In this document: one piece after another, positions 1-64,000 of the stretch | How the letters are laid out: every line of letters begins with the position of its first letter | Numbering within the stretch: the first letter of the stretch is position 1 | From: an uncultured Chloroflexia bacterium | GTDB lineage: Bacteria; Chloroflexota; Chloroflexia; Thermomicrobiales; UBA6265 | Length of the DNA stretch: 64,000 nt | Assembly: GCA_963762985.1 (NCBI GenBank) | Contig: CAVXMK010000014.1 | Location: 282,625-346,624 of the forward strand | Direction: 5' to 3' | Notes under the pieces: generated by a model | The model's database searches: none | What the model was told of the DNA's origin: nothing | The model's input: the letters and a program-made list of their open reading frames with translations, nothing else | Translations under genes and position numbers: made by a program

Positions 1-1692
1 GCCCAGGGCGTCGCCGGGGCACCCGCCGAGGGCATGGATGGCCGCACCCGCGGCGAGGGCGGCGAGCTGAAACTGATCCAGTGGCAAGCCGCGAGCATGC
101 TCAGCCCCCACGTCTCCACCGGCGAGAAGGACTACCTCGCGGCGCAGCTTATCGTTGAGCCCTTGATGCACTACCTGCCCGACGGTTCGCTCATCCCGAA
201 CCTGGTGACCGAGGTGCCGTCGGTCGAAAACGGCATGCTCGCCGAGGACCTCACCAGCGTCACCTACACGCTGCTCGACGGCGTCCTCTGGTCCGACGGC
301 GAGCCGCTGACCGCCGAAGACGTCGTGTACACCTGGGAGTGGATCGTCGACCCGGCGAATGCGTCCGTGTCCTCCGGCGTCTACGGGGTCATCGAGTCGA
401 TGGAAATCATCGACGACATGACGGTGCAGGTCTTCTTCGCTGAGCCTAACGCCACCTGGTTCGTGCCGCATTCGGGTTCGGAATTCGGGTACGTCTATCC
501 CAAGCACGTGCTCGACGTCGAGGACGGGCAGGCCGCCAACGACGCGTTCCTCCTCAGCCCGATCGGCACCGGCCCGTACAAGATCACGTCCTTCTCGCCC
601 AACGACCAGGCCAGCTACGAAATCAACGAGAACTACCGCGACCCCAACAAGCCCTACTTCGCCACCGTGAACCTCAAAGGCGGCGGCGATGCGGCATCGG
701 CGGCCCGCGCCGTGCTGCAGACGGGCGACTACGACTTTGCCTGGAACCTGCAGGTCGAGCCTGAGGTTTTGCGCGAGCTGGAGCAGGGCGGCGCAGGCGT
801 CGTCAGCATCGCGCGCGGCAACTCGGTCGAGCGCATGATGCTCCAGTTTGCCGACTGGAAGACCGAAACCGACGGAGAGCTCGCGAGGCTGGGCACCACC
901 AACCCCATCATCGGGGACAAGGCCGTGCGCCAGGCGCTGAACCTGGCGGTGCAGCGCGACGTGATCTCCAACCAGTTGTACTCGGGCGAGGAGACCGAGC
1001 CGCCGACCGCCAACATCCTGACCGGCATGCCGACGATGGAATCGCCCAACACCTCGTGGGAGTTCAACGTCGAGGAGGCCAAGCGCATCCTGGACGAGGC
1101 CGGCTGGGTGATGGAGGGCGATGTTCGCGCCAAGGATGGCGTGGAGCTGAGCATCACCTACGTCACCTCGATCAACACGGTCCGCCAGAAGGAGCAGGCC
1201 ATCATCAAGCAGGCGCTCGACGAGATCGGGTTCCGCACCGAGCTGAAGCAAGTCGATGCCGCCGTCTACTTCGACAGCTCCGCGGGCAACGACCAGAACA
1301 TCAACCACTTCTTCAACGACATCGAGATGTATACCGACAATCCGACGAATCCCAACCCGATCGAGTACATGCTCAACTGGTACGCGGGACCAGACGGCGC
1401 GAACGTGGCTCAGGCGGGGAACGACTGGAGCCAGACGAACTACTCGCGCTACAGCAACCCCGCGTACGACGAGCTGTTCGATCAGGCGCGCCTGGAGACG
1501 GACCTCGAACTGCTGGCCGAGCTGTTCATCCAGCTCAACGACATCCTGATCGAGGACGTCGCGGTGATCCCCATCGTGAACCGCTCCTCCTCCACGCACG
1601 GCATCTCGACGACGCTGCAGGAGAACAACGTCGCCGCCAGCCCGTACGAGTACAACTACTGGAACATCGCGAACTGGAACCGCAAGGCGTAG
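1..1692 (+). CDS. ABC transporter substrate-binding protein, family 5 (DppA/OppA-like); 5' end lies outside the window
   Basis: ORF 34..1692 stays open back to base 1 and has no signal peptide, so the N-terminus is upstream. Family-5 SBP motifs are present (LTYTLLDGVLWSDGEPLTAEDVVYTWE, YSNPAYDELFDQA). Confidence 0.85.
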   Translation, partial: AQGVAGAPAEGMDGRTRGEGGELKLIQWQAASMLSPHVSTGEKDYLAAQLIVEPLMHYLPDGSLIPNLVTEVPSVENGMLAEDLTSVTYTLLDGVLWSDGEPLTAEDVVYTWEWIVDPANASVSSGVYGVIESMEIIDDMTVQVFFAEPNATWFVPHSGSEFGYVYPKHVLDVEDGQAANDAFLLSPIGTGPYKITSFSPNDQASYEINENYRDPNKPYFATVNLKGGGDAASAARAVLQTGDYDFAWNLQVEPEVLRELEQGGAGVVSIARGNSVERMMLQFADWKTETDGELARLGTTNPIIGDKAVRQALNLAVQRDVISNQLYSGEETEPPTANILTGMPTMESPNTSWEFNVEEAKRILDEAGWVMEGDVRAKDGVELSITYVTSINTVRQKEQAIIKQALDEIGFRTELKQVDAAVYFDSSAGNDQNINHFFNDIEMYTDNPTNPNPIEYMLNWYAGPDGANVAQAGNDWSQTNYSRYSNPAYDELFDQARLETDLELLAELFIQLNDILIEDVAVIPIVNRSSSTHGISTTLQENNVAASPYEYNYWNIANWNRKA

Positions 1693-1695
1693 CGG

Positions 1696-1736
1696 GCGAG
1701 ACGGCAAGACGGCAAGATGGCGAGACGGCGAGCAGG
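1696..1736. repeat. Tandem 8-nt array (GCGAGACG/GCAAGACG/GCAAGATG...), about 5 units
   Basis: Period-8 repeat read directly, starting 4 nt after the SBP stop. A 15-nt stretch (GGCAAGACGGCAAGA) recurs in reverse complement near 49745-49768. Confidence 0.7.
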
Positions 1737-1780
1737 GACGACAGCGACGTCGTCCGCCGTTTCCCCCTCACCGGAGACCA

Positions 1781-1812
1781 GCCCCCTCCCGGATCGCCGG
1801 GAGGGGGCTTTT
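1781..1812 (+). terminator. Rho-independent terminator
   Basis: Perfect 12-bp GC stem GCCCCCTCCCGG / CCGGGAGGGGGC with loop ATCG, followed by TTTT. It lies about 90 nt after the SBP stop. Confidence 0.8.
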
Positions 1813-1872
1813 CGCACGCATCCGCTCCATTCCCCACCGCCACCCCGATACCCTTTCACCCCTGATTCACTC

Positions 1873-1882
1873 GTGATACGAT
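1873..1882 (+). promoter_or_regulatory. Candidate extended -10 promoter box (GTGATACGAT)
   Basis: TG-n-TACGAT motif. The block CGTGATACGATGATGG-GGCCA is nearly identical upstream of the paralog at 5895-5904, and similarity between the two upstream regions begins exactly here. Confidence 0.4.
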
Positions 1883-2007
1883 GATGGTGGCCAGCCACCG
1901 CGAGCGCCTGCTCGCCGGGAAGAGAAGGAGTGCGGCCTGGGGGACGAGACGGCCCGGGTAGACCGCGGCGTCGTCTCCGTTGCCTCGGGCGGGGGAGCGC
2001 ATTTCAG

Positions 2008-3792
2008 ATGGACCAGTCGTCGTTCGACGAGTTAACACGTGTGCTTGGCGGAGCCGCATCGCGACGTCGTGCCCTGGGCGCGGTCATTGCCGCGGCGCTT
2101 GCCGGGAGAACGGCCGCGGAAATCATGGCCGCGCCCAGGAAGAAAGGCCGTGGCAAGGGCAAGGGTAAGGGCAAGAAAAAGAACAAGGGCCAGGGGAATA
2201 CTGGCAACGGGAATGACAATGGCAAGGGTAGCTGCGCCGGCTCGCCGCTGAGGCCCGGTCAGGACTTCCTGCGCTGCGATTTCTCCGGTCGAAACTTGCG
2301 GGGGCAGGATCTCCACTCCTCGTCGTTCAAGGATGTCGACTTTTCGTTCGCCGATCTCTGCGGCGTCGACTTTCACTCGGCGAGCTTCACCGAGACGGAC
2401 TTTATCGGAGCCAATCTCACCGACGCGAACTTCGACCAGTCCTCGCACGACGAAGTCAGCTTCGCCGAGGCGAATCTCGAAGGCGCCTCCTTCAAGGTGG
2501 CGACCTTCAGTGAGGTCGATTTCTCCGGGGCCAATCTCGCCCGCGCCAATTTCCGTGGCGCGACGCTCGACGAGGTCGATTTCTCCGGCGCTACCTTCTG
2601 CCAGACGATTCGGCCTGACGGCAGCACCGACAACCGCAATTGCGATATCTGCGACAACCTCTGCGGCACCTGCCAGAACTGCGACGAGGAGGACTGCGAA
2701 GCCCCCGACTGCTGCTCCGACCCGGAGACGGGCGACGGGGTATGCGTCGATACCGACACCGATCCACTGCACTGCGGAGCGTGCGGCGTGGCGTGCGGAG
2801 CCTCGTTGAACCCGTGCATCACCATCGAGTGCATCGATGCTGCATGCACCCCCGTCGAGGCCGCGGACGGCACGACCTGCGAGGAGGGCGAAGAGGCTGG
2901 CGTCTGCTGCGCCGCGGGCGATACGGTCACCTGCGTCGTCGGCGGCATCTGCTGCTCCAGCGCGCAGTGCGATGAGGGCGATACCTGCTGCAGCGGGCAG
3001 TGTGTCGATCTCCAGACCGATCCTGACAATTGCGGTGGCTGTGGCCCCGAGTTTGCCTGCGACGCAGGCGAAACCTGTTCCCAGGGCCAGTGCGTGTCGG
3101 ATGAGTGCGACAGCGGCGAAGTCCTCTGCGACAGCGTCTGCACGCCGGGCGTCTGCTGCGCGGATGACCAGTCCGGGCCGCAATGCCCCGCGGGGTTCAC
3201 CTGCATCGCCGGCGGCTGCGTCGGCGAGGGGCAGTTCCGCTTCGTGCTCAGGTGGGACGAGAACCCGCGGGATCTCGACACCCACGTCTGGTTGCCGCCA
3301 GCGACGCCGTACCACATCTATTTCGTCGACGAAGGCAGACTGGACCAGTTCCCCTTTGCGGAGCTGGACATCGACGACGTGACGAGTTTCGGTCCGGAAA
3401 CCGTCACGATCGCCCAATTGTTCGAGGGAACGTACCTCTACGCCGTGCACCTGTTCGCCGGCACGGGCACCATCGGCACGTCGGGCGCCGTGGTCGAGGT
3501 CTACGAGGGTGCGAACCTGGTCAACACCTTCCCTGTTCCCACGAACCTCTCCTGGGATCCGGACAACGGCCAGAACGTCTGGTGGAACGTCTTCAGCCTC
3601 ACCGTCGACGGGCAAGGGGACACGACGATCACCCCGATCAACACCGCCTCGGCGGATCCCGCGCCGTTCCCGGATACGCTGTCGCGTCGCGCCAGCGCCG
3701 AAAAATCCAAAAAGCCGGCCGATGGCGACCGCAACCGCAAGCGCGGCCGAGGCCGTGGCAAGGGCAAGAATCGGGGTCGTGCGCGGCGGTGA
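2008..3792 (+). CDS. Secreted multidomain protein: RR leader, polybasic tail, pentapeptide repeats, Stig1-like Cys modules, YfaP/DUF2135-like C-terminal domain, basic C-tail
   Basis: ATG at 2008 is preceded by GGGGGAG. Leader is MDQSSFDELTRVLGGAASRRRALGAVIAAALAG and the tail is KKGRGKGKGKGKKKNKG. A(D/N)LxG/F pentapeptide runs are present, along with the motif C-V-D-x-D-T-D-P-L-H-C-G-A-C-G-V-A-C. Start chosen inside track ORF 1930..3792. Confidence 0.85.
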   Translation: MDQSSFDELTRVLGGAASRRRALGAVIAAALAGRTAAEIMAAPRKKGRGKGKGKGKKKNKGQGNTGNGNDNGKGSCAGSPLRPGQDFLRCDFSGRNLRGQDLHSSSFKDVDFSFADLCGVDFHSASFTETDFIGANLTDANFDQSSHDEVSFAEANLEGASFKVATFSEVDFSGANLARANFRGATLDEVDFSGATFCQTIRPDGSTDNRNCDICDNLCGTCQNCDEEDCEAPDCCSDPETGDGVCVDTDTDPLHCGACGVACGASLNPCITIECIDAACTPVEAADGTTCEEGEEAGVCCAAGDTVTCVVGGICCSSAQCDEGDTCCSGQCVDLQTDPDNCGGCGPEFACDAGETCSQGQCVSDECDSGEVLCDSVCTPGVCCADDQSGPQCPAGFTCIAGGCVGEGQFRFVLRWDENPRDLDTHVWLPPATPYHIYFVDEGRLDQFPFAELDIDDVTSFGPETVTIAQLFEGTYLYAVHLFAGTGTIGTSGAVVEVYEGANLVNTFPVPTNLSWDPDNGQNVWWNVFSLTVDGQGDTTITPINTASADPAPFPDTLSRRASAEKSKKPADGDRNRKRGRGRGKGKNRGRARR

Positions 3793-3857
3793 GCCGACCG
3801 CGAGGCCATCGCCCCGCGCCTGCTCGATGACATAGCAGGAAGGCGACAGATCTGCCA

Positions 3858-3887
3858 CGAGGCCCGGGGAATGTTCCCCGGGCCTCG
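3858..3887 (+). terminator. Terminator-like hairpin shared with the paralog
   Basis: CGAGGCCCGGGGA-ATGT-TCCCCGGGCCTCG, a perfect 13-bp stem with no T-tract. An almost identical hairpin follows the paralog at 9097-9125. Confidence 0.6.
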
Positions 3888-3954
3888 GCGTGTTCGCGGA
3901 CAGGAGCCGTCGCGTTCAGCTCAATGGAATTCCGGGCCAGACTTCTGCCTGTCA

Positions 3955-4150
3955 GCAGCCCTTCTCCCCGCGCACTTGACAGGGGAGGTATCGAGTTGCC
4001 GGCGGCTGGCCCTCACCCCAACCGCCGAATGACCCTCACCCCAACCCCTCTCCCATTGCGATGGGAGAGGGGCTTTCGACGCTGAGTACCGGCGTCATAT
4101 AGCAATTACCTCTCCCTGTCAGCCCCGCGCACGGGAGAAGGGAGGGTTGA
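3955..4150. repeat. Mosaic of GC-rich palindromic intergenic elements
   Basis: Inverted copies of CCCTTCTCCC..TGACAGGG(G)AG(A)GGTA sit at about 3960-3992 and 4106-4141. Between them is the hairpin CCCTCTCCCA-TTGCGA-TGGGAGAGGG, part of a short variant of the CCCTCACCCCAACC element seen elsewhere. Confidence 0.6.
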
Positions 4151-4186
4151 CGTGGGGAGTGGTATGCAGAGGGAATGGAGACCGAT

Positions 4187-4213
4187 GGCGAAGGTTGCGA
4201 AGGTTGCGAAGGC
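4187..4213. repeat. 9-nt tandem repeat (GCGAAGGTT x about 3)
   Basis: GCGAAGGTTGCGAAGGTTGCGAAGGCT read directly. Confidence 0.6.
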
Positions 4214-4341
4214 TGGGGAACAGGGTGAGCGCGCAATCTTCGCACGAGGGCAAGGGGCGCCCCAGACCCGGTCCGCGTTTGCGGCACGGTTCATCCGCAT
4301 TCCGCGGTGCGCATTCGCGGGTTGACGCAGTGGCGATCCTT

Positions 4342-4349
4342 CCTGCGAA
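4342..4349. repeat. Target-site duplication, left copy (CCTGCGAA)
   Basis: The 8-bp direct repeat immediately flanks the IS left end. An identical octamer is at 5859-5866. Confidence 0.85.
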
Positions 4350-5858
4350 GTAAGAGTTCAGACCAAGGCAATTTGGGGAGATGGTCGTGGGGCGCGCAGG
4401 AGCGCGAGAAACTCCTCGACCGGGTCGAGGTCGCGCAGGGCCCAGGTGGCCACCAGCGAGTGCAAGAGCATGCGGGTGGTGCTGCCCGGCCCCGAGCGGG
4501 TGCCGCCGCTAATCTTGCGCGCCACCACCAGCGGGCGCAGGGCGCGCTCGGCGGCATTGTTGGTCGGGGGCACGGCCGGATCGGCGACGAAGGTGAACAA
4601 CTCGGCCTGATAGCGTTCGACGCGGGCGCACAGCACCGCCTGCGGGGTATCGGCCGGTTGCGCCCGGCAGTGGGCGACGAGCTCGGCCTGGAAGCGGTCG
4701 CGCGCCCGCTCGCGCAGGATGCCGTTCGTGCCCGCCGCCGTCGCCTCCGCCGCCCAGGCCACGGCGCGGTCGTAGACATCGCGCACCCCCGCCGCCCACG
4801 CCGCCACCCCCGGGTCGTCGGGATGGGCCAGGACCAGGTCATGGATGTCGCGCCACAGGTGCGCCCAGCACCGCTGCTGGACCCGCTCCAGCCGGTCGTA
4901 GGCCCCGAAAAAGTCGCTGACCACCACGCCCGTGCCCATCTCGCCCAGGAGGTCCTGCGCCACCGCCCCGGCGCGACTGCGCGCGAAGTGAAACACCTGG
5001 ATCGAGGGCGTGGTCAGCGTCCACACCCAGCCGGTGCGGCCGTTCTCGCGCCAACTCGTCTCATCGAGATGGACGACCGGGCTGGCCCGCGCCTCCCCCA
5101 GCAGCGCCTCGTAGGCCGGGCGTCCGGCCCGCGCCGCCTCCGCCAGCAGCGCGCTCAGCTCCCCCACCGACAGCCGCAGCCCCCAGACCCGCTGCAGCAG
5201 CCATTGCACCTGGGCCAGCGGCAGCCGCAGTTTGGTGCGCAGCGTCGCGACCCACGCCGCCACCGACCACCCCACCCGCCGGTGGGCGCCGGCCTGCTCC
5301 CCCAGATCCGGCATCGTCCCCCGGCTGCGCGTCCCGCAGCGGCGGCAGGTCCGCTCCAGCACCCGGTGCTCGACGACCGCAGCCCGCACCGGCGGCACCT
5401 CGATGAGCTGGCGGCGCCGCACCACCCGTCCCCGTGCCAGCGGGGCGGCACAGGCCGGACAGACCCTCGGCGCGTGCAGCACGATGCGGTCCGGACGCTC
5501 ACGGCGGCGCCCCGGCACGGGACGGCGCGGTCGCCGCGGCCGGCGCTGCTCGCGCACGACGACATTGGCCTTGACCCACGCGGGCGGACGTTTGGGCGGG
5601 GGAGCTGCGGGCGGCGACGGCCTCGCGCCCGCCTGGCCCCCCGCCGCGTGGTCGTCACCGCGCAGCGCGGCCACCTCGGCCCGCAGCGCGGCGTTCTCCG
5701 CGCTCAGTGCCTGCACCTGGGCCTGCAACTGCACCACCAGCTCCGCCAGTGCGTCGTAGCTGAGCCGCTCCGTGCCGCGGGTCATCTCCCGCCCCTTGCC
5801 CGTCCCTGCCGTGAGAACCGGCATTCTCCCACAATTTCGGGTCAGTCTGAACTCTTAC
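4350..5858 (-). mobile_element. IS66-family insertion sequence, single-ORF type, apparently intact (1509 bp)
   Basis: Perfect 14-bp terminal inverted repeats GTAAGAGTTCAGAC (4350-4363 and reverse complement 5845-5858). Subterminal similarity (..AATT.G.GGGAG), an 8-bp TSD and one complete transposase ORF. Confidence 0.9.
4358..5824 (-). CDS. IS66-family transposase
   Basis: N-terminal leucine-zipper-like LQAQVQALSAENAALRAEVAALR and zinc-finger CPACAAPL..CRRCG. Also HLDETSW, VVSDFFGAYD, QRCWAHLWRD and PPTNNAAERALRPLVVARK, all hallmark IS66 motifs recalled from memory. Confidence 0.9.
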   Translation of the reverse strand: MPVLTAGTGKGREMTRGTERLSYDALAELVVQLQAQVQALSAENAALRAEVAALRGDDHAAGGQAGARPSPPAAPPPKRPPAWVKANVVVREQRRPRRPRRPVPGRRRERPDRIVLHAPRVCPACAAPLARGRVVRRRQLIEVPPVRAAVVEHRVLERTCRRCGTRSRGTMPDLGEQAGAHRRVGWSVAAWVATLRTKLRLPLAQVQWLLQRVWGLRLSVGELSALLAEAARAGRPAYEALLGEARASPVVHLDETSWRENGRTGWVWTLTTPSIQVFHFARSRAGAVAQDLLGEMGTGVVVSDFFGAYDRLERVQQRCWAHLWRDIHDLVLAHPDDPGVAAWAAGVRDVYDRAVAWAAEATAAGTNGILRERARDRFQAELVAHCRAQPADTPQAVLCARVERYQAELFTFVADPAVPPTNNAAERALRPLVVARKISGGTRSGPGSTTRMLLHSLVATWALRDLDPVEEFLALLRAPRPSPQIALV

Positions 5859-5866
5859 CCTGCGAA
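5859..5866. repeat. Target-site duplication, right copy (CCTGCGAA)
   Basis: Identical to 4342-4349 and abuts the IS right end. Confidence 0.85.
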
Positions 5867-5894
5867 ATGGGCTGTCCTCAGTCCAGTGTTACCC

Positions 5895-5904
5895 GTGATA
5901 CGAT
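5895..5904 (+). promoter_or_regulatory. Candidate extended -10 promoter box (GTGATACGAT), paralog copy
   Basis: Same box and the same following GATGG-GGCCA..CACCGC.AGCGCC block as at 1873. The IS end lies only 37 nt upstream. Confidence 0.4.
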
Positions 5905-6034
5905 GATGGCGGCCATGCACCGCAAGCGCCGGGTCCGTGGGGAAGACGGACCGCGCGGCCAGGGGATGTGAGCCGGAATGTCGCGCGACGCGCGGCGCCG
6001 CCTCCGTTGGGACGGGTAGGGGGAGCGTATCCAG

Positions 6035-9000
6035 ATGGACAACGCTGCATTCGACCGGTTGGCGCGACTGCTGGGGAGCGGCGCGTCGCGGCGCCACACG
6101 TTGCGCGCGCTGATCACCGCGGCCCTGGTCGGGGGCACGGCCGACGAGCTGCTGGCCAAAGACAAGAAGAACCGCGCCAAGAACCGCAAGCAGGGCAACG
6201 ACCGGGACGGCAACAACGACAAAGACAAAGATAAGAACAAGGACCGGCGCAATGGCCGTGGCGGCCAGGCCAATGCCGAAGCGAAAAAGAAAAATCAGAA
6301 CAAGAACAAGCAGAAGCGCAAGAAGAAAAAGAAGAAGAACAGCAACGGCGGCAATAGCGGCGGCAACAGTTGCGCCGGAACCCCGCTGCAGCCCGGGCAG
6401 GACTTCGTCGATTGCGATTTCTCCGACGCCAATCTGCGCGGGGAGAATCTCAAAGGCTCCCTCTTCAAGAATGTCGACCTCACCGATGCCGATCTCTGCG
6501 GCGCCGATCTGGAATCGTCCAGCTTCGCCGACACTACACTGGTCGACGCCAATCTCACTGACGTCAACCTCGACTCGTCGTCGCACAGCAAGGGCGACTT
6601 CTCCGGCGCCAACCTCACCAACGCCACCTTCCGTGTCGCCACCTTCAGCAAGGTCGACTTCTCGGGAGCCGACCTCACCGGCGCCGACTTCACCGGCGCC
6701 ACCCTGGATGACACCGACTTCGCCGGCGCCGTCTTCTGCCGCACCATCCATCCCAACGGCAACGTCGACAACCGCGACTGCGACATCTGCGACAACGAGT
6801 GCGGTCTCTGCGAAGACTGCGACGACGAGGACTGCACCCCGCCCGACTGCTGCCCGAACCCGGAGGGACCAGGCGGCATCTGCGTCAATACCGACACCGA
6901 CCCGCTCAACTGCGGCGGCTGTGACGCCGCCTGCTTCACCAACCTGTCCAACGCCTGCGTCGATGGCGAGTGCGTCTGCGGCAACGAGCCGGAGTGCTCC
7001 GGTGGCGAGACCTGCTGCCGTGGCGAGGGCGGTGGCGCCACCCGCTGTATCGACACGGACACCGATCCCCTGCACTGCGGCGCCTGCGACGAGGCGTGCC
7101 TGATCCCCCTCAACCCATGCCTCTCCGTCGAGTGTCAGGGCGGTCAGTGCGTCGAAGTCGGCGCCGCGGACGGGACGCCCTGCGAACTCGAGGGCGACCC
7201 TGGCGTCTGCTGCGCCGCCGGCAGCTCCGTCACCTGCGTCGTCGGGACCGAATGCTGCTCCAACGCCCAGTGCGACTCCGGCGAGGCCTGCTGCGAAGGG
7301 CAGTGCATCGACGTCGAGGACGACCCCAACAACTGTGGCGGCTGCGACGTCATCTGCCTGACCCCGACAAACCCGTGCCTCACCAACGAGTGCATCGAGG
7401 GCGGATGCGTAGACGGGACGCTCTCGGACGGCACGGAGTGCGCGTTCGTTGACGACACCGGCGTCTGCTGCGCCTCGGGTGGGACCAGCACCTGCGTCTT
7501 CGGCGCTGAGTGCTGCACCGATGCGCAGTGCGGCACGGGCCAATCATGCTGTGGCGGCCAGTGTCTGAACACCCAGACCGACTTCGATCGCTGCGGGTCA
7601 TGCACCAACCAATGCCCGGCTACCAAGGCCGACGCCTGCGTTGGCGGGGACTGTGTCTGCGGCGAGGAGCCGGAGTGCAACGGCAACCAGACCTGTTGCC
7701 CCGGCGAGGGCGGCAATCCGGCCTCCTGCCTCAACCTCAATAACGACACCCTCAACTGCGGCGCCTGCGGATTCGCCTGCCTGATCCCAACGAACCCGTG
7801 CCTCGCCGTCGAGTGCCAGGAGGGCGGATGCGTCGAGGTGCCCGTACTGAATGGCTCGGCCTGCGCGGTGGGCGAAGTGGGGGGCATCTGCTGCGCCTCG
7901 GGCGAGACGTCCGCCTGCATCGTGGGGGCGGAATGCTGCGACAGCTCGGTCTGTGAGGCGACCGAAGCCTGCTGCGAAAATCAGTGCATCGACGTTCAGG
8001 ACAACTTCGACAACTGCGGTGAGTGCGGCAACAGTTGCACGGACTCGGTGAATCAATGTTTCCACCGCGACTGTGTCCAGGGCGAGTGCCAAACCCTCCC
8101 CGACGAGGATGGCGAGCCGTGCTTCGCGGGCGAAGAGGGCATCTGCTGCGCCTCGACCCCAACCACCTCCATCTGCATCGGCGGCGGCCAGTGCTGCACC
8201 GACCTCGAATGCCCGGAGGGCGATAGCTGCTGCGATAACACCTGCTTCGAGACCAGCTCCGATTTCGACCACTGCGGGGGCTGTGACGGCTGCGACCCCG
8301 ACTTGGCAGACACCTGCGTCGAGGGCACGTGCGTCTGCGGGACCACGGGAGCCGCATGCGGGGCCGGCGAGACCTGCTGCAACGGCCAGTGCGTCGACAC
8401 CGACACCGACACCGACAACTGCGGCACGTGCGGCAACGCCTGCGATCCCCCGTTGAACTCGTGCAATACCGTCCTGTGCCTCGAAGGTACGTGCAACAAC
8501 TTCGCGGACCCCGACGGCACGATCTGCGTGGAGGGTCAGGACGAGGGCGTCTGCTGCTTCGACGACAACGCCGCCGTCTGCCTGGCGGGCGCCCAGTGCT
8601 GCTCCGACTCCGGATGCGACGTCACCGAAGCCTGCTGCGACAACCAGTGCGTCAACCCCAATACCGACTTCGACCACTGCGGCATTTGCACGAACGCCTG
8701 CATAGAGGGGAAGGCCGACGCCTGCTTCAACGGCCAGTGCGTCTGCGGGTCCGAGTTCCAATGCTCGGAAACCGAGACCTGCTGCAACGGCCAGTGCGTG
8801 GACACCAGCAATGATCTTGAGAACTGCGGCTCCTGTGGCGAGACATGTGGTGCAAACGAAACGTGCGTCGAGAGCGGGTGCGTTTGCCCGGGCATCCCCT
8901 GCGAGGGTCAATGTCTGGCGGAAGGTCCCGACGTCTGCTGCCTCCTCGCCGACTGCGAGACTCGCCTCTGCTATTTGCTTCTCGGCTGCAACGGCAACGT

Positions 9001-9088
9001 CTGCGAATACCAACAGCTCGCCGACAACACCGATTGCGGCTTCGGCGGTACGTGTGAAGGCGGCGTGTGCATCGGGCAGTCTGAATAA
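6035..9088 (+). CDS. Giant secreted Cys-rich protein: RR leader, about 75-aa polybasic tail, pentapeptide repeats, about 10 Stig1-like Cys modules
   Basis: Leader MDNAAFDRLARLLGSGASRRHTLRALITAALVGG. Tail is KDKKNRAKNRKQG...KKKNQNKNKQKRKKKKKKNSNGG. The pentapeptide block is collinear with the 2008 paralog. The motif D-x-x-(N/H)-C-G-x-C-x-x-x-C occurs about 12 times. GGGGGAG precedes the ATG. Confidence 0.9.
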   Translation: MDNAAFDRLARLLGSGASRRHTLRALITAALVGGTADELLAKDKKNRAKNRKQGNDRDGNNDKDKDKNKDRRNGRGGQANAEAKKKNQNKNKQKRKKKKKKNSNGGNSGGNSCAGTPLQPGQDFVDCDFSDANLRGENLKGSLFKNVDLTDADLCGADLESSSFADTTLVDANLTDVNLDSSSHSKGDFSGANLTNATFRVATFSKVDFSGADLTGADFTGATLDDTDFAGAVFCRTIHPNGNVDNRDCDICDNECGLCEDCDDEDCTPPDCCPNPEGPGGICVNTDTDPLNCGGCDAACFTNLSNACVDGECVCGNEPECSGGETCCRGEGGGATRCIDTDTDPLHCGACDEACLIPLNPCLSVECQGGQCVEVGAADGTPCELEGDPGVCCAAGSSVTCVVGTECCSNAQCDSGEACCEGQCIDVEDDPNNCGGCDVICLTPTNPCLTNECIEGGCVDGTLSDGTECAFVDDTGVCCASGGTSTCVFGAECCTDAQCGTGQSCCGGQCLNTQTDFDRCGSCTNQCPATKADACVGGDCVCGEEPECNGNQTCCPGEGGNPASCLNLNNDTLNCGACGFACLIPTNPCLAVECQEGGCVEVPVLNGSACAVGEVGGICCASGETSACIVGAECCDSSVCEATEACCENQCIDVQDNFDNCGECGNSCTDSVNQCFHRDCVQGECQTLPDEDGEPCFAGEEGICCASTPTTSICIGGGQCCTDLECPEGDSCCDNTCFETSSDFDHCGGCDGCDPDLADTCVEGTCVCGTTGAACGAGETCCNGQCVDTDTDTDNCGTCGNACDPPLNSCNTVLCLEGTCNNFADPDGTICVEGQDEGVCCFDDNAAVCLAGAQCCSDSGCDVTEACCDNQCVNPNTDFDHCGICTNACIEGKADACFNGQCVCGSEFQCSETETCCNGQCVDTSNDLENCGSCGETCGANETCVESGCVCPGIPCEGQCLAEGPDVCCLLADCETRLCYLLLGCNGNVCEYQQLADNTDCGFGGTCEGGVCIGQSE

Positions 9089-9096
9089 CTCTCCAT

Positions 9097-9125
9097 CGAG
9101 GCCCGGGAATGTTTCCCGGGCCTCG
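9097..9125 (+). terminator. Terminator-like hairpin, paralog copy
   Basis: CGAGGCCCGGGAA-TGT-TTCCCGGGCCTCG, 9 nt after the stop. Near-identical to 3858-3887. Confidence 0.6.
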
Positions 9126-9212
9126 CTGCGTGAGTCGGGCGGTTCGGCATCGAGGACCTATCCAGCTCTTCATTGGAAGGGGACAGAAGGGCCAAAGCCC
9201 GCGCGCGGACAT

Positions 9213-9250
9213 CGTGTCATGCTGAGCGAAGCGAAGCATCTCGGCTCATG
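9213..9250. repeat. Half copy of the GTCATGCTGAGC...GCGAAGCATCTCGG palindromic element
   Basis: GTGTCATGCTGAGCGAAGCGAAGCATCTCGGCTC. Full palindromic copies are at 26829-26919 and 54568-54658. Confidence 0.65.
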
Positions 9251-9957
9251 GCCCCGCCCGTTCGCTGATGTCCAGATTCCCCCGGCTTTTCCTCCAGAGT
9301 GACACAACGCGGCACGACGCTGTAAGTAACTTCGGCGTACGTACGTCCAATATTTCTGAGGGTGTCCTATTTTGGCCTCCTCAATCCGTCTTTAGAGGTA
9401 GAGGGGGCAGCACACCGCGCCGGATCCCGTCGGCCCCCGGCGCCATCTGCCCCTGGCCCGCGCCTGACGCCCCAGGCGCGGTGCCCGCCGCGGTCCCCCG
9501 CACCCCGCCCCGAGATCGGCCATCTCGCTCCGGGCTCGCGGGCTTCCCCGCGCGGCCTGTCCGCTATCCGCGTCGACACGACCCTGCGCTGACCGTGCAG
9601 CACACCGGCACGACCGATCCTCCGCCAGCTCATCTCCGGCGTCGGCCGCACCCCCTGTGCGGCCCCGCACTCCCCGGCCTGTCGCGTACAGGCGCCGCCC
9701 AGGGCGTTGGGCAGCGGGGGGGTCCGGCGGTCCTGGCGGGGCCGGCGGCCCCGAACTGCATCCGAGGTCTGCCCCTCCTGGGCCCCGCTCCGCATGGAGT
9801 GGACCCAAGGGGGATCTCGTCATGCCCGCAAAACCTCACCCGAGCTCCGCCATCCCCTGGCCCGAACGGGAATGATGAGCGGCGGGTTGACGCCCACCGG
9901 CAGACTCCTTACTCTCCAGCACCATGCACCCCATCCACGCGGCAATACCACCCCCCA

Positions 9958-10020
9958 TCACCCTATGACCCCATCACCCTGTCACCCTAACACCCTAACA
10001 CCCTATCACCCTCCACCCCC
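9958..10020. repeat. Tandem 8-nt array (CACCCTNN, about 8 units) abutting a start codon
   Basis: CACCCTAT GACCCCAT CACCCTGT CACCCTAA CACCCTAA CACCCTAT CACCCTCC ACCCCC, then ATG at 10021. Confidence 0.75.
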
Positions 10021-10692
10021 ATGACTGACCGCCCCCCCCTCCAACCCGGCCTCGATGCCCTCGCCACCGTCGAGGCCGCCGCCGTCACCCTCCTCGGCGT
10101 CGCCCGCCAACGCGGCCTCGATGGCGACCTCGACGTCGGCGAAGACGCCGTCGTCGTCCTTCGCGCCGCCCAGTGCCAGGACGAGCAGCACTACCACGCT
10201 CTGCTCGCCGCCGGCGGCCTCCCCGTCGCGGAAAACTTCACCATCCCGGAGGAAACCGTCACCGACCGCACCCTGCTCCTCGTCGCCATCCTCGAGCTGA
10301 AGGCCATCGGCATCGCCGGCTACATGGCCCTCGCCCGCGCCTGGGCCGCGCGGCGCGAGACGGAGCAGGTCGAAATCGCCTACGCCATGGGCATCGTCGA
10401 GGCCCAGCACCTGACGCTGGCCCACGCCCTCGTCGGCGTCACCCCCGCCAACGACCGCGCCTTCGCCCGCTGGCTCTTCGCTGACCCCGCCGAAGCCCTC
10501 GCCGCCCTGCAAGCCCTCGCTTTGCTGGAAGGCCCCGGCGACCCCGTCCCCTTCCCCGGCCCCCTCGACCGCGTCTGCCGCGGCGTCTTCGGTCTCACCC
10601 CGGAGACCACCGCCACCATGACCCTGCCCCGACCCCCGGTTGGAGAAGCCGCCGTGCCCCAGGGACCGCGGGTGATAACCGGGGACGGCTAA
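10021..10692 (+). CDS. Hypothetical protein, possibly ferritin-like four-helix domain
   Basis: Codon-plausible 223-aa ORF. Helical segments (LLLVAILELKAIGIAGYMALA, IAYAMGIVEAQHLTLAHAL) loosely resemble ferritin-like/DUF4439-type proteins. No SD is visible because the octamer array sits directly upstream. Confidence 0.45.
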   Translation: MTDRPPLQPGLDALATVEAAAVTLLGVARQRGLDGDLDVGEDAVVVLRAAQCQDEQHYHALLAAGGLPVAENFTIPEETVTDRTLLLVAILELKAIGIAGYMALARAWAARRETEQVEIAYAMGIVEAQHLTLAHALVGVTPANDRAFARWLFADPAEALAALQALALLEGPGDPVPFPGPLDRVCRGVFGLTPETTATMTLPRPPVGEAAVPQGPRVITGDG

Positions 10693-10764
10693 TCGCCTCG
10701 ACCCCCCGGAACTTCAACATCTTCAACACCTTCCGACAACCACGCCAAAATCCGATACGAGTAA

Positions 10765-10826
10765 GCCCCCCTCGCCCTGCGCACAGGGCCGGGTGCCCTC
10801 TGGGCGGCGGGGTTGGGGGGTGAGGC
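10765..10826. repeat. Copy of the AAGCCCC..GGGCCGGGTGCCCTCTGGGCGGCGG..GGGGTGAGG element
   Basis: Core GGGTGCCCTCTGGGCGGCGG at 10791-10810. The same core occurs at 15668, 19729 and 57207, and in reverse complement at about 57106-57125. Confidence 0.7.
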
Positions 10827-10971
10827 CGATCCACCGGTCCCGAAGTCATCACCAGCGGAGACTGATTCCGCCGCCCCTATTGTGACGACGCGTTCCGCCC
10901 CCTACACTCTTGAACGAAAGAAGGCAGGACTCAGCGACTCGCGGCCGGGTCTCGCGGGGGTGGCTGGCGGC

Positions 10972-11715
10972 ATGACCCAACGCGGCGACTTCGACGACCA
11001 GAACGGCATTACCCGGGCCGACGAGCCCGGCCGCTTCGCGCCGCGCCGCCTGCTCGGCGGGCGCCCGCTCTCCATGTACGCCGTGCTCATCGCCGGCGTC
11101 GGCGTGCTGGCGGCCCTGCTCGGCATCCTCATCGTCACCACCCGCGGCGACGAACCCCCGCCCATCACCTGCCTGCCGGTCACCCTGGAAGAAGGCGAAT
11201 CCCTCGTCCGCGCCGGGGAGGTCGGCCGTATCAACGTCCTTACCGAGCGCGGCAAACCGCAGACCGGCCCCATCGCCGTCACCCTCGATCTGAACAACGG
11301 CAGTTGCCGCGAGCTGCCGAAAGGCGTCGCCGCCCAGCGCGATCTCTACGTCGCCGTCGGCGTCGTCACCGTCCACAACCAGACCCAACCGGCCGACAAC
11401 CGCGTGCGCATCGTCTGGGAAGAGCAGGCCAATATCCCCCTGCCCCTGCTCGCCACTAACACCCCCACCCCACTCCCCACGAATACCCCGCTCCCCACCG
11501 CGACACCGGCGCCCCCAACCCCGACGCCCATTCCGCCCACCCCCACCCCCGAGCCACCGACTCCGACACCCGAGCCCCCGACACCAACCCCGGAACCTCC
11601 GACCCCGACCCCCGAACCCCCGCCCGCCACGCCGATGGCGGCGGTCGACGCCTCCACCCCCGAGGCGACGCCCAGGCGCACGGCCGAAGAGGCCACGCCG
11701 CAGGGTGAGGGGTGA
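10972..11715 (+). CDS. Membrane-anchored protein with Pro/Thr-rich C-terminal linker
   Basis: ATG at 10972 inside track ORF 10813. One TM segment (MYAVLIAGVGVLAALLGILIV), a small extracytoplasmic domain, then a (PTPTPEP)n low-complexity region. Confidence 0.6.
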   Translation: MTQRGDFDDQNGITRADEPGRFAPRRLLGGRPLSMYAVLIAGVGVLAALLGILIVTTRGDEPPPITCLPVTLEEGESLVRAGEVGRINVLTERGKPQTGPIAVTLDLNNGSCRELPKGVAAQRDLYVAVGVVTVHNQTQPADNRVRIVWEEQANIPLPLLATNTPTPLPTNTPLPTATPAPPTPTPIPPTPTPEPPTPTPEPPTPTPEPPTPTPEPPPATPMAAVDASTPEATPRRTAEEATPQGEG

Positions 11716-11799
11716 CCGGTTTCGGGTAGTGGGGTCTCGCGCGTCGATGAGGCGAAGCCAGCGCCGGTTTTGCCCCTCTCCCACCGCTTTCGACCGCCG

Positions 11800-12138
11800 T
11801 CAATCCATCGTGCCGGGCACGCAGAATCCCCCGTCGCAGACGAGATCGTCTTCGCCGTCGCAGCAATCGCGCGTATCGAGGCAGCGCTTGCCCTGGGTGC
11901 TGCACCGGCAGCGGCCCTTCTTCTTGCCCCGGCGCGTGCGGCAGCGCCCGGAGCAGCATTGTCCGTTCCGCTTGCAGCGGCTGGTGACGCCCCGACACCC
12001 GTTGCTTTGCGCGGTCGATGGCGTCGCGTCGAGCGCACCGCCAGCGGCCGAGGCCACGGCCACGGCAGCGAGCATCTCTCGCCGGGTCCGCGCTCGAGCC
12101 AGCGCGGTCAGCATCGCGTCGAACCGGTCATTGCTCAC
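11800..12138 (-). CDS. Small secreted knottin-like Cys-rich protein with FD..L..RR leader
   Basis: GTG at 12138 is preceded by AGGAGG (12145-12150) at 6-nt spacing. Leader VSNDRFDAMLTALARARTRREMLAAVAVASAAGG. Cys pattern C-x6-C-x5-CC-x3-C-x10-C with a basic loop RTRRGKKKGR. Confidence 0.7.
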   Translation of the reverse strand: MSNDRFDAMLTALARARTRREMLAAVAVASAAGGALDATPSTAQSNGCRGVTSRCKRNGQCCSGRCRTRRGKKKGRCRCSTQGKRCLDTRDCCDGEDDLVCDGGFCVPGTMD

Positions 12139-12392
12139 GTGAGACCTCCTCGCCAGGCGACTCCGGTAACGAAAAACCAGCCAATTTTGCCCCAATCCCC
12201 AAATTGGGCTCTATTATGACTTGCTGAAACGCTGCGTAAGTGTCACTATGCCACTGACCCGCGTATCGCCGCGCATCGGCCCCATCTGGGCCGGAGGAGC
12301 AGTGGAGGTAAACAGCGCCAGGTGGGCGCGAATTGCTACGCCGTTCGCGGGTAAACACGACACCCCTCGTGGTGGAGGGAGGGAGCAGCACG

Positions 12393-12641
12393 ATGGACAA
12401 CCGCTATCCGGATCGACTTGCCACCCCGCGGCTGCCGCGCCGTCCCACGCGCCGCGCGCTGATCGCCGGCGCGGCCGGGCTCCTGCTCGCCGCGGGTTCC
12501 GCCGCCGGGTTCCTCATCGAGGATGCCGAGGCGCGCCGCGTTCGCAAGCGGCACCGCAACCGCAACCACAATCGAAGCCAGGAAAACAGTATCAGCATCC
12601 CCGGCCAGCCTGGGGAACCCGGCGAGGATGGCGAGCCGTAG
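12393..12641 (+). CDS. Small RR-leader protein with polybasic tail and short collagen-like end
   Basis: ATG preceded by GGAGGGAGGGAG. RRPTRRALIAGAAGLLLAAG leader, AEA|RRVRKRHRNRNHNRSQEN tail, C-terminal GQPGEPGEDGEP. Confidence 0.65.
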   Translation: MDNRYPDRLATPRLPRRPTRRALIAGAAGLLLAAGSAAGFLIEDAEARRVRKRHRNRNHNRSQENSISIPGQPGEPGEDGEP

Positions 12642-12711
12642 CGCGGCTGGGGTGACAGGCGCTGGGTAGCCGGCCATGGCCCGGACAGCGCAGGAGCAAG
12701 GGGGCGTAACC

Positions 12712-13815
12712 ATGGATGAGCAGCACGCGGACGACACAGCGCAGCGCGGCACGACCCGACGCGGCATCATCGCCGGCACCGCCGCCGCCCTCGTCGGGGC
12801 CATCGGGGCCACGGTGACCGGCGAGCCATCGTCCACTCAGGCGGCCAAGGGCCGCAATCGCCGCCGTCGCGACCGGGACCGGAATCGCAAAGAGAGCAAC
12901 GCCAACGCCACCGGAACCGGCGATGACGCGGGCAAGTCCGAGGCGAACGGTGAGGCCTCCCTCACCGCGGGCGAGACCGGCTCAAGCAACGCCGGGCAGG
13001 ACGGCACCTCCGGTGACGGAGGCCCTACCGGTCAATCCGGAACCAGCGGCGCCGGCGAAGGCGGTGCCAGCGGCTCCAGCACGCCTGGGTCCGGTGGCTC
13101 CGGTGGATCGAGCGCTGCCGGCGAGGGCGGATCGGCCGGAGCGGCGGGCGCGGGCGGAAGCAGCGACGGGGAGAGCGGAGCCGCCGGCGCGGCGGGCACG
13201 AGCGGCGTCGGTCAGGACGGCGCTCCCGGAACGGACGGCCAGGGCGGCGCCGGCGAAGGCGGTCAAGGGACGCCAAGCGGCGCGGGCCAGGCGGGGACCG
13301 GCGGCCAAGGCGAAGTCAGCACCGTCGTCCAGAGCGGCTCCGGTGAAGGTGGCGAGCCGGGCGCAACCGGCGCACCGGGCGCCAGCCAGACCAGCACCGG
13401 TGACAGCGGCACGGGCGAGGCCGGAGCCACCGGTCAACCTGGTGAGAGCCAAAGCAGCACCGGGGCCAGCGGCACGAGCCAGAGCGGCTCGTCCCAGAGC
13501 AGCACCGGCACCGCAGGCACGAGCCAAAGCAGCACCGGCCAGGGCGGCAGCGGCGCCAGCGGCTCCAGCCAGGGCAGCAGCGGCTCAGCGGGGCTGGGCG
13601 GAACCAGCCAGAGCGGCGCGAGCCAGGGCAGCTCCGGCTCCAGTGGCCAGGCGGGACAGGGCGGGCAATCGGGGACGAGCAACGGCAGCAGCACCAGCCA
13701 GAGCGGTGTCGGCACGCCCGGCGAGCCGGGCCAATCAGGCGACGCTGGCTCCAGCCAAGCGGGCGAACCCGGCCAATCGGGCAGCCAGGCGGGCGAATCC
13801 GGCACATCGGGCTAG
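12712..13815 (+). CDS. RR-leader protein with polybasic tail and about 290 aa of Gly/Ser/Thr/Ala/Gln-rich, partly G-x-x periodic sequence
   Basis: ATG at 12712 inside track ORF 12676. TTRRGIIAGTAAALVGAIGA leader and QAA|KGRNRRRRDRDRNRKESN tail. Stretches such as GEPGATGAPGAS, GEAGATGQPGES and GTPGEPGQSGDAGS follow. Confidence 0.65.
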   Translation: MDEQHADDTAQRGTTRRGIIAGTAAALVGAIGATVTGEPSSTQAAKGRNRRRRDRDRNRKESNANATGTGDDAGKSEANGEASLTAGETGSSNAGQDGTSGDGGPTGQSGTSGAGEGGASGSSTPGSGGSGGSSAAGEGGSAGAAGAGGSSDGESGAAGAAGTSGVGQDGAPGTDGQGGAGEGGQGTPSGAGQAGTGGQGEVSTVVQSGSGEGGEPGATGAPGASQTSTGDSGTGEAGATGQPGESQSSTGASGTSQSGSSQSSTGTAGTSQSSTGQGGSGASGSSQGSSGSAGLGGTSQSGASQGSSGSSGQAGQGGQSGTSNGSSTSQSGVGTPGEPGQSGDAGSSQAGEPGQSGSQAGESGTSG

Positions 13816-13910
13816 ACCTCGCGGCCAGGACCTGTCATAGTCCGCACCAGGGAGAAACGGGGACAACCGAAATCGGGCGCAGGGGCATCGGGATGGGGGG
13901 GATCACCGAC

Positions 13911-14201
13911 ATGGACGCGTGCGACGCGGACATCGAGCAGAGTCAGCGCACACGGCCAGGCAACTCGCGCCGCGCCGTCATCGCGGCCACGGCGGCGGCG
14001 TTGCTGGGGACTATGGGCGTTGTCGCCACCAGTGACATGACCGACGCCAGACGACGCGGCCGTAAGAGCAAGAATCGCAACAACAACCAGAGCAACGCCG
14101 TCAGCGTTGGCCAGGGTGGACCGGGCGGCGCCGGCGGCGCCGGTGGCAATGTCATCGTCAACTGCGACCCCGGCTTCACGAATTGCGAGATCGTTGATTG
14201 A
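13911..14201 (+). CDS. Small RR-leader protein with polybasic tail, Gly run and C-terminal two-Cys motif
   Basis: NSRRAVIAATAAALLG leader, TDA|RRRGRKSKNRNNNQSN tail, then GQGGPGGAGGAGGNVIVNCDPGFTNCEIVD. An alternative ATG at 13893 is equally possible. Confidence 0.6.
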   Translation: MDACDADIEQSQRTRPGNSRRAVIAATAAALLGTMGVVATSDMTDARRRGRKSKNRNNNQSNAVSVGQGGPGGAGGAGGNVIVNCDPGFTNCEIVD

Positions 14202-14248
14202 CCGCGCGGCCACGATGCCGTGACCCGCGCCAGACAAGGAACACCACG

Positions 14249-14677
14249 ATGAGCACCCGCACGCACCAACCCAACCCGCGGCCATCCGCCGCGCCGAGCA
14301 TCACCCGGCGCGGCCTCGTCGTTGCCGCGTCATCCAGTCTCGTCGCCCTGCTGGGTATTGCTGCCGATTCCGCAGGGACCGAAGCCCGGCGGCGGCGCGG
14401 CCGCAAAGGCAAAGGCCGCCACTCGTCCAGCTCGGCCACGGGCGGCTCCGGTGGCAGCGCCGGGCATGGCGGGACCAGCATCCCAGGGCTCCCAGGCAGC
14501 GGCGGATCGAACGGCTCCAGCGGTTCGTCCGGAACGAGCAACCCAGGCAGTCCGGGGGGCGGCGGCACCAACCCCGGCGGTGGGGGGACCCCTGGCGGTG
14601 CCCAGACCGGCACGCCCGGCGCGAACGGTCAATCGGACACCACCCCGACCGTTGGCACCCCGGGCGCTAGCGGCTGA
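14249..14677 (+). CDS. Small RR-leader protein with polybasic tail and Gly/Ser/Pro-rich body
   Basis: ATG at 14249 preceded by AAGGAA. ITRRGLVVAASSSLVALLG leader, TEA|RRRRGRKGKGRHSSSS tail, then GGSGGSAGHGGTSIPGLPGSGGSNGSSGSSGTSNPGSPGGGG... Confidence 0.65.
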   Translation: MSTRTHQPNPRPSAAPSITRRGLVVAASSSLVALLGIAADSAGTEARRRRGRKGKGRHSSSSATGGSGGSAGHGGTSIPGLPGSGGSNGSSGSSGTSNPGSPGGGGTNPGGGGTPGGAQTGTPGANGQSDTTPTVGTPGASG

Positions 14678-14729
14678 GGCCGGTTCTAACCGGATGCCCA
14701 TGGCAACCCGGCCCCATGCCCCAACGCCC

Positions 14730-14832
14730 GTAGGGGCGCCGCTTGCTGCGCCCGTGGCCCGGAGGGCCACAACCGGTTGCGGCCGCATCTTGTCGGCCTG
14801 CGGCCGACGGGCGCAGCAAGCGGCGCCCCTAC
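14730..14832. repeat. Long perfect inverted repeat (26-nt arms, 51-nt spacer) between convergent genes; likely bidirectional terminator
   Basis: GTAGGGGCGCCGCTTGCTGCGCCCGT (14730-14755) pairs with ACGGGCGCAGCAAGCGGCGCCCCTAC (14807-14832). The spacer holds the smaller hairpin GGCCC-GGA-GGGCC. Confidence 0.7.
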
Positions 14833-14856
14833 AACCCGGTCGACGCTCCCGACGCC

Positions 14857-15333
14857 TCATCCAATCTCGAACGCAAACTCCCACTGCGGACTCTCGGCCG
14901 TGCTGCTCTTCGCCGCCGTCAGGCTCATCTGCCCGCTGGCCCCGGCGTAATCCCCGGTCCCCCCGGTGATGGCGAAGGCCCCCGTACCGTCGTCGTAAAA
15001 CGGCCCGGTCACCACCAACGAGCCGTGCTCCAGCGTGTTCGTGAACGTGCAGTCCCACGATTCGCCCACCACGGTGCGCATGCACGACCCATGGCTGCGC
15101 CCGACCAGATTGACGTTCTGATCGTCGTACAACTCGTTACTGAAAACCAGCGTGTCGCCCACCGAGTCGCCCTCGTCGCTGAGGTCGACCACCTGTTCAT
15201 CCGTGACGTGCTCGATCAAGACCAGCGTCTCCTGCGCCGCCGCGGGCACACCGCCGCGCACGCTGGTGAAGTAGCCCGCGAGCAGCAGGGCAAGCGTGGC
15301 GGCAACGGCGAGGAGCGCGCTATTCCGGGCCAT
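14857..15333 (-). CDS. Secreted dirigent / allene-oxide-cyclase-like beta-barrel protein
   Basis: ATG at 15333 preceded by GGGAGGGGAGG. Sec-type signal MARNSALLAVAATLALLLAG. Pattern D..GDS.GD.LVF...LYD....NLVG...G.C......W.C..T..L..GSL...G......G..AITGGTGDYAGA.G is typical of this fold, recalled from memory. Confidence 0.6.
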   Translation of the reverse strand: MARNSALLAVAATLALLLAGYFTSVRGGVPAAAQETLVLIEHVTDEQVVDLSDEGDSVGDTLVFSNELYDDQNVNLVGRSHGSCMRTVVGESWDCTFTNTLEHGSLVVTGPFYDDGTGAFAITGGTGDYAGASGQMSLTAAKSSTAESPQWEFAFEIG

Positions 15334-15539
15334 GATGACCTCCCCTCCCAGCCCAGGCTGGGAACGCATGCGCCGCGGACCTGGCACCGGTCGAATCTGC
15401 ACCGGGGTCCGGTGGCGTGCGCATCGTACGCCCAACATTGGTGCTGTCAAGTGGCGAATGGATTGGTAGTTCCATCCCGGAACCGATCTCGCCCCGACAA
15501 CGCCCCCTCATTCCCGGCTCCTCTCCCCTGGGACAACGG

Positions 15540-15805
15540 CGCGGGGAGCGCACCGCGGGCGCGGGACATACTCCCCCTCTCCCGGCTCGACCTGACAGGG
15601 GGAGGAATTGGGCTATGGCAACGTCGCGCGAGGCCAACAAGCCCCTCTCAGCCATCGCAATGGGCCGGGTGCCCTCTGGGCGGCGGTTGGGGTGAGGGTC
15701 GTTGGGGAGAGGGCTAGCCGCCGAGGACACGATACCTTCCCTTGTCAGCCGGGTCGACGGGCCGGGTGGCCTTTGGGCGGCGGGGCAGGGGGGTGAGGGT
15801 GGGGC
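15540..15805. repeat. Intergenic block built almost entirely of nested GC-rich palindromic elements
   Basis: Hairpin CTCCCCCT..AGGGGGAG. One full copy of CAACAAGCCCCTCTC..GGGCCGGGTGCCCTCTGGGCGGCGGTTGGGGTGAGGG at 15636-15698 and a diverged copy at about 15759-15802. Confidence 0.7.
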
Positions 15806-15841
15806 GCCGATCACTCACTTCATGACGCAACTTGGACTGGC

Positions 15842-16912
15842 TTACGCCGGACGGCTGTCCCAGCGGAAAAAACGCACCGCGATCACCATGGCGATGACGA
15901 ACGTCGCTAGCAGTGCCAGCAGATCGGTCCAGATGGCCGCCAGCCCGTTGCCGAACGTCATCGCCTCGCGCAACGCGTCGACCAGGTACGTCAGCGGCAA
16001 CACCCGCGTGATCGGTTGCAGCCAGACCGGGGCGTTCTCCATGCTGAAGAAAATCCCCGACAGGAACATCATGGGGAACGTCACCAGATTGGCGTAGCTG
16101 GCGGCGGTCTCGGCATTGGGCGCAATCCCGGAGATGGCAAACCCGATCGCGAGAAACGCCAACGCACCGGCGATGATTGCCACCAGCACGACGAGCAGAT
16201 TCCCGCGCAGATGCAGCCCGAACAGTCCCCACGCCATCCCTATGAGAGTCACCGCCTGCAAGCCAGCGATCAGCAACTGCGACAGCACCCGCGCCAGGAT
16301 GAACGAGGTCAGCGGAAACGGCGTCACCCGAATACGCCGCAGTATGCCCCGCTCGCGGTACGTGACAAACGCCGTGGCCAGCCCGATCACCCCGGAGTTC
16401 ATCAGGCTCATGGCCAGGATGCCGGGGGCGAATACATCCATGAACGACACTTCTTGCGCCGTCACCGGCCGCTGCTCGATGGCCAGCGGCGGCGGCCCCC
16501 CCGCCACGTCGAGCAGCGTCTGCCGCACCGCCCCGACCGCGATTTGCGCGGTCGGGCCCACCGTCGCGTTGTAATAGAGCACCACCGTGGGGAAGCCCTG
16601 TGCGTTCTGGTCCGCCCCGAACACGGCCACCACCCCGCGGTTGCCATCCTCCAACGCCCGCAGCTCGTCCGCCTCCTCCCCCTCGGCAACGCTAAAGCTC
16701 GGGTTCTCCCGCAGCGCGGCGACGACCCCCTCCCGATACGCTGACTCCGGACCCGCCACCCCGACATCGAACTCGACGCTCTGGCCCCGGCCGAAGATGA
16801 CGCCAAAAATCGCGATGAACAACGCCGGAAACGCCAGATTCCAGAAGAGCGCCGCGCGGTTGCGCAGACTCATCAGCACATTGGCGCGGACCATGGCGAA
16901 CAGGGGCGTCAT
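15842..16912 (-). CDS. ABC-2 type exporter permease
   Basis: Six-TM ABC-2 architecture with a large first extracytoplasmic loop (NRAALFWNLAFPALFIAIFGVIFG...). The start ATG at 16912 lies 1 nt after the ATPase stop. ATG at 16927 is also possible. Confidence 0.8.
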   Translation of the reverse strand: MTPLFAMVRANVLMSLRNRAALFWNLAFPALFIAIFGVIFGRGQSVEFDVGVAGPESAYREGVVAALRENPSFSVAEGEEADELRALEDGNRGVVAVFGADQNAQGFPTVVLYYNATVGPTAQIAVGAVRQTLLDVAGGPPPLAIEQRPVTAQEVSFMDVFAPGILAMSLMNSGVIGLATAFVTYRERGILRRIRVTPFPLTSFILARVLSQLLIAGLQAVTLIGMAWGLFGLHLRGNLLVVLVAIIAGALAFLAIGFAISGIAPNAETAASYANLVTFPMMFLSGIFFSMENAPVWLQPITRVLPLTYLVDALREAMTFGNGLAAIWTDLLALLATFVIAMVIAVRFFRWDSRPA

Positions 16913-16913
16913 G

Positions 16914-17909
16914 TCAATCAGCCACATCGTCGCCGTCGTAGCGATGCCCCGTGCGCGCCAGAAAGACATCTTCCAGGGTGGCTTGGGCGGTGCTGAGCCC
17001 TGACAGGGTAGCGTTCTGGCGGCTGGCCAGGCCGAGCAGGTCGATCAACGTGGCCTGGGCGTCAGTGGTGCGCAGTGCGATCGCGTCCCGGCCATCCCGA
17101 GCCTGGACCTCAGCAGAGACAACCCCGGTGAGTGCTTCCAACCGCGCCAGGGCGAACTCCCCTCCTTCCACCACCGCCCGCACCGACGCATCCGCCCCCA
17201 GATCGAGGATCAGCTCCCGCGGCGTGTCGCAGGCCACTACCCGCCCCCGGTCCATGATGGCGATGCGGTCGCAGAGTTGCTCGGCCTCCTCCATGTAGTG
17301 GGTGGTCAGTACCACGGTGGCGCCGGCATCGCGAATGTCGCGGATCGTCTGCCACAGGGTCCGCCGCGCGGCAGGGTCCAGCCCGGTGGTCGGCTCGTCG
17401 AAGAAGACGATGCGCGGGGTGTTGACCAGGGCCAGCGCCACCGCCAGCCGCTGCTGCTGACCCCCGGAGAGGGTGTTGATGCGAGAGCCTCCTTTCTCCA
17501 CCAGCCCGACCAGGGCCAGCAGCGATTCGACCCGCTCCGAGGAGGCATCGGCTCGGTAGAGCGAGGCAAACAGCCTCAGAATCTCGGCGCAGGTGAGGTA
17601 GTCGAACAGCGCCGTCGTCTGCAACTGCACCCCCATAACCTGGTGTACCCGCTCCGGCTCGCGCACCGGATCGAACCCCGCCACCTGCATCGTCCCGCTG
17701 TCCGGGGCGCGTAACCCCTCCAGCATCTCGAGCGTCGTCGTTTTACCGGCCCCGTTCGGGCCGAGGATGCCGAAGATTTCGCCCGGCCAGACGACGAGGT
17801 CGAGCCCGGCCACGGCGGTCGTCCCTCCGTAGCGCTTCACCACGTCGCGGGCGGCGATGATCGGTTCGTCGCCGCGCCCCCCGGTTGGCGGGGACGTGTC
17901 GCGGGTCAT
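16914..17909 (-). CDS. ABC transporter ATP-binding protein (DrrA-like)
   Basis: Walker A GPNGAGKTT, signature LSGGQQQRL, Walker B IVFFDEPTTGLD. Start chosen at MTRDTSPP, since the long upstream extension of the track ORF is not protein-like. Confidence 0.9.
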   Translation of the reverse strand: MTRDTSPPTGGRGDEPIIAARDVVKRYGGTTAVAGLDLVVWPGEIFGILGPNGAGKTTTLEMLEGLRAPDSGTMQVAGFDPVREPERVHQVMGVQLQTTALFDYLTCAEILRLFASLYRADASSERVESLLALVGLVEKGGSRINTLSGGQQQRLAVALALVNTPRIVFFDEPTTGLDPAARRTLWQTIRDIRDAGATVVLTTHYMEEAEQLCDRIAIMDRGRVVACDTPRELILDLGADASVRAVVEGGEFALARLEALTGVVSAEVQARDGRDAIALRTTDAQATLIDLLGLASRQNATLSGLSTAQATLEDVFLARTGHRYDGDDVAD

Positions 17910-18104
17910 TGGGGCGTGCGGCGCGTGCAGGTGCAGGGTCGGTGCGCTCCTCGTGGCCCGGTGCGTGCGGGCAGTACTCTTGGTCGCGACTATAGCGGCC
18001 GGGCGGTCGTGATGACGAATGGCACGGCTTTTGCCGCAATCGTCCCGAACGCCGATGCGATGCCGGGACCAACGAGCAATGGGTCTGATGAAGGAGTTGT
18101 CCTG

Positions 18105-19622
18105 ATGCCAGAATCTCGAACGGGAGCAGCGCCGGGTGGCAATCGGCAGCAAGATCCGCGCTGGCGAGCGCTGCTGGTCTCGCTCGCGGTGGTGCTGGTC
18201 GTCGCGTCGGTCCCGGCCGCCGCCTGGGCCATCCCCGCGCTCGTCCCGCCCACGCAGGAGGAGAACGCGGATGAGACGGGTGCCGGCGAGGTAATCGCCG
18301 ACGGGCGCGCACGGTTGCCCCGCGGCGAGATCGTCTGGACGATTCGCCAGGTCGACGTGCCGAGCGGCGAGGGCGTCGCGGTGGAGGAGTTCCCGCTCGG
18401 TTTCATCCTGGTCGAAGAGGGCACGGTCGCCCTGCGCGCCGAAGACGACGAGACCCCGACCGAGCTCACCACGGGCGAGGCCGCTTTCCTCCCAGATCGC
18501 AAATCCGGCTCGCTGGCGAGCGTGGGGGCTGACGCGGCGAGTCTCGTTGAGGTTGCCCTCGTTTCGCGGCGGGACGCCGAATCCGCAACCGAAGCTGATG
18601 CCGGCGAGGAGACCGGCGTCGTCGTGGGAGAGCCCTTCCCGGCTCCTGCGGGCGCGGCCCCATCTGCAGCCACGCCGACGCCGGAAGGCGAGGAGCAGGC
18701 GGCCGCCTCGTTCGAGATGGCATTGGTCCGCAACACGCTGAGCGGCCAGGACGAGGCCACCATCCCGGTCTCGGGCTCCGGAGCGCCGGTGTTCTACCTG
18801 ACCACGGACGGCACGGCCCAGTTGCAGGCAGGCGAACAGGTCGTCGATCTCGCCGCGGGGCAGTTTGCCCTGCTCGCCGGTGAGGTGCAGGTCCGCGCCG
18901 CCACCGATGCGCCGGCGACGTTCGTGGTGGCGTCAATCGACGAAGAGGCAGAGGAACGAGAACGCGGCGACCGCGCGGAGCGGACGGAGCGTCAACGCGA
19001 ACCGCGCGAACGCGCCGGTGGCGGAGGCGGCGGCCGTCAGGGCAATGCTTCGTCAGGCGGCCAGGGCCAGTCGGATCGTGGCGCGCGGCGCGCGGCGCGG
19101 CAGGCCGCCCGCCAGGCGCAAGGTGGCGGTGGCGGTGGTGGTGGCCGCGGCGGCCAGTCCCAGCAACAGGGTACGGGCGACACAGGCGGCGCCCCGGTGA
19201 CTGGCGGCGCCGATGCGACCGCCACCGTGCCCGCCCCCGCGGGAACGCCGGGCGTCGAGCCGACTCCGGAACCGACCCTGCCCACCGATCCGACTGTTCC
19301 CGCCGACGGCACGCCGCCTGCGGTCGAAACACCACCGGTCGAAACGCCATCAGTGGACGAAACCGCCGTGCCCACGGCCACTGTCCCCGCTGCCGAGACC
19401 CCGACCCCCGAACCGACCGTCCCGGTGGTGCCGACCAACCCGCCGGTGCCGGAGGTCCCCGAGGTCCCGGGTCTGCCGACGGTCCCGGCCGAAGAGACAG
19501 TGGCCGCGGAATCGGTGCCGGCAGCGGAAGCACCCGCGCCGGAGGCAACGCTTCCTGTTGAGGAGGTGCCCGCCGCGCCCGTGGAGGAGGAGCAAGACAC
19601 GGAGTCCGCGCCGGTAGAATAA
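18105..19622 (+). CDS. Signal-anchored hypothetical protein with RGG/Gly-rich and Pro/Thr/Glu/Val-rich low-complexity C-terminal half
   Basis: ATG at 18105 preceded by GAAGGAG. N-terminal RWRALLVSLAVVLVVASVPAAAWA. A folded-looking domain of about 280 aa, then RERGDRAERTERQREPRERAGGGGGG... and PTPEPTVPVVPTNPPVPEVPEVP. Confidence 0.6.
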   Translation: MPESRTGAAPGGNRQQDPRWRALLVSLAVVLVVASVPAAAWAIPALVPPTQEENADETGAGEVIADGRARLPRGEIVWTIRQVDVPSGEGVAVEEFPLGFILVEEGTVALRAEDDETPTELTTGEAAFLPDRKSGSLASVGADAASLVEVALVSRRDAESATEADAGEETGVVVGEPFPAPAGAAPSAATPTPEGEEQAAASFEMALVRNTLSGQDEATIPVSGSGAPVFYLTTDGTAQLQAGEQVVDLAAGQFALLAGEVQVRAATDAPATFVVASIDEEAEERERGDRAERTERQREPRERAGGGGGGRQGNASSGGQGQSDRGARRAARQAARQAQGGGGGGGGRGGQSQQQGTGDTGGAPVTGGADATATVPAPAGTPGVEPTPEPTLPTDPTVPADGTPPAVETPPVETPSVDETAVPTATVPAAETPTPEPTVPVVPTNPPVPEVPEVPGLPTVPAEETVAAESVPAAEAPAPEATLPVEEVPAAPVEEEQDTESAPVE

Positions 19623-19702
19623 GATCGGCACCTGAGCCTCGCGCCCGGCCCTTGCTCCCCTCGGGGAGTTGGGCTGGTCCTCGCGCCCCGTTACGGCGTC
19701 AA

Positions 19703-19762
19703 CAAGCCCCTCTCCCACCGCGGTAGCCCGGTGCCCTCTGGGCGGCGGTTGGGTTGAGGGGC
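19703..19762. repeat. Copy of the CAACAAGCCCCTCTCCC..CCGGTGCCCTCTGGGCGGCGGTTGGGTTGAGGGG element
   Basis: Near-identical to 15636-15698. Confidence 0.7.
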
Positions 19763-19810
19763 GTTCGGCGGCGGAAGCCATCAACTGGAATCCGTACTGC
19801 CCATCCGTAA

Positions 19811-19854
19811 CACCGACACCCGCACCCCGTCACCCCGTCACCCCGTCACCCCGT
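19811..19854. repeat. Tandem 8-nt array (CACCCCGT x4 plus degenerate units)
   Basis: CACCGACA CCCG CACCCCGT CACCCCGT CACCCCGT CACCCCGT, 38 nt upstream of the ATG at 19892. Confidence 0.75.
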
Positions 19855-19891
19855 ATACTCCAACGCCGTCCCGCCCCGAGGGGATGTCTGC

Positions 19892-20899
19892 ATGAGCGAT
19901 GACCCGGAACCCGTAGCGCCGCCTCCGAGGCCGGGGCCACGGGCACACCTCTGGCCCCGGCTCGGTCTGCTGCAGGCGGTGTTGCTGCTGGCCGCCGTGG
20001 TCATCGCCCTGCCGGTGGCGTTTCGCAGCATGAGCATTTTGCTCACCGATGGGCAGGCGCGCACCCTCTACGCCTTCCCCAGCGGCCAACCCCTGACCGG
20101 ACCCGCCAGCGAGGCGGAAACCGACGCGGTGAATTTCTTCAACATCGCCGCCATCGACCTCAACGAAGAGCAAGGGAGCATCACCCTCGCCATCTCCGGC
20201 CACCGCATCTGCCCGGATGCCTGCGCCACCATCAACTTCACCCTGGTCTCCCTCGATGACGACGCCGACGTGCGCCGCGCGCTGCCGCCCTCGGCGCCGC
20301 TGATTCTCAAGCCCGATGAACCGATCTTCAGCCAGACCGTCCAACTCCCGATTCGCGGGCAACCCAGCCAGTACCCGTTTGATGACTATCTCCTCTGGCT
20401 GGGGCTGACCGGGTCGGTCGTTCAGGATGGTGATACACAGCCGTTGATGGTGGAAATGCTCAGCGAGCGCGCGGTCATCACCACGCAAAACCAGTTGCGT
20501 GACTACCTGATGGTTCCGCCGGCCGAAATCGATCCGGCACGGGTGTCCACCCCGACCGATCCGCAGGAGTTCCTGGGCGTGCAGCAGTTGCGCTTCGAGC
20601 GCCCAGCCCACCAGGAGATCCTGGCCGTGCTGCTGATCGCGCTGATCGCCGTCTCGGCGACCATGGCGGTGGCCCTGCGCACCATGAGCGATCTGCTCAT
20701 CGGCGTCGGCAGCCTCATCCTGGGCATCTGGGGCGTGCGCTCGGTCCTGGTCCCCTCGTCGCTGTCGGTCGTCTCCAGCATCGACTTGGCCCTCTCGGTC
20801 ATCATTCTCTTCGTCCTGCTCGGGCTCTCCTTGCGCGTCGCCCGCCATTTCCAGCAGCAAAGCGAGCTGCCGCCGGTGAAGTTGCGAAAACGAAGGTGA
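19892..20899 (+). CDS. Integral membrane protein of unknown function
   Basis: GAGGGGA precedes the ATG. One N-terminal TM, an extracytoplasmic domain of about 200 aa, and three C-terminal TM segments. The architecture recalls DUF4436 but I cannot confirm that. Confidence 0.6.
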   Translation: MSDDPEPVAPPPRPGPRAHLWPRLGLLQAVLLLAAVVIALPVAFRSMSILLTDGQARTLYAFPSGQPLTGPASEAETDAVNFFNIAAIDLNEEQGSITLAISGHRICPDACATINFTLVSLDDDADVRRALPPSAPLILKPDEPIFSQTVQLPIRGQPSQYPFDDYLLWLGLTGSVVQDGDTQPLMVEMLSERAVITTQNQLRDYLMVPPAEIDPARVSTPTDPQEFLGVQQLRFERPAHQEILAVLLIALIAVSATMAVALRTMSDLLIGVGSLILGIWGVRSVLVPSSLSVVSSIDLALSVIILFVLLGLSLRVARHFQQQSELPPVKLRKRR

Positions 20900-20988
20900 C
20901 AGGGTGTCAGGGTGTCAGGGTGTGGATGACGATCACGTCGTTCGCGCATCGCGCAGGAACCCCGTCACTCCGTCACCCCGTCACCCTC
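20897..20988. repeat. Opposed 8-nt arrays (CAGGGTGT x3 ... CACYCCGT x3) between convergent genes, overlapping both stop codons
   Basis: GTGACAGGGTGTCAGGGTGTCAGGGTGTGG contains the TGA of the 19892 gene. CCCCGTCACTCCGTCACCCCGTCACCC encodes the last 6 codons and stop of the TopIB gene on the other strand. Confidence 0.75.
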
Positions 20989-22017
20989 GGTGGCTTTCAG
21001 GAACCCCAGCGCCCACTGTTCGTCGGCATCCAGACCGGGAAAATCGTCATCGCACGTGAAGCGGCAGAGTTCACCCTGTTCGTAGCCCAGAAGAATGGCG
21101 GGGTGAATGTAAGCGGCGCGGCAGACGGCGCGCGTGTTGCCCAGGCGCGCCGCCACCGTATCGACCGCCGCGACGATGTTGGCATTCATAGCCGTCTCGG
21201 TTTCGAACGGACCGAGGTCGCGCAGGCATCGCGCGGTCAGCACGGTGCCGGCCCAGGTTCGGAAATCCTTGGCGGTGAACCCCTCCCCCGCGATCTCGTG
21301 CAGATAGGCGTTGACGTCCTCGGAGTCGATCGCCTGCGCTTCCCCCTCTTCGTCCAGGTACTGAAACAAGTGCTGGCCGGGGAGATCCTGTAGCCGCTTG
21401 ACCGTGCGCGCCACGCGCCGGTCGCGCACGTCGACCTCGTGCAGCTTGCCGCCCTTGCCGCGAAAGGTGAAGTGCATCGTCGTGCCATCGACGTCGACGT
21501 GTTTGTTGCGCATGGTGGTCAACCCGTAGGACGCGTTGTCACGAGCGTACTCTGCGTTGCCGACCCGGATCAGCGACTCGTCGAGCAGGCGCACGACGAC
21601 GGCGACGGTCTTCTGCCGGGACAGACCCGGCTGGCCGAGATCCGCGCCAACGCGCTCCCGGATGCCCGGCAGCGCCGTACCGAAGGCGACCATGCGCGAG
21701 AACTTGGTATCGTCCCGGCTGGCGCGCCACGTCGGATGGTAGCGGTACTGCTTGCGGCCGCGGGCGTCGCGCCCGGTGGCCTGGATATGACCGCGGGCGT
21801 TGGGGTTGATCCAGACGTCGGTCCAGGCGGGCGGGATGACGATGCCACGGATGCGCTCGAGTTGCTCCGGGTCGCGGATGATCACGCCGTCCTGGTCGCG
21901 GTAGCTCCACCCCGTGCCGGCGCGGCGCCGGGTGATGCCGGGGCCATCGTCCGGGGTGTAGCGCAGCCCGGCGGCCCGCGCCGCGGCTTTCGGGTCGTCG
22001 GGCTCCATTGCGGACAA
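20965..22017 (-). CDS. DNA topoisomerase IB (poxvirus-like bacterial type)
   Basis: N-terminal GLRYTPDDGPGITRRRAGTGWSYRD, IPPAWTDVWI, GRDARGRKQYRYHP, and a C-terminal catalytic-Tyr context CRAAYIHP. Confidence 0.9.
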   Translation of the reverse strand: MSAMEPDDPKAAARAAGLRYTPDDGPGITRRRAGTGWSYRDQDGVIIRDPEQLERIRGIVIPPAWTDVWINPNARGHIQATGRDARGRKQYRYHPTWRASRDDTKFSRMVAFGTALPGIRERVGADLGQPGLSRQKTVAVVVRLLDESLIRVGNAEYARDNASYGLTTMRNKHVDVDGTTMHFTFRGKGGKLHEVDVRDRRVARTVKRLQDLPGQHLFQYLDEEGEAQAIDSEDVNAYLHEIAGEGFTAKDFRTWAGTVLTARCLRDLGPFETETAMNANIVAAVDTVAARLGNTRAVCRAAYIHPAILLGYEQGELCRFTCDDDFPGLDADEQWALGFLKATEGDGVTE

Positions 22018-22065
22018 GCGGGATCCTGTCGGGGCAATCCGGACGGCGTTGCGCCCGACCCTGCC

Positions 22066-22455
22066 TTACGCGGAGTGCCGGGCCAATAGGGACGCCTCGC
22101 CGTCACCTCTGCCGTGCGCGTGCCAATCGGCGTTGAGAACCGTAGTGTCTCCGTGAGCAAGCGAGACGGGCTTGGGCGCGATGGCCTCGATCGCCAGCAA
22201 GCCGCTGACGTCGACCCGTGCTGGGGCCGCGCTCTGCACCGCTAAGTGGGTTACGGTCTCTGCCAGCACGACATCGTCCACCGGCGCCGCCTCCGCCCCA
22301 ACCTCGATGACAACGTCGATATCGTCGTGCAGTGCGTCTGTAGCTGGGCAGAGTTCGTCTTGCCGAAATCCGCGCCGCCGCGACCCCTCGCGATTGCCGA
22401 ACCACGCGCGGCGCGGTCGCCAGGGCCGTTTTCTGATGTAGGTCACCGAATCCAT
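22066..22455 (-). CDS. Hypothetical protein
   Basis: Open frame co-directional with neighbours, ATG at 22455 (MDSVTYIRKRPW...). No recognisable motif. Confidence 0.3.
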   Translation of the reverse strand: MDSVTYIRKRPWRPRRAWFGNREGSRRRGFRQDELCPATDALHDDIDVVIEVGAEAAPVDDVVLAETVTHLAVQSAAPARVDVSGLLAIEAIAPKPVSLAHGDTTVLNADWHAHGRGDGEASLLARHSA

Positions 22456-22524
22456 CCCTTTGCCAGAACCTTGCGGGGCTCCGGGGTGGGAAACGCAAGA
22501 TTCGTGCCAAGGAGGCACAGTCAG

Positions 22525-22980
22525 TCACCCGGTTTCCCCCGGTTTGGGAATGACGGAGACGCCGCCGCTGCGCTCCAGAACCGCGTACTTGATCTGGTCC
22601 ATTCGCTCCAGCCCTTGCAGCTCGCGCGCCGCCGTTAGCACATCCGACTCGTCGATCCGCGCCTTGTCCATCCGCTCCTTGAGCGGCCGACCGTTCTCCA
22701 CGATGATGAGCGGGGTATCGTCGAGCAGTAGCTCGATCTTGGGCGAGCGCTGCTTCAGCAACGACAGCGCGATATCGAGCCCGAGCAGGGTGAGGATGAC
22801 GATGAAGGCGTTGGTCATCGAGAAATCGTCCCCGAGCAGCGCCTGCTGGGTCGCCTCGCCAATGACTAGCAGCAGCACGAAATCGAACGTCGTGATCTGC
22901 GCCAGGGAGCGCTTGCCGCTGATACGGAAGATGATCAACAGGATGGCGTAGATGGCGAGCGCGCGAACAACGGAGTCCAT
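22525..22980 (-). CDS. DUF421 (YetF-like) membrane protein
   Basis: [37 protein letters not shown]...[53 protein letters not shown] matches the DUF421 pattern from memory. Confidence 0.8.
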
Positions 22981-23024
22981 GCTTTCCTCCGCCGGAATGC
23001 CTGCCGCCGATGCGACGGCGCGAC

Positions 23025-23537
23025 CTACGGATAGACGAGTTGGCCGAACTCGAGCGCCGGCCCTTCCGCCAGCGCGATCTGGCCCGACTTGGCGCCGAAG
23101 CTGGTGTGCCGCAGCTCGAAGGAGACGGTGACCGGCTGCCCCGGCTCATCGACGGCGAAGACATAGAGCAGGCCGTCCGCCGCGCTGCGCACCTCCTGGG
23201 GCTCGGGAACGACCCTCTCGATCAGGACGCCTTGGATATAGTCCCGGTCGATCAACACGTCGATCTGCTCACCCTCGACCGCATCCCCGGCAATCTGGAC
23301 CTCGAGGGTCGAGGGCGATTCCATGCGGTCGAACCGCGCGTACTCGAGCCGCAACGGGTCCGCGGGGTCACCGGCGGTCGCCCGGGCCAGCACGCCGTTT
23401 CCCGTCAGGCCGACCAGCGCCGCCAGCGCGATCAGCGCCATCACCACCCACCCGATTCGCTGCGCCTGCCATTCCTTGCGCTGAAAGTCGAGATCCTGCC
23501 CGATTTCGAGCGACCCGACCCCCTTGGGCTGCGGCAT
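23025..23537 (-). CDS. Membrane-anchored hypothetical protein
   Basis: Single TM ([17 protein letters not shown]), then a soluble domain of about 110 aa. Co-oriented with DUF421 with a 44-nt gap. Confidence 0.55.
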
Positions 23538-23786
23538 CTCGCACCTCGCTACGAACCATTACCGTCTCTGGCACGACGAAAAGCAGAAGCCGTGCCAGGA
23601 TTCGGCACACGTCCGCGGGTTCGGAAGCGATCTGGGACGAGTGGGTCTATCAGGGCCACGTATTCGCGGCGGGAGAGGCAAGTCGTTGGCCGTCCTGAGG
23701 CGCAACGCCAGCCGCTACAATGCGGCGGCCTGACGGAAATGCGGAGCGATCGCCCGGTTCGAACCTGACCGAAAGGGAGCAGACCC

Positions 23787-24377
23787 ATGACGGCTACAAA
23801 CCATCCACCTGTCGCGTTGAGCCGGACAAGTTCACGTCGGGCTGCCCTTGGCGGCAGCGCGCTGGCGGCTGCATTGGGAACGCTCTCGTTCCATCTGGGC
23901 GTCGCGGCCCAGGCAACGCCCGAAGCTACTGCCATGTCAGCCGGCACGCTTCTCGTGCAGAGTTTCGGCCAGGGCAACTTGTTCCCGACCCAGGGCGACG
24001 TAGGAGTCTTGCCCTACACCGTCATCCTCTGGGACGCCGCCGACCGCGGGTTCTTCGTCCTCGATCCCACGGGTGGTTCAGCGGGTGTCGCCTCCACGGA
24101 AATCGTTCTCTCCGCCCTTGCGGCCGCGGACGAGCCGCCTTCCGCGGTGCTGCTGTCGCTGTCGGGCGGCGATAGCGCCACCGGCGCCATCTGGGCGCTG
24201 CGGCTGGTTTCCGGATCGCTCGGTTCCGACCCCGGTGCCGTCACCTACCAGGGCGAACCGCTCTCCGGCGACGACACCCCGTTCTGGCTGGGGACCGCGC
24301 CACCCGAGTTGCCCGATAGCCCGCAGGATCTGGGGGCCGGGTATCTCATCATCTCGGGTCTGGCCGGGCTTGAATAG
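23787..24377 (+). CDS. RR-leader secreted hypothetical protein (no polybasic tail)
   Basis: GGGAG precedes the ATG. TSSRRAALGGSALAAALGTLSF...AAQATPEA leader. Confidence 0.6.
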   Translation: MTATNHPPVALSRTSSRRAALGGSALAAALGTLSFHLGVAAQATPEATAMSAGTLLVQSFGQGNLFPTQGDVGVLPYTVILWDAADRGFFVLDPTGGSAGVASTEIVLSALAAADEPPSAVLLSLSGGDSATGAIWALRLVSGSLGSDPGAVTYQGEPLSGDDTPFWLGTAPPELPDSPQDLGAGYLIISGLAGLE

Positions 24378-24593
24378 TGCCGATTCCGACGACCGCATGC
24401 CCCACGGGGTTGTCGGATCAGGCACTAAGTTGGCGGGTCTGTGCGGCTGAATCCGCCATCGAGGAGCCCAGGTAGGTGTGGGCTCAGGGATGTATCGAAC
24501 GAGCGCGCCAAGTCTATTGGACCTGATCTTCCCGCCCATCGTTCGTCGCTCGCACTGACCTGGAATGAGTCGCGATCGCGAGGGAGCCTCACG

Positions 24594-25430
24594 ATGAATC
24601 AGCGCGACGCCGAATCGGTGTTCAACTCCGGTTTCGCGAACATCGACGCCACGGCACAGCCCAAAGTTCTTGTCTCGCACCAGGACCGGGTGAATTCCCA
24701 GGTGGCGATCCAGGCTTACAAACAGCAGGCGTACGCCTTCCTCGAGCTGCGCCCGGGCGATCACGACCTTGACGTCGGCCGCGGCGCCGGAGACGACGCG
24801 CGGGTATTGGCCCACATGGTGGGGCCCACCGGGAAGGCCACCGGAATCGACATCAGCGAGACGATGGTGGCCCAGGCCAAGGCCCGCGCAGAGGGACTGG
24901 ATGCGCCGGTGGAGTTTCAGGTGGGAGACATCAATCGGCTCGATTTCCCCGACGGCGCCTTCGCTGCCGCCCGCGCCGACCGCGTGCTGCACCACCTCGA
25001 CGACCCCGGCCGGGCGCTGAGCGAGCTGGCGCGCGTGGTGCGCCCGGGCGGCCGCGTGGTAGTCAGCGAACCGGACTTCGATACGTTTATCATCGATCAC
25101 CCCGACCAGGAGTTGACCCGCCGCATTCTCACCGTCTATGCCACTGGTGGCGCGCGCAATGGCCGCCTCGGACGTCACCTGTATGCCCTGTTCGGCGAGC
25201 ACGATTTTCAGGACATCGAGGTGGCGCCGGTCCCGATCTTGATGACCGATCTCCGCCATGCGCAGGATGTGATGTGGATCGGGCCAACCCTGGAGCGGGC
25301 GCGGGCCATGGGCGCGATCTCGGCAGCCGAGGCAACCTCATGGCTTGCCGACCTGGAATCCGCCAGCCGGGCGGGGCGCTTCTTCGCGGCGGGATTTGGT
25401 TTTACCGTCGGCGGGCGCCGGCCGCGATGA
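24594..25430 (+). CDS. Class I SAM-dependent methyltransferase
   Basis: ATG at 24594 preceded by GAGGGAG. SAM motif [12 protein letters not shown], followed by [16 protein letters not shown] and [13 protein letters not shown]. Confidence 0.85.
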
Positions 25431-25530
25431 CGCCGACCCGGCCGCGCAAACCCAGGGCTGGCGCGCGGCGGCAACCTCTCATACCATGCCCGTACCGTCG
25501 CGACCGCCTCGCGCCGGGAGGAGGATGGGC

Positions 25531-25872
25531 ATGCTCTTCTATTGCGCCTACACCTGGTTCCCCAAGACAAAGCCCGAGGAAGTCTGGGAGCGGGTCATCG
25601 TCCAGCACGAGCGCGGGGCCAACGCCCCCGAGCTGATCCGCGGCTGGTACGACCTGGCCGGCGGCGGCGCGGGCTTCCTCATCGTCGAGACCGAAGATTT
25701 GCGTGAGCTCACCTCGTTGCTGCGCCCCTACATGGATCTGATGGCCTGGGATGTGCGCGCCCTCTCCGAAAACCACTACGACCAGACGATCCGGGAGATC
25801 CGGGACGCCCTGGCCCAGATGGGCCGCCTCACCCACGCCGAGTCGTCCGCGCCGGTGGGGGTCGAATCCTGA
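25531..25872 (+). CDS. Small DUF3303-like protein
   Basis: GGGAGGAGG lies 6-7 nt upstream of ATG 25531. MLFYCAYTWFPK...IRGWYDLAGGGAGFLIVETEDLRELTSLLRPYMDLMAWDVRAL resembles DUF3303, from memory. Confidence 0.5.
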   Translation: MLFYCAYTWFPKTKPEEVWERVIVQHERGANAPELIRGWYDLAGGGAGFLIVETEDLRELTSLLRPYMDLMAWDVRALSENHYDQTIREIRDALAQMGRLTHAESSAPVGVES

Positions 25873-25940
25873 GCGACGATCCCTTCCCCCGGTGTTCAGT
25901 ATCGCGCGCGGCGCTCCCGCTCCTGTGGCGGGTGCGCTAG

Positions 25941-26801
25941 ATGCTGCCTGTCGCCCTCGGACTCAGCGCGGCCCTGTCGATAGGCGTCTCGAACATCGCG
26001 GCTGGGCTGGCTTCGCGCCGCTTGACGCCCCTTATCGTCGGGTTCTGGGCGCAGGCGACCGGCATGGTCCTCTGCTCCCTTCTCCTCCTGCTTTTGCGGC
26101 CTCCATTGATCGCCGGTCAAATCCCGTGGGGGCTGATCGCGGGGCTGGCCGGGGGCGGTGGCATGGTGCTCTTCTACCGGGCCATGGCCGCCGGCGCCAT
26201 CTCGCTGTTGTCGCCGATCACCGCCTGCGCCATCATTTTCCCGGTTCTCTACTCGGTGGCGTCCGGCGAGAACCCGACGCCCCTGGCCACCGCCGGCATC
26301 GTGGCCATCATCGGCGGCATCGTGTTGGCCTCGCTACAACCAGCGCCGGTGCCGGGCGACCCCACCGATACCGGACCCGCCGGGGATCGCCGCGCGATCG
26401 GCCTCGCCGTCCTCGCCGCGATAGCCTTTGGCGCCTTCTTCATCCTGATCGATTTGGCGCCCTCCGCAACCGGCTGGGGCACGTTGTGGACGGCCGCCGC
26501 CGTGCGTTGCAGCGGTTTCAGCGTGCAACTCCTCCTCGTATTGCTTGGCCCACGCCGTCTGACAAGTCCCGGTCGCTACGCCCCGGCCGTGGTCCTGGCG
26601 GGCACGCTCGACCTGCTCTCGCTGATCCTGATCAACTTCGGCTCCACGACCGACTCCTACGGCATCGTCACCGCCCTCGTCGGCCTCTACCCCGTGGTAG
26701 CCATGCTCCTCGGCGTCGTGGCCCTACGCGAGCGCCTGACCCGCATCCAGACCAGCGGCGCCGTGCTGGCCATGGCAGGAGTGCTGCTGGTCAGTGTCTA
26801 G
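25941..26801 (+). CDS. EamA/DMT-family transporter, copy 1
   Basis: 10-TM drug/metabolite transporter architecture, 286 aa. About two-thirds identical by eye to the next gene. Confidence 0.85.
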   Translation: MLPVALGLSAALSIGVSNIAAGLASRRLTPLIVGFWAQATGMVLCSLLLLLLRPPLIAGQIPWGLIAGLAGGGGMVLFYRAMAAGAISLLSPITACAIIFPVLYSVASGENPTPLATAGIVAIIGGIVLASLQPAPVPGDPTDTGPAGDRRAIGLAVLAAIAFGAFFILIDLAPSATGWGTLWTAAAVRCSGFSVQLLLVLLGPRRLTSPGRYAPAVVLAGTLDLLSLILINFGSTTDSYGIVTALVGLYPVVAMLLGVVALRERLTRIQTSGAVLAMAGVLLVSV

Positions 26802-26828
26802 TCAGTGTTTAGGGCGACGTGTCCAAGG

Positions 26829-26919
26829 GGTGTCATGCTGTGCCCGCAGGCGAAGCATCTCGTGCTCCATGGACGAACGCGCCCTGAGCGCCGAGATGCC
26901 TCGTGCCTCAGCATGACGC
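26829..26919. repeat. Full palindromic GTCATGCTG..GCGAAGCATCTCG / CGAGATGCCTCG..CAGCATGAC element
   Basis: Arms at 26829-26861 and 26892-26919, between the two DMT paralogs. Confidence 0.75.
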
Positions 26920-26936
26920 GACCTGGCGGCCACTAG

Positions 26937-27797
26937 ATGCTCCCCATCGCCCTCGGTCTCGGCGCCGCCGCCTGCATCGGCGTCGCCGATTTCGCCGCTG
27001 GACTCGCCTCCCGCCGCGTCTCGTCGCTGCTGGTCGGCTTCTGGTCGCAGGCCAGCGCGCTCATCATGGCCGTGGTCTTGCTGCTGCTCCTGCGGCCGGA
27101 GATGACGCCGGGACAAATCCCCTGGGGGCTGGCGGCGGGGCTCGGCACCGGGGTCGGGCTGGCGTTGCTCTACCGGGCCATGAGCTACGGCGCAATCTCC
27201 CTCGTCGGCCCCATCACCGCCTGCTCCGTCGTCTTTCCCGTCGTCTTCGCCTTGGTCACCGGCGAGACCGTCGCTCCGCTGGCCGCCGCCGGCATCGTCT
27301 CCATCATCGTCGGCGTGGTGCTGGCCTCGTTGCAACCGGCCCCGGTCGTCGGCGATCCCACCGACACCGGTGTGGCCGGCGACCGGCGCGCGACCACCCT
27401 CGCCATCTTCGCCGCCGTCGCCTTCGGCGCCTTTTTCATCCTCATCGACCTCGCCCCGCAGGCCAGCGGCTGGGGCACCCTCTGGACGGCCGGCGCGGCG
27501 CGGGTCACCGCCTTTGGCGTGCAGGCAGCCCTGGTCCTCGCCGGACCGCGACGCGTCTCCTGGCCGGGGCGGCAGGGCGTCATCATTGCGGGCGCCGGCA
27601 TCATCGACCAGATGTCGCTGGTGCTCGTCAGCCTCGGGGCCATGACCGACTCCTACGGCATCGTCACCGCCCTGGTCGGCCTCTACCCGGTGGTAATGAT
27701 CCTGCTCGGGGTTGTCTTTCTCGGTGAGCGGCTGACCCGCATTCAGGCCATTGGTGCTGCGCTGGCCGTCTCTGGCGTGCTACTGGTCAGCGTCTGA
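26937..27797 (+). CDS. EamA/DMT-family transporter, copy 2
   Basis: Same length (286 aa) and collinear with copy 1. Both start in the context CTAGATGCT. Confidence 0.85.
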   Translation: MLPIALGLGAAACIGVADFAAGLASRRVSSLLVGFWSQASALIMAVVLLLLLRPEMTPGQIPWGLAAGLGTGVGLALLYRAMSYGAISLVGPITACSVVFPVVFALVTGETVAPLAAAGIVSIIVGVVLASLQPAPVVGDPTDTGVAGDRRATTLAIFAAVAFGAFFILIDLAPQASGWGTLWTAGAARVTAFGVQAALVLAGPRRVSWPGRQGVIIAGAGIIDQMSLVLVSLGAMTDSYGIVTALVGLYPVVMILLGVVFLGERLTRIQAIGAALAVSGVLLVSV

Positions 27798-27809
27798 ACC
27801 TCCTGCTTG

Positions 27810-27968
27810 TCAGGTGCCCGACGAGTTGCGGGCGAGCAATTCACCCAGACCAACCCCGATGGCCAATCCGACCGCGATACCAACCGCAATATTGTCCTGA
27901 GCCACCCCGATCGCCACGCCGATGGCAATCCCCATGGCGATGCCGACACCGCGCCGATCCCCGTTCAC
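27810..27968 (-). CDS. Glycine-zipper small membrane protein (52 aa), below the ORF-track size cutoff
   Basis: GTG at 27968 overlaps the TGA of the upstream hydrolase gene (GTGA). Hand translation: VNGDRRGVGIAMGIAIGVAIGVAQDNIAVGIAVGLAIGVGLGELLARNSSGT, i.e. two GxxxG-zipper helices. Confidence 0.45.
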   Translation of the reverse strand: MNGDRRGVGIAMGIAIGVAIGVAQDNIAVGIAVGLAIGVGLGELLARNSSGT

Positions 27969-29557
27969 GCCGCCACCTTCGGAACGAGGCGCAAGCCAGC
28001 AGAGATCCAGCCGATCGCCCCGTCGTCATTGCGCACGAAGACGAGCAGCAGCGGCAACCCCGCAATGGTCACCAGCGCCACATCCTCGGCGACGAACTGG
28101 ACCGGAACTTCCGGCGGCACGTCGGGGATGAGCGTGGGTTGGACCTGCGCCGGAAGCGGGTGCAGTTCATACGACAGGACGAGAGACCCGTCCACCACGT
28201 CGAGGTGGTAGGTGGCATCCGGCGTCGCGTAGCTCCCCGTGTATTGCGCCAGATCGTCAGGAGACGGCGCGGCAGGAGGGGGTGAAGCAACCGGGGTGGC
28301 CACCGGGGTTGCCATCTGGGCAGCCTCGGGACCAATTCCGAAGTACTGGTTCAAGACCTCGGCCAGGGCTGCCTGTGCCACCATGGCCCCGGCGGGCATG
28401 GCATTGACGAGCAGCGCCACGGCAAAGTCTTGATCCGGCGCCAGCCAGAGTTGGGCGTGCTGGCCAAAGGTGCCCCCGTCGTGCAGGACAAACCGCTGAC
28501 CCGGCAGATCGACGATGAACCAGGGCAACCCCAGCACAGAGATCGGATCGCCAACGATGGATTGCTGCGGCGTCTGCATCATCTCCAGCGTTTCCGGGGA
28601 AAGGATCCGTGCCCCGTCGGCGGTGCCGTCGCCCATGTGGAAGCGCGCGAAGCGAAGCAGTTCCTGCGTCGTGGACCAGAGCCCCCCCGCCGGATCGGTG
28701 GAGCGAGGCAAGAAAAGCGGCTCCTGGATCTGGGTGACACCCTCCTCGGCAAAGTGCCCCAACGCGTGCGGGCGCGCCAGCACCTCCTCCGGCGCGAAGA
28801 CCGAGCCGACCATGCCCAGAGGCCCTAGCACCAATTCGTCAATGGCCGCGCGATACTCCTGGCCGGTCACGTCTTCGATCAGCCGGCCGAGCAGAATGAA
28901 CCCGGCGTTGTTGTAGCTGAAATACTCCCCCAGCGGAGAAAGCTGGGGCAGCTCCGGAAACCAACGCGCCACGTATTCCTCGATGGCTCCGTCGCCATCC
29001 CCGGTGTCCGCGAAGAGATCGCCCCACCAGCCGCCGGTGTGCGACAGCAGATGGCGCACCGTGACCCGCTCCGCGACATCCTCGTCCTCGAGCTGGAAAT
29101 CGGGGAGGTACGTCCGTACCGTCGCATCGAGGTCGAGCGTGCCATCTTCAACCAGGCGCATCACGGCCGTGCCGGTGAACGGCTTGGTGATCGACCCGAT
29201 CTGTAACAGCGTGTCGACCGTGACCGGATCGCCGACATCGATGCTTGTGAATCCAAAGGACGCGTGCTCTTCCCGCCCATCGGCCAGGATGCCGAGCGCC
29301 GCGCCAGGCGTTCCCGTGGTCTGCATCGCCGCCATCAGCGCCTCGGCCACGGCGCGAAACTCCGGCGAGGCGTCGGCCGCGAGCGTGCTTGGCAGGGCGG
29401 AGCCCGGCGTCGCGACCGGGGTCTGGGCCAGGGATCGCCTGCCGGGGGTCAGGACCGGCGCCAGCAGGGCGGCGCTCGTGGCGGCGGTCAGCCTGAAAAG
29501 CAGATAGCGTCGCGACACCGTCGCCGTGCGCAGATGCATCTCCGAAGAAAACGTCAT
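27965..29557 (-). CDS. Serine hydrolase (beta-lactamase / class C PBP family) with RR leader and extra C-terminal domain
   Basis: ATG at 29557 preceded by GGGAGGAA. Leader VSRRYLLFRLTAATSAALLA. Active-site SITK (SxxK) and YSYNN (YxN) motifs. Confidence 0.85.
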   Translation of the reverse strand: MTFSSEMHLRTATVSRRYLLFRLTAATSAALLAPVLTPGRRSLAQTPVATPGSALPSTLAADASPEFRAVAEALMAAMQTTGTPGAALGILADGREEHASFGFTSIDVGDPVTVDTLLQIGSITKPFTGTAVMRLVEDGTLDLDATVRTYLPDFQLEDEDVAERVTVRHLLSHTGGWWGDLFADTGDGDGAIEEYVARWFPELPQLSPLGEYFSYNNAGFILLGRLIEDVTGQEYRAAIDELVLGPLGMVGSVFAPEEVLARPHALGHFAEEGVTQIQEPLFLPRSTDPAGGLWSTTQELLRFARFHMGDGTADGARILSPETLEMMQTPQQSIVGDPISVLGLPWFIVDLPGQRFVLHDGGTFGQHAQLWLAPDQDFAVALLVNAMPAGAMVAQAALAEVLNQYFGIGPEAAQMATPVATPVASPPPAAPSPDDLAQYTGSYATPDATYHLDVVDGSLVLSYELHPLPAQVQPTLIPDVPPEVPVQFVAEDVALVTIAGLPLLLVFVRNDDGAIGWISAGLRLVPKVAA

Positions 29558-29617
29558 GCGGAATTCCTCCCATGCGGTGGACATGCGTCGTGGTGGCTGG
29601 TCTAGTCGAAAACGCCG

Positions 29618-31350
29618 CTACCCCTGCGGCGGAGAGGCGCCGGTCGTGGTATCGAGTCCGCCCCTCGAAGCACCCGGTGACGCGACCGGCGAGGCTCCCG
29701 AATCCGCGCGGTCAAGCCGGAACGCCAGCAACTCTGGTTTTGCTGTCGCTCCTCGGCCGCCGATCAGGCCAGCCCCTGCGGGAACGAAAAGCATGTCGCC
29801 CGCGATCGCCGGCGCCGCATTCACCCCGGCGTCGGACAGAAACCGCCAGCGCTCCTCTCCTGTAGTGCAGTCGAACGCACGGATCATGCCGTCGAGCCCG
29901 GCGCCGAAGACGACATCGCTCGCCACCGTCGCCCCGCCACTGAAAAACGTGTCGACCTCCGTCCGCCAGCGCACCGAGCCACCGCTCGCGCGCAGGGCGA
30001 CCATTTCGCCCGTAGCGGAAGCCAGATCGAACTCGGAGCTGGTGTCGGTGTAGACCAGTGGCAGGTTGATGACGGGGACGAAGACTGTCTCCTGGGCAAA
30101 CGCCATCGGCGTCAGCACGCCCCCGAAGAACCCCGGCGCCACCGTCACCGGCGTGGCCGAGGGCGCTGGCATCTCGGCGCCGTCCCCGTAGGCGTTATGC
30201 TCCCCGACACTCGCCTCCCAGATGACCGCGCCGCTGTCACGGTCGGCGGCGATGACCGTCCCCGTCTTGCCGCCGCCAATGGCGAGCCGTCGCGTCTCCC
30301 CGTCGATATCGACATCGGCCAACATCGGGGTGAGCTGAAAGTCGTGGTCGAGCTGGTCGTGCGCGACGGCCTGCACGAACCAACGCAGTGCGCCACGGAT
30401 GGGATCGAGCGACACCATCGAGCTGGTGTAGAGATTCGGCCCCGGACGGGTGCTTTGCGACGGATCGGGTTCCGGCCACGGCGCGGGGTTTCCGGTGCCG
30501 AAATAGAGGTTCCCGCGCTCATCGACCGACGGCGAATACCAGACGCCTCCCCCGGCGTTCAGCCGCGCATTCCCCCACAGGTTGTCGACCGTGGTGTCCC
30601 ACTGCCAGAGCACCGCTCCGCTGGCGGCGTCGAGCGCGAAAAAAATACCCCGCGTCCCGCCGATGTACGCGCCGGGCGACGTCGCGACGTAGACCACGTT
30701 GTCGTAGACCAGCGGTTGAATGAACAGGAACTCGCCCGGGTTGGCCGAAAGTTGCGTTCGCCAAACCTCGTCGCCGCTGTCGGCGCGCAGGGCGAAGACC
30801 TCCGCCCCGATGCCGATCACCCCGAAGACGAGCCCGTACCCGACGGCGACGCCATTGCCGCCCGCTGTCGGCCGCCCGTAGTCGCGCGCCGCCAGCGCGG
30901 CGCGCCGCGCTCGCGGTCGATGGCGAGGACATTGCTCTCCATGTCCTGAAAGTAGACGGTGTCACCGATCACGATCGGGGTTGCCGTGGCCGCGCCATAA
31001 CCGCTTTCGGCCGTCAATGGCAGGCGCCAGGCGATCTCGAGCCGATCGACGGAGGCCACGGAGATCGCGGAGTTTCCGGAGGCCCGGTGTCCGGCCAGAT
31101 TCCCCTGCGCCGTTGGCCAGTCGTCCGCGGCCTGGGCGATCTCTGGCGGGACAGCCGGCCCGAGGGGAGCGGGAGTCCCCGGGAGCTGCTCTTGCGCAGG
31201 GAGGGTTTCGCCCCTGGCGATCGCGGTGGTGGTCAGCGCACCCGCCGCGCCGCGGAGCAGGGCGCGGCGGGTCAGCGGGGCACGTCGTTGGCATGAGTTG
31301 GGCACACGATCTCCTTCGGTCGACGCTGTGCGTCGACTCGGAGCCACCAA
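29618..31350 (-). pseudogene. PQQ-like beta-propeller repeat protein with RR leader, interrupted by a 1-nt frame shift
   Basis: ORF 30817..31350 (LTRRALLRGAAG leader, ..DTVYFQDMESNVLAIDRERGA) continues in a different frame into ORF 29618..30820. Hand translation restores ..RWRRAARDYGRPTAGGNGVAVGYGLVFGVIGIGAEVFAL. The shift lies within about 30880-30897. Confidence 0.7.
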
Positions 31351-31661
31351 TTTGGACCGCGCGCCGCCAGTTTCATGCCAGCAAAGAGTGCACGCCTGGT
31401 AATGGCGTCGCTGTCGCGGAGTTGCCGCCGCCGACCGTCGGTGTGATCAGGTTCGAGCTCACGGGCGAGATCCCGCCGCTAGCGGAGGCGATACCGTATT
31501 TCGAGGCGCAGCAACCGAAGCCGCTCGGCACGGACGCGACCGGCGCCCGCCGCGATGCGCTCCCGTTCGGAGGCGACGTGGTGGCATTTCCCGCCATCGG
31601 GATCGCGTCGCGGCCGGCGATGCCTGTTCCCTGATCGCCCGCTCGTCCGGGCGTCACGGCC

Positions 31662-31919
31662 CTATGACCCGAGCGTGATTCCCTGCGATTCCGCCGCTTC
31701 CTGGATGCGACGTTCGATGCACTCCATGTCCACGCGAGAGTATTTGTCCTCGGACGAGTGCAGATGACTGAGACTCCAGGCGGCCTTGATGTGCTCCGGA
31801 GTATCGACCGGGTACTTGTTGTTCACCGGATCGGCGAAGAGCACGTCGCCATACTCGCGAATCCCCTCCTCGGGGTTGACGCCCTCGCGGGGCACGATGT
31901 TCATGCCGCAGTCGTCCAT
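31662..31919 (-). CDS. Small conserved protein (DUF6582-like)
   Basis: AAGGAGG lies 8 nt upstream of ATG 31919. YGDVLFADPVNNKYPVDTPEHIKAAWSL motif recalled from memory. Confidence 0.55.
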   Translation of the reverse strand: MDDCGMNIVPREGVNPEEGIREYGDVLFADPVNNKYPVDTPEHIKAAWSLSHLHSSEDKYSRVDMECIERRIQEAAESQGITLGS

Positions 31920-32078
31920 AATTTCTTCCTCCTTCATTGTCAGCGGCGGCCCGGCTGCCGGGGCATTCGAACATACGGCATGATGGCACGCTCTATGCAC
32001 CGTTTGAGCCCGGGCACGGCGGTGCATCTTGGTGATTTCTGGATGGCAGACGCGCACCGTCGGCGAAAGGCGGTGTTT

Positions 32079-32947
32079 ATGGACCGAACCACGAGCGTGA
32101 CGATGACCCGCGAACGTACGTGGACATTGACGGTATTCAGCGCGGCACTTTTCATCGTCCTCAGCCTGGTCTTTGCCGAGGGCCTGTTCACCGCTCCGTT
32201 GTGGAACGGCGACGACTGGCCTTCCTCACCGCTGATCACGTACGTTTTCATCTTGGTGATCGTGCTGGCCGGCTGGTACCAAGCGCGAGGGATTCCCGAG
32301 GGCGGCATCCCGTTGCGCGTTGAAAACACCCTGACGCCCGGGCAGGTGAACGACCTGGTCGGCTGGCGGTTGCTTATGGGCAATGTCTATTTCGCGCTCT
32401 TTTGGCTGCCGTTGCGCTTTTTGTCGGGCGCGAATGGTTCACCGAGGGCGCGCGCAAGGTTTCTAATCCGGAGTGGATGGACAGTGGTGCGGCGTTGCGC
32501 GGGTTCTGGGAGCAAGCCGTCGTCGTTCCGGAGGGTGAGCGCCCTCCCATCACCTACGCCTGGTTTCGCGACTTCCTGCAGTACATGCTCTACAACGGCT
32601 GGTACACCTGGTTCGCCAAGCTCATCGTCTGGGGTGAAATCCTGGTTGCTTTAGGCCTGATCCTGGGCGGGTTGGTCGGGATCGCGGCCTTCGTCGGCGG
32701 CTTCATGAACTGGAACTACATGCTCGCCGGCTCGGCCTCGACCAACCCGGTCCTCTTCCCGCTGAGTGTCTTCCTCGTCCTGGCCTGGACCGTGGCCGGG
32801 TACTGGGGACTCGACCGATGGCTGCTGCCGGCGCTCGGAACCCGCTGGGCGCGCGCCAAAGAACAGGTCGAGGCGGTCAGCGCGGTGGCGGAGCGGGGGA
32901 CGGATACCAGGAGAACCCGAGCCGAACCGCGACCGGGAGCACCCTGA
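32079..32947 (+). pseudogene. DoxX-like membrane protein split by a frame shift in a T-run
   Basis: ORF 31758..32654 (real start about 32079) and ORF 32402..32947 join into ..NVYFALFLAAVALFVGREWFTEG.. if the T4 run at 32400-32403 is T5. Confidence 0.55.
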
Positions 32948-33146
32948 CCCGTATCTGCCCGGAACGGAACCCTGCCACCGTGGCCGGAGCACGTTGATGA
33001 CCCGCCTTGGGCGTGGTGGGCAGTCGAGCAGTTAGAAACGGAGGTGAAACGAGATTGACACGTGTACGCCAGGATGGCTTGCACGCTCGCGAAGATAACG
33101 GAGGGAAGGTGACACGCATCGCATACACCATCACGGAGGAACAGCA

Positions 33147-34013
33147 ATGAACCGCCAGGCATTCATGACCGACCGTCGCCACATCATCAAGGGGGTAGCT
33201 GCCCTCGGGACCGCGGCGGCACTCACCGCTAGCGCGCCAATCACGCGGCTGGCCGCGGCCCAGGTCGACGACGACGCGATCTTCAACTTCGCGCTCAACC
33301 TCGAATATCTGGAGACGGAGTATTACCTGCGGGGCACCACCGGCGAAGGCATCGACGCCGCCGACTTCGGCGCCAACCCGGGCGAAGTTACGGGCGGCAG
33401 CCCGGTGCCCTTTGCCACCGAGGCCTTCCGCCAGTTTGCCGAGGAATTGGCCGCCAATGAGCTGGCCCACGTCCGCTACTACCGAGAGAGCCTGGGGGAC
33501 ATGGCGGTTGACCGCCCGGCCATCGACCTGGCAGGCGGTTTCGCCGCCGTGGGTCAGGCGGCCGGGTTCGGCGACAACTTCGATCCCTTCTCCGACGAGC
33601 TCAACTTCTTCCTCGGGGGAATGCTCTTCGAGGACGTGGGCGTGACGGGGTACAAAGGCGCCGTGCCGCTGATTCAGGACAAGACCAAACAAGGAGACAT
33701 CGCCGGGATCCTCGCCGTCGAGGCCTACCACATGGGCATGGCGCGCTCGCTCCTCTTCCTGGCCGGCCCGACCGCGCAGCAGGCCGCCAACGCGGTCACC
33801 GCCGCCCGCGGCGAGTTGAACGGCATGCCGGAGATCGAACAGGGCATCGCCGTCGAAGGGCGCGCCAACTTTGTCCCGTCCGACGAGCGAGGCATCGCCT
33901 TTACCCGCACGCCGGAGCAAGTGCTGCAGATCGTGTATCTCACCCCTGAAACTGGCGTGAGCAGTGGTGGCTTCTTCCCCGACGGCGTCAACGGCGACCT
34001 CGCCTCGACCTAA
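33147..34013 (+). CDS. Ferritin-like domain protein (desiccation-related type) with RR leader
   Basis: Leader TDRRHIIKGVAALGTAAALTA. DDAIFNFALNLEYLETEYYL and ILAVEAYHMGMARSLL are typical of the Ferritin_2 family. Confidence 0.8.
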   Translation: MNRQAFMTDRRHIIKGVAALGTAAALTASAPITRLAAAQVDDDAIFNFALNLEYLETEYYLRGTTGEGIDAADFGANPGEVTGGSPVPFATEAFRQFAEELAANELAHVRYYRESLGDMAVDRPAIDLAGGFAAVGQAAGFGDNFDPFSDELNFFLGGMLFEDVGVTGYKGAVPLIQDKTKQGDIAGILAVEAYHMGMARSLLFLAGPTAQQAANAVTAARGELNGMPEIEQGIAVEGRANFVPSDERGIAFTRTPEQVLQIVYLTPETGVSSGGFFPDGVNGDLAST

Positions 34014-34387
34014 GAGGACGTAGTTCTGTCGGAAACGCCTGTCATCCGCATGTCCGCCCCGGCGCCAACCGGGGCGGACGCGCGTCCGGCTGCGAAGGGC
34101 CGCTTCGGTGATGTCCGCTCCTTCTGCCCGGACGCTGTGCGTGCGGTCATGACCCGGCGATGGCATGCGGCGTGCGGCGGGCGAGGCGGAGCTAGCGGGA
34201 GCAGGCGAAGGCCGCAGCCTAGTACAAGCCACCGCCGTGGGGGAGTCCAACGCCCGCCCGCTTAGCCCACGTTAACGAGAGCGAGTCTGGGACTCACCAC
34301 GTCCTGCGGAGTTGATTAGTATTCGCATGAATGCTAATCTTCGGCTGAGCGTCGGCTCCTGGCTCGCTTCGCAGAAAGCGATGCCGC

Positions 34388-35044
34388 ATGACTGACCAGC
34401 TTTCCCCTCCGGGCGACGGCGCCCAGGTTCTCCGTTTCGCGTGTGCCTGCGCCTCCGCCGCCCCCATCGCGGAGGACCCCTGGGTGGCTATCTCCCAGCA
34501 GCGCAAGCTCAACGACGGCGCCAAGGAGTTGATCCTCAACAGCCTCTACCGGCGTCCCCGTACCATCGCGCAGTTGGCCCAAGTCCTGGATCTCTCGGCA
34601 CCGACCGTCCACCGGCACGTCGCAGGGCTGCTCGCCAGTGAGCTGATCCGGGAGGTCGACGCGCCGGGGGATGGGCGTCGATCGCCCCTTGAGCGGTATT
34701 ACGTACCCAACTTTCCGGTCGTCCTCGCCGCCGATCGCGCCGCACTCCAGCCCGTCCTCAATGACCTGGCCAACGCGATTGTCGCGGCCTTTCGGCAACG
34801 GCACGGTGCGCTCTCCGACGCCTTCGCCCGCTCGAGTTTGCCCGGACGTGGGGAACCCTTGGAGGCGCTGCTGCACTACCTCTACGCGACCGCCGCGCGC
34901 CTGGCGCGGGCGCGACTCGAAGCCGAGGGCGTGCTGCCTCCGTGGCCAGAGCACGCGGACGGCTCGCGCTGGGTGTGGTGGGCGGAGGAGCCGCTGGAAA
35001 CGGAGGTGGCATCACCACGACGCGTGCACGGTGAGACGTTGTGA
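34388..35044 (+). CDS. ArsR-family winged-helix transcriptional regulator
   Basis: ELILNSLYRRPRTIAQLAQVLDLSAPTVHRHVAGLLASELIREV HTH. The start codon is uncertain. Confidence 0.7.
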   Translation: MTDQLSPPGDGAQVLRFACACASAAPIAEDPWVAISQQRKLNDGAKELILNSLYRRPRTIAQLAQVLDLSAPTVHRHVAGLLASELIREVDAPGDGRRSPLERYYVPNFPVVLAADRAALQPVLNDLANAIVAAFRQRHGALSDAFARSSLPGRGEPLEALLHYLYATAARLARARLEAEGVLPPWPEHADGSRWVWWAEEPLETEVASPRRVHGETL

Positions 35045-35107
35045 ACGCCTGCGATACGTAAGGCTGATGAGGAGATGCATCCATCTCAGCTCCACGGAGG
35101 ATCCACC

Positions 35108-35635
35108 ATGGCCGGCAAAGCAACACGGATCAATCGTCGTCGGACGCTGAAAGGCATTGCTGCCGCCGGTGCCGGCGCGGCGCTCGCCGCTGGCGGACCG
35201 ATCACGCCGGTGGGCGCAGCGAAGAAAAAGCCGAGCGGGAAGAAAAAGCCGAGCCTGTACGAACGGCTCGGTGGCATCTTCGCCATCGCCGCGGTCGTCG
35301 ACCGCTTCAGCGACGAGATCATCACCAACCCCAAGCTCAACGTCAACCCCGCCCTCAAGGCGTGGAACGAAACGGAGGCGGCGACCCGATTGCCGGGTCT
35401 GAAGGTGATGCGCACCATCTGGATCGCGTCAATGGCCGGCGGCCCGTTCAAGTACACCGGCTTGCCGCTGGAGGATGCCCACCAAGAGTTCAACCTCACG
35501 CCCGACGAGTTCGCGGAGGTCGGCGCCGAGATTGTCCGCGCGCTCGAGTTCTTCCAGGTGCCGGAACGTGAAATCCAGGAACTCGTGGCCACCTATCAGC
35601 AGTCCATGTCCGATGTGGTGAGTTCGTCTCCCTAG
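35108..35635 (+). CDS. Group-I truncated hemoglobin with RR leader and short polybasic tail
   Basis: GGAGGA precedes the ATG. Leader RINRRRTLKGIAAAGAGAALAAG and GAA|KKKPSGKKKPS tail, then SLYERLGG...VVDRF...GGPFKYTGLPLEDAHQEFNLTPDEF (trHb motifs). Confidence 0.8.
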   Translation: MAGKATRINRRRTLKGIAAAGAGAALAAGGPITPVGAAKKKPSGKKKPSLYERLGGIFAIAAVVDRFSDEIITNPKLNVNPALKAWNETEAATRLPGLKVMRTIWIASMAGGPFKYTGLPLEDAHQEFNLTPDEFAEVGAEIVRALEFFQVPEREIQELVATYQQSMSDVVSSSP

Positions 35636-35743
35636 GGCCGCGCGAAACGGCGGCGGCATGAGGACGATACGCGCACGCCGAGATGCCCTGGACATCGCGG
35701 CGATACGGAGGGAGGAAGTGAGGAAGATACGCGACCATCACAG

Positions 35744-35941
35744 CACGGCGTCGGCAACGTGGTGGTCGTCGTGCTCTTCGCCGCGAGCTGGTTCTTGCGG
35801 CGCGATGCTCCCCTCGATCCCGGGCCCCTACCGTTCCTCGCCCTCGTCGGCGTGGCGTTCGCCCTCGTGACGGGCTGGTTGGGAGGCGAGCTGGTCGACC
35901 GGCTGGGGGTGGGCGTGGACCGCGGCGCGAATCTCCACTGA
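35744..35941 (+). pseudogene. 3' remnant of a DUF2231-like membrane protein gene
   Basis: HGVGNVVVVVLFAASWFLRR...LVGVAFALVTGWLGGELVDRLGVGV resembles the C-terminus of DUF2231 proteins. The frame opens after a stop at 35633-35635 with no plausible start or N-terminal part. Confidence 0.4.
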
Positions 35942-35942
35942 A

Positions 35943-36466
35943 TTGGCACGCGCCGAGCAATACTTTGCCGCGAAGTTCGGTCTCGACTTCGCCGGCGTCG
36001 AGGTCGCCGACGGCCTCAAGATGATCGACAACACCAGCCTCGATACCCGCGGCTTCATGCTCGACCCGGAGCTGCAGTACCGCGCCTACACCATCTCGGA
36101 TCGGACCGTGCCCAGCCGGGGCTGGCTCGTCCGCGACGGCGGTTGGCAGGTCATGATCGGCGAGGGGGCACCACCCTCCACGGCGAATGGGGGGGCGACG
36201 AGGGCGCCGAGGTCCCGGCCGAGTCGATGATGGTGTTCGGCGGCTACAACATCGACGCCGAGGAGGAGCCGATCCTCATCCATTATCAGTCGGGCTCACC
36301 GATCCTGCCCCCGGCGGTCCACGGCATCCAGGTATTCTCGTGCGAGCTGACCCACCCCGAGTGGGGCGAGGGGGTCGCCAACGGCATCATCCTGCCGCCC
36401 GAAGACAGCGGCGACGGCGCCGTCAAGGTCGCCGTCCGCAACGTCCTGACGTTCCCCGGCTACTAA
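35943..36466 (+). pseudogene. Hypothetical protein split by a frame shift in a G-run
   Basis: ORFs 35943..36230 and 36143..36466 fuse into ..GWQVMIGEGGTTLHGEWGGDEGAEVPAESMMVFGGYNID.. if the G5 run at 36164-36168 is G6. The family was not recognised and the start (TTG) is doubtful. Confidence 0.4.
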
Positions 36467-36725
36467 CCGCCCAGGATCGCCGCTCCACCTGCCACGCACG
36501 GGCCGAGCGGCAGAACCGCCTACGCGGGTCCCGGCGTTGCGGGCCCGCGATCGTGGGAGGCGTTCCGCATCGGTGCGGAGGCGGTCGTCGCCTCGGCTAC
36601 GCTGTTGCGCTTCTTGTCCCTGCCACGCCGCCCGGCGCCCCACGAGCGCGTGCAGCGGCGCAGGGGGACGCCATCGCCGCGCGGATGATGCGGGCGTCGC
36701 GTCGCTCTCACGTCCAGGAACTCAC

Positions 36726-38162
36726 TTGACCGTCGCCGCCAACACGGCCATCATCCCCGTATCCGCCCCGGACACTCCGGGGCGGGTTCATGTCCGCTCA
36801 CGTGGAAGGTGTTTGCCATTGACGACCGCGCCGACTGTGACCAACCTCTCCGTGCGGCCCATCCGCCGGGCGCGCCAAGAAGGGCTGCTGGAAGCCGTCA
36901 TCGCCGCACCGGTCGACGGCGACGTGAGCGGCGCCTGGGCCGTGCGGGTGCGCGGCCACGTCCTTTCCGCGACGAGCCCAGTGCAATCGGTGGAGGCGGT
37001 CGTGCCCGGCACGATCCTGGACGACGCCGTTCCCGACCTGCCCACCCCGGAGGTCGCCGCCCGGCATCCCGGTGTGCCGGGCGCCGAGGCGTGCGGATTC
37101 ACCTTGCTAGTCAATACCCTTGGCCTACGCCCGGATTTCGAGTTCCGACTGCGCGCCACGCTCGCCGACGGCACGCGCGCCAAAGTCGCCGTCATCCGTG
37201 GCAAGCGCCGTTCGCTGCAGACGGGATACACGCCGCGTTTGCGGCCGCTGATGGTGAACTCCCTCGGCCGCACAGGCACGACGCTACTCATGCGGATGCT
37301 GACGGCGCACCCGGCCGTAATCGCTTACGCCCGCCCGCCATATGAGGCACGGGGCGGCAAATACTGGCTGCATGTGTGGAAGATCCTGAGCGCTCCGACC
37401 GACGTGCGCAAGCGGGTCGGGGCGCCGATGGAGTTTCACCAGGAGCCCCTGGCCGCGGGCGGCAACCCGTTCTACTCCTCCGCGTTCGCGGCCTGGCCGG
37501 AGGTCGAGACCTGGTCCGGATCGGCCTACGTCGAAGAGCTGGCCGCGTTCTGCCAGCGCAGTATCGACGGCTGGTACCTGGCGACCGCGGCGGCGCAGGG
37601 TCAGGCGATCGAACCGCTCGTGTACTTCGCGGAGAAGCACCTCCCCGACGTTTACCCCCGGCTCATGCGCGAACTGTACCCGGACGCGCGCGAGATTTTC
37701 CTGGTGCGCGACTTCCGCGACATGGTGGCCTCGATGATCGCCTACAACGCGCGCAAGGGGTTCGACGATTTCGGGCGGAACAAGGCGGAAAACGACGAGG
37801 CCTGGCTGGACTACCTGCGCCAGACCTTTCTCGCCCTGCGCAACGCGTGGCGGGACCGCGGCGAGCCGGGAAGTCTCGTCCGCTACGAAGACCTGGTGCG
37901 CGACCCGGAGGGAAGATTGCTCCCGCTTCTGCACTACCTGGGTCTGGACGCGGACCCGCCCACGGTGGCCCGCCTCATCACCGCCGCCGCGCCCGACAGC
38001 CCGGAACTGCGCGGCCACGGCACGACCGATTCCCCCGAGTCCTCAATCGGTCGCTGGCAGCGCGATTTGCCGCCCGAGCTGCGAGCGCTGACGGAGGAGG
38101 CCTTCGGCGAGTTGCTGCGGGACTTCGGCTACGAGCCGGCCCCGGCTGGCCGCGATGACTGA
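36726..38162 (+). CDS. Sulfotransferase-family protein with an unassigned N-terminal region of about 190 aa
   Basis: PAPS 5'-PSB-like NSLGRTGTTLLMRML and 3'-PB-like LVRDFRDMVASMIAYN motifs. A TTG start at 36726 after AGGAA is my choice; the track ORF begins at 36537. Confidence 0.7.
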   Translation: MTVAANTAIIPVSAPDTPGRVHVRSRGRCLPLTTAPTVTNLSVRPIRRARQEGLLEAVIAAPVDGDVSGAWAVRVRGHVLSATSPVQSVEAVVPGTILDDAVPDLPTPEVAARHPGVPGAEACGFTLLVNTLGLRPDFEFRLRATLADGTRAKVAVIRGKRRSLQTGYTPRLRPLMVNSLGRTGTTLLMRMLTAHPAVIAYARPPYEARGGKYWLHVWKILSAPTDVRKRVGAPMEFHQEPLAAGGNPFYSSAFAAWPEVETWSGSAYVEELAAFCQRSIDGWYLATAAAQGQAIEPLVYFAEKHLPDVYPRLMRELYPDAREIFLVRDFRDMVASMIAYNARKGFDDFGRNKAENDEAWLDYLRQTFLALRNAWRDRGEPGSLVRYEDLVRDPEGRLLPLLHYLGLDADPPTVARLITAAAPDSPELRGHGTTDSPESSIGRWQRDLPPELRALTEEAFGELLRDFGYEPAPAGRDD

Positions 38163-38245
38163 ACTTCCTGAACTTCCTGAACTTTTGGGGGATCAACTCG
38201 CACGGAAGTTCCGCATGAGCACTCATGATCACCGCAGCGCCTGTT

Positions 38246-39214
38246 TCATCCACGCAGCCGGGGTAGCACCCGCTCGCCGAATACCTCAATAAACCGCTCC
38301 TGCTCGGCGCGGCAGACGTTGTGCAGATTGATCTCGGCGAACCCAAGTTCCAGATCCTGCTCCAGCCAGCGCACGTGCTGCTCCGGATCCGACGAGACGC
38401 GCAACCTTCGTCGCACGTCCTCCCGCGACAACGCGGCCCCCGCGGCAGCAAACTGGGCGGGGGTGCGCAACTCGGGCAGCGCATCGCTGCCGAGCAGCGG
38501 CGTGCGCCACTGCTCCCAGGCGCCCTGCATGGCGGCTTCGTCCGTGCCGGCGAACGCGAGCTGCGCTTGCAGATAGAGCGGCTTGCCTTCCCCGCCCCCG
38601 CGGCGAAAGGCATCGACGATCGCCTCCATCGTGGCGCGATCGCTCGCCGTGGTGATCAACCCGTCGGCCCAGTCCCCCATCCACCCCGCCGTCTCGGGGC
38701 TGAGGGCCGCGCCGACGATCCGCGGCGGCGTCTCCGGCAGCGAATAGAGTTTCGCCTCTTCCACCTGGAGCAATCCGGCGTGGGTCACCGTCTCCCCGGC
38801 CCACAGGCGGCGGATGATCTGTACCGCCTCCAGTAGTCGCGCGTTGCGCTCCGCCTTGGCTGGCCAGCGCTGGGCCACGATGTGCTCGTTGAGCAGCTCG
38901 CCGCTGCCGGGGGCGATCCAGAAGCGTCCGGGGTACATCTCGCCCAGCGTGGCTGCCGCCTGGGCGATGATGGCCGGGGGATACCGCCAGCCACCGGGCA
39001 CGGTGACGACCCCGAACGACAGCGGCGTCGCCTCCAGCGCCGCGCCCAGCCACGACCAGGCGAACCCGCTGTGCCCCTGCTCGTCGGTCCAGGGGTGGAA
39101 ATGGTCCGAGCACATCGCGCTCTGAAACCCCGCGTCCGCGGCGAGACGGACCAGCCGCAGCAATGCGCTCGGCGGGTACTGTTCGTGAGAAGCGTGATAC
39201 CCAATCCGCGTCAT
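38246..39214 (-). CDS. LLM-class (luciferase-like) flavin/F420-dependent oxidoreductase
   Basis: IGYHASHEQYPPSALL..., CSDHFHPW, GRFWIAPGSGELLNEH. These are typical of the G6PDH-like / non-F420 flavinoid branch of LLM enzymes. Confidence 0.8.
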   Translation of the reverse strand: MTRIGYHASHEQYPPSALLRLVRLAADAGFQSAMCSDHFHPWTDEQGHSGFAWSWLGAALEATPLSFGVVTVPGGWRYPPAIIAQAAATLGEMYPGRFWIAPGSGELLNEHIVAQRWPAKAERNARLLEAVQIIRRLWAGETVTHAGLLQVEEAKLYSLPETPPRIVGAALSPETAGWMGDWADGLITTASDRATMEAIVDAFRRGGGEGKPLYLQAQLAFAGTDEAAMQGAWEQWRTPLLGSDALPELRTPAQFAAAGAALSREDVRRRLRVSSDPEQHVRWLEQDLELGFAEINLHNVCRAEQERFIEVFGERVLPRLRG

Positions 39215-39248
39215 GGAGCCGTACAGGGGCAATTCCCGTGCCAGAGGG

Positions 39249-39368
39249 GCTATGGGCTATGAGCTATGGGCCATCAGTCCTTGGCTCTCGACTACCGGTT
39301 CGCTGGGTCCTTGTCGCCGCGCTGTCTGAATCCGTAAGCTAATAGCCAATAGCCCATAGCTCATAGCT
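39249..39368. repeat. Opposed 7-nt arrays (GCTATGG/GCTATGA)n ... (AGCCCAT/AGCTCAT)n with a spacer of about 65 nt
   Basis: Left array 39249-39272 and right array 39337-39368. At least 15 nt are perfectly complementary (GCTATGAGCTATGGG / CCCATAGCTCATAGC). Lies in a divergent promoter region. Confidence 0.75.
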
Positions 39369-39384
39369 CGTCCCGAGGCATCCC

Positions 39385-41823
39385 GTGTCGCGTAAACCGC
39401 GTGCCCATTCCCAGGATCCGCAGGCAGCCCCGGCTCCGGACCAGGCGGCCCTGGCGCCGGCCGCACCGTTGCCAGCGCCACTCGCGCCCCTCGTCGGCCG
39501 GGACGGTGACATCGCGGCCGTGCGGGACTTGCTGCGGCGCGACACCGTACGCCTGGTGACGCTGACCGGTCCCGGCGGTGTTGGCAAGTCGCGCCTCGCC
39601 CTGGCCGTCGGCGCGGCGGTGGCGGATGCGTTCGCCGACGGGGTGCGCCTGGTGCGGCTGGCGGCCATCACCGATTCCAATCTGGTCGTGCCCACCATCG
39701 CCTCCACACTCGGCTTGCGCGACCCGGGCGGTCAGCCATCGCTGGCGGCCCTGCAAACCGCGTTGCGCGACCGCGAGATGCTGCTGATCCTGGACAACTT
39801 CGAGCAGGTTCTCGCCGCGGGCGCAGACCTGGCCGATCTGCTGCGCGCCTGCCCCGGCCTCAAGGCGCTGGTCTCCAGCCGCGCCCGGTTGCGGCTGCGC
39901 GGCGAGCACGTCGTCCCGGTCGCGCCCCTGGCCGTCCCTGAGGCGGATGCGGTCCTCGATAGCGTCACCGCTCTCGCCTACCCCGCGGTCGACCTGTTCG
40001 TGCAACGGGGGCACGAAGCGCGTGTCGACCCCCTGCGCTCGCCGGAGGACATCGCCGCCGTGGCCGGCATCTGCCGTCGCCTGGACGGTCTCCCCCTCGC
40101 CCTCGAGCTGGCGGCGGCGCGGCTGGACATCCTCCCCCCGCCCGCGTTGCTGGAGCGGCTCGGCCTCACATTGCCCCTCCTGGTGGACGGTCCCCGCGAC
40201 CTGCCCGACCGCCTGCGCACGATGCGCGACGCCATCGCCTGGAGCTACGACCTGCTCGAACCGGAAGATCAAACCATCTTTCGCCAACTGGCCATCTTCG
40301 CCGGCGGGTTCACCCTGGACGCGGCCGAGTGGGTGTCGGGGCTCGGGTCTGAGGTATCAGGGATGGCCCCGCACAGCCAAGCCCCATACCCCGACACCCG
40401 GCACCCGGCACCCGAGACCCTCGATGGCGTCGCGGCACTGGCGGAAGCGGCCCTGCTGCGGGTCGACACGCCCAGCGACGCCGCGCCGCGCTACCTGATG
40501 CTCGAAACCGTCCGCGAGTTTGGCCTGGAGCAACTGATCGTCAGCGGTGAAGACGATGATGTTCGCCGCGCGGCACGCGGCCTGGTGTCTGTCCCTGGCC
40601 AAGCGGGCCGAACCCGAGTTGCTCGGCCCGGAGCAGCGCTCGTGGACCGAGCGACTGGAGCAGGAGCACGCCAATTTCCGCGCCGCGCACGCCTGGCTCA
40701 CCCAGCAGGGCGACGCCGAATCGGCGCTACGGCTGGCCGGCGCCCTGTGGGTCTTCTGGTTCCTGCGCGGCCACCTGCGCGAAGGCTACGAATGGCTGAT
40801 GCAGGCGCTGGCCATCGACGGCGAGGCGCCACCGGCCGACCGCGTCCAGGCGCTCTGGGGGGCCGGTATGCTGGCCTGGGCCCAGGGCGATTTCGGACGC
40901 GCCGAAGCACTCGGCCGGCAGACACGGGCGCTCGCCGAGCAGCATCAGCTTGTCTTCGGTACGGCGTCGGCGCTCTATCTCCTCTTCCTCGCCATCGAGA
41001 TGCAGGGCCGCTCGGAGGAAGCCATCGCCCTGGGCGAAGCGAGCGCGGCGCGCATGCGGGAGGCGGGAGCCCGCGCCTGGCTGGCCTACGTCCTCGGCGA
41101 TGTGGGGACGCGCCTGCTGGTGGAGGGGAGGCGCGAGCAGGGCGAGGCCTGGATCGAGGAAGGTCTTGCCCTCCATCGGCGAGCTCGGCAACAAACAGGG
41201 GATCGGCAACAAGCTCAACGACCTCGGGGTGGTCAGCCAGCAAGCGGGCGACGTGCAGACCGCGGCGCGGCAGTTCGCGGAGAGTCTGCGCTGGTTGGTC
41301 GAGGGTGGCGACGCCTGGTTCCTGGTCAGCCCCATCGAAGGACTCGCCGCCATCGCCGTCCATGCTGGCCAGGCGAGACCCGCGGCGCGGCTGCTGGGAG
41401 CGGCCTCCGCGCTGCGGGAATGGAGCGGCGGCGCTTTCTGGCCGTTCGAGCGCGAGCGCCTCGATCGGTCCGTGACCGCCGCGCGGGCCGTCCTGGGCGA
41501 CGAGATCTACACCCGCGAGGTCGCCGCCGGCCGCGCCCTCCCCATCGCCGACGTGGTGGAAGAGGCAACCGCGCTTGCGGACCTGCCTCTGACTGCCGAG
41601 GCCGTCGCTGCCGCCCCCGCCCACCGATCCCTTCGGCCTGTCGCCCCGCGAGCTGGACGTGCTGCGGCAGCTCGCCGCCGGCAAATCGAACCCCGAGATC
41701 GCCGAGGCCCTCTACATCGGCCGCGGCACCGTACGCACCCACGTCTCCAACATCCTGACCAAGCTCGACGCCCGCACCCGCACCGAAGCCGCCCTCATCG
41801 CCCGCGACCGCGGCCTGGTGTAG
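39385..41823 (+). pseudogene. LuxR-family regulator (AAA ATPase - TPR - LuxR HTH) carrying three +1 frame disruptions
   Basis: Frame A holds Walker [12 protein letters not shown] through ..[12 protein letters not shown]. Frame B (ORF 40547) covers [32 protein letters not shown]. Frame C (ORF 40950) covers [25 protein letters not shown]. Frame A resumes with [47 protein letters not shown], stop at 41821-41823. Confidence 0.75.
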
Positions 41824-42333
41824 CGTCGGGCGAGTCGAAAGTCGAAAGTCGGACGCGTCGTTCTCTGTCACCTGACAGAGGAACCTGCCAAACCCTGCCC
41901 CCGAAATCTGCCACCCCGATTCTGCCTCTTGCCAGAAGTCAGCGCCGCGCGCGCCCGGCATCATCGAACCGTGCCACCGCTGTCTGGCCCGAACCCGGCA
42001 CACGGGCAACGAGAGAGGATGAAACGGGGATGGTCAACCAGTTGCCCATGCACCTTTCCCTCGTGGAGCGCGAACGCGAGCTGCGAGCGTGGCAAAAGGA
42101 ATCCGAAACGCTGCGCGCGCTGGGCGACCGCCCGGCGCGACTGACCGGCCTCCGACGTTGGATCGCCGCGGCCGGCGACCAGATCGCTCGCGTGGTCTGG
42201 ACTCGGAAACCACCGCCGGCACTGGCCGGCGGTGGCCGCGGCCGCACGGAACTTGGCTCCTCGGCGGCTGCATAACCAATCCGGACGAACCGGCGAGGAT
42301 CTGCCCGCCGGCAAACAGGAAAGGACGTGAATC

Positions 42334-43449
42334 ATGGTCGCCGTCATTGCACCGCTCGAACTTCAGGCCGATGCCGTGGCCCGCCGCGATGCGCTGGCGG
42401 AACGCCTCTTTCAGGCGACGCTCGCCACCTGGGATATCGCCACCGTTTTCCTCGGTCACCGCCTCGGGCTCTACCAGGCGCTCTCCGAGGTGGAACCCGC
42501 CACCTCGGCCGAGGTCGCCGCGGCGGCCGGTCTGGCCGAGCGCTACACCCGCGAATGGCTGGAGCAGCAGGTCGTGACCGGCATCCTCACCTGCGAAAAC
42601 CCGAGCGCCCCGGCCGCCGATCGCCGCTACGTTATCCCGGCAGGCCACGAGGTGGTCCTCATCGACGTCGACGATGCGAACTACCTCGCCCCGCTGCCGC
42701 AGATCGTCGTCGGCGCCCTGCACCCGCTACCAGCGCTGCTCGGCGCGTTCCGCACCGGGGCCGGGGTCCCCTACGCCGACTACGGACTCGACCTGCGCGA
42801 CGGCCAGGCGGGGATGAACCGCAACCTGTTCCTGCAATCGCTCGGCAACGAGTACCTGCCGGCCATCGACGACCTGCACGACCGCCTCCTGGCCGATCCC
42901 CCCGCCCGCGTCGCCGACATCGGCTGCGGCGTCGGCTGGTCTTGCGTCGGCATCGCCCGGGCCTACCCGAACGTCATCGTCGACGGGTTCGACCTGGACG
43001 AGGCTTCCGTCGCCGCGGCCCAGGATGTCATCCGCGAAGCGGGCGTGGCCGATCGCGTCGACGTGCTCCTGCGCGACGCCGCCGCTCCCGACCTGGCCGG
43101 CCGCTACGACCTGGTCACCGCCTTCGAATGCGTCCACGACATGAGCGACCCCGTCGGCGCGCTGCGCACCATGCGCCGCCTCGCCGGCGAGAATGGCACG
43201 GTCCTCGTCATGGACGAGCGGGTCGCCGATACCTTCGACCCGGAGGCCGGCGACGTGGAGCGCTTCATGTACGGCTTCAGCGTGCTGCACTGCCTCCCGG
43301 TTGGCCTGGAAGAGCGCCCTTCGGCGGCGACAGGCACCGTCATGCGCGCCGGCACCCTGCTGGGCTATGCCGCGGAGGCCGGCTTCCAGCAGGCGGACGT
43401 TTTGCCCTTGGAGCACCCCTTCTTCCGCTTCTACCGCCTGAGCGGGTAG
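42334..43449 (+). CDS. SAM-dependent methyltransferase with N-terminal winged-helix-like domain
   Basis: VADIGCGVGWSCVGIARAY (motif I), DLDEASV, DLVTAFECVHDMSDP, NGTVLVMDE. Confidence 0.85.
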   Translation: MVAVIAPLELQADAVARRDALAERLFQATLATWDIATVFLGHRLGLYQALSEVEPATSAEVAAAAGLAERYTREWLEQQVVTGILTCENPSAPAADRRYVIPAGHEVVLIDVDDANYLAPLPQIVVGALHPLPALLGAFRTGAGVPYADYGLDLRDGQAGMNRNLFLQSLGNEYLPAIDDLHDRLLADPPARVADIGCGVGWSCVGIARAYPNVIVDGFDLDEASVAAAQDVIREAGVADRVDVLLRDAAAPDLAGRYDLVTAFECVHDMSDPVGALRTMRRLAGENGTVLVMDERVADTFDPEAGDVERFMYGFSVLHCLPVGLEERPSAATGTVMRAGTLLGYAAEAGFQQADVLPLEHPFFRFYRLSG

Positions 43450-43462
43450 TTCGCCGACCCGT

Positions 43463-43487
43463 TGGGCGGCGGTGAACCCGCCGCCCA
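43463..43487 (+). terminator. Terminator-like hairpin
   Basis: TGGGCGGCGG-TGAAC-CCGCCGCCCA, 14 nt after the methyltransferase stop. No T-tract. Confidence 0.5.
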
Positions 43488-43619
43488 CGGCCGACCGGCT
43501 ACCGCGGGCAGAACTGATTGCGCTGATTTCTCGCGCGATTGCGCGTGGGCTGGGGATTCGTGCGCTCGACAGAACCGCGTTCCAGCGTGGCACCGAATCG
43601 CCCATGGGAAGGAATACCG

Positions 43620-44807
43620 ATGAACGACGCACGTTTCGCCACCCTCATCCGCGCCCTGACGGGTGGGGCGGTGACCAGGCGTACGCTTGGCCAGGGCCTC
43701 GCGGGTGGCGCCATCGCGGCCGGTCTTGCCCAGTTCAGGTTGGACACCATCGGCGCCAGGCGCCGGAAAAAGAAGCGAAAGAAAGGCAAGGGCAAGAAGC
43801 GGCGCGGCGGCGGCAATGGCGGCGGGAACAGCGATCGTTGCCAGTTCGAGATCTGCGAAGGGGCGTGCGTCGATCTCGACACTGACGCGAACAACTGCGG
43901 CGCCTGCGGCGACGCCTGCCCGGACGGTTCGCCCTGCGTTGGTGGCTTGTGCGCGTTCGCCGCCGGCGGGGAAGGCGACGGAGAAGGCGAGTTCGACCGG
44001 CCATTCGGCATCGCATTCGACAGCAACGGATTCGGCTACGTCGCCGACGCCAACAACCGGCGTGTCCACCGATATTTGGTTGGCGATTTCTTTGGAACGT
44101 TCGGCGAGTTCGGTGAAGGCGACGGGCAATTCTTGCGGCCAATCGGCGTGGCGGTCGTGAACGAGACCGGCGAAGTCTTCGTTAGCGACTCCGATCTCAG
44201 CCGGATCCAGAAGTTCGACGCGAACGGCGACTTCCTGCTCGGCTTCGGGAACTTCGGCAACGGCTCCGGTCAGTTCAAGAACCCGCTCGCGCTGGCCTTC
44301 GACCAACAGGCGAACCAAGTGTTCGTGGCCGACACGAACAACCACCGCATCTCTCGCCTCAGCGCCACGCTCTTCCCCCTGGAGCGGTTCGGGCAATTCG
44401 GCAGCGGCGAGGGCCAGTTCAACGGCCCGCAAGGCATCGCCATCGACGCGAATCGAAACATCTTCGTGGCCGACACCGGGAACAACCGCATCCAGGTCTT
44501 CGACCTGCGGCGGGAATTCGTGCGGGCGTTCGGCGAGCAGGGCGCCGGGCCGGGGCAGTTCAACGGGCCGACCGGCGTGGCGGTCGATGACCAGGGGAAT
44601 CTCTTCGTCGTCGACACCGGGAACAACCGCATCCAGCAGTTCTCGGTCGATGGGACGTTCCGCAAAACCTTTGGCCGCGCCGGCACCGGGCTCGGCGAGT
44701 TCGACGAGCCGTTCGGCATCGGGATCGACGGCAGCGGGTTCCTCAATGTCGTCGATACGAGGAATGAGCGCGTGCAGTTCTTCATCCCGGCGCGATTCCT
44801 CGACTGA
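43620..44807 (+). CDS. Secreted NHL-repeat beta-propeller protein 1 (RR leader, polybasic tail, one Stig1-like Cys module, six NHL blades)
   Basis: GGAAGGA precedes the ATG. MNDARFATLIRALTGGAVTRRTLGQGLAGGAIAAGLA, then IGA|RRRKKKRKKGKGKKRRGGGNGGGN, then CVDLDTDANNCGACGDAC. Blades such as FNGPQGIAIDANRNIFVADTGNNRIQVF. Confidence 0.9.
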   Translation: MNDARFATLIRALTGGAVTRRTLGQGLAGGAIAAGLAQFRLDTIGARRRKKKRKKGKGKKRRGGGNGGGNSDRCQFEICEGACVDLDTDANNCGACGDACPDGSPCVGGLCAFAAGGEGDGEGEFDRPFGIAFDSNGFGYVADANNRRVHRYLVGDFFGTFGEFGEGDGQFLRPIGVAVVNETGEVFVSDSDLSRIQKFDANGDFLLGFGNFGNGSGQFKNPLALAFDQQANQVFVADTNNHRISRLSATLFPLERFGQFGSGEGQFNGPQGIAIDANRNIFVADTGNNRIQVFDLRREFVRAFGEQGAGPGQFNGPTGVAVDDQGNLFVVDTGNNRIQQFSVDGTFRKTFGRAGTGLGEFDEPFGIGIDGSGFLNVVDTRNERVQFFIPARFLD

Positions 44808-44862
44808 TCGCGGTTGGAGGCGCCCACGGGCGCCCCGATGTCGGAAGCCTCAGGAGGACATT

Positions 44863-46095
44863 GTGGAGACAACGCCATTAGCCAATCTCGTGCGCGTCGT
44901 CATGGATGGCGTCTATACGCGGCGCGGCCTTGGTCAGCGGTTCAGCTCTGCTGCGCTCGCTTCCGCGCTTGCCCTGACGGTGGAAGACATCGACGCCCGC
45001 CAGCGCGGCGGCAAGAAGCGTCGCCGAAAAAGGAAGAAGCGCGGCGGCAACAACGGCGGTGGGAACGACCGCTGCCCATTCGAGCGCTGCGGAGGGCAAT
45101 GTCTCGACCTCGACAACGACCCAACCAACTGCGGAGCGTGCGGGCGCGCATGCGACATGGACGCCGTCTGCGTCGCCGGCTTCTGCGCGGTCGCCGCTGG
45201 CAGCCGCGGCAGCGGCGGCAAGCAATTCGATGGGCCGTTCGGCGCCGGCGTCACAAGCGACGGTCTCGTCCTCGTTGCGGACTCGAACAACCGGCGCATT
45301 CAGATCACCGGCGGCGGCAGCTTCTTCGGTTCGTTTGGCGAGTCCGGCGAAGGCGACGGGCAGTTTCTGGACCCGGCGGGCGTGGCGGTCGGCCCGGGGA
45401 CGGAAATCTACGTGACCGACATTGCGCGCCACGACATTCAGCGTTTCGGCTCCGGTCAACGATTCGATGTCGGGACGGGCGGGTTCGGCTCCGAACTGGG
45501 CCAATTCAACACCCCGACAGGCGTCGCCGTCGACCAAGCCACCGGCGAGGTGTGGGTCGCCGACAGAAACAACCACAGCCTTCAGGTGCTCAGCGCCGAC
45601 CTCGTCGCGCGCCGGCGGATCGGTCGTCTCGGGAGCGGCGACGGCGAGTTCAACGAGCCGTTCGGGGTCGCATTCGACGACGTCAACGGTCACGTCGTCG
45701 TGGCCGACAGCGCGAACAACCGCATCCAGATCCTCGACCGGGAGGGGCGCTTCGTCCGCGCGTTCGGCCGCCAGGGGACCGGGAACGGCGAGTTCGACAT
45801 CCCGGTGGCGCTCGCGCTCGACACGGCCGGGGACATCTTCGTGGTGGACCTCTTGAATGACCGGGTCCAACAGTTTTCCCCCGAGGGAACGTTTCGCAAG
45901 GCGTTCGGCCGAACCGGGAGCGGAATCGGCGAGTTCAGCCTGCCGGTCGGCATCGCCATCAGCTCGCGGGACGTCATCACCGTCGTCGATCAAGGCAACG
46001 ACCGCATCCAGGTCTTCGTCCCGGCGGGGTCGGACTTCGAAGCCCAGTCTCGCGCGAAGCGTCGGTGCCAAGGGCGCCAAGGAGTTGAGAGATGA
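44863..46095 (+). CDS. Secreted NHL-repeat beta-propeller protein 2
   Basis: GTG at 44863 lies 5 nt after AGGAGG. VETTPLANLVRVVMDGVYTRRGLGQRF.., then IDA|RQRGGKKRRRKRKKRGGNNGGGN, then CLDLDNDPTNCGACGRAC, then six NHL blades. Confidence 0.85.
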   Translation: METTPLANLVRVVMDGVYTRRGLGQRFSSAALASALALTVEDIDARQRGGKKRRRKRKKRGGNNGGGNDRCPFERCGGQCLDLDNDPTNCGACGRACDMDAVCVAGFCAVAAGSRGSGGKQFDGPFGAGVTSDGLVLVADSNNRRIQITGGGSFFGSFGESGEGDGQFLDPAGVAVGPGTEIYVTDIARHDIQRFGSGQRFDVGTGGFGSELGQFNTPTGVAVDQATGEVWVADRNNHSLQVLSADLVARRRIGRLGSGDGEFNEPFGVAFDDVNGHVVVADSANNRIQILDREGRFVRAFGRQGTGNGEFDIPVALALDTAGDIFVVDLLNDRVQQFSPEGTFRKAFGRTGSGIGEFSLPVGIAISSRDVITVVDQGNDRIQVFVPAGSDFEAQSRAKRRCQGRQGVER

Positions 46096-47345
46096 GACAT
46101 GCACGGTTCGATTCGCTGGTCCGTGAGTTGGCGGCTGGTTCGCTCACGCGCCGCGGCGTCGCTCAGGGGTTCGGCGGAGCGGTGTTGGCCTCCACACTTG
46201 CCCTGACTGGCTTGGCCGAGACCGAGGCCAAGCGGCGTCGTGGGAAGAAGCGTCGCAAAAAGAGAGGCAGCACGCGCCGCGGCGGCAACGACCGTTGTCA
46301 GTTCACTCGCTGCGACGGGCGGTGCGTCAACTTCGAAACCGACCCGGACAACTGCGGCGCCTGCGGCGACGCCTGCCCGGACGATCTGCCGTGCGTCGCC
46401 GGCCTCTGCGTGCTCGCGCTCGGCGGTCCCGACGATGATTTCGCCGGCCTCGGTAGCCCGGGCGGCGTCGCCGTGAACGCCGATGGGGTCGGCGTGGTCG
46501 CGGACAGAACCAACGAGCGCATCTTGCGCTTCCAGCGCGGCGAGCGGATCGAGTTCCTCGGCTCGTTCGGCGAGCGCGGCGAGGAAGACGGCCAGTTCCT
46601 GGAGCCGTCCGGCGTGGCGATCGACGGCGACGCCATCTTCGTGACCGACGCCGACCGGCACCGCATCCAGCGCTTCGACCTCCAGGGGAATTTTGAAGCA
46701 GCGGGCGGGAGCTTTGGCTCCGGGCTCGGGCAATTCGATTCCCCGCAGGGCATCGCCATCGATCCCCCGACCGGTGAGCTGTTCGTGGTCGATACGTTCA
46801 ACCACAGCGTGCAGCGGCTCGCCGCCGACTTCTCGCCGCTGAGCCGGATCGGACGCGAGGGCAACGGGAACGGCGAGTTCAGCTTTCCGTCCGGGATCGC
46901 CATCGACGGCGACGGCGACCTGGTCGTGGCCGATGTCCTCAACCACCGCATCCAGGTGCTCGACCGCGACGGGAACTTCATTCGCGCCTTCGGCCGCCGA
47001 GGGGACGGCGCCGGCGAGTTCAACGAGCCGCTCTCCGTGGCGGTCGACGCGGCCGGCGACATCTTCGTCGTCGATAACCAGAACCGCGGCATCCAGCGCT
47101 TCACCGGCGACGGGCAGTTCGTCAAGACGTTCGGCCGCCAGGGAACGGGGGTGGGTGAGTTCGAGTTTCCGTTCGGCATCGCCGTCGATTCCCTGGGGAT
47201 CATCACCGTCACCGATGTGGGAAGCCACCCCCTCCAATTGTTCTTCCCGGCGAACGTCTTCGCGGCGGGAGAAGGGATCGCAACCGCGAAAGATGAACTG
47301 CTCGGGGACCGTCCCGCGAGGAAGCAACGAAGGAGGACATCGTGA
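46092..47345 (+). CDS. Secreted NHL-repeat beta-propeller protein 3
   Basis: ATGA start/stop overlap with the previous gene. MRHARFDSLVRELAAGSLTRRGVAQGF.., then TEA|KRRRGKKRRKKRGSTRRGGN, then CVNFETDPDNCGACGDAC, then six NHL blades. Confidence 0.9.
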   Translation: MRHARFDSLVRELAAGSLTRRGVAQGFGGAVLASTLALTGLAETEAKRRRGKKRRKKRGSTRRGGNDRCQFTRCDGRCVNFETDPDNCGACGDACPDDLPCVAGLCVLALGGPDDDFAGLGSPGGVAVNADGVGVVADRTNERILRFQRGERIEFLGSFGERGEEDGQFLEPSGVAIDGDAIFVTDADRHRIQRFDLQGNFEAAGGSFGSGLGQFDSPQGIAIDPPTGELFVVDTFNHSVQRLAADFSPLSRIGREGNGNGEFSFPSGIAIDGDGDLVVADVLNHRIQVLDRDGNFIRAFGRRGDGAGEFNEPLSVAVDAAGDIFVVDNQNRGIQRFTGDGQFVKTFGRQGTGVGEFEFPFGIAVDSLGIITVTDVGSHPLQLFFPANVFAAGEGIATAKDELLGDRPARKQRRRTS

Positions 47346-47914
47346 ACGCATCCCATTTCGGCGATTTTGCTCGGGTGCTGACGGACGGCGCGATCACGCG
47401 GCGGGCGGTCATGCGGGGCATGGCCGGGGCGCTTGGCGCGGCTGGGCTATCGCATGCGGGATTGACCAGTCTCCAAGCCAAAAAGGGTAAGCGGCGCAAG
47501 CAACCATCGCCGGTGAACCGGTTCGGCTGCCGCAACGTCGGTGTCGCGTGCTCGAGCGCCAATCAGTGCTGCTCCGGCATCTGCGAGGGCGGGCGCGGTA
47601 AGGACAAGAACGGCAAGAAGCGGAGAAGGACGTGCCGGGCGCACGACACGGGGGGCTGCAAGGTTTCCCAGGATTCCTGCTCGACGAGCACGAACTTCAC
47701 CTGCACCACGATCACCGGTGAGGCAGGATTCTGCCACCTGACCACCGGCAACGCCCCCTACTGTGCGTTCGATGGGATTGATTCGGAGTGCACGAGGGAC
47801 GAGGACTGCATTGACCTTTGCGGCCCCCAGGCGGCCTGCAGCGTCTGCGCCGAGCCGGGGTTGGCGGCGTTCCGCTTCTGCGCCGGTCCCAGCAGATGCG
47901 AAGGTTTTGCATGA
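47342..47914 (+). CDS. Secreted knottin-like Cys-rich protein with the same leader and polybasic tail
   Basis: GTGA overlap with the previous gene, with GGAGG upstream. VNASHFGDFARVLTDGAITRRAVMRGMAGALGAAGLS, then LQA|KKGKRRKQPS. Pattern C-x6-C-x5-CC-x3-C-x16-C with basic loop RGKDKNGKKRRRT, then a second Cys-rich half. Confidence 0.8.
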   Translation: MNASHFGDFARVLTDGAITRRAVMRGMAGALGAAGLSHAGLTSLQAKKGKRRKQPSPVNRFGCRNVGVACSSANQCCSGICEGGRGKDKNGKKRRRTCRAHDTGGCKVSQDSCSTSTNFTCTTITGEAGFCHLTTGNAPYCAFDGIDSECTRDEDCIDLCGPQAACSVCAEPGLAAFRFCAGPSRCEGFA

Positions 47915-47999
47915 CAGCAGCGCACACGGTCGGGGCGCGGCAAGCCGCGCCCCGACCACGGACACAGGCTCCGAAAAGAGCGAGAGGAGGTTTTCCATC

Positions 48000-48875
48000 A
48001 TGGTGACGTTGCACTCTGCACACGCAAAGGCGGGGCTGGACATGACAAGCGGCACCGTAAAGCGCGTCGCATTACCGAGCGGCCTGACGCTCCCCTACGT
48101 CGAGCAGGGCGACTCCAATGGTCTGCCCGTGGTGCTGCTGCACGGCTTCTCCGACTCCTGGTGGTCCTGGGCGTCCGTCCTGCCGCATCTGCCCGGATCG
48201 ATCCATACCTACGCCCCCTCGCAACGGGGACACGGCGACGCGGATCGACCCGCAATGGGCTACCGCTTCGAGGACTTCGCCGCCGATTTGACCGCGTTCA
48301 TGGACACCCTCGATATCGAGCGCGCCGTCATCGGTGGCCATTCGATGGGCAGCTACGTCGCTCAACGGTTCGCCATGGAACATCCTGAGCGCGTCCTGGG
48401 GCTGGTGCTCGTCGGTTCGGCCACGACCTGGCGGGGCAACCCGGCCATCACGGAGGTCTGGGAGTCCGGCATCGCGACGATGACGGACCCGATCGATCCG
48501 CAATTCGTGACCGAGTTTCAGACCAGCCCGCGGACGCCCCGGACATTCCTTGGCATCGCCATCCGGGAGAGCCTCAAAGCCCCGGCCCGCGTCTGGCGAG
48601 AGGCCTGGCAAGCCATCATGACCACCGATTTTTCGGCCGACCTGGGCAAGATCGCGGCCCCCACGCTCATCATCTGGGGCGACGAGGACCCCCTTTGCCC
48701 TCGCCCCGAGCAAGAGGCCCTGACCGCCGCGATTGCGTCTTCCCGCCTCATCGTCTACCCCGGCGGCGGCCACAACCTGCATTGGGAGGAACCTGAGCGC
48801 TTCGCCGACGACCTCCTGACGTTCGTCAACCAACTAGACTTCCGCATCCCCACGATGCCATCGCAGGAAGGATGA
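48000..48875 (+). CDS. Alpha/beta hydrolase, copy 1
   Basis: GAGAGGAGG upstream of ATG 48000. HGFSDSWWSW, nucleophile elbow GHSMGS, C-terminal GGGHNLHWEEPERF. Confidence 0.85.
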   Translation: MVTLHSAHAKAGLDMTSGTVKRVALPSGLTLPYVEQGDSNGLPVVLLHGFSDSWWSWASVLPHLPGSIHTYAPSQRGHGDADRPAMGYRFEDFAADLTAFMDTLDIERAVIGGHSMGSYVAQRFAMEHPERVLGLVLVGSATTWRGNPAITEVWESGIATMTDPIDPQFVTEFQTSPRTPRTFLGIAIRESLKAPARVWREAWQAIMTTDFSADLGKIAAPTLIIWGDEDPLCPRPEQEALTAAIASSRLIVYPGGGHNLHWEEPERFADDLLTFVNQLDFRIPTMPSQEG

Positions 48876-48878
48876 ACG

Positions 48879-49697
48879 ATGCCGACCGCTCCATCACCCG
48901 CAATCCACTCGACCGCGCTGACCACCGGCGTCCGTCTGCCATACGTCGAGCAGGGCGATCCGGCCGGCGTACCCGTGCTCCTCCTGCACGGCTACACCGA
49001 CTCCTGGCGATCCTGGAAGCCGGTGCTCCCCTACCTCCCCGCCACCATCCACGCCTTTGTCCCGACGCAACGGGGCCACGGCGACGCCGACCGCCCCGCA
49101 ACGGGCTACGGCCCGCGCGACTTCGCTGCGGACGCGGCAGCGTTCATGGACGCCGTCGGCATCGGACCGGCCGTCGTCGTCGGCACGTCGATGGGCAGCA
49201 TCGTCGCGCAGCGGTTTGCGCTCGACTACCCGGCGCGCACCAAGGGACTGGTGCTCGTGGCCGCGGCCACCACGTGGCGCACCCCGGCGGCGTTGGAGCT
49301 CTGGGACGTCGTCGCGACCCTCGAAGACCCGATCGATCCGGGCTTCGTGCGCGAATTTCAGGAGAGCACCCTCGCCCAGCCGGTGGCGCCAGCGTTCATC
49401 GACACCGTGGTCGCGGAGAGCCTGAAGGTTCCCGCGCGAGTGTGGCGCGCGGCGCTGCGCGAGGGCCACCTGGAGGCCAATCTCGCGACCGAACTCGGCG
49501 CGATCCAGGCGCCCACCTTGATCGTCTCTGGCGATCGGGACGCGATCCATCTCCGGAGCGAGCAGGCGTCCCTGGTACGAGCGATCCCCGACGCGCGCCT
49601 CGTCGTGTACCCCAACGCCGGTCACGCCATCCACTGGGAAGAGCCCACCCGCTTCGCCGCCGACCTGCTGGCCTTCACCGAGCGCCACGCCGCTTGA
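48879..49697 (+). CDS. Alpha/beta hydrolase, copy 2 (tandem paralog)
   Basis: Collinear with copy 1 (LPYVEQGD..LLHGYTDSWRSW, GTSMGS, AGHAIHWEEPTRF) with a 3-nt gap between them. Confidence 0.85.
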   Translation: MPTAPSPAIHSTALTTGVRLPYVEQGDPAGVPVLLLHGYTDSWRSWKPVLPYLPATIHAFVPTQRGHGDADRPATGYGPRDFAADAAAFMDAVGIGPAVVVGTSMGSIVAQRFALDYPARTKGLVLVAAATTWRTPAALELWDVVATLEDPIDPGFVREFQESTLAQPVAPAFIDTVVAESLKVPARVWRAALREGHLEANLATELGAIQAPTLIVSGDRDAIHLRSEQASLVRAIPDARLVVYPNAGHAIHWEEPTRFAADLLAFTERHAA

Positions 49698-49698
49698 A

Positions 49699-49806
49699 GC
49701 TATGGGCTATGGGCTATGGGCTATCGGCTCTTGGTTGGTGGCGTCCGCTCGCTCTTGCCGTCTTGCCGCCATTGACTCATAGCTCATAGCTCATAGCCCA
49801 AAGCCG
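49699..49806. repeat. Opposed 7-nt arrays (GCTATGG x3-4 ... AGCTCAT x3) filling the gap between two convergent stop codons
   Basis: The left array starts 2 nt after the TGA at 49695-49697. The right array ends 1 nt before the TAA (reverse complement) at 49807-49809. The spacer carries TTGCCGTCTTGCCGCC, the reverse complement of the 8-mer at 1700-1717. Confidence 0.8.
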
Positions 49807-50628
49807 TTACCCCAGCGCGACGTCCAGCGTCATCATCACCGCGAACCCAAAGAGCAGCGCCACGGTCGCCAGGTCGGCGTGGCCGCCGGCCTGCGACTCG
49901 GGGATCAACTCCTCTACCACGACGAAGATCATGGCGCCCGCGGCAAAGGCGAGGGCGTAAGGTAGGATCGGCGTGGCGACGGTCACCGCCGCTACACCGA
50001 GCAACGCCGCCGGTGGCTCGACCGCGGCCGAGAGCTGCCCCCAGAAAAACGCGCGGCCACGCGGCATCCCCACCCGCCGCAGGGGAAAGGAGACCGCGGC
50101 CCCCTCCGGGAAATTCTGCAAGCCGATACCGATGGCCAGCGCGACCGCCGCCGCGACGGTCGCCTCTGGATACCCCATGGCCGCGCTGCCAAACGCGACC
50201 CCGACCGCCAGCCCTTCCGGGAAGTTGTGCAATGTGATGGCCGACACCAGCAGCACGCTGCGCCGCCAGGTCGTCGGTAGCCCCTCTGCCTCGGCCAGCG
50301 GCTGCCGCGGGTGCAGGTGGGGCAGGATGCTGTCCACCAGCCGCATGAACAACCCCCCGGCGAGGAACCCGACCACCGCCGGCATCCACGGCGCGCCGCT
50401 CCCCCGCTCCTCGCTCAGGGCGATAGCCGGCGCCAGCAGCGAGAAGTACGACGCGGCGATCATCACCCCCGCCGCGGCCCCGAGCATGGCATCGAAGACG
50501 CGGCGGTCGATGGTACGCGTGAAGAAGACGAGTCCCGCCCCGGCCGCCGTCAGCCCCCAGGTGAAGAGGGTGGCCAGCAGCGCCTGCCACAGCGGATCGA
50601 GCGCCAGGAACCAGTCGTATATCGGCAT
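49807..50628 (-). CDS. ZIP-family divalent metal transporter (ZupT-like)
   Basis: [14 protein letters not shown] and [11 protein letters not shown] motifs with 8 TM segments. Confidence 0.85.
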
Positions 50629-50666
50629 CGCTCACCGCGGCGCAAGAAGTTGGCCAACCCCGCGAA

Positions 50667-51676
50667 TCAATCGACCTCTTCGGCGATCACCATCACCACT
50701 TCGCCCTGCTCGGTCGCGGCGCGGAACTTGCGGCACATGACATACCCATCGCTATCGGCGACGATCTCGACCGGTGGTTCATCAATGCGCTCGAAGTCGT
50801 GGATGCGCGTCACCGGCTGGCCCGCGCGCACGAACTCCCCGACCGGCGCCAGTGGTTCGCTGATGCCACTCACCGGGGCGGTCACGTAGCGGTCGATGTC
50901 AGTTGCGGACAGCACCCGCTGCCGATCGAGACCCGGCGCCGTCAAATCTTCGAGCGGTTCGTCGAGCAGCCCGAAGCGGCGCATCGCGTTGCGCACCCCG
51001 CCGCTGGCCCAGCGCACCCCCTTGAGATCGGTCGAGGCCCCGTAGCCCAGTTCGCTGCCGATGGTGATCTTGCCCAACGCCTCGGCTTCCTCGGTCAGCA
51101 GCCCGGTGCCCATCCCGCTCGTGTAGATCATGACGAAGGGCGTGCCGAACAGCAGCGCCGTCTCCCGGAACTCGGCGTAACGCGCCGGGTCGTCCACCTG
51201 GTGAAACGACATGCAGCGGACGATCTCGAAACCGGCCCCACCGAATGGAGGTCGATGACCACGTCGGCGCGGGTCAGCACCTCGTCGGTGACGAAACGCG
51301 CGATACGCTCCGTGATCGTGCCGGCTGAATCACCGGGAAACGCACGGTTCATGTTGCCGCCGTCCAGCGGCGACGCCCGCCGCGCGGCACGAAACGCCGG
51401 CACATTGAGCACCGGAATGACGATGAGCCGCCCTGCGGCGAGTCGTTCCGGGTTCAGCCCCTGGACGAGGTTCTTCAACCCCACCGGCCCTTCGTACTCG
51501 TCCCCATGCGTCCCCCCGATGGCCACGATCGTCGCCCCTGGCTGCTTCGCGCAGGCGACGTAAAGCGGCACGCGCACGCGCCCCCATGTACCATCGAGCG
51601 TAAACGGAACGTGATACCAGCGGGCGCCGGGGGCATCCCAATCTACGTCGCGGATGGGGGTGATGTCGGGGATCAT
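50667..51676 (-). pseudogene. Succinylglutamate desuccinylase/aspartoacylase (AstE/AspA) family deacylase with a 1-nt deletion
   Basis: GAAGGAG precedes ATG 51676. GGTHGDEYEG and NRAFPG motifs. After VVIDLHS the frame breaks near 51240-51247. Shifting by one nt restores HSGGAGFEIVRCMSFHQVDDP and runs into ORF 50667..51212. Confidence 0.75.
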
Positions 51677-51891
51677 TGGGTGCTCCTTCTCACGCTCACA
51701 TTGCCCACGCGTCGCGCTCCAGCCCCGTTCACGGGGCTTCCGTTGAGGCAGCCTGATTCCTTTAGGGTCAGGCGGCGGGGCAGCGGCGGTCGCGAATGGC
51801 AACCATGACCGTCGCTGCCCCTGCGCCGGAGGCTAAAGCCATTCGGCTGACCCACACGGAAAGCCCCATAAACGGGGCTGGAGGCCGTTGC

Positions 51892-53311
51892 TCAGTGAGT
51901 CGTGCTCCTGACTTCACGCTCCAGCTCGCGCAACGTGGTAAGTGTCTCCCCCACCAGCCGCCCTGCAGCCTCAGGGGCAAACGGCGAGGTATCGACCTCG
52001 TACCCGCCCAGGGGATAGGCATCGGCAGTCGGGATATAGCCCGCCCAGCCGCCGGTGTACCCCCCGAACCATGTCGCGGGGAACGGCGACCCGGCTTTGA
52101 TCGCCATGCCGATCTCCGCGAACGGTTCGCCCTCCGTGCCGGCGAACACCGCCGGGCCAATCTGAAGCACATGGAGTTCGGCGGGAAACGACTCCTTGTC
52201 CCCGTAAGTTTCGGCACGCGAGAGCGCCATGTTGGCCCGCTTCGTGGCAAACGTGGCCGCCTCGATGTCGGCTGCGGCCGCCCCACGCTGCTTCAACTCA
52301 TCCAGATGCGCTTGCGCCTCCCGCACACGCGCCCGCGCCTCGTCCAGCGGTGGCTGGGCGATCAGCGGCAAAGCGATGTCCCGTGTCATGACCCGCACCA
52401 CGGGATCAGCTTCGGGCAGCTTCTCGCGCGTCCACTTCCCCAACGGCGCCCCCGACTCCCAGACCCGCTCGTGGCGATGCCGCACCGCGGGCAGCGCGAG
52501 CCCGAGGTAGACCCGAGCCGCCTCGCAGCCGACCTGCGTGCCAAGCCTCCGCACGACCTCGACGTCGTCGGTGAACCCATCGGGCCCGGGGCCGACGTTG
52601 CCGGTCGCGCCCTGGGCGAAGAGGCAGGTGGCCCCGGTCAGCGTCTCCACCGTCCGCTTTAGATACCCGGGCCAGTCCGGGCTGATCAGCCGGTTGGTGG
52701 GACCGAGCGTGGTCGGGTGCATGGTGTAGCCGACCACCGCGGCGAGTGGCCCGCCCTTCATATCATCGATGCGCAGGACGAACACCTCGGGATCGATGAC
52801 GCCCTCGGCATTGACCCCCGTCACCGGCCGTCCACCCGGCGCGATCTCCCGCCGGTTCACCGCCACCCGGCTCTCGCCCGACGCCACGCCAACCCGCGCC
52901 GGGCGCATCCCCTGCCGCGCCAACCGGGCCGCCCCCGCCGCGTACTCCGGCAGCAGCGCGTAGTACCCGTCCAACGCCTCCTGCCCCTGCCTCGTCCAGT
53001 TCCAGGCGCTGGGTGGCGGGCCAGCATGGTTGTGGGTCACGGAAACGCGAACGTTCCGCGGCGGGATATCGAGCGCCGCGGCGACCGCGGCCCGGATGGC
53101 GTCGCTCTCCGCGCCGCGAGACGATCACCACATCGAGATCGATCCACGCCGCGGCTGCTTCCCCGTCGCTGACGACCAGTGCCGTCGCCCAGAGATCGGC
53201 CTCGACGCCGTCCGGCAGGACGTGAACCTGCGCCCCCCAGCTCGCGTGCGGCGCGCTCAAAGGGGGTGTGATGATGACCCGGCCGACGCCGGCGTGAAAG
53301 ACATCTGTCAT
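51892..53311 (-). pseudogene. Neutral ceramidase-like hydrolase (N-terminal domain family) with a frame shift
   Basis: MTDVFHAGVGRVIITPPL..WIDLDVVIVS (ORF 52763..53362) must shift near 53106-53120. That gives ..AESDAIRAAVAAALDIPPRNVRVSVTHNHAGPPPS and joins ORF 51892..53040. Confidence 0.7.
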
Positions 53312-53355
53312 GTTGGGTTCTCCGTTGAGTTCTTGGAGTTCGTTTCTCCGTGAAA

Positions 53356-53404
53356 CCCTCACCCCAACCCTGTGCGCAGGGAGAGGGGGCCAGGGGGGTG
53401 AGGG
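53356..53404. repeat. Palindromic CCCTCACCCC ... GGGGGGTGAGGG element
   Basis: CCCTCACCCCAACCCTGTGCGCAGGGAGAGGGGGCCAGGGGGGTGAGGG, between two genes of the same operon. Confidence 0.65.
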
Positions 53405-53406
53405 AC

Positions 53407-54526
53407 CTACACCGCATACCTAGCCACCACCTCTTCATCAATCTCGATCCCCAACCCCGGCCCCTCCGGCAGCGCCACCATCCCATCGACAACCGGAAAC
53501 CGCTCCACCGTCAGCAATTGGTTGAGCGCCGTCTCCTGCACGCAGTATTCGAGGAAAGTCGCGTGCGGCATGGCCCCGATGACGTGCAGCGACGCCGCCT
53601 TGATGATCCCGGTGCTCCAAGAGTGGGGCACCATCTGTACGCCCCGCAACTCGGCGAGCTGGGCGATGCGGACACACTCGGAGATGCCGCCGGCGCGGGT
53701 GACGTCCGGCTGGATGACGTCGACGCGGGCGCGTTCCATGAGCTGATCGAATCCCCAGCGCGTGGCATCCTCTTCGCCGCAGGCGATGCGCGTCTCGACG
53801 GCGTCGGCCAGCTTGCGGTAGCCCGCCACGTCGTCCGGCCAGAGCGGTTCCTCTACCCAGTACGGGCGGTACGGCTCGAAGCGGCGCACCTGCCGGATGG
53901 CGTGGTCGGCGTTCGGCCAGCCGAGCCCGATATCGAACATGAGGTCGACGTCGTCGCCGGCCGCCTCCCGCGCCGCCCGCACCAGCGCCACGTCGAGATC
54001 GGCATCCCGCCCGAACGGCCCCCAGCCAAGTTTCACCGCCGTGAAACCGCGCTCCACCAGCCCAGCGACGACCTTGCCATGTCTCTTCCGGGGTGTCCGG
54101 CATGAGCGTGCTGGCATAGGCCCGGATCGCCGTACGGTGCGGCCCGCCCAGCAGACGATGGATCGGCTGCCCCAGCGCCTTGCCCTTGATGTCCCACAGC
54201 GCGATGTCGATCCCGCTGATCGCGTGGATCGCCGGACCCTGGCGACCGTAGTAGATCGAGCCGCGGTAGAGCTTGTGCCACAGCCGGTCGATCTCCATCG
54301 GGTTCTCGCCGATCAGCAAATGGCGCAACCCGCTGGCGATGGCGTGCGACGGCGGCGCCTCCACGATGGCTTTCACCACCGGCGGCAGCGAATCGACCTC
54401 GCCGACGCCGGTGATCCCCTCATCCGTCTCGATGCGGATCAGCAACGCGTCCTGGCTGCCGTCCGCCTTGGACACGTCCATCGTCGGCTGCCGCAGGACG
54501 ATGGCCTGCACGTCCGTGATTATCAC
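53407..54526 (-). pseudogene. Enolase-superfamily enzyme (mandelate racemase/muconate lactonizing family) with a frame shift
   Basis: GTG 54526 after GGAG. DIALWDIKGKALGQPIHRLLGG in ORF 53438..54574. The frame breaks near 54073-54089 (GAAGAGACATGGCAAGG). It continues as HGKVVAGLVERGFTAVKLGWG..WVEEP..IACGEED..IQPDVTRAGGISE in ORF 53407..54117. Confidence 0.75.
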
Positions 54527-54567
54527 TGGTTCGCTCCGTCTGGGAGTGCAATCGCGTCTCACGATCC

Positions 54568-54658
54568 GTGTCATGCTGAGCCCGCGGGCGAAGCATCTCG
54601 GCTCAGGAGAACGACCGTTCCTCGTGACCGAGATGCTTCACTTCGTTCAGCATGACAC
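54568..54658. repeat. Full palindromic GTCATGCTGAGC..GCGAAGCATCTCGG / CCGAGATGCTTC..GTTCAGCATGAC element
   Basis: Arms at 54568-54601 and 54628-54658, between the RraA-like and enolase-family genes. Confidence 0.75.
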
Positions 54659-54699
54659 CGAGGTGGCGTCCCGGCACGCGGCATGCCACGTGGCGACCT

Positions 54700-55419
54700 C
54701 TAAAGAACGCCGAACCGGTCATACACATCCCGCAACAAATACCCCTCCTCCAACATCTGCCGGCTCGAATTCTCGGCCTGCACCTTCTCCAGTGCGGCCT
54801 GCACCGTCTCCTCCAGCCGATCCTGGGGGATGACCACCACCCCGTCGATGTCCGCGAAGATCACGTCGCCGGGGTACACCATCACCCCGCCGCACAACAC
54901 CGGGCAGTCGTAGTCGACGACGATGGAGCGAGACGAGGAATCGACCGGGCGAAACCCGGTGCAAAAGAGGGGAAACCCCATCTCCAGGATGCGTGCCACG
55001 TCGCGCGTGTGCCCGTCGATGAGGGCGCCCGCCGCGCCGCGCGCCCGCGCCGCCGTGGAGAGGAGTTCACCCCACAGGCAGGTCCGCTCCGACCCGTTCG
55101 TGGCCGCCACCATGACGTCCCCGGGTTTGAGCGAATCGACCGAGGCGATCTCTTTTTCGTACGGGTTCGCCGGCCGCTGGTAGATATCCGCGGTCAGCAC
55201 CGTGTGCGCCCGGCCAATCAGCCGCATGCGCGGCTCCAGCGGCCGGATGCGCGCGCTCATCGCCTGCTCCAGCAACCCCTGCCGATCGAGCACGTCCGAA
55301 ACGACCGCGGTGTAGAGCCGATCGCGCAGGATCTGGTGCCGGTCGTCTGATGGCTGCGAGGGCACGGCATGCCGTGCCCCTACCGACGGTTCTCCGCGAC
55401 TCTCCGTATCAGGCGGCAT
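54700..55419 (-). CDS. RraA-family protein (HMG/CHA aldolase-like)
   Basis: LYTAVVSDVLDRQG..., GDVMVAATNG, LWGELLSTAARARGAAGALIDGHTRD, GDVIFADIDGVVVIP. Start ATG 55419 overlaps the IclR stop by 11 nt. Confidence 0.8.
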   Translation of the reverse strand: MPPDTESRGEPSVGARHAVPSQPSDDRHQILRDRLYTAVVSDVLDRQGLLEQAMSARIRPLEPRMRLIGRAHTVLTADIYQRPANPYEKEIASVDSLKPGDVMVAATNGSERTCLWGELLSTAARARGAAGALIDGHTRDVARILEMGFPLFCTGFRPVDSSSRSIVVDYDCPVLCGGVMVYPGDVIFADIDGVVVIPQDRLEETVQAALEKVQAENSSRQMLEEGYLLRDVYDRFGVL

Positions 55420-56236
55420 TGTGGGCTCCCTCTTCTCTCTCGCGAATGCCGGCGGCTCGCTCGCCGCCAAAACGGTGCGACAACTCGTCGGCGACGGACA
55501 TCAGCGGTGGCGCCATGCGCGCGCAGGCCGGCAACGTGAAGCGGGGCGACGGGCCGGTGATGCTGATGGCGAAGAGCGGGTGGTTCCCCACCCCACGCAC
55601 GGCCACCCCCAGGCAACGCACCCCGATCGAGTCCTCCTCGTCGTCCAGGCTGTAGCCGCATCGTCGCGTTTGGCGCACCGCGTCCCAGATCGCATCCGGC
55701 GTGTTCACGGTGTAGGGCGGCTTCCGCTGCGTCCCCTGCTCGATGTAGGCGGCGACGAACGCATCGGGGCTGGCGGCCAGCATCGCCTTGCCCAGCGCCG
55801 TGCGGTGGGTGACGCCGCGGGTGCCGATGCGGGAAGAGACACCGACGTGCTCCAGACTCTCGATCTTGTCGACGTGGACGATGTCGAACCCGTCCAGCAC
55901 CCCGACGTGGACCGTTTCCCGCGATAGCTCGGAGAGGGGCACGAGCGCGGGCCGAATCTCGTCGAACAGCCCCCGCACCTGTACCGAGACGTGCGCCAAG
56001 CCCAGGAACTTGGTCGAGAGCCGATATCCCCCCTCCCCGGCGCGCTCCACCCACCCGTGCCGGATCAGCGTGTTGAGCAGGCGGTGCGCCGTGGTGCGGT
56101 TGACCCCACTGCGCGCGCCGATCTCCCGCGCCGACAGGGGCCGCGGCGTCAGCAGCAGCGTCTCGACGATGGCGAGCGCCTTGCCGACCGAGAGCACGGC
56201 CGAGGCGTCCTGAGGATCGCGGATCAATATCGCCAC
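55409..56236 (-). CDS. IclR-family transcriptional regulator
   Basis: N-terminal wHTH (SVGKALAIVETLLLTPRPLSAREIGARSGVNRTTAHRLLNTLIRHGWV) and a C-terminal IclR effector domain. Confidence 0.9.
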   Translation of the reverse strand: MAILIRDPQDASAVLSVGKALAIVETLLLTPRPLSAREIGARSGVNRTTAHRLLNTLIRHGWVERAGEGGYRLSTKFLGLAHVSVQVRGLFDEIRPALVPLSELSRETVHVGVLDGFDIVHVDKIESLEHVGVSSRIGTRGVTHRTALGKAMLAASPDAFVAAYIEQGTQRKPPYTVNTPDAIWDAVRQTRRCGYSLDDEEDSIGVRCLGVAVRGVGNHPLFAISITGPSPRFTLPACARMAPPLMSVADELSHRFGGERAAGIREREEGAHNAA

Positions 56237-56239
56237 CCT

Positions 56240-57253
56240 TCAACTCTCCCGCAGCCGGGGATCGAGCACGTCGCGCAGACCGTCGCCGAGGAAATTGAAC
56301 CCGAGCACCACGATCATGATGGCCAGCCCGGGGAAGATCGCCATCCAGGGCGAGATTTCCATGTAGGGGCGGGCCAGGTTGAGCATGCCGCCCCAGGCCG
56401 GCTCCGGCGGTTGTGTGCCGAGCCCGAGGAAGCTCAACGCCGCCTCGCTCAGGATTGCGCTCGACAAATAGACGCTGACCATCACGATCAGCGGGGCGAC
56501 GATGTTCGGCGCCACGTAGTGGCGCACCAGCCGCGCATTCGTGGCCCCGACCACCCGCCCGGCCTCGACGTACGGTTCGCTCATCACGGAGAGAACCGAC
56601 CCGCGCACGACCCGAGCGAACGCGGGGGCGAAGACGAAGCCGATGGCGATCATGGCGTTGGTGCGGCTGGCCCCCAGCAACCCGGCGATGACGATGGCCA
56701 GCACCAGCCCCGGAAAGGCGAACATGATGTCCACCCCCCGCATCAGCCAGGAATCGACCCGCCCCCCGAAAAACCCGGCGGCGATTCCGAAAACGCCGCC
56801 CACGAGCAAGGCGATGAAGACCGAGATGATCCCCACCTGCAACGACACCCGCGCCCCGAAGACGATGCGCGAGTAGGTGTCCCGTCCCAACTCGTCGGTC
56901 CCCATCAGGTTGGCCGGGTTCGGCGGCAGGAGCCGCTCGCTCTCCTGAGCGTCCGGGTCGTACGGGGCGATCAGCGGCGCGGCAATCGCCACGACGATGG
57001 TCACCAGCACGACAACCGCGCCGACGATGCCGATCGGGTTGCGCCAGCGGGGTGGCAGGATCCACCAGGGGCGATCGGGGCGAGCGACTAATCCCTCACC
57101 CCTCAACCGCCGCCCAGAGGGCACCCGGCTCCCGTGGGGCACGGGAGAGGGGGGCTTGTCGTACGCCGCAAACGGCGCACTCCCCTCTCCCCGCTCCGAG
57201 GGGCCGGGTGCCCTCTGGGCGGCGGCTGGGGGTGAGGGGCGTAACCTGCTCAT
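56240..57253 (-). CDS. ABC peptide/opine-type permease (DppC/OppC-like) with a repeat-encoded N-terminal extension
   Basis: Core LIAPYDP...LMGTDELGRDTYSRIVFGARVSL...EAALSFLGLG. The only canonical start upstream of TM1 is ATG 57253, in an ATGA overlap with the DppB-like stop. This places the repeat at 57093-57240 inside the ORF. Confidence 0.75.
   Translation of the reverse strand: MSRLRPSPPAAAQRAPGPSERGEGSAPFAAYDKPPSPVPHGSRVPSGRRLRGEGLVARPDRPWWILPPRWRNPIGIVGAVVVLVTIVVAIAAPLIAPYDPDAQESERLLPPNPANLMGTDELGRDTYSRIVFGARVSLQVGIISVFIALLVGGVFGIAAGFFGGRVDSWLMRGVDIMFAFPGLVLAIVIAGLLGASRTNAMIAIGFVFAPAFARVVRGSVLSVMSEPYVEAGRVVGATNARLVRHYVAPNIVAPLIVMVSVYLSSAILSEAALSFLGLGTQPPEPAWGGMLNLARPYMEISPWMAIFPGLAIMIVVLGFNFLGDGLRDVLDPRLRES
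57093..57240. repeat. Inverted pair of the GGGTGCCCTCTGGGCGGCGG-core element lying inside a coding frame
   Basis: CCCTCACCCCTCAACCGCCGCCCAGAGGGCACCCGG (reverse-complement copy) ... GGGCCGGGTGCCCTCTGGGCGGCGGCTGGGGGTGAGGGG (forward copy). Confidence 0.8.
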
Positions 57254-58200
57254 CCCTGCTTGATCCGCGGATCGAGGTACGCATACAGCACGTCGACACC
57301 AAGGTTGATCAACACAAACGCGGTCGCCAGATACAGCGTGGCCGCCTGCACCAGCGGGTAATCCCGATTGAAGATCGCTTGCAGCAAGGTGTACCCGACG
57401 CCATTGAGCCCGAAGATCACTTCCACGATCGCCGAGGCGCCCATCAGCGCCCCGAGCTGGAACCCGACGACGGTGATGACCGGGATGAGCGCGTTGCGCA
57501 GCCCGTGGCGGAAGACCACGGCCTGCTGGCGCAGCCCTTTTGCGCGCGCGGTGCGCACGAAATCCTGTCCGAGCACTTCGAGCATCGTCGTGCGCGTCAT
57601 GCGCATCTCGATGGCCATCAATGGGATGGCCAGGGCCAGCGCGGGCAGAAGCATCTGTTGCAGGTTGGCGACGGGATCCTCGAAGGGGGAGATGTAGCGC
57701 GTCCTGGGCACCCACCCGAACGCCTTCGAGGTGAACAGCAACATCAGGGTAGCGATCCAGAAACTCGGCAGCGACAACCCGATTAGCCCACCGACGCGGG
57801 CCGCAAAATCGAGTCCCGTATCCCGCTTGACCGCCGACACGACCCCGAGGGGGATGGCCACCAGGGTCGCCATCAGCGTGGCCAGCAGCGCCAACTCGAC
57901 CGTGACCGGCAGGCTCGCCACCAGCAGCTCCGCCACGGGCTGGCCCGAGCGCAAGGACGTGCCGGGGTCGCCTCGCAGCAGATTGCCCACCCAGCGGACG
58001 TACTGCACCGGAATGGGGTCGGCAAGACCCATCGCCTCCCGCAACCGTTCGCGGGCGGCCTCGCCGGCTTGGGGATCGGCCCCGACCATGATGTCGACGA
58101 TGTCGCCGGGCAGCAGCCGCAGCATGAGGAAGATGACCAGGCTCATGCCGATCAGGGTCGGGACGAGCAGCCCCAGCCGGCCCAGGATGTACTTGGCCAC
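57250..58200 (-). CDS. ABC peptide/opine-type permease (DppB/OppB-like)
   Basis: MAKYILGRLGLLVPTLIGMSLVIF..., ..RTARAKGL.., C-terminal YAYLDPRIKQG. Confidence 0.9.
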   Translation of the reverse strand: MAKYILGRLGLLVPTLIGMSLVIFLMLRLLPGDIVDIMVGADPQAGEAARERLREAMGLADPIPVQYVRWVGNLLRGDPGTSLRSGQPVAELLVASLPVTVELALLATLMATLVAIPLGVVSAVKRDTGLDFAARVGGLIGLSLPSFWIATLMLLFTSKAFGWVPRTRYISPFEDPVANLQQMLLPALALAIPLMAIEMRMTRTTMLEVLGQDFVRTARAKGLRQQAVVFRHGLRNALIPVITVVGFQLGALMGASAIVEVIFGLNGVGYTLLQAIFNRDYPLVQAATLYLATAFVLINLGVDVLYAYLDPRIKQG

Positions 58201-58226
58201 GAATCGCGACTCCGTCGCTGGGTGTC

Positions 58227-58306
58227 GGGGTAACAGGGTCTCAGGGTGTCAGGGGAACGAGTGTCGAACCCCCAGTCACCCTGACACCCTGAGACCCTGT
58301 TACCCC
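58227..58306. repeat. Perfect 28-bp-stem hairpin built from 8-nt units, between the SBP and permease genes
   Basis: GGGGTAACAGGGTCTCAGGGTGTCAGGG (58227-58254) pairs with CCCTGACACCCTGAGACCCTGTTACCCC (58279-58306), with a 24-nt loop. The right arm contains the SBP stop codon (58300-58302). Confidence 0.85.
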
Positions 58307-59943
58307 TCGCTCACGCACGCCGTGCGCAGGCCCGGGTTGAAGTCGGTGTAGGAGACGTACATGCCGTCAACGCGCTGGTTGGCGACCTGGAACTTCAACG
58401 GCTGCACGGTGTAGAGGTGCGCAACCTCCTCGGCGATGATCTGCTGGATGCGCTTGTAGGCTTCCATGCGCGCGGCCTGGTCCGCCGTCGCCAGCGCCTC
58501 GTCGTAGAGGCGGTCGATCTCCTCGTTGATCCAGCCGTCGCCGAACCACGTCACGTTGTTGGCGGTGCCGGAGCGGAAGTCGACCACGAAGCCGCTCGGA
58601 TCGCCGCGCATGCCGCGGCCGGTCGAGGCCCACTGGTAGGTCCCGGCGCCAATGTTCTCGGCGAAGGTGCCGATCTCCAGTGGCTCGACCGTGACGTTGA
58701 TGTTGAGTGGCCGCAGCCGCTCACGCACGATCTCCGCGATCTGGGTGAACTCGCGGGGTGCGGCGATCGCCTGCAACGTCACGTCGAACCCGTCGCCGAA
58801 ACCGGCTTCCTGCATCAAGGCCGTCGCTTGCTCGAGGTTCGGTGTGTAGTACTCGGCCAGCTCGTCCGCGGAGAGTGGCCACTCGCCGTAGCCCGGCGGA
58901 ATGGCGCCGGTCAGCTCGGCACTGCCGCCGTAGACATTGTCGATGATCTCCTGGCGGTCGACCGCCAGGTTGATCGCCTGCCGCACCCGCGCATCCCGCC
59001 ACGGAACGTCCTCGACGGTGTTGAACTGAATGACGCGCGGCGCGGCGAAGAGACCGGTCAGGATTTGCAGCGACTCATCGCCCTCCAGCGTGCTCGCCAC
59101 GTCTGGCGTCAAGGTCCCGCCGTCGATCTCGCCGGAGCGGAGCGCGGCCACGCGGGACTGCTCGTCGGGTAGGACCTTCAGGGTGACGTCGCGGATGCAC
59201 GGCACGCCCGCATTCCAGTGCTCCTCGTAGCAGGTGTAGACGACGCGGTCGTTTGGCACGTACTCGACCAGCCGGTAGGGACCGGTGCCGATCCCCTCGC
59301 TGAGCCAGTTGATCTCGTCGCCGATCCCGGCCGGCACGATGGGGGTGTAGCGTGTCCAGGCGATGACCCCCGGCAGCGTGGGATCGGGTTTCGACATGGT
59401 GATGGTGACGGTGTAGTCGTCGGTCGCCTCGACGCTGGCGATGTTGACAAAGTAGGGACCTTTGACACCTGGAGCCGGTGGCTCCATCGCCGTCTCAAAG
59501 GAGTAGACGACGTCGGCGGCGGTCATCTCCTGGCCGTTGTGGAACAGCACCCCTTGGCGCAGGGTGAAGACGTATTCCGTGGCATCCTCATTGACCTCGA
59601 ACGATTCGGCGAGCGCAGGTTGGATGGCCAGATCGCTGTCCCACGCCAGCAGCGAGTCGTACATCAGCTCCTTGCCCCACATGTTGGACGTGGAGACACC
59701 GCCGTAGGGGATGAGGTTGGCCGGGTCCGAATCGAGCGCCCAAGTGATCGATCCCGTGCACATCGCGCCCGCCGTCGGGGTGCTCTCCTGGTGTGCCCCG
59801 GCCGGCGATGCCGCGCCGAGGAGCGCTGACCCGGCTGGGATGGCGATACCCAGCGCGGCGGCTCGCCGCAGGAGTGTGCGCCGATCCACGTGCCCCCGGA
59901 GGAACGCGCTGAGCAAGGCCATCCCGTCGTCGCGATGGATCAT
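58300..59943 (-). CDS. ABC transporter substrate-binding protein, family 5, with RR leader
   Basis: AAGGGAG precedes ATG 59943. Leader VDRRTLLRRAAALGIAIPAGSALLGAASPAGA. Family-5 SBP core (ATEYVFTLRQGVLFHNGQEMTAADVVYSFE). Confidence 0.9.
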   Translation of the reverse strand: MIHRDDGMALLSAFLRGHVDRRTLLRRAAALGIAIPAGSALLGAASPAGAHQESTPTAGAMCTGSITWALDSDPANLIPYGGVSTSNMWGKELMYDSLLAWDSDLAIQPALAESFEVNEDATEYVFTLRQGVLFHNGQEMTAADVVYSFETAMEPPAPGVKGPYFVNIASVEATDDYTVTITMSKPDPTLPGVIAWTRYTPIVPAGIGDEINWLSEGIGTGPYRLVEYVPNDRVVYTCYEEHWNAGVPCIRDVTLKVLPDEQSRVAALRSGEIDGGTLTPDVASTLEGDESLQILTGLFAAPRVIQFNTVEDVPWRDARVRQAINLAVDRQEIIDNVYGGSAELTGAIPPGYGEWPLSADELAEYYTPNLEQATALMQEAGFGDGFDVTLQAIAAPREFTQIAEIVRERLRPLNINVTVEPLEIGTFAENIGAGTYQWASTGRGMRGDPSGFVVDFRSGTANNVTWFGDGWINEEIDRLYDEALATADQAARMEAYKRIQQIIAEEVAHLYTVQPLKFQVANQRVDGMYVSYTDFNPGLRTACVSEG

Positions 59944-60202
59944 GGGGTCTCCCTTCTTCGCCGAATGGATCGCTCCCGACCCCGAGCAGGGCCGGTGTCG
60001 TCTGAGGCTCACACCGCTTCGTGTTCACGACGTGGACACACCGCGGCATTTTGTACCGATCGTGGACAGCTTACGGGGAGGCGTGCTGGGTGTCAACAGT
60101 CACGTCTCCGCACCCAAACACGGTGTCATGCCGACCGCCGCGAGGCACCTCGTCCCATAGCGCATCAGCGTATCGAAAAAACCGGCGGCCACTGGCCCTG
60201 CG

Positions 60203-62662
60203 CTAGCGCAGTCCCTGCTCAGTAGCGATCGCCGCAAGTTGGACGCGGCTGTCGACCCCCAGTTTGTTGAGGAGCGAGGCGACGTGGGTCTTGACGGTGT
60301 TCGGCGAGACGAAGAGCGCCTCGGCGATCGCTTTGTTCGTCCGCCCCTCCGCCACCAGCGCCAGCACTTCCCGTTCCCGGGGACTCAGGAGACTGGCGGG
60401 CTGCCAGGCATGGTCTCCACCCAGTGCCGGCGGAGTGAGGGCGAGGTGTCCATCGTCGAGCGCGGTCAGGAGCTCGTCGACGATCTCGGCCCCGGTGAGC
60501 GCCCGTCCCGTGGCCTCGGCAGCCGCGAAGGCGGTCTAACCCAACGTCTCGTGGGCCGCGGCGACCGCCTCTTCAAGGACGGCTCGGTCCTGGGAGGTGC
60601 TGGACCGGGCGATAAAACTGCGTCCGCCGAGCTCGATCGACCGCGCCTCCAGGGTGGTGATGCCGGCCCCCAGGCGCGCGGCCTGCTCCGCGGGGAGCTG
60701 CTTCGCCAGGAGCACCGCCGCTATCCAGGGCACAACGCTGATGATCACCGGGTCGGTGGACAGCTCACGTGCCAGCACGAGCGCCTCCCGCAGGACGGCC
60801 GCCGCGGCCGGGGCGTCGACTTCGACAAGCAACCGCGCACGGCCAGCGAGCAGCACGGCCAAGCCGCGCTGAAACTCCGCCGCCCGCAGCCGCGCTACCG
60901 GTTCCTCGAGTTCGCCCAGTAGATGTTCCCGCTCCCGCGGGCTGCCGTGCGGTCCGATGGCGAACTGGACGCGGTGAATGAAGGCGTAGCCAATCAGCCG
61001 CCCATCGTCAGCCGCGCGGGCCAGGGCGAGTTCCTCGGCCACGAGCGCGTGAGCGCGGGCGACGTCGCCGTGGGCGTAGACCAAGGTGCCCAACTGGCCG
61101 AGCACGCGCGCCGCCAGGGTGGTGTCCCCTGCTGCCTTGGCGGCTGCCAGACTCTCCTCGTAATGGGTGATCGCGCCATCGTCGTCGGACCAGTGCCCAA
61201 TGAGTCCCGCTGCCGCGAGGAGCCGCGCCCGCAGCGCCGGGGCGAGCTCGGACGAGCGCGGCAGCGCCGCTGCGATCCGCCGTGCTCCCTCCCGCAGGTA
61301 GCCGCGGAACAGCCAGAAGAGCGCCAGTGCCGCCACCAACCGCCCCTCGGCTTCGGCATCGCCGCGGGTGATCGCCCAGTCGTGGGCCAGGCGCAGGTTG
61401 TCGATCTCACGACCCAGCAGGTCGAGCCAGACTTCCTCGTCCGGGCCCCACATGGCGCGCTCCGCCCGCTCCGCCAGCGCCACGTAATAGGTCAGATGGA
61501 GGTCCTGCGTTGCCTCCGCTTCGCCACTCGCGGTGAGCCGCTCCAGCGCGTACTCGCGAATGGTCCGCAAGTGCCCGAAGCGAGCCTCTTCGCCCGTTCC
61601 CCGCGGCACGCTCACCAGGTGCTTATCCACGAGCCCCTGCAAGACCTCCAGCGGGTCAGCCTCGAGCTCGTTCGTCGCGGCCACGACGGTGGCTGCTTCC
61701 AGGGTGAATCCCCCGGCGAAGACGCCAAGCCGGCGGAAGACCGCTTGCTCCACTGGGCTCAACAAGGCAAGGCTTCCGTCGAGCGTGGCGCGCAGCGTCC
61801 GCTGGCGTGGGGGCAGGTCGGGGGAATCCCACCGCAGCACGGCGAGACCGTGCTCCACCCGCGCCGCGAGCGCCGCCGGGTCCAGGAGCCGGGTCCGCGC
61901 GGCGGCGAGCTCCAATGCCAGCGGCAGCCCGTCCAGCCGGCGGCAGAGCTCGCTCACGGCGTCCGCGTTGCCAGGCTCCAGGGCGAAGGAGGCGTCGGCG
62001 GCGCTGGCGCGCTCCACGAACAGGGCGACTGCCGGCGACTTCGCTATCTCCGCGACCCCCCGCGCCGAGTCTCGGATGCCTACCGGGGGCTCGGCAACGG
62101 CCAAGGGCGGCACCACGACGATGTGCTCCCGCCGCAAGTGGAGCGGCTCCCGGCTGGTGGTCAGCACCGTCAGGTTCGCACAGGCAGCGATGAGCGCGTC
62201 GACGGCCGGGGCGGCACTGAGGAGATGCTCGCAGTTATCGAGGATCAGCAGCACGGAGCGGCCGTCAAGGTGGGCCCGCAGCGCCCCAGGCGGCTCCAGC
62301 GCGGGATCCTCGCGGATCCCGAGCGTGGCCGCGACCGTTGGCAGGACGAGTCCGGCGTCGGCGAGGGGAGCGAAGTCGACGAACCAGATCCCATCGGGAA
62401 AGGCGTCGAGCGCCGCCTCCGCCGCGGCCAGTGCCAGCCGGGTCTTGCCGACGCCGCCGGGCCCGGTCAACGTCAGGAGGCGAACGTCCCCACGCCGCAG
62501 GAGGTCAACGACGAGCGCGATCTCCCCCTCCCGGCCGATCAGGCGGGTCGGTTGAGGGGGGAGGTTGTGGCGGGCAGGCGTCTGGGCCGACCAGACGATG
62601 GCCGCCAGGGCGGGAGCTTGCCGGGCGCCGGGCGCGGCGGCAGACGTGCTGGGCAAGTCCAT
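60203..62662 (-). pseudogene. LuxR-family regulator (AAA ATPase - TPR - LuxR HTH) with an in-frame TAG separating the HTH
   Basis: ORF 60536..62662 (Walker A GPGGVGKTRLA, TPR region) ends ..AAAHETLG-TAG. The same frame continues without stops for 110 codons. It encodes TAFAAAEATGRAL...LSPREREVLALVAEGRTNKAIAEALFVSPNTVKTHVASLLNKLGV, stop at 60203-60205. Confidence 0.8.
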
Positions 62663-62805
62663 CTCGGACCTCGACCCCGGTCTTGCCGCGCGGCCGGGGC
62701 GCCGTGATGCGCGGCTGACGCGGGAGGGAAGTCTACCCTTTTTCCGCGAGATGTTCGTTTGTTGAGCATCACTGCCGCCGGCGTGGTCCGCGTCGAGGCG
62801 AAGGA

Positions 62806-63258
62806 TCAGGTGTCGTGCGTGGGAACCACAACGACCGGCGCCGGCGCTCGCCCCACGACGCCGTCGGCCACGCTCCCCAGAGCCTCGTGCGGGCCGTGAC
62901 GGCCGGCGGCGGCAATCACGACGAGGTCGCCGGGACGAATGGCCATGAGAAGCTGGCGGCGGGCATCCCCAACGCGGATTTCAGTCGTGACCGTCAGATC
63001 CTGTTTGCTCAAGTGCGCGTCAACCCGCTCCAGATACTCGCGCGCCATCGTCTCTGCCGCCACGAACTCTCGCGCGATCGGCTCGATTCCCGCCGCTTGG
63101 GGCAGGTCGGGCAGGTCCGCGGCGTCGACGATGCGGACGAGATGGAGCGGCAGCGCGAACCGGCGGGCCAACTCCGCTCCAAGCGGCAGCGCCCGCTCTG
63201 CTGCTTCGGAACCATCCAACGGCGCCACGATACGTCGGTAGCTGGGCGCACGTTTCAT
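62806..63258 (-). CDS. Universal stress protein (UspA family)
   Basis: AAGGAGAGG precedes ATG 63258. YRRIVAPLDGSEAAERAL..., C-terminal GSVADGVVGRAPAPVVVV. Confidence 0.85.
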   Translation of the reverse strand: MKRAPSYRRIVAPLDGSEAAERALPLGAELARRFALPLHLVRIVDAADLPDLPQAAGIEPIAREFVAAETMAREYLERVDAHLSKQDLTVTTEIRVGDARRQLLMAIRPGDLVVIAAAGRHGPHEALGSVADGVVGRAPAPVVVVPTHDT

Positions 63259-63599
63259 CTGCTGCCTCTCCTTGCGCCGTCGTTCTGGGGGAGGGTCCGC
63301 GGATCCGGGAACCTGGCAGACCGCGCGAGTCCTTGGCTCCACTCTGACGAACGCTCACCGCGCTGACCTCGTCCGGATGGGTGATCTCGGTGGGTGATTC
63401 CGGTGCGATTCGCGAACCAGTTGCTTCGGTGCTGACGAGGACCGCGGAGAGGGTCCGGAACCGGCACGTCGCCGGGACGGGAGCCTGCAAACTCGACGGC
63501 GTCGTCGCATCCGGCGCCGTCCGCGGCGGTAAACTGCCGCGGGCTATCGCCGCCGCGTCGCCCGATCCTTCCGATTACCGCGCTTGTCAGGAGACGAGC

Positions 63600-64000
63600 A
63601 TGACCGTGGGCGACACAACGACCGAACTCCCCCTCAATCTCCACGAGTACGAGGCGGCGGCGCGCATGCTGCTCGCCCCCATGACACTCGACTACATCAA
63701 CGGCGGCTCCTGCGACGAGGTGACGGTGCGCGCCAACCGCACCGCGTTCGACCGTTGGCGGTTCGTGCCCAGGGTGCTGCGTGGCCTTCGCGACGTGTCG
63801 ACGGCGACCACGGTACTCGGGCAGGAGATTTCCCTGCCGGTACTGATCGCTCCCTCCGGCATGCACCGCCTGGCCCACGACGCGGGCGAACGCGCCACCT
63901 CCCACGGCGCCTGGGGCGCGGGCACGATCTACACAATGAGCACTGCCGCCACCGTCCCCATGGAGGAGATCGGACGGGAAGGCGGGCCGTGGTGGTTCCA
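63600..64000 (+). CDS. FMN-dependent alpha-hydroxy-acid oxidase/dehydrogenase (glycolate/lactate oxidase family); 3' end outside the window
   Basis: Absent from the ORF track because there is no stop in the window. Hand translation from ATG 63600 (after GGAGA): ..LNLHEYEAAARMLLAPMTLDYINGGSCDEVTVRANRTAFDRWRFVPRVLRG..ISLPVLIAPSGMHRLAH. Confidence 0.85.
   Translation, partial: MTVGDTTTELPLNLHEYEAAARMLLAPMTLDYINGGSCDEVTVRANRTAFDRWRFVPRVLRGLRDVSTATTVLGQEISLPVLIAPSGMHRLAHDAGERATSHGAWGAGTIYTMSTAATVPMEEIGREGGPWWF

Follow-up and report, generated by a model that had tools for sequence, protein, structure and literature searches.

What do four adjacent genes for small, low-complexity proteins contribute to an uncultured soil bacterium, and are they genes at all? 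The locus lies in a 64-kb stretch of DNA (hereafter the window) from a member of the Thermomicrobiales (Chloroflexota), and the original prediction had read it as an operon for secreted proteins, each with an RR leader and an Arg/Asn-rich tail, dedicated to matrix-, sheath- or coat-like polymers with cationic anchors. From sequence comparison, we argue that the genes probably encode small exported Gly-rich proteins with a cationic start, a stretch by which a soft protein coat would be tethered to the cell surface.

The four genes, delineated from the ORF list and their translations, span positions 12393-14677 of the same strand (Table 1) and are separated by spacers of 70, 95 and 47 nt. Purine-rich Shine-Dalgarno-like motifs (GGAGG/GAGG, GGGGG, GGGGG and AAGGA for orf1 to orf4, respectively) are located 7-14 nt upstream of each ATG, so that the predicted arrangement of four co-directional genes with 47-95 nt spacers, each with its own ribosome-binding motif, is borne out by the ORFs and their upstream sequences. 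As to the proposed operon, the co-orientation stands and no terminator-like sites were found between orf1 and orf4; the four genes probably form a single transcript. The divergent region that separates them from the Cys-rich gene is AT-richer, as anticipated, with a GC content of 0.60 (0.51 in its core) versus 0.68 for the window, and is 84% identical to its counterpart in the related locus L001, with indels of 1-2 nt. No match to the sigma-70 consensus was detected in this region (12139-12392), and no Rfam family, there or elsewhere in the window, and no tRNA was found.

Table 1. Features of the island and of the window discussed in the text.
Feature	Position	Strand	Description and basis
Pentapeptide-repeat protein	1930..3792	+	Probable start near 2008; Tat-type signal ending MAA, followed by PRKKGRGKGKGKGKKKNK
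Pentapeptide-repeat and Cys-rich protein	6035..9088	+	1017 aa; Tat-type signal ASRRHTLRALITAALVGG; Pfam Pentapeptide, Stig1
Cytoplasmic-looking protein	10021..10692	+	223 aa; ExxH motifs; conserved; upstream backbone marker; no Pfam family
Cys-rich, Lys/Arg-rich protein	11800..12138	-	112 aa; Tat-type signal TRREMLAAVAVA; 12 Cys, two knottin-like spacings
Divergent intergenic region	12139..12392		Separates Cys-rich gene from orf1; presumed promoter region and 5' leader
orf1	12393..12641	+	82 aa; ORF and sequence
orf2	12712..13815	+	367 aa; ORF and sequence
orf3	13911..14201	+	96 aa; ORF and sequence
orf4	14249..14677	+	142 aa; ORF and sequence
Dirigent/allene-oxide-cyclase-like barrel protein	14857..15450	-	Secreted; convergent; Pfam Dirigent 6.6e-8, AOC_like 4e-6
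ABC-2 permease (15842-16969) and ABC ATPase (16914-18152)	15842..18152	-	Pfam; recurrent downstream neighbours
Three tandem Stig1 (Cys-rich) and NHL-propeller proteins	43539..47345	+	Pfam; N-terminal sequences

Given the high GC content, the ORFs could be artefacts, with the real gene, if any, lying in an antisense or overlapping frame. Indeed, GC3 cannot tell the orf2 frame (0.82) from the antisense frames (0.79-0.84), and one gene caller placed the L022 equivalent of orf2 in the antisense frame. The coding status is therefore a matter of comparative evidence, namely dN/dS, indels and third-position substitutions. Compared with an orthologous metagenome contig, dN/dS in the claimed frames is 0.24-0.47 (0.37, 0.32, 0.24 and 0.47 for orf1 to orf4, respectively), substitutions across the genes are concentrated at third codon positions, and each of the 11 indels inside genes has a length divisible by 3, whereas intergenic indels measure 1, 2, 3 and 4 nt. 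For instance, between orf1 and its L001 counterpart there are zero indels and 9, 6 and 18 substitutions at the three codon positions; in the same comparison, orf2 carries seven indels, each a multiple of 3, and the indels in orf4 measure 6 and 3 nt. Independent gene calls recover the same ORFs in L001 and L019, and the Tat motif, the junction and the core motifs described below are kept in ~60 sequences at 40-90% identity, which makes the artefact reading scarcely credible. Thus, the claim that the opposite-strand ORFs are equally open holds by GC3 for orf2, but not in the sense that they are the real genes; by all comparative measures, the four ORFs are genuine genes under purifying selection.

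Scans of the four proteins against Pfam, NCBIfam and PHROG identified no family, and a search of PDB sequences returned no relative, only linker-type noise, in agreement with the earlier statement that the locus matches no described system. The family was found only in Thermomicrobiales MAGs, where all named members are annotated as hypothetical proteins. It includes 15+ metagenome orthologues of orf1 (68-94% identity) and 31 representative clusters of orf3 among 1.84 billion; a metagenome scan with the orf1 alignment yielded one short locus, L018. The individual families are paralogous to each other (hhalign probability 98.7% and 98.2%, the latter for the orf4 versus orf3 family). Using the protein encoded at 10021..10692 as a marker, we retrieved 13 Thermomicrobiales/Chloroflexia MAG loci (62-83% identity). 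The orf1-orf2-orf3-orf4 order is kept in L001, L003, L019, L021 and L022, across divergent members; orf4 orthologues are present in L001, L003 and L019, L009 and L011 encode orf3-like proteins, and orf2 is absent from L011 and frameshifted in L003 and L022.

The flanking genes are more widespread than the island. The Cys-rich gene (dN/dS 0.35) adjoins it in L001, L003, L004 and L011 and the dirigent-like gene is a recurrent flank in L001, L004, L011, L019 and L020; both genes also occur in L012, L014, L015 and L016, which lack the four genes. Because the island is missing from relatives that retain the two flanks, including the close relatives L012 and L015, it is accessory rather than a core envelope component; synteny marks the locus as a variable island. 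We rejected an origin from a phage or plasmid, and a search for plasmid DNA gave no match.

All four proteins begin with MD or MS followed by (T/S)RR, an Ala/Gly/Leu-rich stretch, an Ala, an RRR-type Arg/Lys/Asn-rich segment and finally Gly/Ser/Thr/Pro-rich sequence. The twin-arginine motifs (TRRALIAG, TRRGIIAG, SRRAVIAA and TRRGLVVA in orf1 to orf4, respectively) fit the Tat consensus, and RR is present in 59 of the 60 family sequences, 19-31 aa ahead of the basic stretch. The h-regions are moderately hydrophobic, as expected of Tat signals (best 14-residue Kyte-Doolittle mean 1.9-2.4 versus 2.8-3.1 for the Sec-type signal of the dirigent-like neighbour), and are followed by an A-x-A-type signal peptidase I site; of the 60 sequences, 52 have Ala at -1, and position -3 is small or aliphatic in 51. 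Tat-signal models of Pfam and NCBIfam gave no match to orf1-orf4 at E <= 1, although such short models score low; the Cys-rich neighbour has a weak match to formate_TAT (0.0011). No tatA or tatC was detected among the window proteins scanned. On these sequence features, the RR leader is a predicted twin-arginine (Tat) signal peptide. Given that Ala at -1 directly precedes the Arg/Lys/Asn stretch, the latter is the predicted mature N-terminus. Hence, the RR leader and a cationic segment in each protein were correctly recognized, but "tail" is a misnomer for a segment immediately behind the predicted cleavage site. The actual C-termini end in GEP, GTSG, EIVD and GASG (orf1 to orf4), and orf1-orf4 contain neither a Cys near the cleavage site (lipobox) nor a hydrophobic C-terminal tail or LPXTG-type signal that would provide a covalent anchor.

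Tat-inserted uncleaved signal anchors exist, as in Rieske proteins, and the hydrophobic region of the island proteins could likewise stay in the membrane, with the polybasic segment juxtamembrane on the outside and the Gly-rich chain pointing outward, yielding a coat tethered covalently to the membrane. Eight of the 60 sequences lack Ala at -1, and AlphaFold2 predicts a continuous helix over residues 20-51 that enters the basic stretch. However, the prevalence of Ala at -1 and of small or aliphatic residues at -3 resembles selection for a signal peptidase I site, and the hydrophobic regions, rich in Ala/Gly, are of no more than moderate hydrophobicity, so that we consider retention of the signal distinctly unlikely.

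Downstream of the signal, the proteins differ. In orf1, the Tat signal (aa 1-47, ending EDAEA) is followed by the polybasic head RRVRKRHRNRNHNR (aa 48-61) and then by SQENSISIPGQPGEPGEDGEP. The signal of orf2 ends in STQAA and precedes polybasic KGRNRRRRDRDRNRK and a body of ~300 aa that is Gly/Ser/Ala/Thr/Gln-rich and acidic (net charge -16), carries 15-aa SQSSTGASGTSQSGS-type repeats, with tandem repeats at 13446-13584, and ends in GTSG, a C-terminus retained in L001, L019, L020 and L021. In orf3, the signal ends in MTDA, ahead of polybasic RRRGRKSKNRNNN, a conserved core (N-x-S-x-A-x-S-x-G-x-GG-x-GG-x-GG-x-GG-N-V-I-V) and a Cys-x6-Cys loop; N59, S61 and the Gly columns are invariant in a 25-sequence alignment. 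The N-x-S motif does not vary within the orf3 family, but it does within the orf1 family. Finally, orf4 combines a signal ending in GTEA with polybasic RRRRGRKGKGR and a Gly/Ser/Pro/Thr-rich body, in which GSSGSSGTSNPG and SDTTPT(V/F)GTPGA are conserved. Partial G-x-x periodicity, another element of the original prediction, is above chance in all four proteins (Gly-Gly lag-3 z versus shuffles of 5.0, 7.0, 4.2 and 2.9 for orf1 to orf4), albeit in short runs of at most 4, 7, 5 and 6 triplets, respectively. AlphaFold2 returned pLDDT 57 for orf3 (25-sequence alignment), with the signal helix alone ordered, and pLDDT 55 for orf4 (single sequence), with the body below 50, in a monomer prediction that is blind to oligomeric assembly; the Gly-rich bodies are thus predicted to have no fold.

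The signal and the polybasic stretch recur outside the island. In the protein encoded at 6035..9088, LLA at the junction is followed by KDKKNRAKNRK and, further on, KRKKKKKKN, and the members of the Stig1-NHL trio carry a Tat-type signal ending in GA, DA or EA and followed by RRRKKKRKKGKGKKRR, RQRGGKKRRRKRKKR or KRRRGKKRRKKR, respectively. A short version is found on a globin-like protein in the window, and 350-aa Cys-rich proteins in L013, L014 and L016 are also headed by the module; four other Tat-type window proteins lack the polybasic part. The presence of the Tat signal-Ala-polybasic arrangement on at least five larger secreted proteins of the window shows that the module is portable and, since the passengers are disulfide-rich, the polybasic stretch can be argued to end up outside the cell. 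By sequence, the module shared by island proteins and at least five larger secreted proteins in the window is what is new here, and its presence on unrelated larger secreted proteins lends indirect support to the cationic-anchor idea.

The polybasic stretch might instead be a pro-region or processing site at which an extracellular trypsin- or kexin-like cut frees C-terminal bioactive or signalling peptides, such as SISIPGQPGEPGEDGEP. Monoderm bacteria are known to make small secreted precursors in which the C-terminal peptide is the active part (Phr-type peptides), and conservation of orf1 and orf3 is highest in their C-terminal cores. Nevertheless, the same stretch stands ahead of large folded passengers, the length and repetitiveness of orf2 and orf4 set them apart from pheromone precursors, and no conserved receptor, oligopeptide permease partner or protease is found beside the island, rendering this scenario most unlikely.

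Alternatively, mature orf1 (35 aa, net +3) and orf3 (50 aa, net +4) match bacteriocins in size and charge and, together with the divergent knottin-like cationic peptide, could be Tat-exported antimicrobials, with the ABC-2 transporter conferring self-immunity. The precursors combine small size and positive charge with related leaders, differing cores and, in orf3, a C-terminal disulfide loop; the Cys spacing of the Cys-rich neighbour is of the knottin type, and this protein weakly matches Toxin_29 (E = 0.075); the island is variably present among relatives; and haloarchaeal halocins with predicted Tat signals offer a precedent (PMC3387779). In the window, as in L003, L009, L011, L019, L020 and L021, the ABC-2 permease and ATPase genes are located downstream. 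This adjacency is frequent but not island-specific: the pair is also found in L012, without the island, and ProRS takes its place in L004, L014 and L015. Furthermore, the polybasic head is found on large, non-toxin-like proteins, so that its charge is no evidence of membrane attack; orf2 (320 aa, net -16) and orf4, with its neutral Gly/Ser/Pro body, are unlike antimicrobials; a four-gene order fixed over divergent genomes is unusual for bacteriocin clusters; and no PADLOC-type or bacteriocin family match, dedicated protease or immunity gene was found. Overall, we regard an antimicrobial function as unlikely.

The reading we favour, tentatively and at a little short of an even chance, is that the proteins are exported by Tat, that their signal is cleaved and that electrostatic attraction tethers their flexible Gly-rich chains to the envelope; we infer Tat dependence, cleavage, envelope binding and the coat function alike. 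The operon of four paralogous genes, which is conserved among uncultured soil Thermomicrobiales of one clade, would give rise to products made with a Tat signal peptide, most likely cut by signal peptidase I after the conserved Ala, such that the mature protein would start with 10-20 Arg/Lys/Asn residues (about +7 to +10). The remainder would be a hydrophilic, Gly-rich chain in which Gly recurs with a 3-residue period, with polyproline-II/collagen-like propensity and disordered as a monomer. Cationic early-mature regions are incompatible with Sec, which may be why Tat is used. Tat would also tolerate small, unstructured, hydrophilic cargo, and it passes unstructured hydrophilic segments of 100-120 aa (PMC6708511). 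Once exported, the cationic head could act as a non-covalent tether to the anionic cell envelope, and the four types of Gly-rich chain might jointly form a hydrated, flexible surface or matrix layer, in which acidic stretches of orf1 and orf2 could pair with cationic heads of adjacent chains.

Several observations sit uneasily with the tether model, among them the accessory status of the island and the lack of Tat-signal model matches and of tatA and tatC in the scans described above. Mature orf2 (~320 aa) is longer than the unstructured cargo shown to pass E. coli Tat (PMC6708511), and the short cores of orf1 and orf3 are so strongly conserved as to suggest a specific partner, for which a generic polymer brush would have no need. 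Polymerization into a matrix, sheath or coat, as in the original prediction, found no support: the AlphaFold2 models show no fold, collagen would require longer G-x-x runs, and no modifying or cross-linking enzymes are encoded in the 64 kb. Specifically, the window contains no hydroxylase, glycosyltransferase, sortase or cross-linking enzyme, and a linked hydroxylase or glycosyltransferase was accordingly rejected. A bolder version, to which we assign a slim chance, holds that the four proteins are building blocks of a protein-dominated Thermomicrobia cell wall, Tat-exported and joined outside the cell both through short heteromeric Gly-x-x (polyproline-II/collagen-like) segments and through head-to-tail charge pairing between cationic heads and acidic tails; the Tat-plus-polybasic head would then be a previously unrecognized envelope-sorting signal of the order.

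If the tether model is correct, a monoderm soil clade retains exported proteins on the cell by an undescribed route, with a polybasic stretch that sits precisely at the site of Tat signal cleavage and recurs on passengers ranging from 20-residue Gly-rich peptides to 1000-residue Cys-rich proteins. The island proteins would then be natural Tat substrates that are almost wholly unstructured, which bears on Tat folding proofreading, and would be candidate genes for the poorly understood, protein-rich Thermomicrobia envelope. In practical terms, the module could serve as a surface-display tag. If the model is wrong, the locus still represents a clean family of small secreted proteins that are conserved, restricted to one lineage and annotated only as hypothetical.

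Similar to known Tat substrates, the island proteins display (S/T)RRx(L/I/V) and a long n-region; their h-region is rich in Ala/Gly and moderately hydrophobic, and an A-x-A-type site lies ~25 residues past RR. Their passengers, like small unstructured Tat cargo (PMC6708511), are hydrophilic and lack hydrophobic patches. Unlike in known Tat cargo, a run of 7-10 Arg/Lys starts at mature +1, whereas the known "Sec-avoidance" charges lie 1-2 residues before the cleavage site. The proposed electrostatic, non-covalent retention, in which neither a lipid nor a sortase anchor holds the protein to the anionic envelope, resembles that of ionically bound surface proteins. Such cationic proteins of monoderm bacteria re-bind anionic wall polymers, but they use folded modules or an overall basic pI, not a short polybasic N-terminus fused directly to a Tat cleavage site (for an overview of surface display, see PMC5817068).

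The Gly-rich bodies share with polyproline-II-bundle/polyglycine-II proteins, such as the snow-flea antifreeze protein (bioRxiv 10.1101/2023.11.25.568672), a Gly content of ~30%, few hydrophobic residues and a 3-residue Gly periodicity, with G-x-x runs of 4-7 triplets interrupted by register shifts. They differ in that no solved structure matches in sequence, AlphaFold2 predicts no bundle, and orf1 and orf3 have one segment each. P-G-x and G-x-P triplets, for example PGQPGEPGEDGEP and GLPGSGGSNGSSGSSGTS, recall bacterial collagen-like proteins (PF01391); none of the four proteins matches Pfam Collagen at E <= 1, and a collagen triple helix was rejected given that the longest runs (4-7 triplets) are far below those of a stable helix and that a trimerization domain is lacking. 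Also rejected were the RTX beta-roll (PF00353; GGxGxDxUx tandem nonapeptides), as orf3 contains a single GGAGGNVIV-like unit and no HemolysinCabind match, and PE_PGRS, as there is no PE domain.

Halocins (PMC3387779) are likewise small secreted peptides, some Cys-rich, with predicted Tat signals, but they are plasmid-encoded, cut from larger pre-pro-proteins and show no sequence similarity to the island proteins; the island, unlike halocins, consists of four fixed-order paralogues, including long acidic Gly/Ser-rich proteins. The only described precedent for Tat-dependent surface-structure subunits is the Tat-fimbriae (tafi) operon of Haloarcula hispanica (PMC11821415). Whereas the tafi subunits are folded, archaeal and use donor-strand exchange, and the island proteins are low-complexity, bacterial and predicted to have no fold, the likeness lies in an operon for several Tat-exported products, which in the case of tafi are subunits that build one extracellular structure.

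The four co-directional genes orf1-orf4 lie where the original prediction had placed them, separated by spacers of 70, 95 and 47 nt (47-95 nt predicted), and each ATG is preceded, at a distance of 7-14 nt, by a purine-rich Shine-Dalgarno-like motif, so that the claim of a separate ribosome-binding site for each gene is borne out. No terminator-like hairpin was found between orf1 and orf4. The predicted AT-richer divergent region facing the Cys-rich, knottin-like gene is also present, with a GC content of 0.60 (0.51 in its core) versus 0.68 for the window.

Genes and other features of the window, in order of position (module: Tat-type signal, Ala and polybasic Lys/Arg/Asn run)
Feature	Coordinates	Strand	Description
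Pentapeptide-repeat protein	1930-3792		carries module
IS66-family transposase gene	4358-5824	-	GC 0.75 stretch, between the two pentapeptide-repeat genes
Pentapeptide-repeat protein	6035-9088		1017 aa, carries module, ~60 residues of K/R/N/D
Intergenic stretch	9089-10020		~930 bp between 1017-aa and 223-aa genes
223-aa protein	10021-10692	+	two E-x-x-H motifs
Membrane-anchored protein	10813-11715	+	Pro/Thr tail
Cys-rich protein	11800-12138	-	112 aa
orf1	12393-12641	+	82 aa ORF
orf2	12712-13815	+	367 aa ORF
orf3	13911-14201	+	96 aa ORF
orf4	14249-14677	+	142 aa ORF
Dirigent-like gene	14857-15450	-	converges on orf4
Tat-type protein	23835-24377		lacks module
EamA-family transporter genes	25941-26801, 26937-27797		tandem paralogous pair
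Globin-like protein	35075-35635		short form of module
Stig1 + NHL-propeller proteins	43539-47345		three in tandem, each with module

GC3 in the claimed frames is 0.79-0.82 and some antisense frames of orf2 are equally high, so composition alone is not decisive. The matter was decided by comparison with L001 (GCA_033612675.1), an orthologous metagenome contig on which the four genes, preceded by the Cys-rich gene and followed by the dirigent-like gene, are arranged as in the window; from this comparison, orf1-orf4 are judged to be real genes. The dN/dS ratios fall within 0.24-0.47 (orf1 0.37, orf2 0.32, orf3 0.24, orf4 0.47), all 11 in-gene indels are multiples of 3, with intergenic indels of 1, 2, 3 and 4 nt, and substitutions at the three codon positions number 9/6/18, 84/51/127, 8/5/22 and 25/22/41 for orf1 to orf4, respectively. 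In the face of these ratios and in-frame indels, the view that the ORFs are an artefact of high GC content is hardly credible. The same comparison, including the codon-position pattern, rules out an antisense frame as the true gene, and the opposite-strand ORFs, raised in the original prediction as possibly the expressed ones, were rejected. That worry was reasonable, given that in L022, a related long-read contig, the gene caller took an antisense frame for a frameshifted orf2 equivalent. The orf2 equivalents are frameshifted or split into two calls in L003 (8840-9634), L021 (838-1596) and L022 (4857-5925), reflecting either misassembly of the G-rich repeats or genuine decay of the gene, which is also missing from L011.

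Among 60 family sequences, 59 contain the RR pair, located 19-31 residues ahead of the start of a basic run that averages 10 residues, 7.5 of them Lys/Arg, with acidic residues nearly nil. Ala directly precedes this run in 52 of the 60, and 51 have a small or aliphatic residue at -3. The h-regions of orf1-orf4 are Ala/Gly-rich, with Kyte-Doolittle values of 1.9-2.4, compared to 2.8-3.1 for the Sec-type signal of the dirigent-like neighbour. The precursor layout is thus that of a predicted Tat signal peptide with a signal peptidase I site, which makes the polybasic run the predicted mature N-terminus: the RR leader originally described stands, but the basic "tail" described with it would not be a tail. 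Retention of an uncleaved signal peptide as a membrane anchor is rather unlikely; the strong conservation at -1 and -3 points to cleavage after Ala.

Behind the basic run, each family has a core of its own: N-(R/K)-S-x-E-x-S-I-S-I-P-G-x-P-G-x-P-G-x-x-G-x-P in orf1, N-x-S-x-A-x-S-x-G-x-(GGx)4-(N/D)-V-x-V in orf3 (some members also having a Cys pair), and GSSGSSGTSNPG...SDTTPTxGxPGA in orf4. The orf2 body is acidic, rich in Gly/Ser/Thr/Gln/Ala and variable in length; it contains 15-aa repeats and closes with a conserved ...GTSG. The partial G-x-x periodicity claimed for these proteins was recovered as an excess of Gly-Gly pairs at lag 3 over shuffled sequences (z = 5.0, 7.0, 4.2 and 2.9 for mature orf1-orf4), with uninterrupted runs of 4-7 triplets at most. 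The products are predicted to be disordered as monomers, because AlphaFold2 orders little beyond the signal helix (orf3, 25-sequence alignment: pLDDT 57, pTM 0.15, signal helix alone ordered; orf4, single sequence: pLDDT 55, below 50 across the Gly-rich body); an oligomeric PPII-type assembly is conceivable. In the orf3 family, an N-x-S immediately behind the polybasic run, an N-glycosylation sequon in form, is invariant in 25/25 aligned sequences; in the orf1 family, this motif varies.

Searching 5.8 billion proteins with a profile built on the N-terminal regions of orf1-orf4 retrieved no more than 19, every one a metagenomic orf1 or orf3 orthologue, and an exhaustive orf3-family profile search yielded 31 representatives among 1.84 billion. 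Every named member is a "hypothetical protein [Thermomicrobiales bacterium]", and no Pfam, NCBIfam or PHROG family or solved structure matched orf1-orf4 by sequence, in keeping with the earlier failure to match a described system. When the 223-aa neighbour was used as query, 13 loci were found (62-83% identity), all in Chloroflexia, Thermomicrobiales or Sphaerobacteraceae MAGs, which assigns the window to an uncultured member of the Thermomicrobiales (Chloroflexota). The four-gene family is lineage-restricted and unannotated, with an undescribed N-terminal module.

The gene order orf1-orf2-orf3-orf4 recurs in L001, L003 (48 kb in length, and matching the window in its wider surroundings too), L019/L020 (GCA_046328335.1, with an orf2 of 404 aa), L021 and L022, which encodes all four types and a fifth gene. 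In L004 and L017, the first gene is a short alternative, and in L009 the set consists solely of genes like orf3, orf4 and a short orf1. On one side the set is bordered by the Cys-rich gene and on the other by a convergently oriented gene of the dirigent/AOC-like type, beyond which ABC-2 transporter genes are often found. In L012 and L015 the two flanking genes are retained and enclose nothing, indicating that the four genes make up a variable island within a backbone that is itself conserved. No sign of a phage or plasmid origin was found for the locus. Profile-profile comparison identified the orf1, orf3 and orf4 families as paralogous, at hhalign probabilities (98.7% and 98.2%) that may be inflated by signal-peptide and compositional similarity. 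Joint action of the four products is suggested by their fixed gene order and by the conserved core that each family has of its own.

Several neighbours deserve mention. The Cys-rich protein, very Lys/Arg-rich, has 12 Cys in two tandem knottin-type spacings (C-x6-C-x5-CC-x3-C-x10-C and C-x6-C-x5-CC-x7-C-x4-C) and a weak Toxin_29 match (E = 0.075); its gene is conserved more widely than the four, being present also in L012 and L014-L017. The 223-aa protein, encoded in 13 Thermomicrobiales/Chloroflexia MAGs always just 3' of a family-5 solute-binding protein gene, matches no Pfam family and has no signal peptide; its E-x-x-H motifs (DEQHYH, VEAQH) are as in di-iron/ferritin-like proteins. Upstream of it, the open frames are all short, overlapping and Arg/Pro-rich, and this stretch contains no convincing ORF, Rfam match or tRNA match. 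The membrane-anchored protein, whose extracellular domain is small and whose long Pro/Thr tail contains PTPTPEPP repeats, is kept between the 223-aa and Cys-rich genes in L003, L007 and L011. Adjoining the island, L019 encodes a 449-aa Cys-packed Tat-signal protein (1612-2961) and a 269-aa protein with a GGDGGNGG-repeat end (3217-4026).

Tat signal, Ala and polybasic run also head larger proteins of the window (see table) and 350-aa Cys-rich proteins in L013, L014 and L016, but are absent from four other Tat-type window proteins (23835-24377, Ferritin_2, beta-lactamase-like and solute-binding). Hence, the polybasic run is neither a general Tat trait here nor specific to the four genes. The module is, as judged from sequence, portable, which is the main new point of this analysis, and its disulfide-rich passengers imply that the run would end up outside the cytoplasm. 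In the proteins of L013/L014/L016, found beside the island, runs of ~50 Lys/Arg/Gln residues lie behind the Tat signal. Most larger module proteins share with the Cys-rich protein the N-region motif FDxLxRxL...(S/T)RR.

We propose that the orf products, whose signal motifs are observed, would be targeted to Tat and cleaved after Ala. Tat would be needed, as a mature N-terminus of +7 to +10 charge blocks Sec export. Small unstructured hydrophilic cargo is accepted by Tat (PMC6708511). Portability and composition suggest that the cationic head could then tether its passenger electrostatically to the anionic envelope; for the four small proteins, the passenger would simply be a flexible chain rich in Gly, so that a hydrated layer (surface or matrix) would result. 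Bacteriocin-like peptides, with the ABC-2 genes providing immunity, are an unlikely alternative to such a layer, and pro-peptides releasing C-terminal peptides a distinctly improbable one. Among the larger ORFs of the window, Pfam scans identified no dedicated protease, tat gene, sortase or transglutaminase. The hydroxylation and glycosylation genes for which a search of the vicinity had been advised did not turn up in these scans either (no prolyl hydroxylase or glycosyltransferase); a sulfotransferase is encoded 22 kb from the locus.

Thermomicrobium has an unassigned Gly/Pro/Glu/Ala-rich wall protein (PMC2615216), but a link to the orf products is very doubtful, given that the orf2 composition fits poorly (Ser 21%, Pro 3%) and the island is accessory. 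The comparisons that follow concern likeness only, the locus not being established as a member of any of these systems by its defining features. By analogy, it would work like Tat-exported surface or secreted proteins, and it is reminiscent of surface proteins bound through ionic interactions, of Gly-rich proteins of the PPII type and of short collagen-like segments, as well as of the Tat-exported halocins (PMC3387779) and the Tat-fimbriae operon (PMC11821415).

Follow-up and report, generated by a model that had tools for sequence, protein, structure and literature searches.

Seven proteins encoded in a 64,000-nucleotide stretch (the window) of an uncultured soil Thermomicrobiales genome (6.7 Mb, 75% complete) resemble each other over their first 20 or so residues, upstream of a twin arginine, and we were interested in whether this block belongs to a Tat signal, which proteins it accompanies and what might read it. 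The genes start at 2008, 6035, 12138, 43620, 44863, 46092 and 47342, the third on the minus and the others on the plus strand, each with a GGAGG-like ribosome-binding site 6-10 nt upstream. The gene at 43620..44807 (+) encodes an NHL-propeller protein with a Stig1-like Cys module; its leader MNDARFATLIRALTGGAVTRR (43620-43682), preceded by the ribosome-binding site gggaagga and scoring 35 bits with the leader HMM, is followed by the h-region, IGA and the polybasic tract RRRKKKRKKGKGKKRR. The weakest motif copy, VETTPLANLVRVVMDGVYTRR (VETTPLANLV...), opens an NHL-propeller paralogue with a GTG start (44863..46095, +) and reached 31.5 bits in the seven-sequence model and 17 bits in the iterated genome-wide model. 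Another NHL-propeller paralogue (46092..47345, +), whose ATG overlaps the preceding stop codon (ATGA), carries the leader MRHARFDSLVRELAAGSLTRR, which headed our alignment (A2) and for which AlphaFold2 gave a helix at 3-15, a break and a helix at 20-40. The GTG start of the gene at 47342..47914 (+) likewise overlaps the preceding stop codon (GTGA); its product, a 190-aa cysteine-rich protein with the leader VNASHFGDFARVLTDGAITRR, found no match in Pfam and NCBIfam. The remaining three genes encode a 594-aa protein, polybasic in its tail and rich in repeats and Cys in its body (2008..3792, +; leader MDQSSFDELTRVLGGAASRR), a 1017-aa array of Cys-rich modules (6035..9088, +; leader MDNAAFDRLARLLGSGASRR) and a 112-aa knottin-like Cys-rich protein with a GTG start (11800..12138, -; leader VSNDRFDAMLTALARARTRR), which has no polybasic tract immediately after the signal.

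A leader HMM built from the seven N-termini, iterated once and run on the genome ORFs, led to 218 matches at ≥20 bits and 266 at ≥15 bits, excluding a chance resemblance of the seven. The likeness described in the initial annotation was thereby confirmed and turned out far more widespread than first noted, as M-D-x-x-R-F-D-x-L-(A/T)-R-x-L-x4-(S/T)-R-R opens about 235 genes of the 6.7 Mb genome. Among 237 genome leaders with a start codon, F is residue 6 in 199, the first R of the twin arginine is residue 19 in 158, and the spacing from F to RR is 13 in 165. Residue frequencies in 166 canonical-register leaders, chosen for F6 and RR19-20, were 82% for D2, 67% for R5, 96% for D7, 65% for L9, 76% for A/T10, 78% for R11, 67% for L13 and 76% for S/T18, and together with the genome-wide search they support the earlier proposal of a conservation ahead of RR that exceeds a generic Tat n-region. 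The assigned start codons also hold: a purine-rich Shine-Dalgarno signal lies at -12 to -8 in the 166 leader genes, and independent gene callers agree on Met1, nearly all of the best 150 public matches aligning from residue 1. When an HMM of residues 2-15 alone was used, with a crude coding-frame filter (GC3 > 0.75), the motif kept to proteins with an RR and an h-region: both were present in 157 of the 158 matches at ≥10 bits passing the filter, the sole exception being a reading frame that ends too early, and RR plus a hydrophobic stretch also followed in 38 of 46 further matches that failed the filter.

Tat is usually described as the route of folded, often cofactor-bearing proteins, and the n-region of its signals is treated as variable and positively charged. 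In 139 leaders chosen by residues 2-15 only, RR was found in 130, RK in 2, KR in 1 and KK in none, although lysine is freely used in the tails of the same proteins (713 K versus 635 R). The residues after RR (A/V/L22 75%, L/V/I23 86% in canonical-register leaders) fit the Tat consensus Z-R-R-x-Φ-Φ (PMC13673990), and the hydropathy of the h-region (best 15-residue window) is 1.76 compared with 1.69 in the genome's canonical Tat-like leaders. An AxA signal-peptidase site is predicted about 25 residues past RR; before the basic tract, A is found at -1 in 110 of 187 leaders (59%) and at -3 in 68 of 187 (36%). The mature N-terminus predicted from this site is in this genome usually a Lys/Arg run with 8-12 charges. 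Export of such a tract would move 8-12 positive charges outward, an energetically awkward step given the membrane potential. The genome encodes TatC (C27:12370), TatA (C10:353717 and C15:246736) and a TatB-like gene (C9:282505). With 150 candidates scored per search, the cut-offs of TIGR01409 and PF10518 were reached by a minority of leaders only, that of TIGR01409 for example by C25:140808, C14:524460 and C15:257740, while most leaders, including the four in 43620-47914, were absent among the matches listed. Like the canonical Tat signals (TIGR01409, PF10518; S/T-R-R-x-F-L-K), the leaders combine a near-invariant RR, a polar residue before it and two hydrophobics after x with a weakly hydrophobic h-region, an AxA cleavage site and basic residues after the h-region, a known Sec-avoidance feature. 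They differ from them in an n-region of 17 residues with its own conserved sequence, a spacing fixed to Met1 and to RR, and two conserved acidic residues, in their confinement to cysteine-rich cargo, and in a basic c-region enlarged to 8-12 charges in this genome. As judged from the sequences, the block ahead of RR is probably the n-region of a lineage-specific class of cleavable Tat signal peptide.

The previously suggested existence of two leader subclasses is supported by the canonical SRRxFLK leaders on binding proteins and enzymes, which are without the pre-RR helix block, as are some polybasic-tailed leaders. The accompanying statement that Gly-rich proteins do not have the motif needs a correction, as one of them has the degenerate copy MDNRYPDRLA. 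That generic Tat n-regions are not conserved in this manner was overstated, as the genome's binding-protein leaders have a pre-RR block of their own.

New here is that the tag marks a cysteine-rich secretome; Cys richness as the unifying feature of the cargo had been overlooked. The median Cys content of the cargos is 13.5% compared with 0.45% in other Tat-like substrates, at least 6 Cys are present in 87% of them (83 of 88 cargos in other genomes), and even Cys counts (190) prevail over odd ones (32). The leader is present on 174 of the 304 Cys-rich ORFs of the genome; another 66 have an RR leader under the HMM cut-off, with a degenerate or variant motif in most of those listed, and almost none of the 304 has a Sec-type signal. 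Hydrophobic residues make up 15% of the cargo versus 30% elsewhere, and cargo length has a median of about 220 aa and a maximum of 1465 aa. The expectation that the leader is common to unrelated cargo classes was borne out by NHL propellers, Stig1-like arrays, PMP-repeat beta-helices, collagen-like proteins, DUF1554 and CAP, next to many cargos without a Pfam match; family scans of leader-bearing proteins found no redox-cofactor domain. We consider it rather likely, from these sequence features, that the leader tags the cysteine-rich secretome of uncultured soil Thermomicrobiales for export. In reduced form the cargos should be hydrophilic and mostly without structure, and Tat is known to tolerate just this one type of unfolded substrate: Richter et al. 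(2007), in the account given by PMC13673990, described Tat export of proteins that are small, unstructured and hydrophilic. The cargos here would likewise be hydrophilic and core-less when reduced (15% hydrophobic, disulfide-dependent), whereas the substrates in that summary were artificial ones in E. coli and the present ones would represent the chief natural use of a leader class with about 235 genes in the present genome. By means of a sharply defined n-region helix, a whole bacterial group may route hundreds of core-less proteins that depend on disulfides, in each genome, into the ordinary Tat system, which offers a natural and abundant test case for Tat quality control of unfolded hydrophilic cargo and for the question whether sequence upstream of RR can carry cargo-class information.

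The cell's single ordinary TatABC, whose ordinary substrates carry no such helix, may well be the export route, as far as gene content tells. One TatC is found per genome whether leaders number zero or more than 100, most genomes rich in such leaders have a TatA/B count of 2, and the TatC N-terminus tracks phylogeny and not leader count. For the n-region itself, AlphaFold2 predicted a separate helix at residues 3-15 (101 leaders, pLDDT about 82), and the hydrophobic moment has its maximum at 100-120 degrees, exceeding that of shuffled sequences by 10 SD, so that the amphipathic pre-RR helix of the initial annotation is upheld as a prediction. The leader would then consist of Met1-Asp2, a 13-residue amphipathic helix (3-15) with F6, L9 and L13 on one face and R5, D7 and R11 on the opposite one, a Gly/Ser-rich break of four residues, S/T-R-R-x-Φ-L with a weakly hydrophobic Ala/Gly/Leu h-region, and the AxA site, after which a Lys/Arg run would usually form the mature N-terminus in this genome. 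We tentatively infer, with somewhat less than even confidence, that the helix acts in cis at the cytoplasmic face. It could extend the signal helix across TatC and TatB or rest on the lipid surface, raise the affinity to the membrane and to TatBC, and prevent these precursors, highly charged and core-less, from entering the Sec/SRP route before Tat is engaged. D2 and D7 are odd for an n-region that is supposed to bind anionic lipids. The fixed distance between F6 and Met1 suits a binding pocket, be it of a trans factor or of TatC, as well as or better than a lipid surface.

The strongest alternative to this action in cis, though itself rather unlikely, is that the helix is the docking site of a dedicated trans factor that handles cysteine-rich precursors ahead of Tat export; possible factors are a holdase binding the leader, an oxidoreductase by which the cysteines are kept reduced or are oxidised in advance, and a chaperone with a proofreading role. 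The fixed Met1 register (F6 in 199 of 237) and the conserved D2, D7 and R11 resemble a recognition epitope, and the motif is specific to a cargo class and not general to Tat. Moreover, VKOR and DsbB were both undetected in 12 of 21 leader-rich genomes, which would leave the oxidant of the cargos open. A precedent is the binding of Tat signals by TorD/DmsD/NapD-type chaperones and by DnaK/SlyD, as far as described in PMC3316669 and in works listed among the references of PMC13673990. The long Tat leaders of TorA, DmsA, NapA and the [NiFe] hydrogenase small subunits likewise have family-specific sequence upstream of RR, are helical and are read by a cytoplasmic partner before export (TorD, DmsD and NapD for the first three). 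These leaders serve one enzyme family each, with the gene of the cognate chaperone usually in the operon, whereas dozens of unrelated cargo families without cofactors share the leader described here. A search of the 75%-complete genome with PF02613 gave no TorD/DmsD-type protein, and one with PF05402 no PqqD-type protein. No chaperone-like family was enriched within 3 genes of the 235 leader genes or at 105 loci of other genomes, although a factor encoded elsewhere lies beyond these searches; the only enriched neighbours were STAND-type regulators. With a single TatC, neither type of protein and no conserved neighbour, the dedicated recognition step or distinct route put forward earlier is unsupported. 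A conserved n-region block on an otherwise ordinary signal, shared by many cargos, is also known from ESPR (PF13018; autotransporters and two-partner secretion), YSIRK-G/S and KxYKxGKxW, which define a sub-route or alter export kinetics and do not define the translocase. These are found on Sec signals of Proteobacteria or Firmicutes, whereas the block described here is on a Tat signal of Chloroflexota, and they share no sequence similarity with it and serve as an analogy only; Pfam scans of 12 leader-bearing proteins gave no match to PF13018, and the cargos are not autotransporters. The more specific version, in which the helix is the handle of a cytoplasmic step whose factor holds cysteine-rich precursors reduced and unfolded or oxidises them and passes them to Tat, appears doubtful, at a chance of about one in four. 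It would mean a cargo-class-specific targeting route layered upon Tat and a natural system in which Tat tolerance of unfolded or disulfide-dependent cargo evolved, and the lack of both DsbB and VKOR in 12 of the 21 leader-rich genomes would reflect a different oxidation pathway.

Alternatively, the leaders could descend from one ancestral gene whose mature parts diverged quickly, as in conotoxin superfamilies, leaving an n-region without function. Consistent with such pure inheritance, a single loose BLAST cluster of Cys-rich modules takes in 87 of 216 cargos, and leader genes are clustered, 142 having another one within 3 genes compared with 46 expected. However, the other cargos form 92 more BLAST clusters (77 of them singletons) that include unrelated folds, and the leader geometry is maintained across many genera. 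Furthermore, identical codons at identical leader residues occur at 0.44, compared with 0.42 expected from codon usage; synonymous sites are saturated, and selection therefore acts on the peptide. Even so, amino-acid identity between leaders of different cargo clusters is 47% for residues 1-20, compared with 22% for the adjacent residues 21-40 of the h-region and 8% for the mature part. Inheritance alone is thus very improbable, and the leader is very likely a selected subclass of Tat signal for Cys-rich cargo.

Slightly less probable still is that the cargo is not exported by Tat, either because the hydrophobic stretch is a reverse signal-anchor which by the positive-inside rule leaves polybasic tract and cargo in the cytoplasm, or because the signal is an ordinary Sec signal. 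The C-terminal flank of the hydrophobic stretch is indeed far more positive than the N-terminal one, and Cys-rich modules may bind zinc. Against this reading stand the near-invariant RR in lysine-using proteins, the Ala/Gly-rich h-region as weakly hydrophobic as in canonical Tat signals, the enrichment of AxA immediately ahead of the basic tract, even Cys counts in 86% of cargos, cargo families of secreted types (Stig1, CAP, collagen-like, PMP repeats), and the absence of the basic tract from 63% of leaders in other genomes. The least probable reading is a RiPP-leader-type docking motif read by the recognition element of a modifying enzyme before export: F-D-x-L resembles the FNLD/FDLD boxes of lanthipeptide leaders, but the PqqD-type element (PF05402) was not found in the genome, no modifying-enzyme family recurs beside the leader genes (235 here, 105 loci elsewhere), and the cargos are proteins of about 220 aa (median) and up to 1465 aa, propellers included, and not short core peptides.

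In a sample of 40 genomes of the family, the leader was detected in 32, at 1 to 108 copies per genome, and in the order it was detected in 34 of 81 genomes. The leaders score 41-64 bits, compared with at most 33 bits for the ordinary Tat signals of the genome, and a threshold of E 0.001 needs, by our estimate, roughly 41 bits. At E ≤0.001, at least 11,853 public protein clusters (50% identity) match the leader, so that its profile is a specific marker with which annotators could assign more than 11,000 unnamed protein clusters to the secreted proteins and mend their start codons. A very large reservoir of small cysteine-rich proteins, predicted to be secreted, is thereby flagged in soil Thermomicrobiales. 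Matches to the DNA pattern were nearly all in MAGs of Thermomicrobiales or Sphaerobacterales.

Sequence comparison defines the leader, an N-terminus of the form M-D-x-x-R-F-D-x-L-(A/T)-R-x-L-x4-(S/T)-R-R, as a selected, lineage-specific subclass of predicted Tat signals with an amphipathic N-terminal helix, which would use the ordinary Tat machinery and tags a cysteine-rich secretome. All seven N-termini from which the initial annotation had proposed a conserved block upstream of the twin arginines were found in the window, with starts at 2008 and 6035 on the forward strand, 12138 (GTG) on the reverse strand, and 43620, 44863 (GTG), 46092 and 47342 (GTG) on the forward strand. The last four genes form a tightly packed operon, which encodes three paralogous NHL propellers that all carry a Stig1-like cysteine module, together with a cysteine-rich protein of 190 residues without family match. 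A GGAGG-like ribosome-binding site lies 6-10 nt 5' of each of the seven starts, and two of them, 46092 and 47342, overlap the preceding stop codon (ATGA and GTGA, respectively). Scanning of the 6.7 Mb genome with an HMM of the seven sequences, iterated once, led to 218 matching ORFs at ≥20 bits and 266 at ≥15 bits. Among the 237 leaders with an assignable start codon, the phenylalanine is residue 6 in 199, the first arginine of the pair is residue 19 in 158, and the spacing between phenylalanine and arginine pair is 13 in 165. The consensus of the canonical-register subset (n = 166; F6 and RR are fixed by the way this subset was picked) reads M1, D2 (82%), R5 (67%), F6, D7 (96%), L9 (65%), A/T10 (76%), R11 (78%, plus 11% K), L13 (67%), S/T18 (76%), R19, R20, L23, L26 and G28. 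The start codons are supported by the ribosome-binding sites and by nearly all of the best 150 public matches, which come from independent gene calls and align from residue 1. No Pfam or NCBIfam model spans the pre-RR block, and no description of the motif was found in the literature outside subscription journals.

Two kinds of irregular leader gene were observed. The ORFs at C15:633843-635348, C14:722882-724270 and C11:9179-9787 (contigs of the window's genome) turn Arg/Pro-rich and nonsense-like partway, which suggests frameshifts in this gene class, either as pseudogenes or as assembly errors. At C6:34780-35742 and C25:31111-31785, R-L-R takes the place of RR behind a normal F-D block ('...LTRLRSLKGLAGG'); these may represent naturally occurring variants without RR or copies in decay.

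When 139 leaders were picked by the pre-RR block alone, the first basic pair was RR in 130, RK in two, KR in one and KK in none, and in the tails of the same proteins Lys is more frequent than Arg. The residues flanking the pair match Z-R-R-x-Φ-Φ, the general Tat consensus (PMC13673990), and the h-region is weakly hydrophobic, like that of the canonical Tat signals of the genome (hydropathy 1.76 versus 1.69). A basic tract begins a median of 25 residues past RR, and Ala occupies position -1 before it in 59% and position -3 in 36% of leaders, reflecting an AxA signal-peptidase site. Genes for one TatC, two TatA and one TatB-like protein are present in the genome.

The main new point about the leader is its cysteine-rich cargo. 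The proteins behind it are diverse in fold, with 216 of them falling into 93 BLAST clusters (77 singletons); named domains are NHL, Stig1-like, PMP-repeat beta-helix, collagen-like, DUF1554 and CAP, and most cargos have no Pfam match. Their median cysteine content is 13.5%, compared to 0.45% in other Tat-like substrates, at least six cysteines are present in 87%, and even cysteine counts outnumber odd ones by 190 to 32. Conversely, the leader is carried by 174 of the 304 Cys-rich ORFs of the genome. RR leaders that score under the HMM cut-off are found on 66 more, with a degenerate or variant copy of the block in most of those listed, and the remainder resemble cytoplasmic metal-binding proteins or spurious ORFs; hardly any of the 304 has a Sec-type signal. 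Similarly, at least six cysteines were counted in 83 of 88 complete cargos from other genomes. Aliphatic and aromatic residues make up 15% of the cargos compared to 30% of other proteins, and judged by this composition the cargos would be hydrophilic and largely unstructured without their disulfides. Tat accepts unfolded hydrophilic, unstructured substrates, according to the summary of Richter et al. (2007) in PMC13673990.

Gaps in DsbB and VKOR across the family offer a lead on the oxidation of this secretome. DsbB was found in none of 41 family genomes, and no member of the Erv1/ALR family was detected in a search without positive control. VKOR is missing from 12 of the 21 genomes with at least 12 leaders and from 4 of the 20 with at most six, and several of the leader-rich genomes lacking it are more than 93% complete. 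As a co-occurring partner VKOR was rejected, the association being inverse and weak (present in 9/21 versus 16/20; Fisher p ~0.02 for 41 related genomes), and given the relatedness of the genomes and the incompleteness of some, the pattern is a lead and not a result.

Of 40 genomes sampled from the window's family, 32 have the leader, with 1 to at least 108 copies each, these counts being lower bounds, as at most the best 150 candidates were scored per genome. Across the order it occurs in 34 of 81 genomes; no copy was found in the seven members of one ~3 Mb genus or the two of one ~4 Mb genus of the same order, whereas closed genomes of a further genus have 3-7 copies, and in the rest of the phylum it is only sporadic. 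More than 105 loci matched an exact DNA pattern in 185,579 species genomes, and the 80 matches listed are nearly all labelled Thermomicrobiales, Sphaerobacterales, 'uncultured Chloroflexia' or Chloroflexota MAGs. When 1.84 billion cluster representatives were searched with a profile, at least 11,853 proteins matched at E ≤0.001, which corresponds to an estimated ~41 bits. As this threshold recovers 44% of the leaders of this genome and ordinary Tat signals reach at most 33 bits, the number is both specific and a lower bound.

The amphipathic helix that the initial annotation had placed before the arginine pair is predicted by two approaches. AlphaFold2, given 101 aligned leaders of the window and of other genomes, modelled a helix at residues 3-15 (pLDDT ~82), a break at 16-19 and a second helix at 20-40 spanning RR and the h-region. 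For residues 2-14 the hydrophobic moment is greatest at 100-120 degrees, 10 SD over shuffled sequences, with F6, L9 and L13 predicted on one face and R5, D7 and R11 on the other. A 13-residue N-terminal extension would point toward the periphery or the lipid surface, and the helix might act in cis, on the cytoplasmic side of the membrane or on the periphery of TatBC. There it could assist weakly hydrophobic signals on highly charged, core-less precursors in reaching Tat and avoiding Sec. We favour such a cis-acting role, albeit tentatively.

Next in rank, though rather doubtful, is that the helix is read by a dedicated leader-binding factor. The initial annotation had suggested a dedicated recognition step or targeting route, but the search revealed neither a second TatC nor a TorD/DmsD- or PqqD-type protein in the genome, and no chaperone-like recurrent neighbour. 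A second TatC as a dedicated translocase was rejected, since the TatC copy number is one in most genomes, with 0 or more than 100 leaders alike. An extra TatA was also rejected as partner: TatA/B number two in most leader-rich genomes, and counts of three to four occur in genomes with at least 100 leaders, but three copies also occur in three genomes with 0-2, so that a raised count looks like gene dosage or genome size. TatC of the order has an N-terminal extension of 30-40 residues (C27:12289-13116 in the window's genome; loci L116-L145), which is rich in Lys and Pro in the window's family but acidic (EPEPEPE) in another family of the order. It differs by family and phylogeny and not by leader count, and was dismissed as a feature co-varying with the leader. 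One tatA gene (C10:353717-353848) lies ~400 bp upstream of a signal peptidase I gene (C10:354238-354906) on the same strand, and another (C15:246736) directly upstream of two leader-bearing genes. That the leader serves as a docking motif of a modified peptide is unlikely, no PqqD-type protein having been found in the genome. A non-export anchor is likewise unlikely.

Leader genes are clustered, 142 having another leader gene at most three genes away compared to 46 expected. Their recurrent non-leader neighbours in the genome belong to large families of regulators (PAS kinases and STAND regulators) or are genes for ABC transporters and for other secreted proteins. Across 105 loci from other genomes a single neighbour recurs, a STAND-type regulator whose N-terminus is adenylate-cyclase-like (23 loci; e.g. 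L033:3418-6321). In the window's genome these regulators comprise ~87-104 paralogues (C8:651690-654569, C10:297432-300590, C14:40315-42960 and ~85 more) with NB-ARC and TPR domains and, in some, the adenylate-cyclase-like N-terminus; 25 lie at most three genes from leader genes (11.5 expected, a ~2-fold excess in this genome). They may serve specifically to regulate the genes for cysteine-rich secreted proteins.

It is unlikely that shared ancestry alone explains the similarity of the leaders. Comparison of leaders from different cargo clusters showed amino-acid identities of 47% for residues 1-20, 22% for 21-40, 12% for 41-60 and 8% beyond, and ~34% for residues 1-20 after dropping M1, F6, R19 and R20, which are fixed by selection of the subset. 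Where residues are identical, their codons agree in 44% of cases, with 42% expected from codon usage, indicating saturated synonymous sites; the codons of conserved residues track genome-wide usage, and for Arg, Leu and Ser both codon families are used. Recent duplication or a nucleic-acid element thus does not account for the conservation. A Shine-Dalgarno signal at -12 to -8 is common to the upstream regions of leader genes, and no other upstream or DNA/RNA-level element was common to them beyond this signal and a C at -1; conservation of the block at the DNA or RNA level found no support. Selection acts on the leader peptide.

An HMM of residues 2-15, which leaves out the arginine pair, was searched at a cut-off of 10 bits with a crude coding-frame filter (GC3 > 0.75), and RR and a hydrophobic stretch follow in 157 of the 158 matches passing it. 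As the single exception is truncated by the end of its reading frame, the block was never seen without an export signal on a filter-passing frame, and the motif on proteins lacking such a signal, against which the initial annotation had wished its proposal to be checked, did not appear among these frames. RR and a hydrophobic stretch also follow in 38 of 46 further matches that fail the filter.

Conserved n-regions as such are not unique to this leader. The genome has many canonical SRRxFLK Tat leaders on substrate-binding proteins and enzymes, with a mature start like A-Q-(E/D)-A-T-P and neither pre-RR block nor basic tail. Some binding-protein leaders bear another block, '...RxGR(I/L)(S/T)RR' or approximately (D/E)-x-(L/F)-R-x-G-R-(I/L)-(S/T)-R-R (e.g. 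C10:272796, C11:88235, C24:49012 and C14:681139), contrary to the earlier statement that generic Tat n-regions are not conserved in this way. Motif and polybasic tail are strongly linked in this genome, yet separable: the tail is present in 94 of 111 motif leaders and in 118 of 1061 other 'RR + hydrophobic' N-termini, a noisy comparison set from an HMM-based table with many non-Tat ORFs, and in other genomes in just 39 of 105 motif-bearing leaders. The proposed division into two leader subclasses stands insofar as tailed leaders without the motif exist, among them those of the haemoglobin-like protein and of three Gly-rich proteins; the remaining one of the four Gly-rich proteins (window 12312-12640, forward strand; C14:294936) has a degenerate copy, MDNRYPDRLATPRLPRRPTRR, retaining D2, D7, L9 and A10. 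In addition, a short leader variant, M-D-x3-F-D-A-W-T-R-R-R-F-G, with RR directly after the F-D block at residues 11-12, was detected at C5:82862-83551, C5:87821-88465, C1:141950-142303 and C27:76808, and is restricted to one small Cys-rich protein family (KKRCKKLGxxCxxGGKRKCCGxLxC).

What the first reader, a model, noticed from the sequence alone, without database searches (positions are those of the whole stretch)
43620..47914. Translationally coupled four-gene operon: three paralogous NHL propellers plus a knottin-like protein, all with the same leader, tail and Cys module
Gene boundaries are a 55-nt gap, then an ATGA overlap (46092-46095), then a GTGA overlap (47342-47345). Each NHL protein has this order: leader, polybasic tail ending in G-G-N(-S)-D-R-C, one module C-(V/L)-(D/N)-(L/F)-(D/E)-(T/N)-D-x-x-N-C-G-A-C-G-x-A-C...C-(V/A)-(G/A)-(G/L/F)-C, and then six NHL blades.

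Three diverged copies kept in tandem and co-translated suggest a hetero-oligomeric or combinatorial extracellular assembly, not simple redundancy. No enzyme, transporter or regulator is encoded in the operon. A terminator-like hairpin at 43463-43487 separates it from the upstream methyltransferase.
Basis: partly seen in the sequence, partly recalled or inferred. Interest (0 to 1): 0.65.

Follow-up and report, generated by a model that had tools for sequence, protein, structure and literature searches.

The report
Secreted NHL propeller cassette, Thermomicrobiales
A soil Thermomicrobiales bacterium carries a tightly packed four-gene cassette for three old paralogous NHL beta-propeller proteins and one 18-cysteine mini-protein; the cassette is a copy-number-variable member of a known kind, but the export leader plus 10-15 lysine/arginine tail that all four share also tags hundreds of other cysteine-rich proteins of this lineage, and no curated family covers it.

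Summary
Four + strand genes (43620-47914) are joined by a 55-nt gap, an ATGA overlap and a GTGA overlap, and GC hairpins bracket the block. The three NHL proteins are about 50% identical. Each has a leader, a polybasic tail, one 8-Cys module (Pfam Stig1, above threshold) and a six-bladed NHL propeller. The propeller model is confident and lies 1.0-1.7 Å from the animal Thin and TRIM71 NHL domains.

Syntenic loci in related Thermomicrobiales metagenome contigs carry one, two or three NHL genes before the orthologue of the small protein. An obligate three-part hetero-oligomer is therefore unlikely. The copies are not recent duplicates either: they fall into three old clades, each with orthologues elsewhere.

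The leader and tail are not specific to the operon. Two other genes in the window carry the same leader, and five more have an RR signal followed by a basic tract. A leader profile finds 357 protein clusters in public data, whose passengers are nearly all cysteine-rich (median 12.9% Cys, against 0.5% for other window proteins). The junction fits a signal-peptidase site (A-x-A, then K/R), so the mature proteins would begin with the polybasic tract.

My best reading is Tat-like export of acidic binding propellers and a co-made cysteine-rich partner, held on an anionic surface by cationic tails. Function is inferred, not shown.

The parts
43464..43486 (+). GC-rich hairpin between the methyltransferase stop (43449) and g1. 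It is a possible terminator or boundary and has no U-tract.
   Evidence: 9-bp stem, -32.9 kcal/mol, z = -3.5. Not listed by the consensus scan.
43620..44807 (+). g1, NHL paralogue of clade A (395 aa). Parts: leader residues 1-46 (43620-43757); polybasic/Gly-Asn tail 47-73 (43758-43838, net +14); Stig1-type 8-Cys module about 74-115 (43839-43964); six-bladed NHL propeller 116-395 (43965-44804).
44808..44862 (+). 55-nt spacer between g1 and g2, with AGGAGG before the GTG start of g2. It has only a weak, non-significant hairpin.
   Evidence: z = -1.4
44863..46095 (+). g2, NHL paralogue of clade B (410 aa, GTG start). Parts: leader 1-45 (44863-44997); tail 46-70 (44998-45072, net +12); Cys module from residue 71 (45073); propeller; short basic C-terminal tail.
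   Evidence: (orthologue P0007, propeller 70% identical)
46092..47345 (+). g3, NHL paralogue of clade C (417 aa), with an ATGA overlap with g2. Parts: leader 1-46 (46092-46229); tail 47-68 (46230-46295, net +13); Cys module from residue 69 (46296); propeller; basic C-terminal tail.
   Evidence: (fastest-evolving, dN/dS 0.42-0.60)
47342..47914 (+). g4, small 18-Cys protein (190 aa, GTG start), with a GTGA overlap with g3. Parts: leader 1-46 (47342-47479); basic tail 47-62 (47480-47527, net +7); Cys-rich body 63-190 (47528-47911). The body starts with a 6-Cys stretch of ICK-like spacing around an internal basic loop.
   Evidence: pLDDT above 80 from residue 51, mostly above 90; no PDB fold match
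47928..47957 (+). Strong GC hairpin directly after g4; the likely 3' boundary of the unit.
   Evidence: 13-bp stem, -35.5 kcal/mol, z = -5.1, matched by 0 of 200 shuffles
42334..43449 (+). Conserved upstream neighbour: a SAM-dependent methyltransferase with an Rv2258c-like winged-helix domain. It lies directly upstream of the NHL genes in every related locus whose upstream DNA was recovered.
48000..49697 (+). Conserved downstream neighbours: two tandem alpha/beta hydrolases (48000-48875 and 48879-49697).
6035..9088 (+). Same leader and polybasic tail (ending GGNSGGNSC) on a 1017-aa protein with 150 Cys, made of pentapeptide repeats and many Stig1-type modules. This shows the leader and tail are used genome-wide.
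2008..3792 (+). Same leader and polybasic tail on a 594-aa pentapeptide-repeat, Cys-rich protein (42 Cys).

Best explanation
The block is a single, translationally coupled cassette of a soil Thermomicrobiales (Chloroflexota) bacterium. It encodes exported, non-enzymatic binding proteins: three anciently diverged NHL six-bladed propellers and one disulfide-rich mini-protein.

Each protein is made with a lineage-specific Tat-like signal, in this order:
- a conserved N-terminal helix, RFDxLxRxL;
- an invariant twin arginine;
- a weakly hydrophobic Gly/Ala-rich core;
- an acidic c-region ending in (A/T/V)-x-A.

I infer that signal peptidase cuts after that Ala. The mature protein would then start with a 7-14-charge polybasic tract, followed by a flexible Gly/Asn linker. 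In the NHL proteins one Stig1-type 8-Cys module comes next, and then an acidic propeller (pI 4.3-4.7).

I infer two roles for the polybasic tract. It keeps the precursors off the Sec route. After export it holds the proteins electrostatically on an anionic surface, either the producer's own envelope or matrix or another cell. The propellers act there as ligand-binding platforms, and the small Cys protein is made in fixed proportion as a partner or co-factor.

The number of NHL genes (1-3) varies between relatives. The paralogues therefore most likely widen or change binding specificity and do not build one obligate complex.

What is shown: gene layout, domain make-up, fold, synteny, copy-number variation, paralogue age, and the wide use of the leader and tail on Cys-rich proteins. 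What is inferred: the export route, the cleavage site, surface tethering and the binding function.
For: Layout and coupling.

Domains and fold:
- NHL scores 115-135 bits against a cut-off of 20, and Stig1 scores 27.5-31.5 against 24.1.
- The g1 model has mean pLDDT 84.5, with most of residues 80-395 above 90.
- Foldseek matches Thin and TRIM71 NHL domains at 38-41% identity, rmsd 1.0-1.7 Å.
- PDB profile hits include the extracellular PknD sensor, E = 3.9e-38.

Taxon: the neighbouring methyltransferase sits in a 90% cluster with a Thermomicrobiales MAG protein.

Conserved cassette with 1-3 NHL genes.

Three old clades. Purifying selection with faster protein evolution than the neighbour: dN is 0.04-0.09 for the methyltransferase and 0.39-0.42 for the g3 clade over the same pairs of genomes.

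Leader and tail as a general tag:
- g1-g4 and two other window genes match the leader profile, and five more window genes have an RR signal followed by a basic tract.
- 357 representative clusters match the leader profile at E <= 1e-3, and nearly all of the 150 best match from their first residues.
- Of the top 147, 146 have RR and 127 have a polybasic tract. The median Cys content after the tract is 12.9%, against 0.51% in 18 other window proteins.

Cleavage-site signature in 124 sequences: position -1 is Ala in 107, position -3 is a small or aliphatic residue in 113, positions -4/-5 are acidic, and +1 is K/R. The tract starts a median 27 residues after the RR.

Tat-like character:
- The h-region hydropathy is 1.2-1.6, like the other RR signals in the window and below the Sec-type signal at 2.45.
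- There is weak similarity to the formate-dehydrogenase Tat region and to MelC1.
- The same basic tract follows a Pfam-recognised Tat signal on the globin at 35105.
- Established knowledge supports the role proposed: Tat h-regions are Gly-rich and weakly hydrophobic, basic residues after the core act as Sec-avoidance, and many positive charges after a weakly hydrophobic helix make Sec release it to Tat (PMC7317946).

Charge dipole: tails are +12 to +14 and NHL bodies -13 to -24.
Against: - Pfam's TAT_signal model does not match the g1-g4 leaders even at E <= 10. The xFLK part of the consensus is poorly kept.
- Tat normally carries proteins folded in the cytoplasm, which is awkward for proteins that need many disulfides.
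- By the positive-inside rule, a +13 flank after a hydrophobic segment would favour keeping the C-terminal side in the cytoplasm.
- There is no experimental or expression data, and no ligand, partner contact or Tat genes were examined.
- The more distant g4 relatives stand alone without NHL genes, so the NHL/small-protein partnership is not general.
- Conserved neighbours (methyltransferase, hydrolases) might mean a metabolic role instead.
Confidence: 0.55

Rival explanations
1. One reading: the three paralogous propellers and the small protein assemble into one hetero-oligomeric or combinatorial extracellular complex.
For: - The genes are translationally coupled.
- Three diverged copies are kept under purifying selection.
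- Cationic tails on acidic bodies could drive tail-to-body association between subunits.
Against: - Relatives with the same cassette have only one NHL gene (clade B or clade C) or two (A + C).
- L003 lacks the small protein.
- The closest solved NHL domains are ligand-binding modules; from my own knowledge they are not known as obligate hetero-oligomers.
Confidence: 0.12
2. An antagonism cassette. The cationic, disulfide-rich small protein, and perhaps the whole leader/polybasic/Cys-rich class, is a secreted antimicrobial or toxin-like factor. It would home electrostatically onto the anionic surfaces of competitors, with the propellers as target-binding or carrier modules.
For: - Cationic plus Cys-rich is the hallmark of defensin- or knottin-type peptides.
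- g4 has ICK-like spacing (C-x6-C-x5-CC-x3-C-x16-C). Its only PDB profile hits, though not significant, are spider ICK and scorpion toxins.
- These proteins evolve faster than their neighbours.
- Leader-bearing genes cluster in arrays (L103).
- There is a precedent for electrostatic homing by a cationic segment of a secreted Gram-positive toxin (bioRxiv 10.1101/2025.07.24.666436).
Against: - There is no toxin domain, immunity gene or transporter in the cassette.
- dN/dS is below 1 throughout.
- There is no significant similarity to any toxin.
Confidence: 0.15
3. A metabolic cassette. The propellers are extracytoplasmic enzymes or scaffolds (ScyF- or PAL-like) that work with the conserved methyltransferase and alpha/beta hydrolases on a small molecule, under the upstream LuxR/LAL-type regulator.
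For: - The methyltransferase lies directly upstream of the NHL genes in every locus whose upstream DNA was recovered, and a hydrolase lies downstream in most, even where the outer flanks differ.
- The best NCBIfam match is ScyF, an NHL protein of a pigment pathway.
- PAL is a distant structural match.
Against: - ScyF scores are 164-200 bits against a cut-off of 350, and there is no PEP-CTERM.
- The invariant residues are only the structural NHL motif, with no His/Tyr/Arg catalytic set.
- Strong hairpins separate the block from both neighbours.
- The methyltransferase has no signal.
- The regulator is disrupted in the window while the cassette is intact.
Confidence: 0.1
4. Not exported. The N-terminal segment is a reverse signal-anchor or is not membrane-active at all, so the polybasic tract and propeller stay in the cytoplasm and bind nucleic acid, as the TRIM71 and Brat NHL domains bind RNA.
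For: - The positive-inside rule favours a cytoplasmic C-terminal side: +13 to +15 after the core against +3 to +5 before it.
- The closest solved structures are RNA-binding NHL domains.
- Polybasic tracts commonly bind nucleic acids.
Against: - The passengers are extremely Cys-rich, up to 15%. Stig1-type modules are typical of secreted proteins.
- A conserved A-x-A site sits at signal-peptide distance from the RR.
- The propeller bodies are strongly acidic (pI 4.3-4.7), the opposite of an RNA-binding surface.
- The hydrophobic core is too weak for a stable anchor.
Confidence: 0.06

Closest known systems
Extracytoplasmic bacterial NHL propellers, e.g. the sensor domain of M. tuberculosis PknD (PDB 1RWI)
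   Same: A six-bladed NHL beta-propeller placed outside the cytoplasmic membrane and thought to bind a ligand. The profile match is E = 3.9e-38.
   Different: The PknD propeller is the C-terminal sensor of a transmembrane kinase. Here the propellers are free-standing, with a cleavable-looking leader, a polybasic tail and a Stig1 module, in tandem arrays of 1-3 genes, with no kinase.
Animal TRIM-NHL domains (Thin/TRIM32, TRIM71/LIN-41, TRIM2/3, Brat)
   Same: The highest sequence and structure similarity found: 38-41% identity, rmsd 1.0-1.7 Å, target-normalised TM up to 0.96 for chains that are the NHL domain alone.
   Different: These are cytoplasmic RNA- or protein-binding modules at the end of RING-B-box-coiled-coil proteins. 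The propellers here are acidic, are preceded by an export leader, and carry disulfide-type modules.
ScyF (NF035926), the NHL protein of the cyanobacterial scytonemin cluster
   Same: The best NCBIfam hit; an NHL propeller predicted to be outside the cytoplasm.
   Different: Scores are 164-200 bits against a cut-off of 350. There is no PEP-CTERM anchor and no scytonemin genes nearby.
Stig1 (PF04885) / MXAN_6577-like cysteine-rich repeat (NF041328)
   Same: The 8-Cys module C..C.G.C.DL.TD..NCG.CG..C.....C..G.C passes the Pfam gathering score in all three proteins. It recurs about ten times in the 1017-aa window protein.
   Different: Each NHL protein has only one module. It matches the C-terminal half of the plant STIG1 model and falls below the NCBIfam cut-off, which expects several repeats. 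No function is known for the bacterial unit.
Twin-arginine (Tat) signal peptides with Sec-avoidance charges, including the last helix of dual Sec-Tat Rieske proteins
   Same: An invariant RR; a Gly/Ala-rich, weakly hydrophobic core; an A-x-A site; positive charge after the core (PMC7317946).
   Different: - A conserved extra N-terminal helix (RFDxLxRxL).
- A poor match to xFLK, and no Pfam TAT_signal hit.
- A tract of 7-15 K/R where known signals have one or a few basic residues.
- The cargo is Cys-rich, not cofactor-containing.
Inhibitor cystine knot (knottin) mini-proteins
   Same: g4 residues 63-98 have the spacing C-x6-C-x5-CC-x3-C-x16-C. The nearest PDB profile matches are omega-atracotoxin and another spider ICK peptide.
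   Different: Those matches are not significant (E 0.12-0.19), and there is no fold match. g4 has 12 further cysteines in a second domain with no known relative, and the disulfide connectivity is unknown.

Membership tests
NHL repeat six-bladed beta-propeller (PF01436) | NHL repeat profile above the Pfam gathering score | tested here: met
   135.3, 118.1 and 115.6 bits against a cut-off of 20
NHL repeat six-bladed beta-propeller (PF01436) | Six four-stranded blades closing a propeller | tested here: met
   24 strands in six blades, with pLDDT mostly above 90 from residue 80 on; target-normalised TM 0.92-0.96 and rmsd 1.0-1.7 Å to the NHL-only Thin and TRIM71 chains.
Stig1 (PF04885) / MXAN_6577-like Cys-rich module (NF041328) | Profile score above the curated cut-off | tested here: met
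   Pfam: 31.5, 27.5 and 29.4 against 24.1, covering profile positions about 35-85 only. NCBIfam NF041328: 31-35 bits against 100, not met, because that model spans several repeats.
ScyF (NF035926) | Equivalog score of at least 350 bits and a C-terminal PEP-CTERM anchor | tested here: not met
   164-200 bits. The C-termini are ...FFIPARFLD...RQGVER and ...KQRRRTS, none of which is a PEP-CTERM.
Tat signal peptide | Consecutive arginines before the hydrophobic core | tested here: met
   R20 and R21 are invariant in A2 and A3 and at least 90% conserved in A5.
Tat signal peptide | Extended S-R-R-x-F-L-K consensus / Pfam PF10518 match | tested here: not met
   no TAT_signal hit for g1-g4 at E <= 10. 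The globin leader in the same window does hit (E = 6.7e-4, below the curated cut-off). The g1-g4 sequences read TRR(T/G/A)(L/V)(G/A/M)(Q/R).
Tat signal peptide | Weakly hydrophobic Gly/Ala-rich core, an A-x-A site, basic residues after the core | tested here: met
   mean hydropathy 1.2-1.6 against 2.45 for a Sec-type signal; position -1 is Ala in 107 of 124 and position -3 is small or aliphatic in 113 of 124.
Tat signal peptide | Export depends on TatA/TatC and on the RR pair | not testable with these tools
   Needs genetics or a heterologous export assay.
Inhibitor cystine knot (for g4) | Six Cys with spacing C-x3-7-C-x3-8-CC-x2-6-C-xn-C | tested here: met
   Read from the sequence: C63-x6-C70-x5-C76C77-x3-C81-x16-C98, conserved across A3.
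Inhibitor cystine knot (for g4) | Significant sequence or fold similarity to known knottins; knotted I-IV, II-V, III-VI disulfides | tested here: not met
   best E = 0.12-0.19; no Foldseek match (best E = 2.4). Disulfide connectivity cannot be tested here.
Operon (single transcription unit) | Same strand, overlapping or closely spaced start and stop codons, boundary hairpins | tested here: met
   The overlaps are conserved in relatives.
Operon (single transcription unit) | One transcript covering all four genes | not testable with these tools
   No expression data. The consensus promoter scan found nothing.

The most novel reading that the evidence does not exclude
The leader plus polybasic tail may mark an undescribed, Thermomicrobiales-wide sorting system dedicated to disulfide-rich proteins. 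It would consist of a Tat-like signal with its own conserved N-terminal recognition helix (RFDxLxRxL), cleaved at a conserved A-x-A directly before a 10-15-residue Lys/Arg tract. That tract becomes the mature N-terminus and acts as an electrostatic address: retention on the producer's envelope or homing to other cells. On this reading the NHL cassette is one cargo set among hundreds, and Tat or a Tat-like route exports large numbers of cysteine-rich proteins, which runs against the usual view of Tat cargo.
Probability: 0.35. Interest if true: 0.7.

Novelty: new variant of a known kind. Interest (0 to 1): 0.5.

Why it matters
The operon itself adds a variable tandem family of secreted NHL propellers with a conserved cysteine-rich partner, found in a poorly studied soil lineage.

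The wider point is the N-terminal tag: an RR leader, an A-x-A site and a polybasic tract. At least 357 protein clusters carry it, and their passengers are about 25 times richer in cysteine than other proteins of the window. Neither Pfam nor NCBIfam has a model for it.

If the tag is a real export-and-tethering signal, three things follow:
- It would show how a bacterium of a lineage I take, from general knowledge, to be monoderm keeps secreted proteins at its surface.
- It would test the limits of charge and cargo type for the Tat and Sec routes.
- It would flag a large untapped set of stable disulfide-rich mini-proteins.

Tried and rejected
- A genome-contig scan with the family alignment returned only generic NHL propellers from many phyla (47% identity or less, propeller region only). 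None had the leader, so it gave neither the source genome nor any synteny.
- Pfam TAT_signal on ten leaders at E <= 10 hit only the globin. I therefore do not file the leader as a canonical Tat signal.
- The consensus promoter/terminator scan found nothing useful in this 67% GC DNA, and it does not list the two GC hairpins found by folding.
- Rfam and tRNA scans of the whole window found nothing.
- PADLOC gave only weak repeat-level hits, so a defence-system reading was dropped.
- Foldseek and PDB profile searches for g4 gave no significant match.
- A leader-only profile through the word-indexed protein search gave just 16 hits. The exhaustive search was the informative one.
- Six literature searches found no description of this leader, tail or cassette.
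- I considered recent tandem duplication and rejected it: the copies are about 50% identical and each clade has orthologues elsewhere.
- I considered the 828-aa fused NHL ORF in L092 as a natural fusion. L093, a near-identical locus, has two separate genes, so I left it as a possible assembly or read-through artefact.

Full report
OBSERVATION

The four + strand genes are as described.
- g1 runs 43620-44807 (ATG, with GGGAAGGA upstream).
- g2 runs 44863-46095 (GTG, AGGAGG upstream), after a 55-nt gap.
- g3 runs 46092-47345 and overlaps g2 as ATGA.
- g4 runs 47342-47914 and overlaps g3 as GTGA.

A 9-bp GC hairpin lies at 43464-43486 (z = -3.5). A 13-bp hairpin lies at 47928-47957 (z = -5.1). Together they bracket the block. 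Neither has a U-tract, and the consensus scan does not list them. Third-position GC of 0.84-0.85 supports the + strand frames for g1 and g3. That simple gene-finder listed neither g2 nor g4. The many ORFs on the other strand are the usual by-product of 67% GC DNA.

The three NHL proteins are 49-51% identical over their full length. g4 shares the leader and a shorter basic tail but has a different cysteine pattern.

WHAT THE PARTS ARE

Pfam gives NHL at 115-135 bits. It places the Cys module in Stig1 (PF04885) above the gathering score in all three proteins. NCBIfam adds sub-threshold matches to MXAN_6577-like Cys-rich repeats and to ScyF.

The AlphaFold2 model of g1, built on a 21-sequence alignment, has mean pLDDT 84.5. 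Most of residues 80-395 score above 90, and there are six four-stranded blades. Residues 1-71 are not confidently modelled.

Foldseek finds the NHL domains of Drosophila Thin and of TRIM71 at 38-41% identity and 1.0-1.7 Å rmsd. The PDB profile search also lists TRIM2/3, Brat, the extracellular PknD sensor and, distantly, PAL. The invariant columns of the family are the structural NHL motif only.

g4 has no Pfam or NCBIfam hit. Its model is confident, with pLDDT above 80 from residue 51 and mostly above 90, but it has no PDB fold match. The only sequence-profile hits are non-significant matches to spider ICK and scorpion toxins. Residues 63-98 do have ICK spacing.

SOURCE AND RELATIVES

The adjacent methyltransferase falls in a 90% cluster with a protein of a Thermomicrobiales MAG. 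The exact g4 sequence is on record on an 859,552-bp contig.

Full-length relatives with the same architecture exist only in metagenomes and MAGs, at 55% identity or less to g1. Scanning one genome per GTDB species returned only generic propellers.

SYNTENY AND COPY NUMBER

The arrangement methyltransferase, then NHL gene(s), then the small Cys protein, then an alpha/beta hydrolase recurs.
- One NHL gene: L001, L002, L095, and L094 (which lacks the hydrolase).
- Two NHL genes: L084-L089 and L092/L093.
- Three NHL genes: only the window.
- L003 has one NHL gene and no g4 orthologue.

The 4-nt overlap between the last NHL gene and the small gene is kept in most of these loci.

An NJ tree of the Cys module plus propeller gives three clades:
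- A: g1, L093_1 and L084_1 (bootstrap 100);
- B: g2 and P0007 (100), loosely joined with P0003, L001 and L095 (57);
- C: g3, L084_2, L093_2 and L094 (87).

The window thus holds A + B + C, while relatives hold A + C, B alone or C alone. The copies are old, not strain-specific duplicates, but no fixed set is required.

Leader and propeller histories disagree. g1 and L093_1 are 91% identical in the propeller but 53% in the leader and tail. This suggests exchange or fast turnover of the 5' modules.

Between the window and L084, identity is 93% for the methyltransferase, 72% for g1 and 63% for g4. dN/dS is 0.11-0.19 for the methyltransferase, 0.19-0.28 for g1, 0.24-0.31 for g4 and 0.42-0.60 for the g3 clade. 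All are functional genes. The last NHL gene is the least constrained.

The g4 family has 68 members. Only the close subfamily, with roughly 64% or more identity in the best-matching mature segment, sits behind NHL genes. More than 30 distant members stand alone, some in tandem with each other.

THE LEADER AND TAIL ARE A GENERAL TAG

The same leader and polybasic tail occur in the window on a 594-aa protein (2008-3792) and a 1017-aa protein (6035-9088). Both combine pentapeptide repeats with a Cys-rich region, and the larger one has many Stig1-type modules. An RR signal followed by a basic tract also occurs on four Gly/Ser-rich proteins (12393-14677) and on a truncated globin (35105-35635).

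A 57-position profile of six window leaders was searched against 1.84 billion representative proteins. It finds 357 clusters at E <= 1e-3, and nearly all of the 150 best match from their first residues.

Of the top 147:
- 146 have RR and 127 have a polybasic tract;
- among the 113 with at least 40 residues after the tract, the median Cys content is 12.9%, and 90 have 6% or more;
- 18 other window proteins have 0.51% Cys;
- only about a sixth have any Pfam domain (Stig1 16, NHL 6, pentapeptide 2), and no Pfam or NCBIfam model covers the leader.

The junction is highly ordered. Positions -5/-4 are acidic. Position -3 is A, T, V, L, S or G in 113 of 124 sequences, and position -1 is Ala in 107 of 124. 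K/R follows. The tract starts a median 27 residues after the RR and holds a median of 10 K/R. This is the (-3, -1) pattern of a type I signal-peptidase site at a normal signal length.

The hydrophobic core is Gly/Ala-rich, with mean hydropathy 1.2-1.6. That is like the other RR signals in the window and well below a Sec-type signal at 2.45.

These features fit Tat signals as reviewed in PMC7317946: a weakly hydrophobic, glycine-rich core; basic Sec-avoidance residues; and the finding that many positive charges behind a weakly hydrophobic helix make Sec hand the segment to Tat.

Against membership, Pfam's TAT_signal model does not match g1-g4. Only weak NCBIfam similarity to Tat regions is seen.

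MECHANISM: WHAT IS SHOWN AND WHAT IS INFERRED

Shown: a conserved coupled cassette of one to three NHL propellers plus a Cys-rich small protein. All carry a lineage-wide N-terminal tag that is tied to cysteine-rich passengers.

Inferred:
- The tag directs export by a Tat-like route.
- It is cut after the conserved Ala.
- The mature proteins then begin with a +7 to +14 tail on a flexible linker.
- The NHL bodies are strongly acidic (net -13 to -24, pI 4.3-4.7), so each mature protein is a charge dipole.
- The tail most plausibly holds the protein on an anionic surface, and the propeller binds a ligand there.
- The small protein is made in step as a partner.

Rivals are set out with their tests in the rival-explanations section: an obligate hetero-oligomer, a cationic Cys-rich antagonism factor (precedent for electrostatic homing), a metabolic role with the flanking enzymes, and a cytoplasmic nucleic-acid-binding role.

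COMPARISON AND NOVELTY

The propellers are ordinary members of the NHL family, and the Cys module is a known repeat. Tandem, fast-evolving paralogues of secreted binding proteins are a familiar pattern.

Three things are not curated or described in what I could search (six literature searches, Pfam, NCBIfam, PADLOC, PDB):
- the leader with its N-terminal helix;
- the conserved polybasic mature N-terminus;
- their near-exclusive link to cysteine-rich cargo.

The g4 fold also has no known relative.

I rate the finding a new variant of a known kind, interest 0.5. The operon-level claim is confirmed. The hetero-oligomer reading is weakened. The more interesting lead is the tag.

Noticed in passing
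window 6035-9088 (+) and 2008-3792 (+), with 4358-5824 (-) between them: Two paralogous giant secreted proteins carry the same leader and tail, followed by pentapeptide repeats and a Cys-rich region. The larger is 1017 aa with 150 Cys and many Stig1-type modules; the smaller is 594 aa with 42 Cys. An IS66-family transposase gene lies between them.
   Followed up: partly
window 12393-12641, 12712-13815, 13911-14201, 14246-14677 (+): A cluster of four genes with an RR signal, an acidic A-x-A-like junction and a basic Arg/Asn-rich tract. Unlike g1-g4, they lack the RFDxLxR helix, and their passengers are Gly/Ser/Thr-rich low-complexity sequences, not Cys-rich ones. No Pfam hits for the two that were scanned (12712-13815 and 14246-14677).
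   Followed up: partly
window 35105-35635 (+): A bacterial-type (truncated) globin with a Tat signal that Pfam matches weakly (E = 6.7e-4, below the curated cut-off), followed by AAKKKPSGKKKPS. In this organism, then, a lysine-rich stretch also follows a recognisable Tat signal on a haem protein.
   Followed up: partly
window 39493-41820 (+): The LuxR/LAL-type regulator (AAA-TPR-GerE) upstream of the cassette is intact in relatives (799 aa in L084). In the window it is split over frames 1, 2, 3 and 1 (breaks near 40570, 41200 and 41600). It is either a pseudogene or carries assembly errors. A second, intact paralogue lies at 60536-62662 (-).
   Followed up: partly
L084 12551-13759 versus L086 2624-3850: Two otherwise identical NHL genes from different samples differ by a 6-residue (18-nt) insertion or deletion inside the polybasic tract (KRKRKQRR against KRKKKRKRKRKQRR). 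Tract length is therefore polymorphic between strains.
   Followed up: no
L092 3928-6414 versus L093 514-2999: In L092 the two NHL genes are called as one 828-aa ORF that reads through the spacer. In the near-identical L093 they are separate genes of 389 and 422 aa. This is a possible natural read-through fusion or a sequencing artefact.
   Followed up: no
L103 5996-11350: A metagenome contig with at least five neighbouring ORFs that match the leader profile, one of them g4-like. Genes for leader-tagged Cys-rich proteins form arrays.
   Followed up: no
window 42030-42275 (+): A small conserved ORF of about 81 aa (MVNQLPMHLSLVERERELRAWQKE...) lies between the regulator and the methyltransferase. 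It is 80% identical to its L084 counterpart, and ORFs of similar size (77-97 aa) hold the same position in other related loci. It has no PADLOC hit and was not scanned against Pfam or NCBIfam.
   Followed up: no
window 14857-15450 (-): A dirigent / allene-oxide-cyclase-like protein with an ordinary Sec-type signal. I used it only as a hydrophobicity control. L003 8347-9003 encodes a protein of similar size and appearance with a Sec-type signal; the two were not compared.
   Followed up: no
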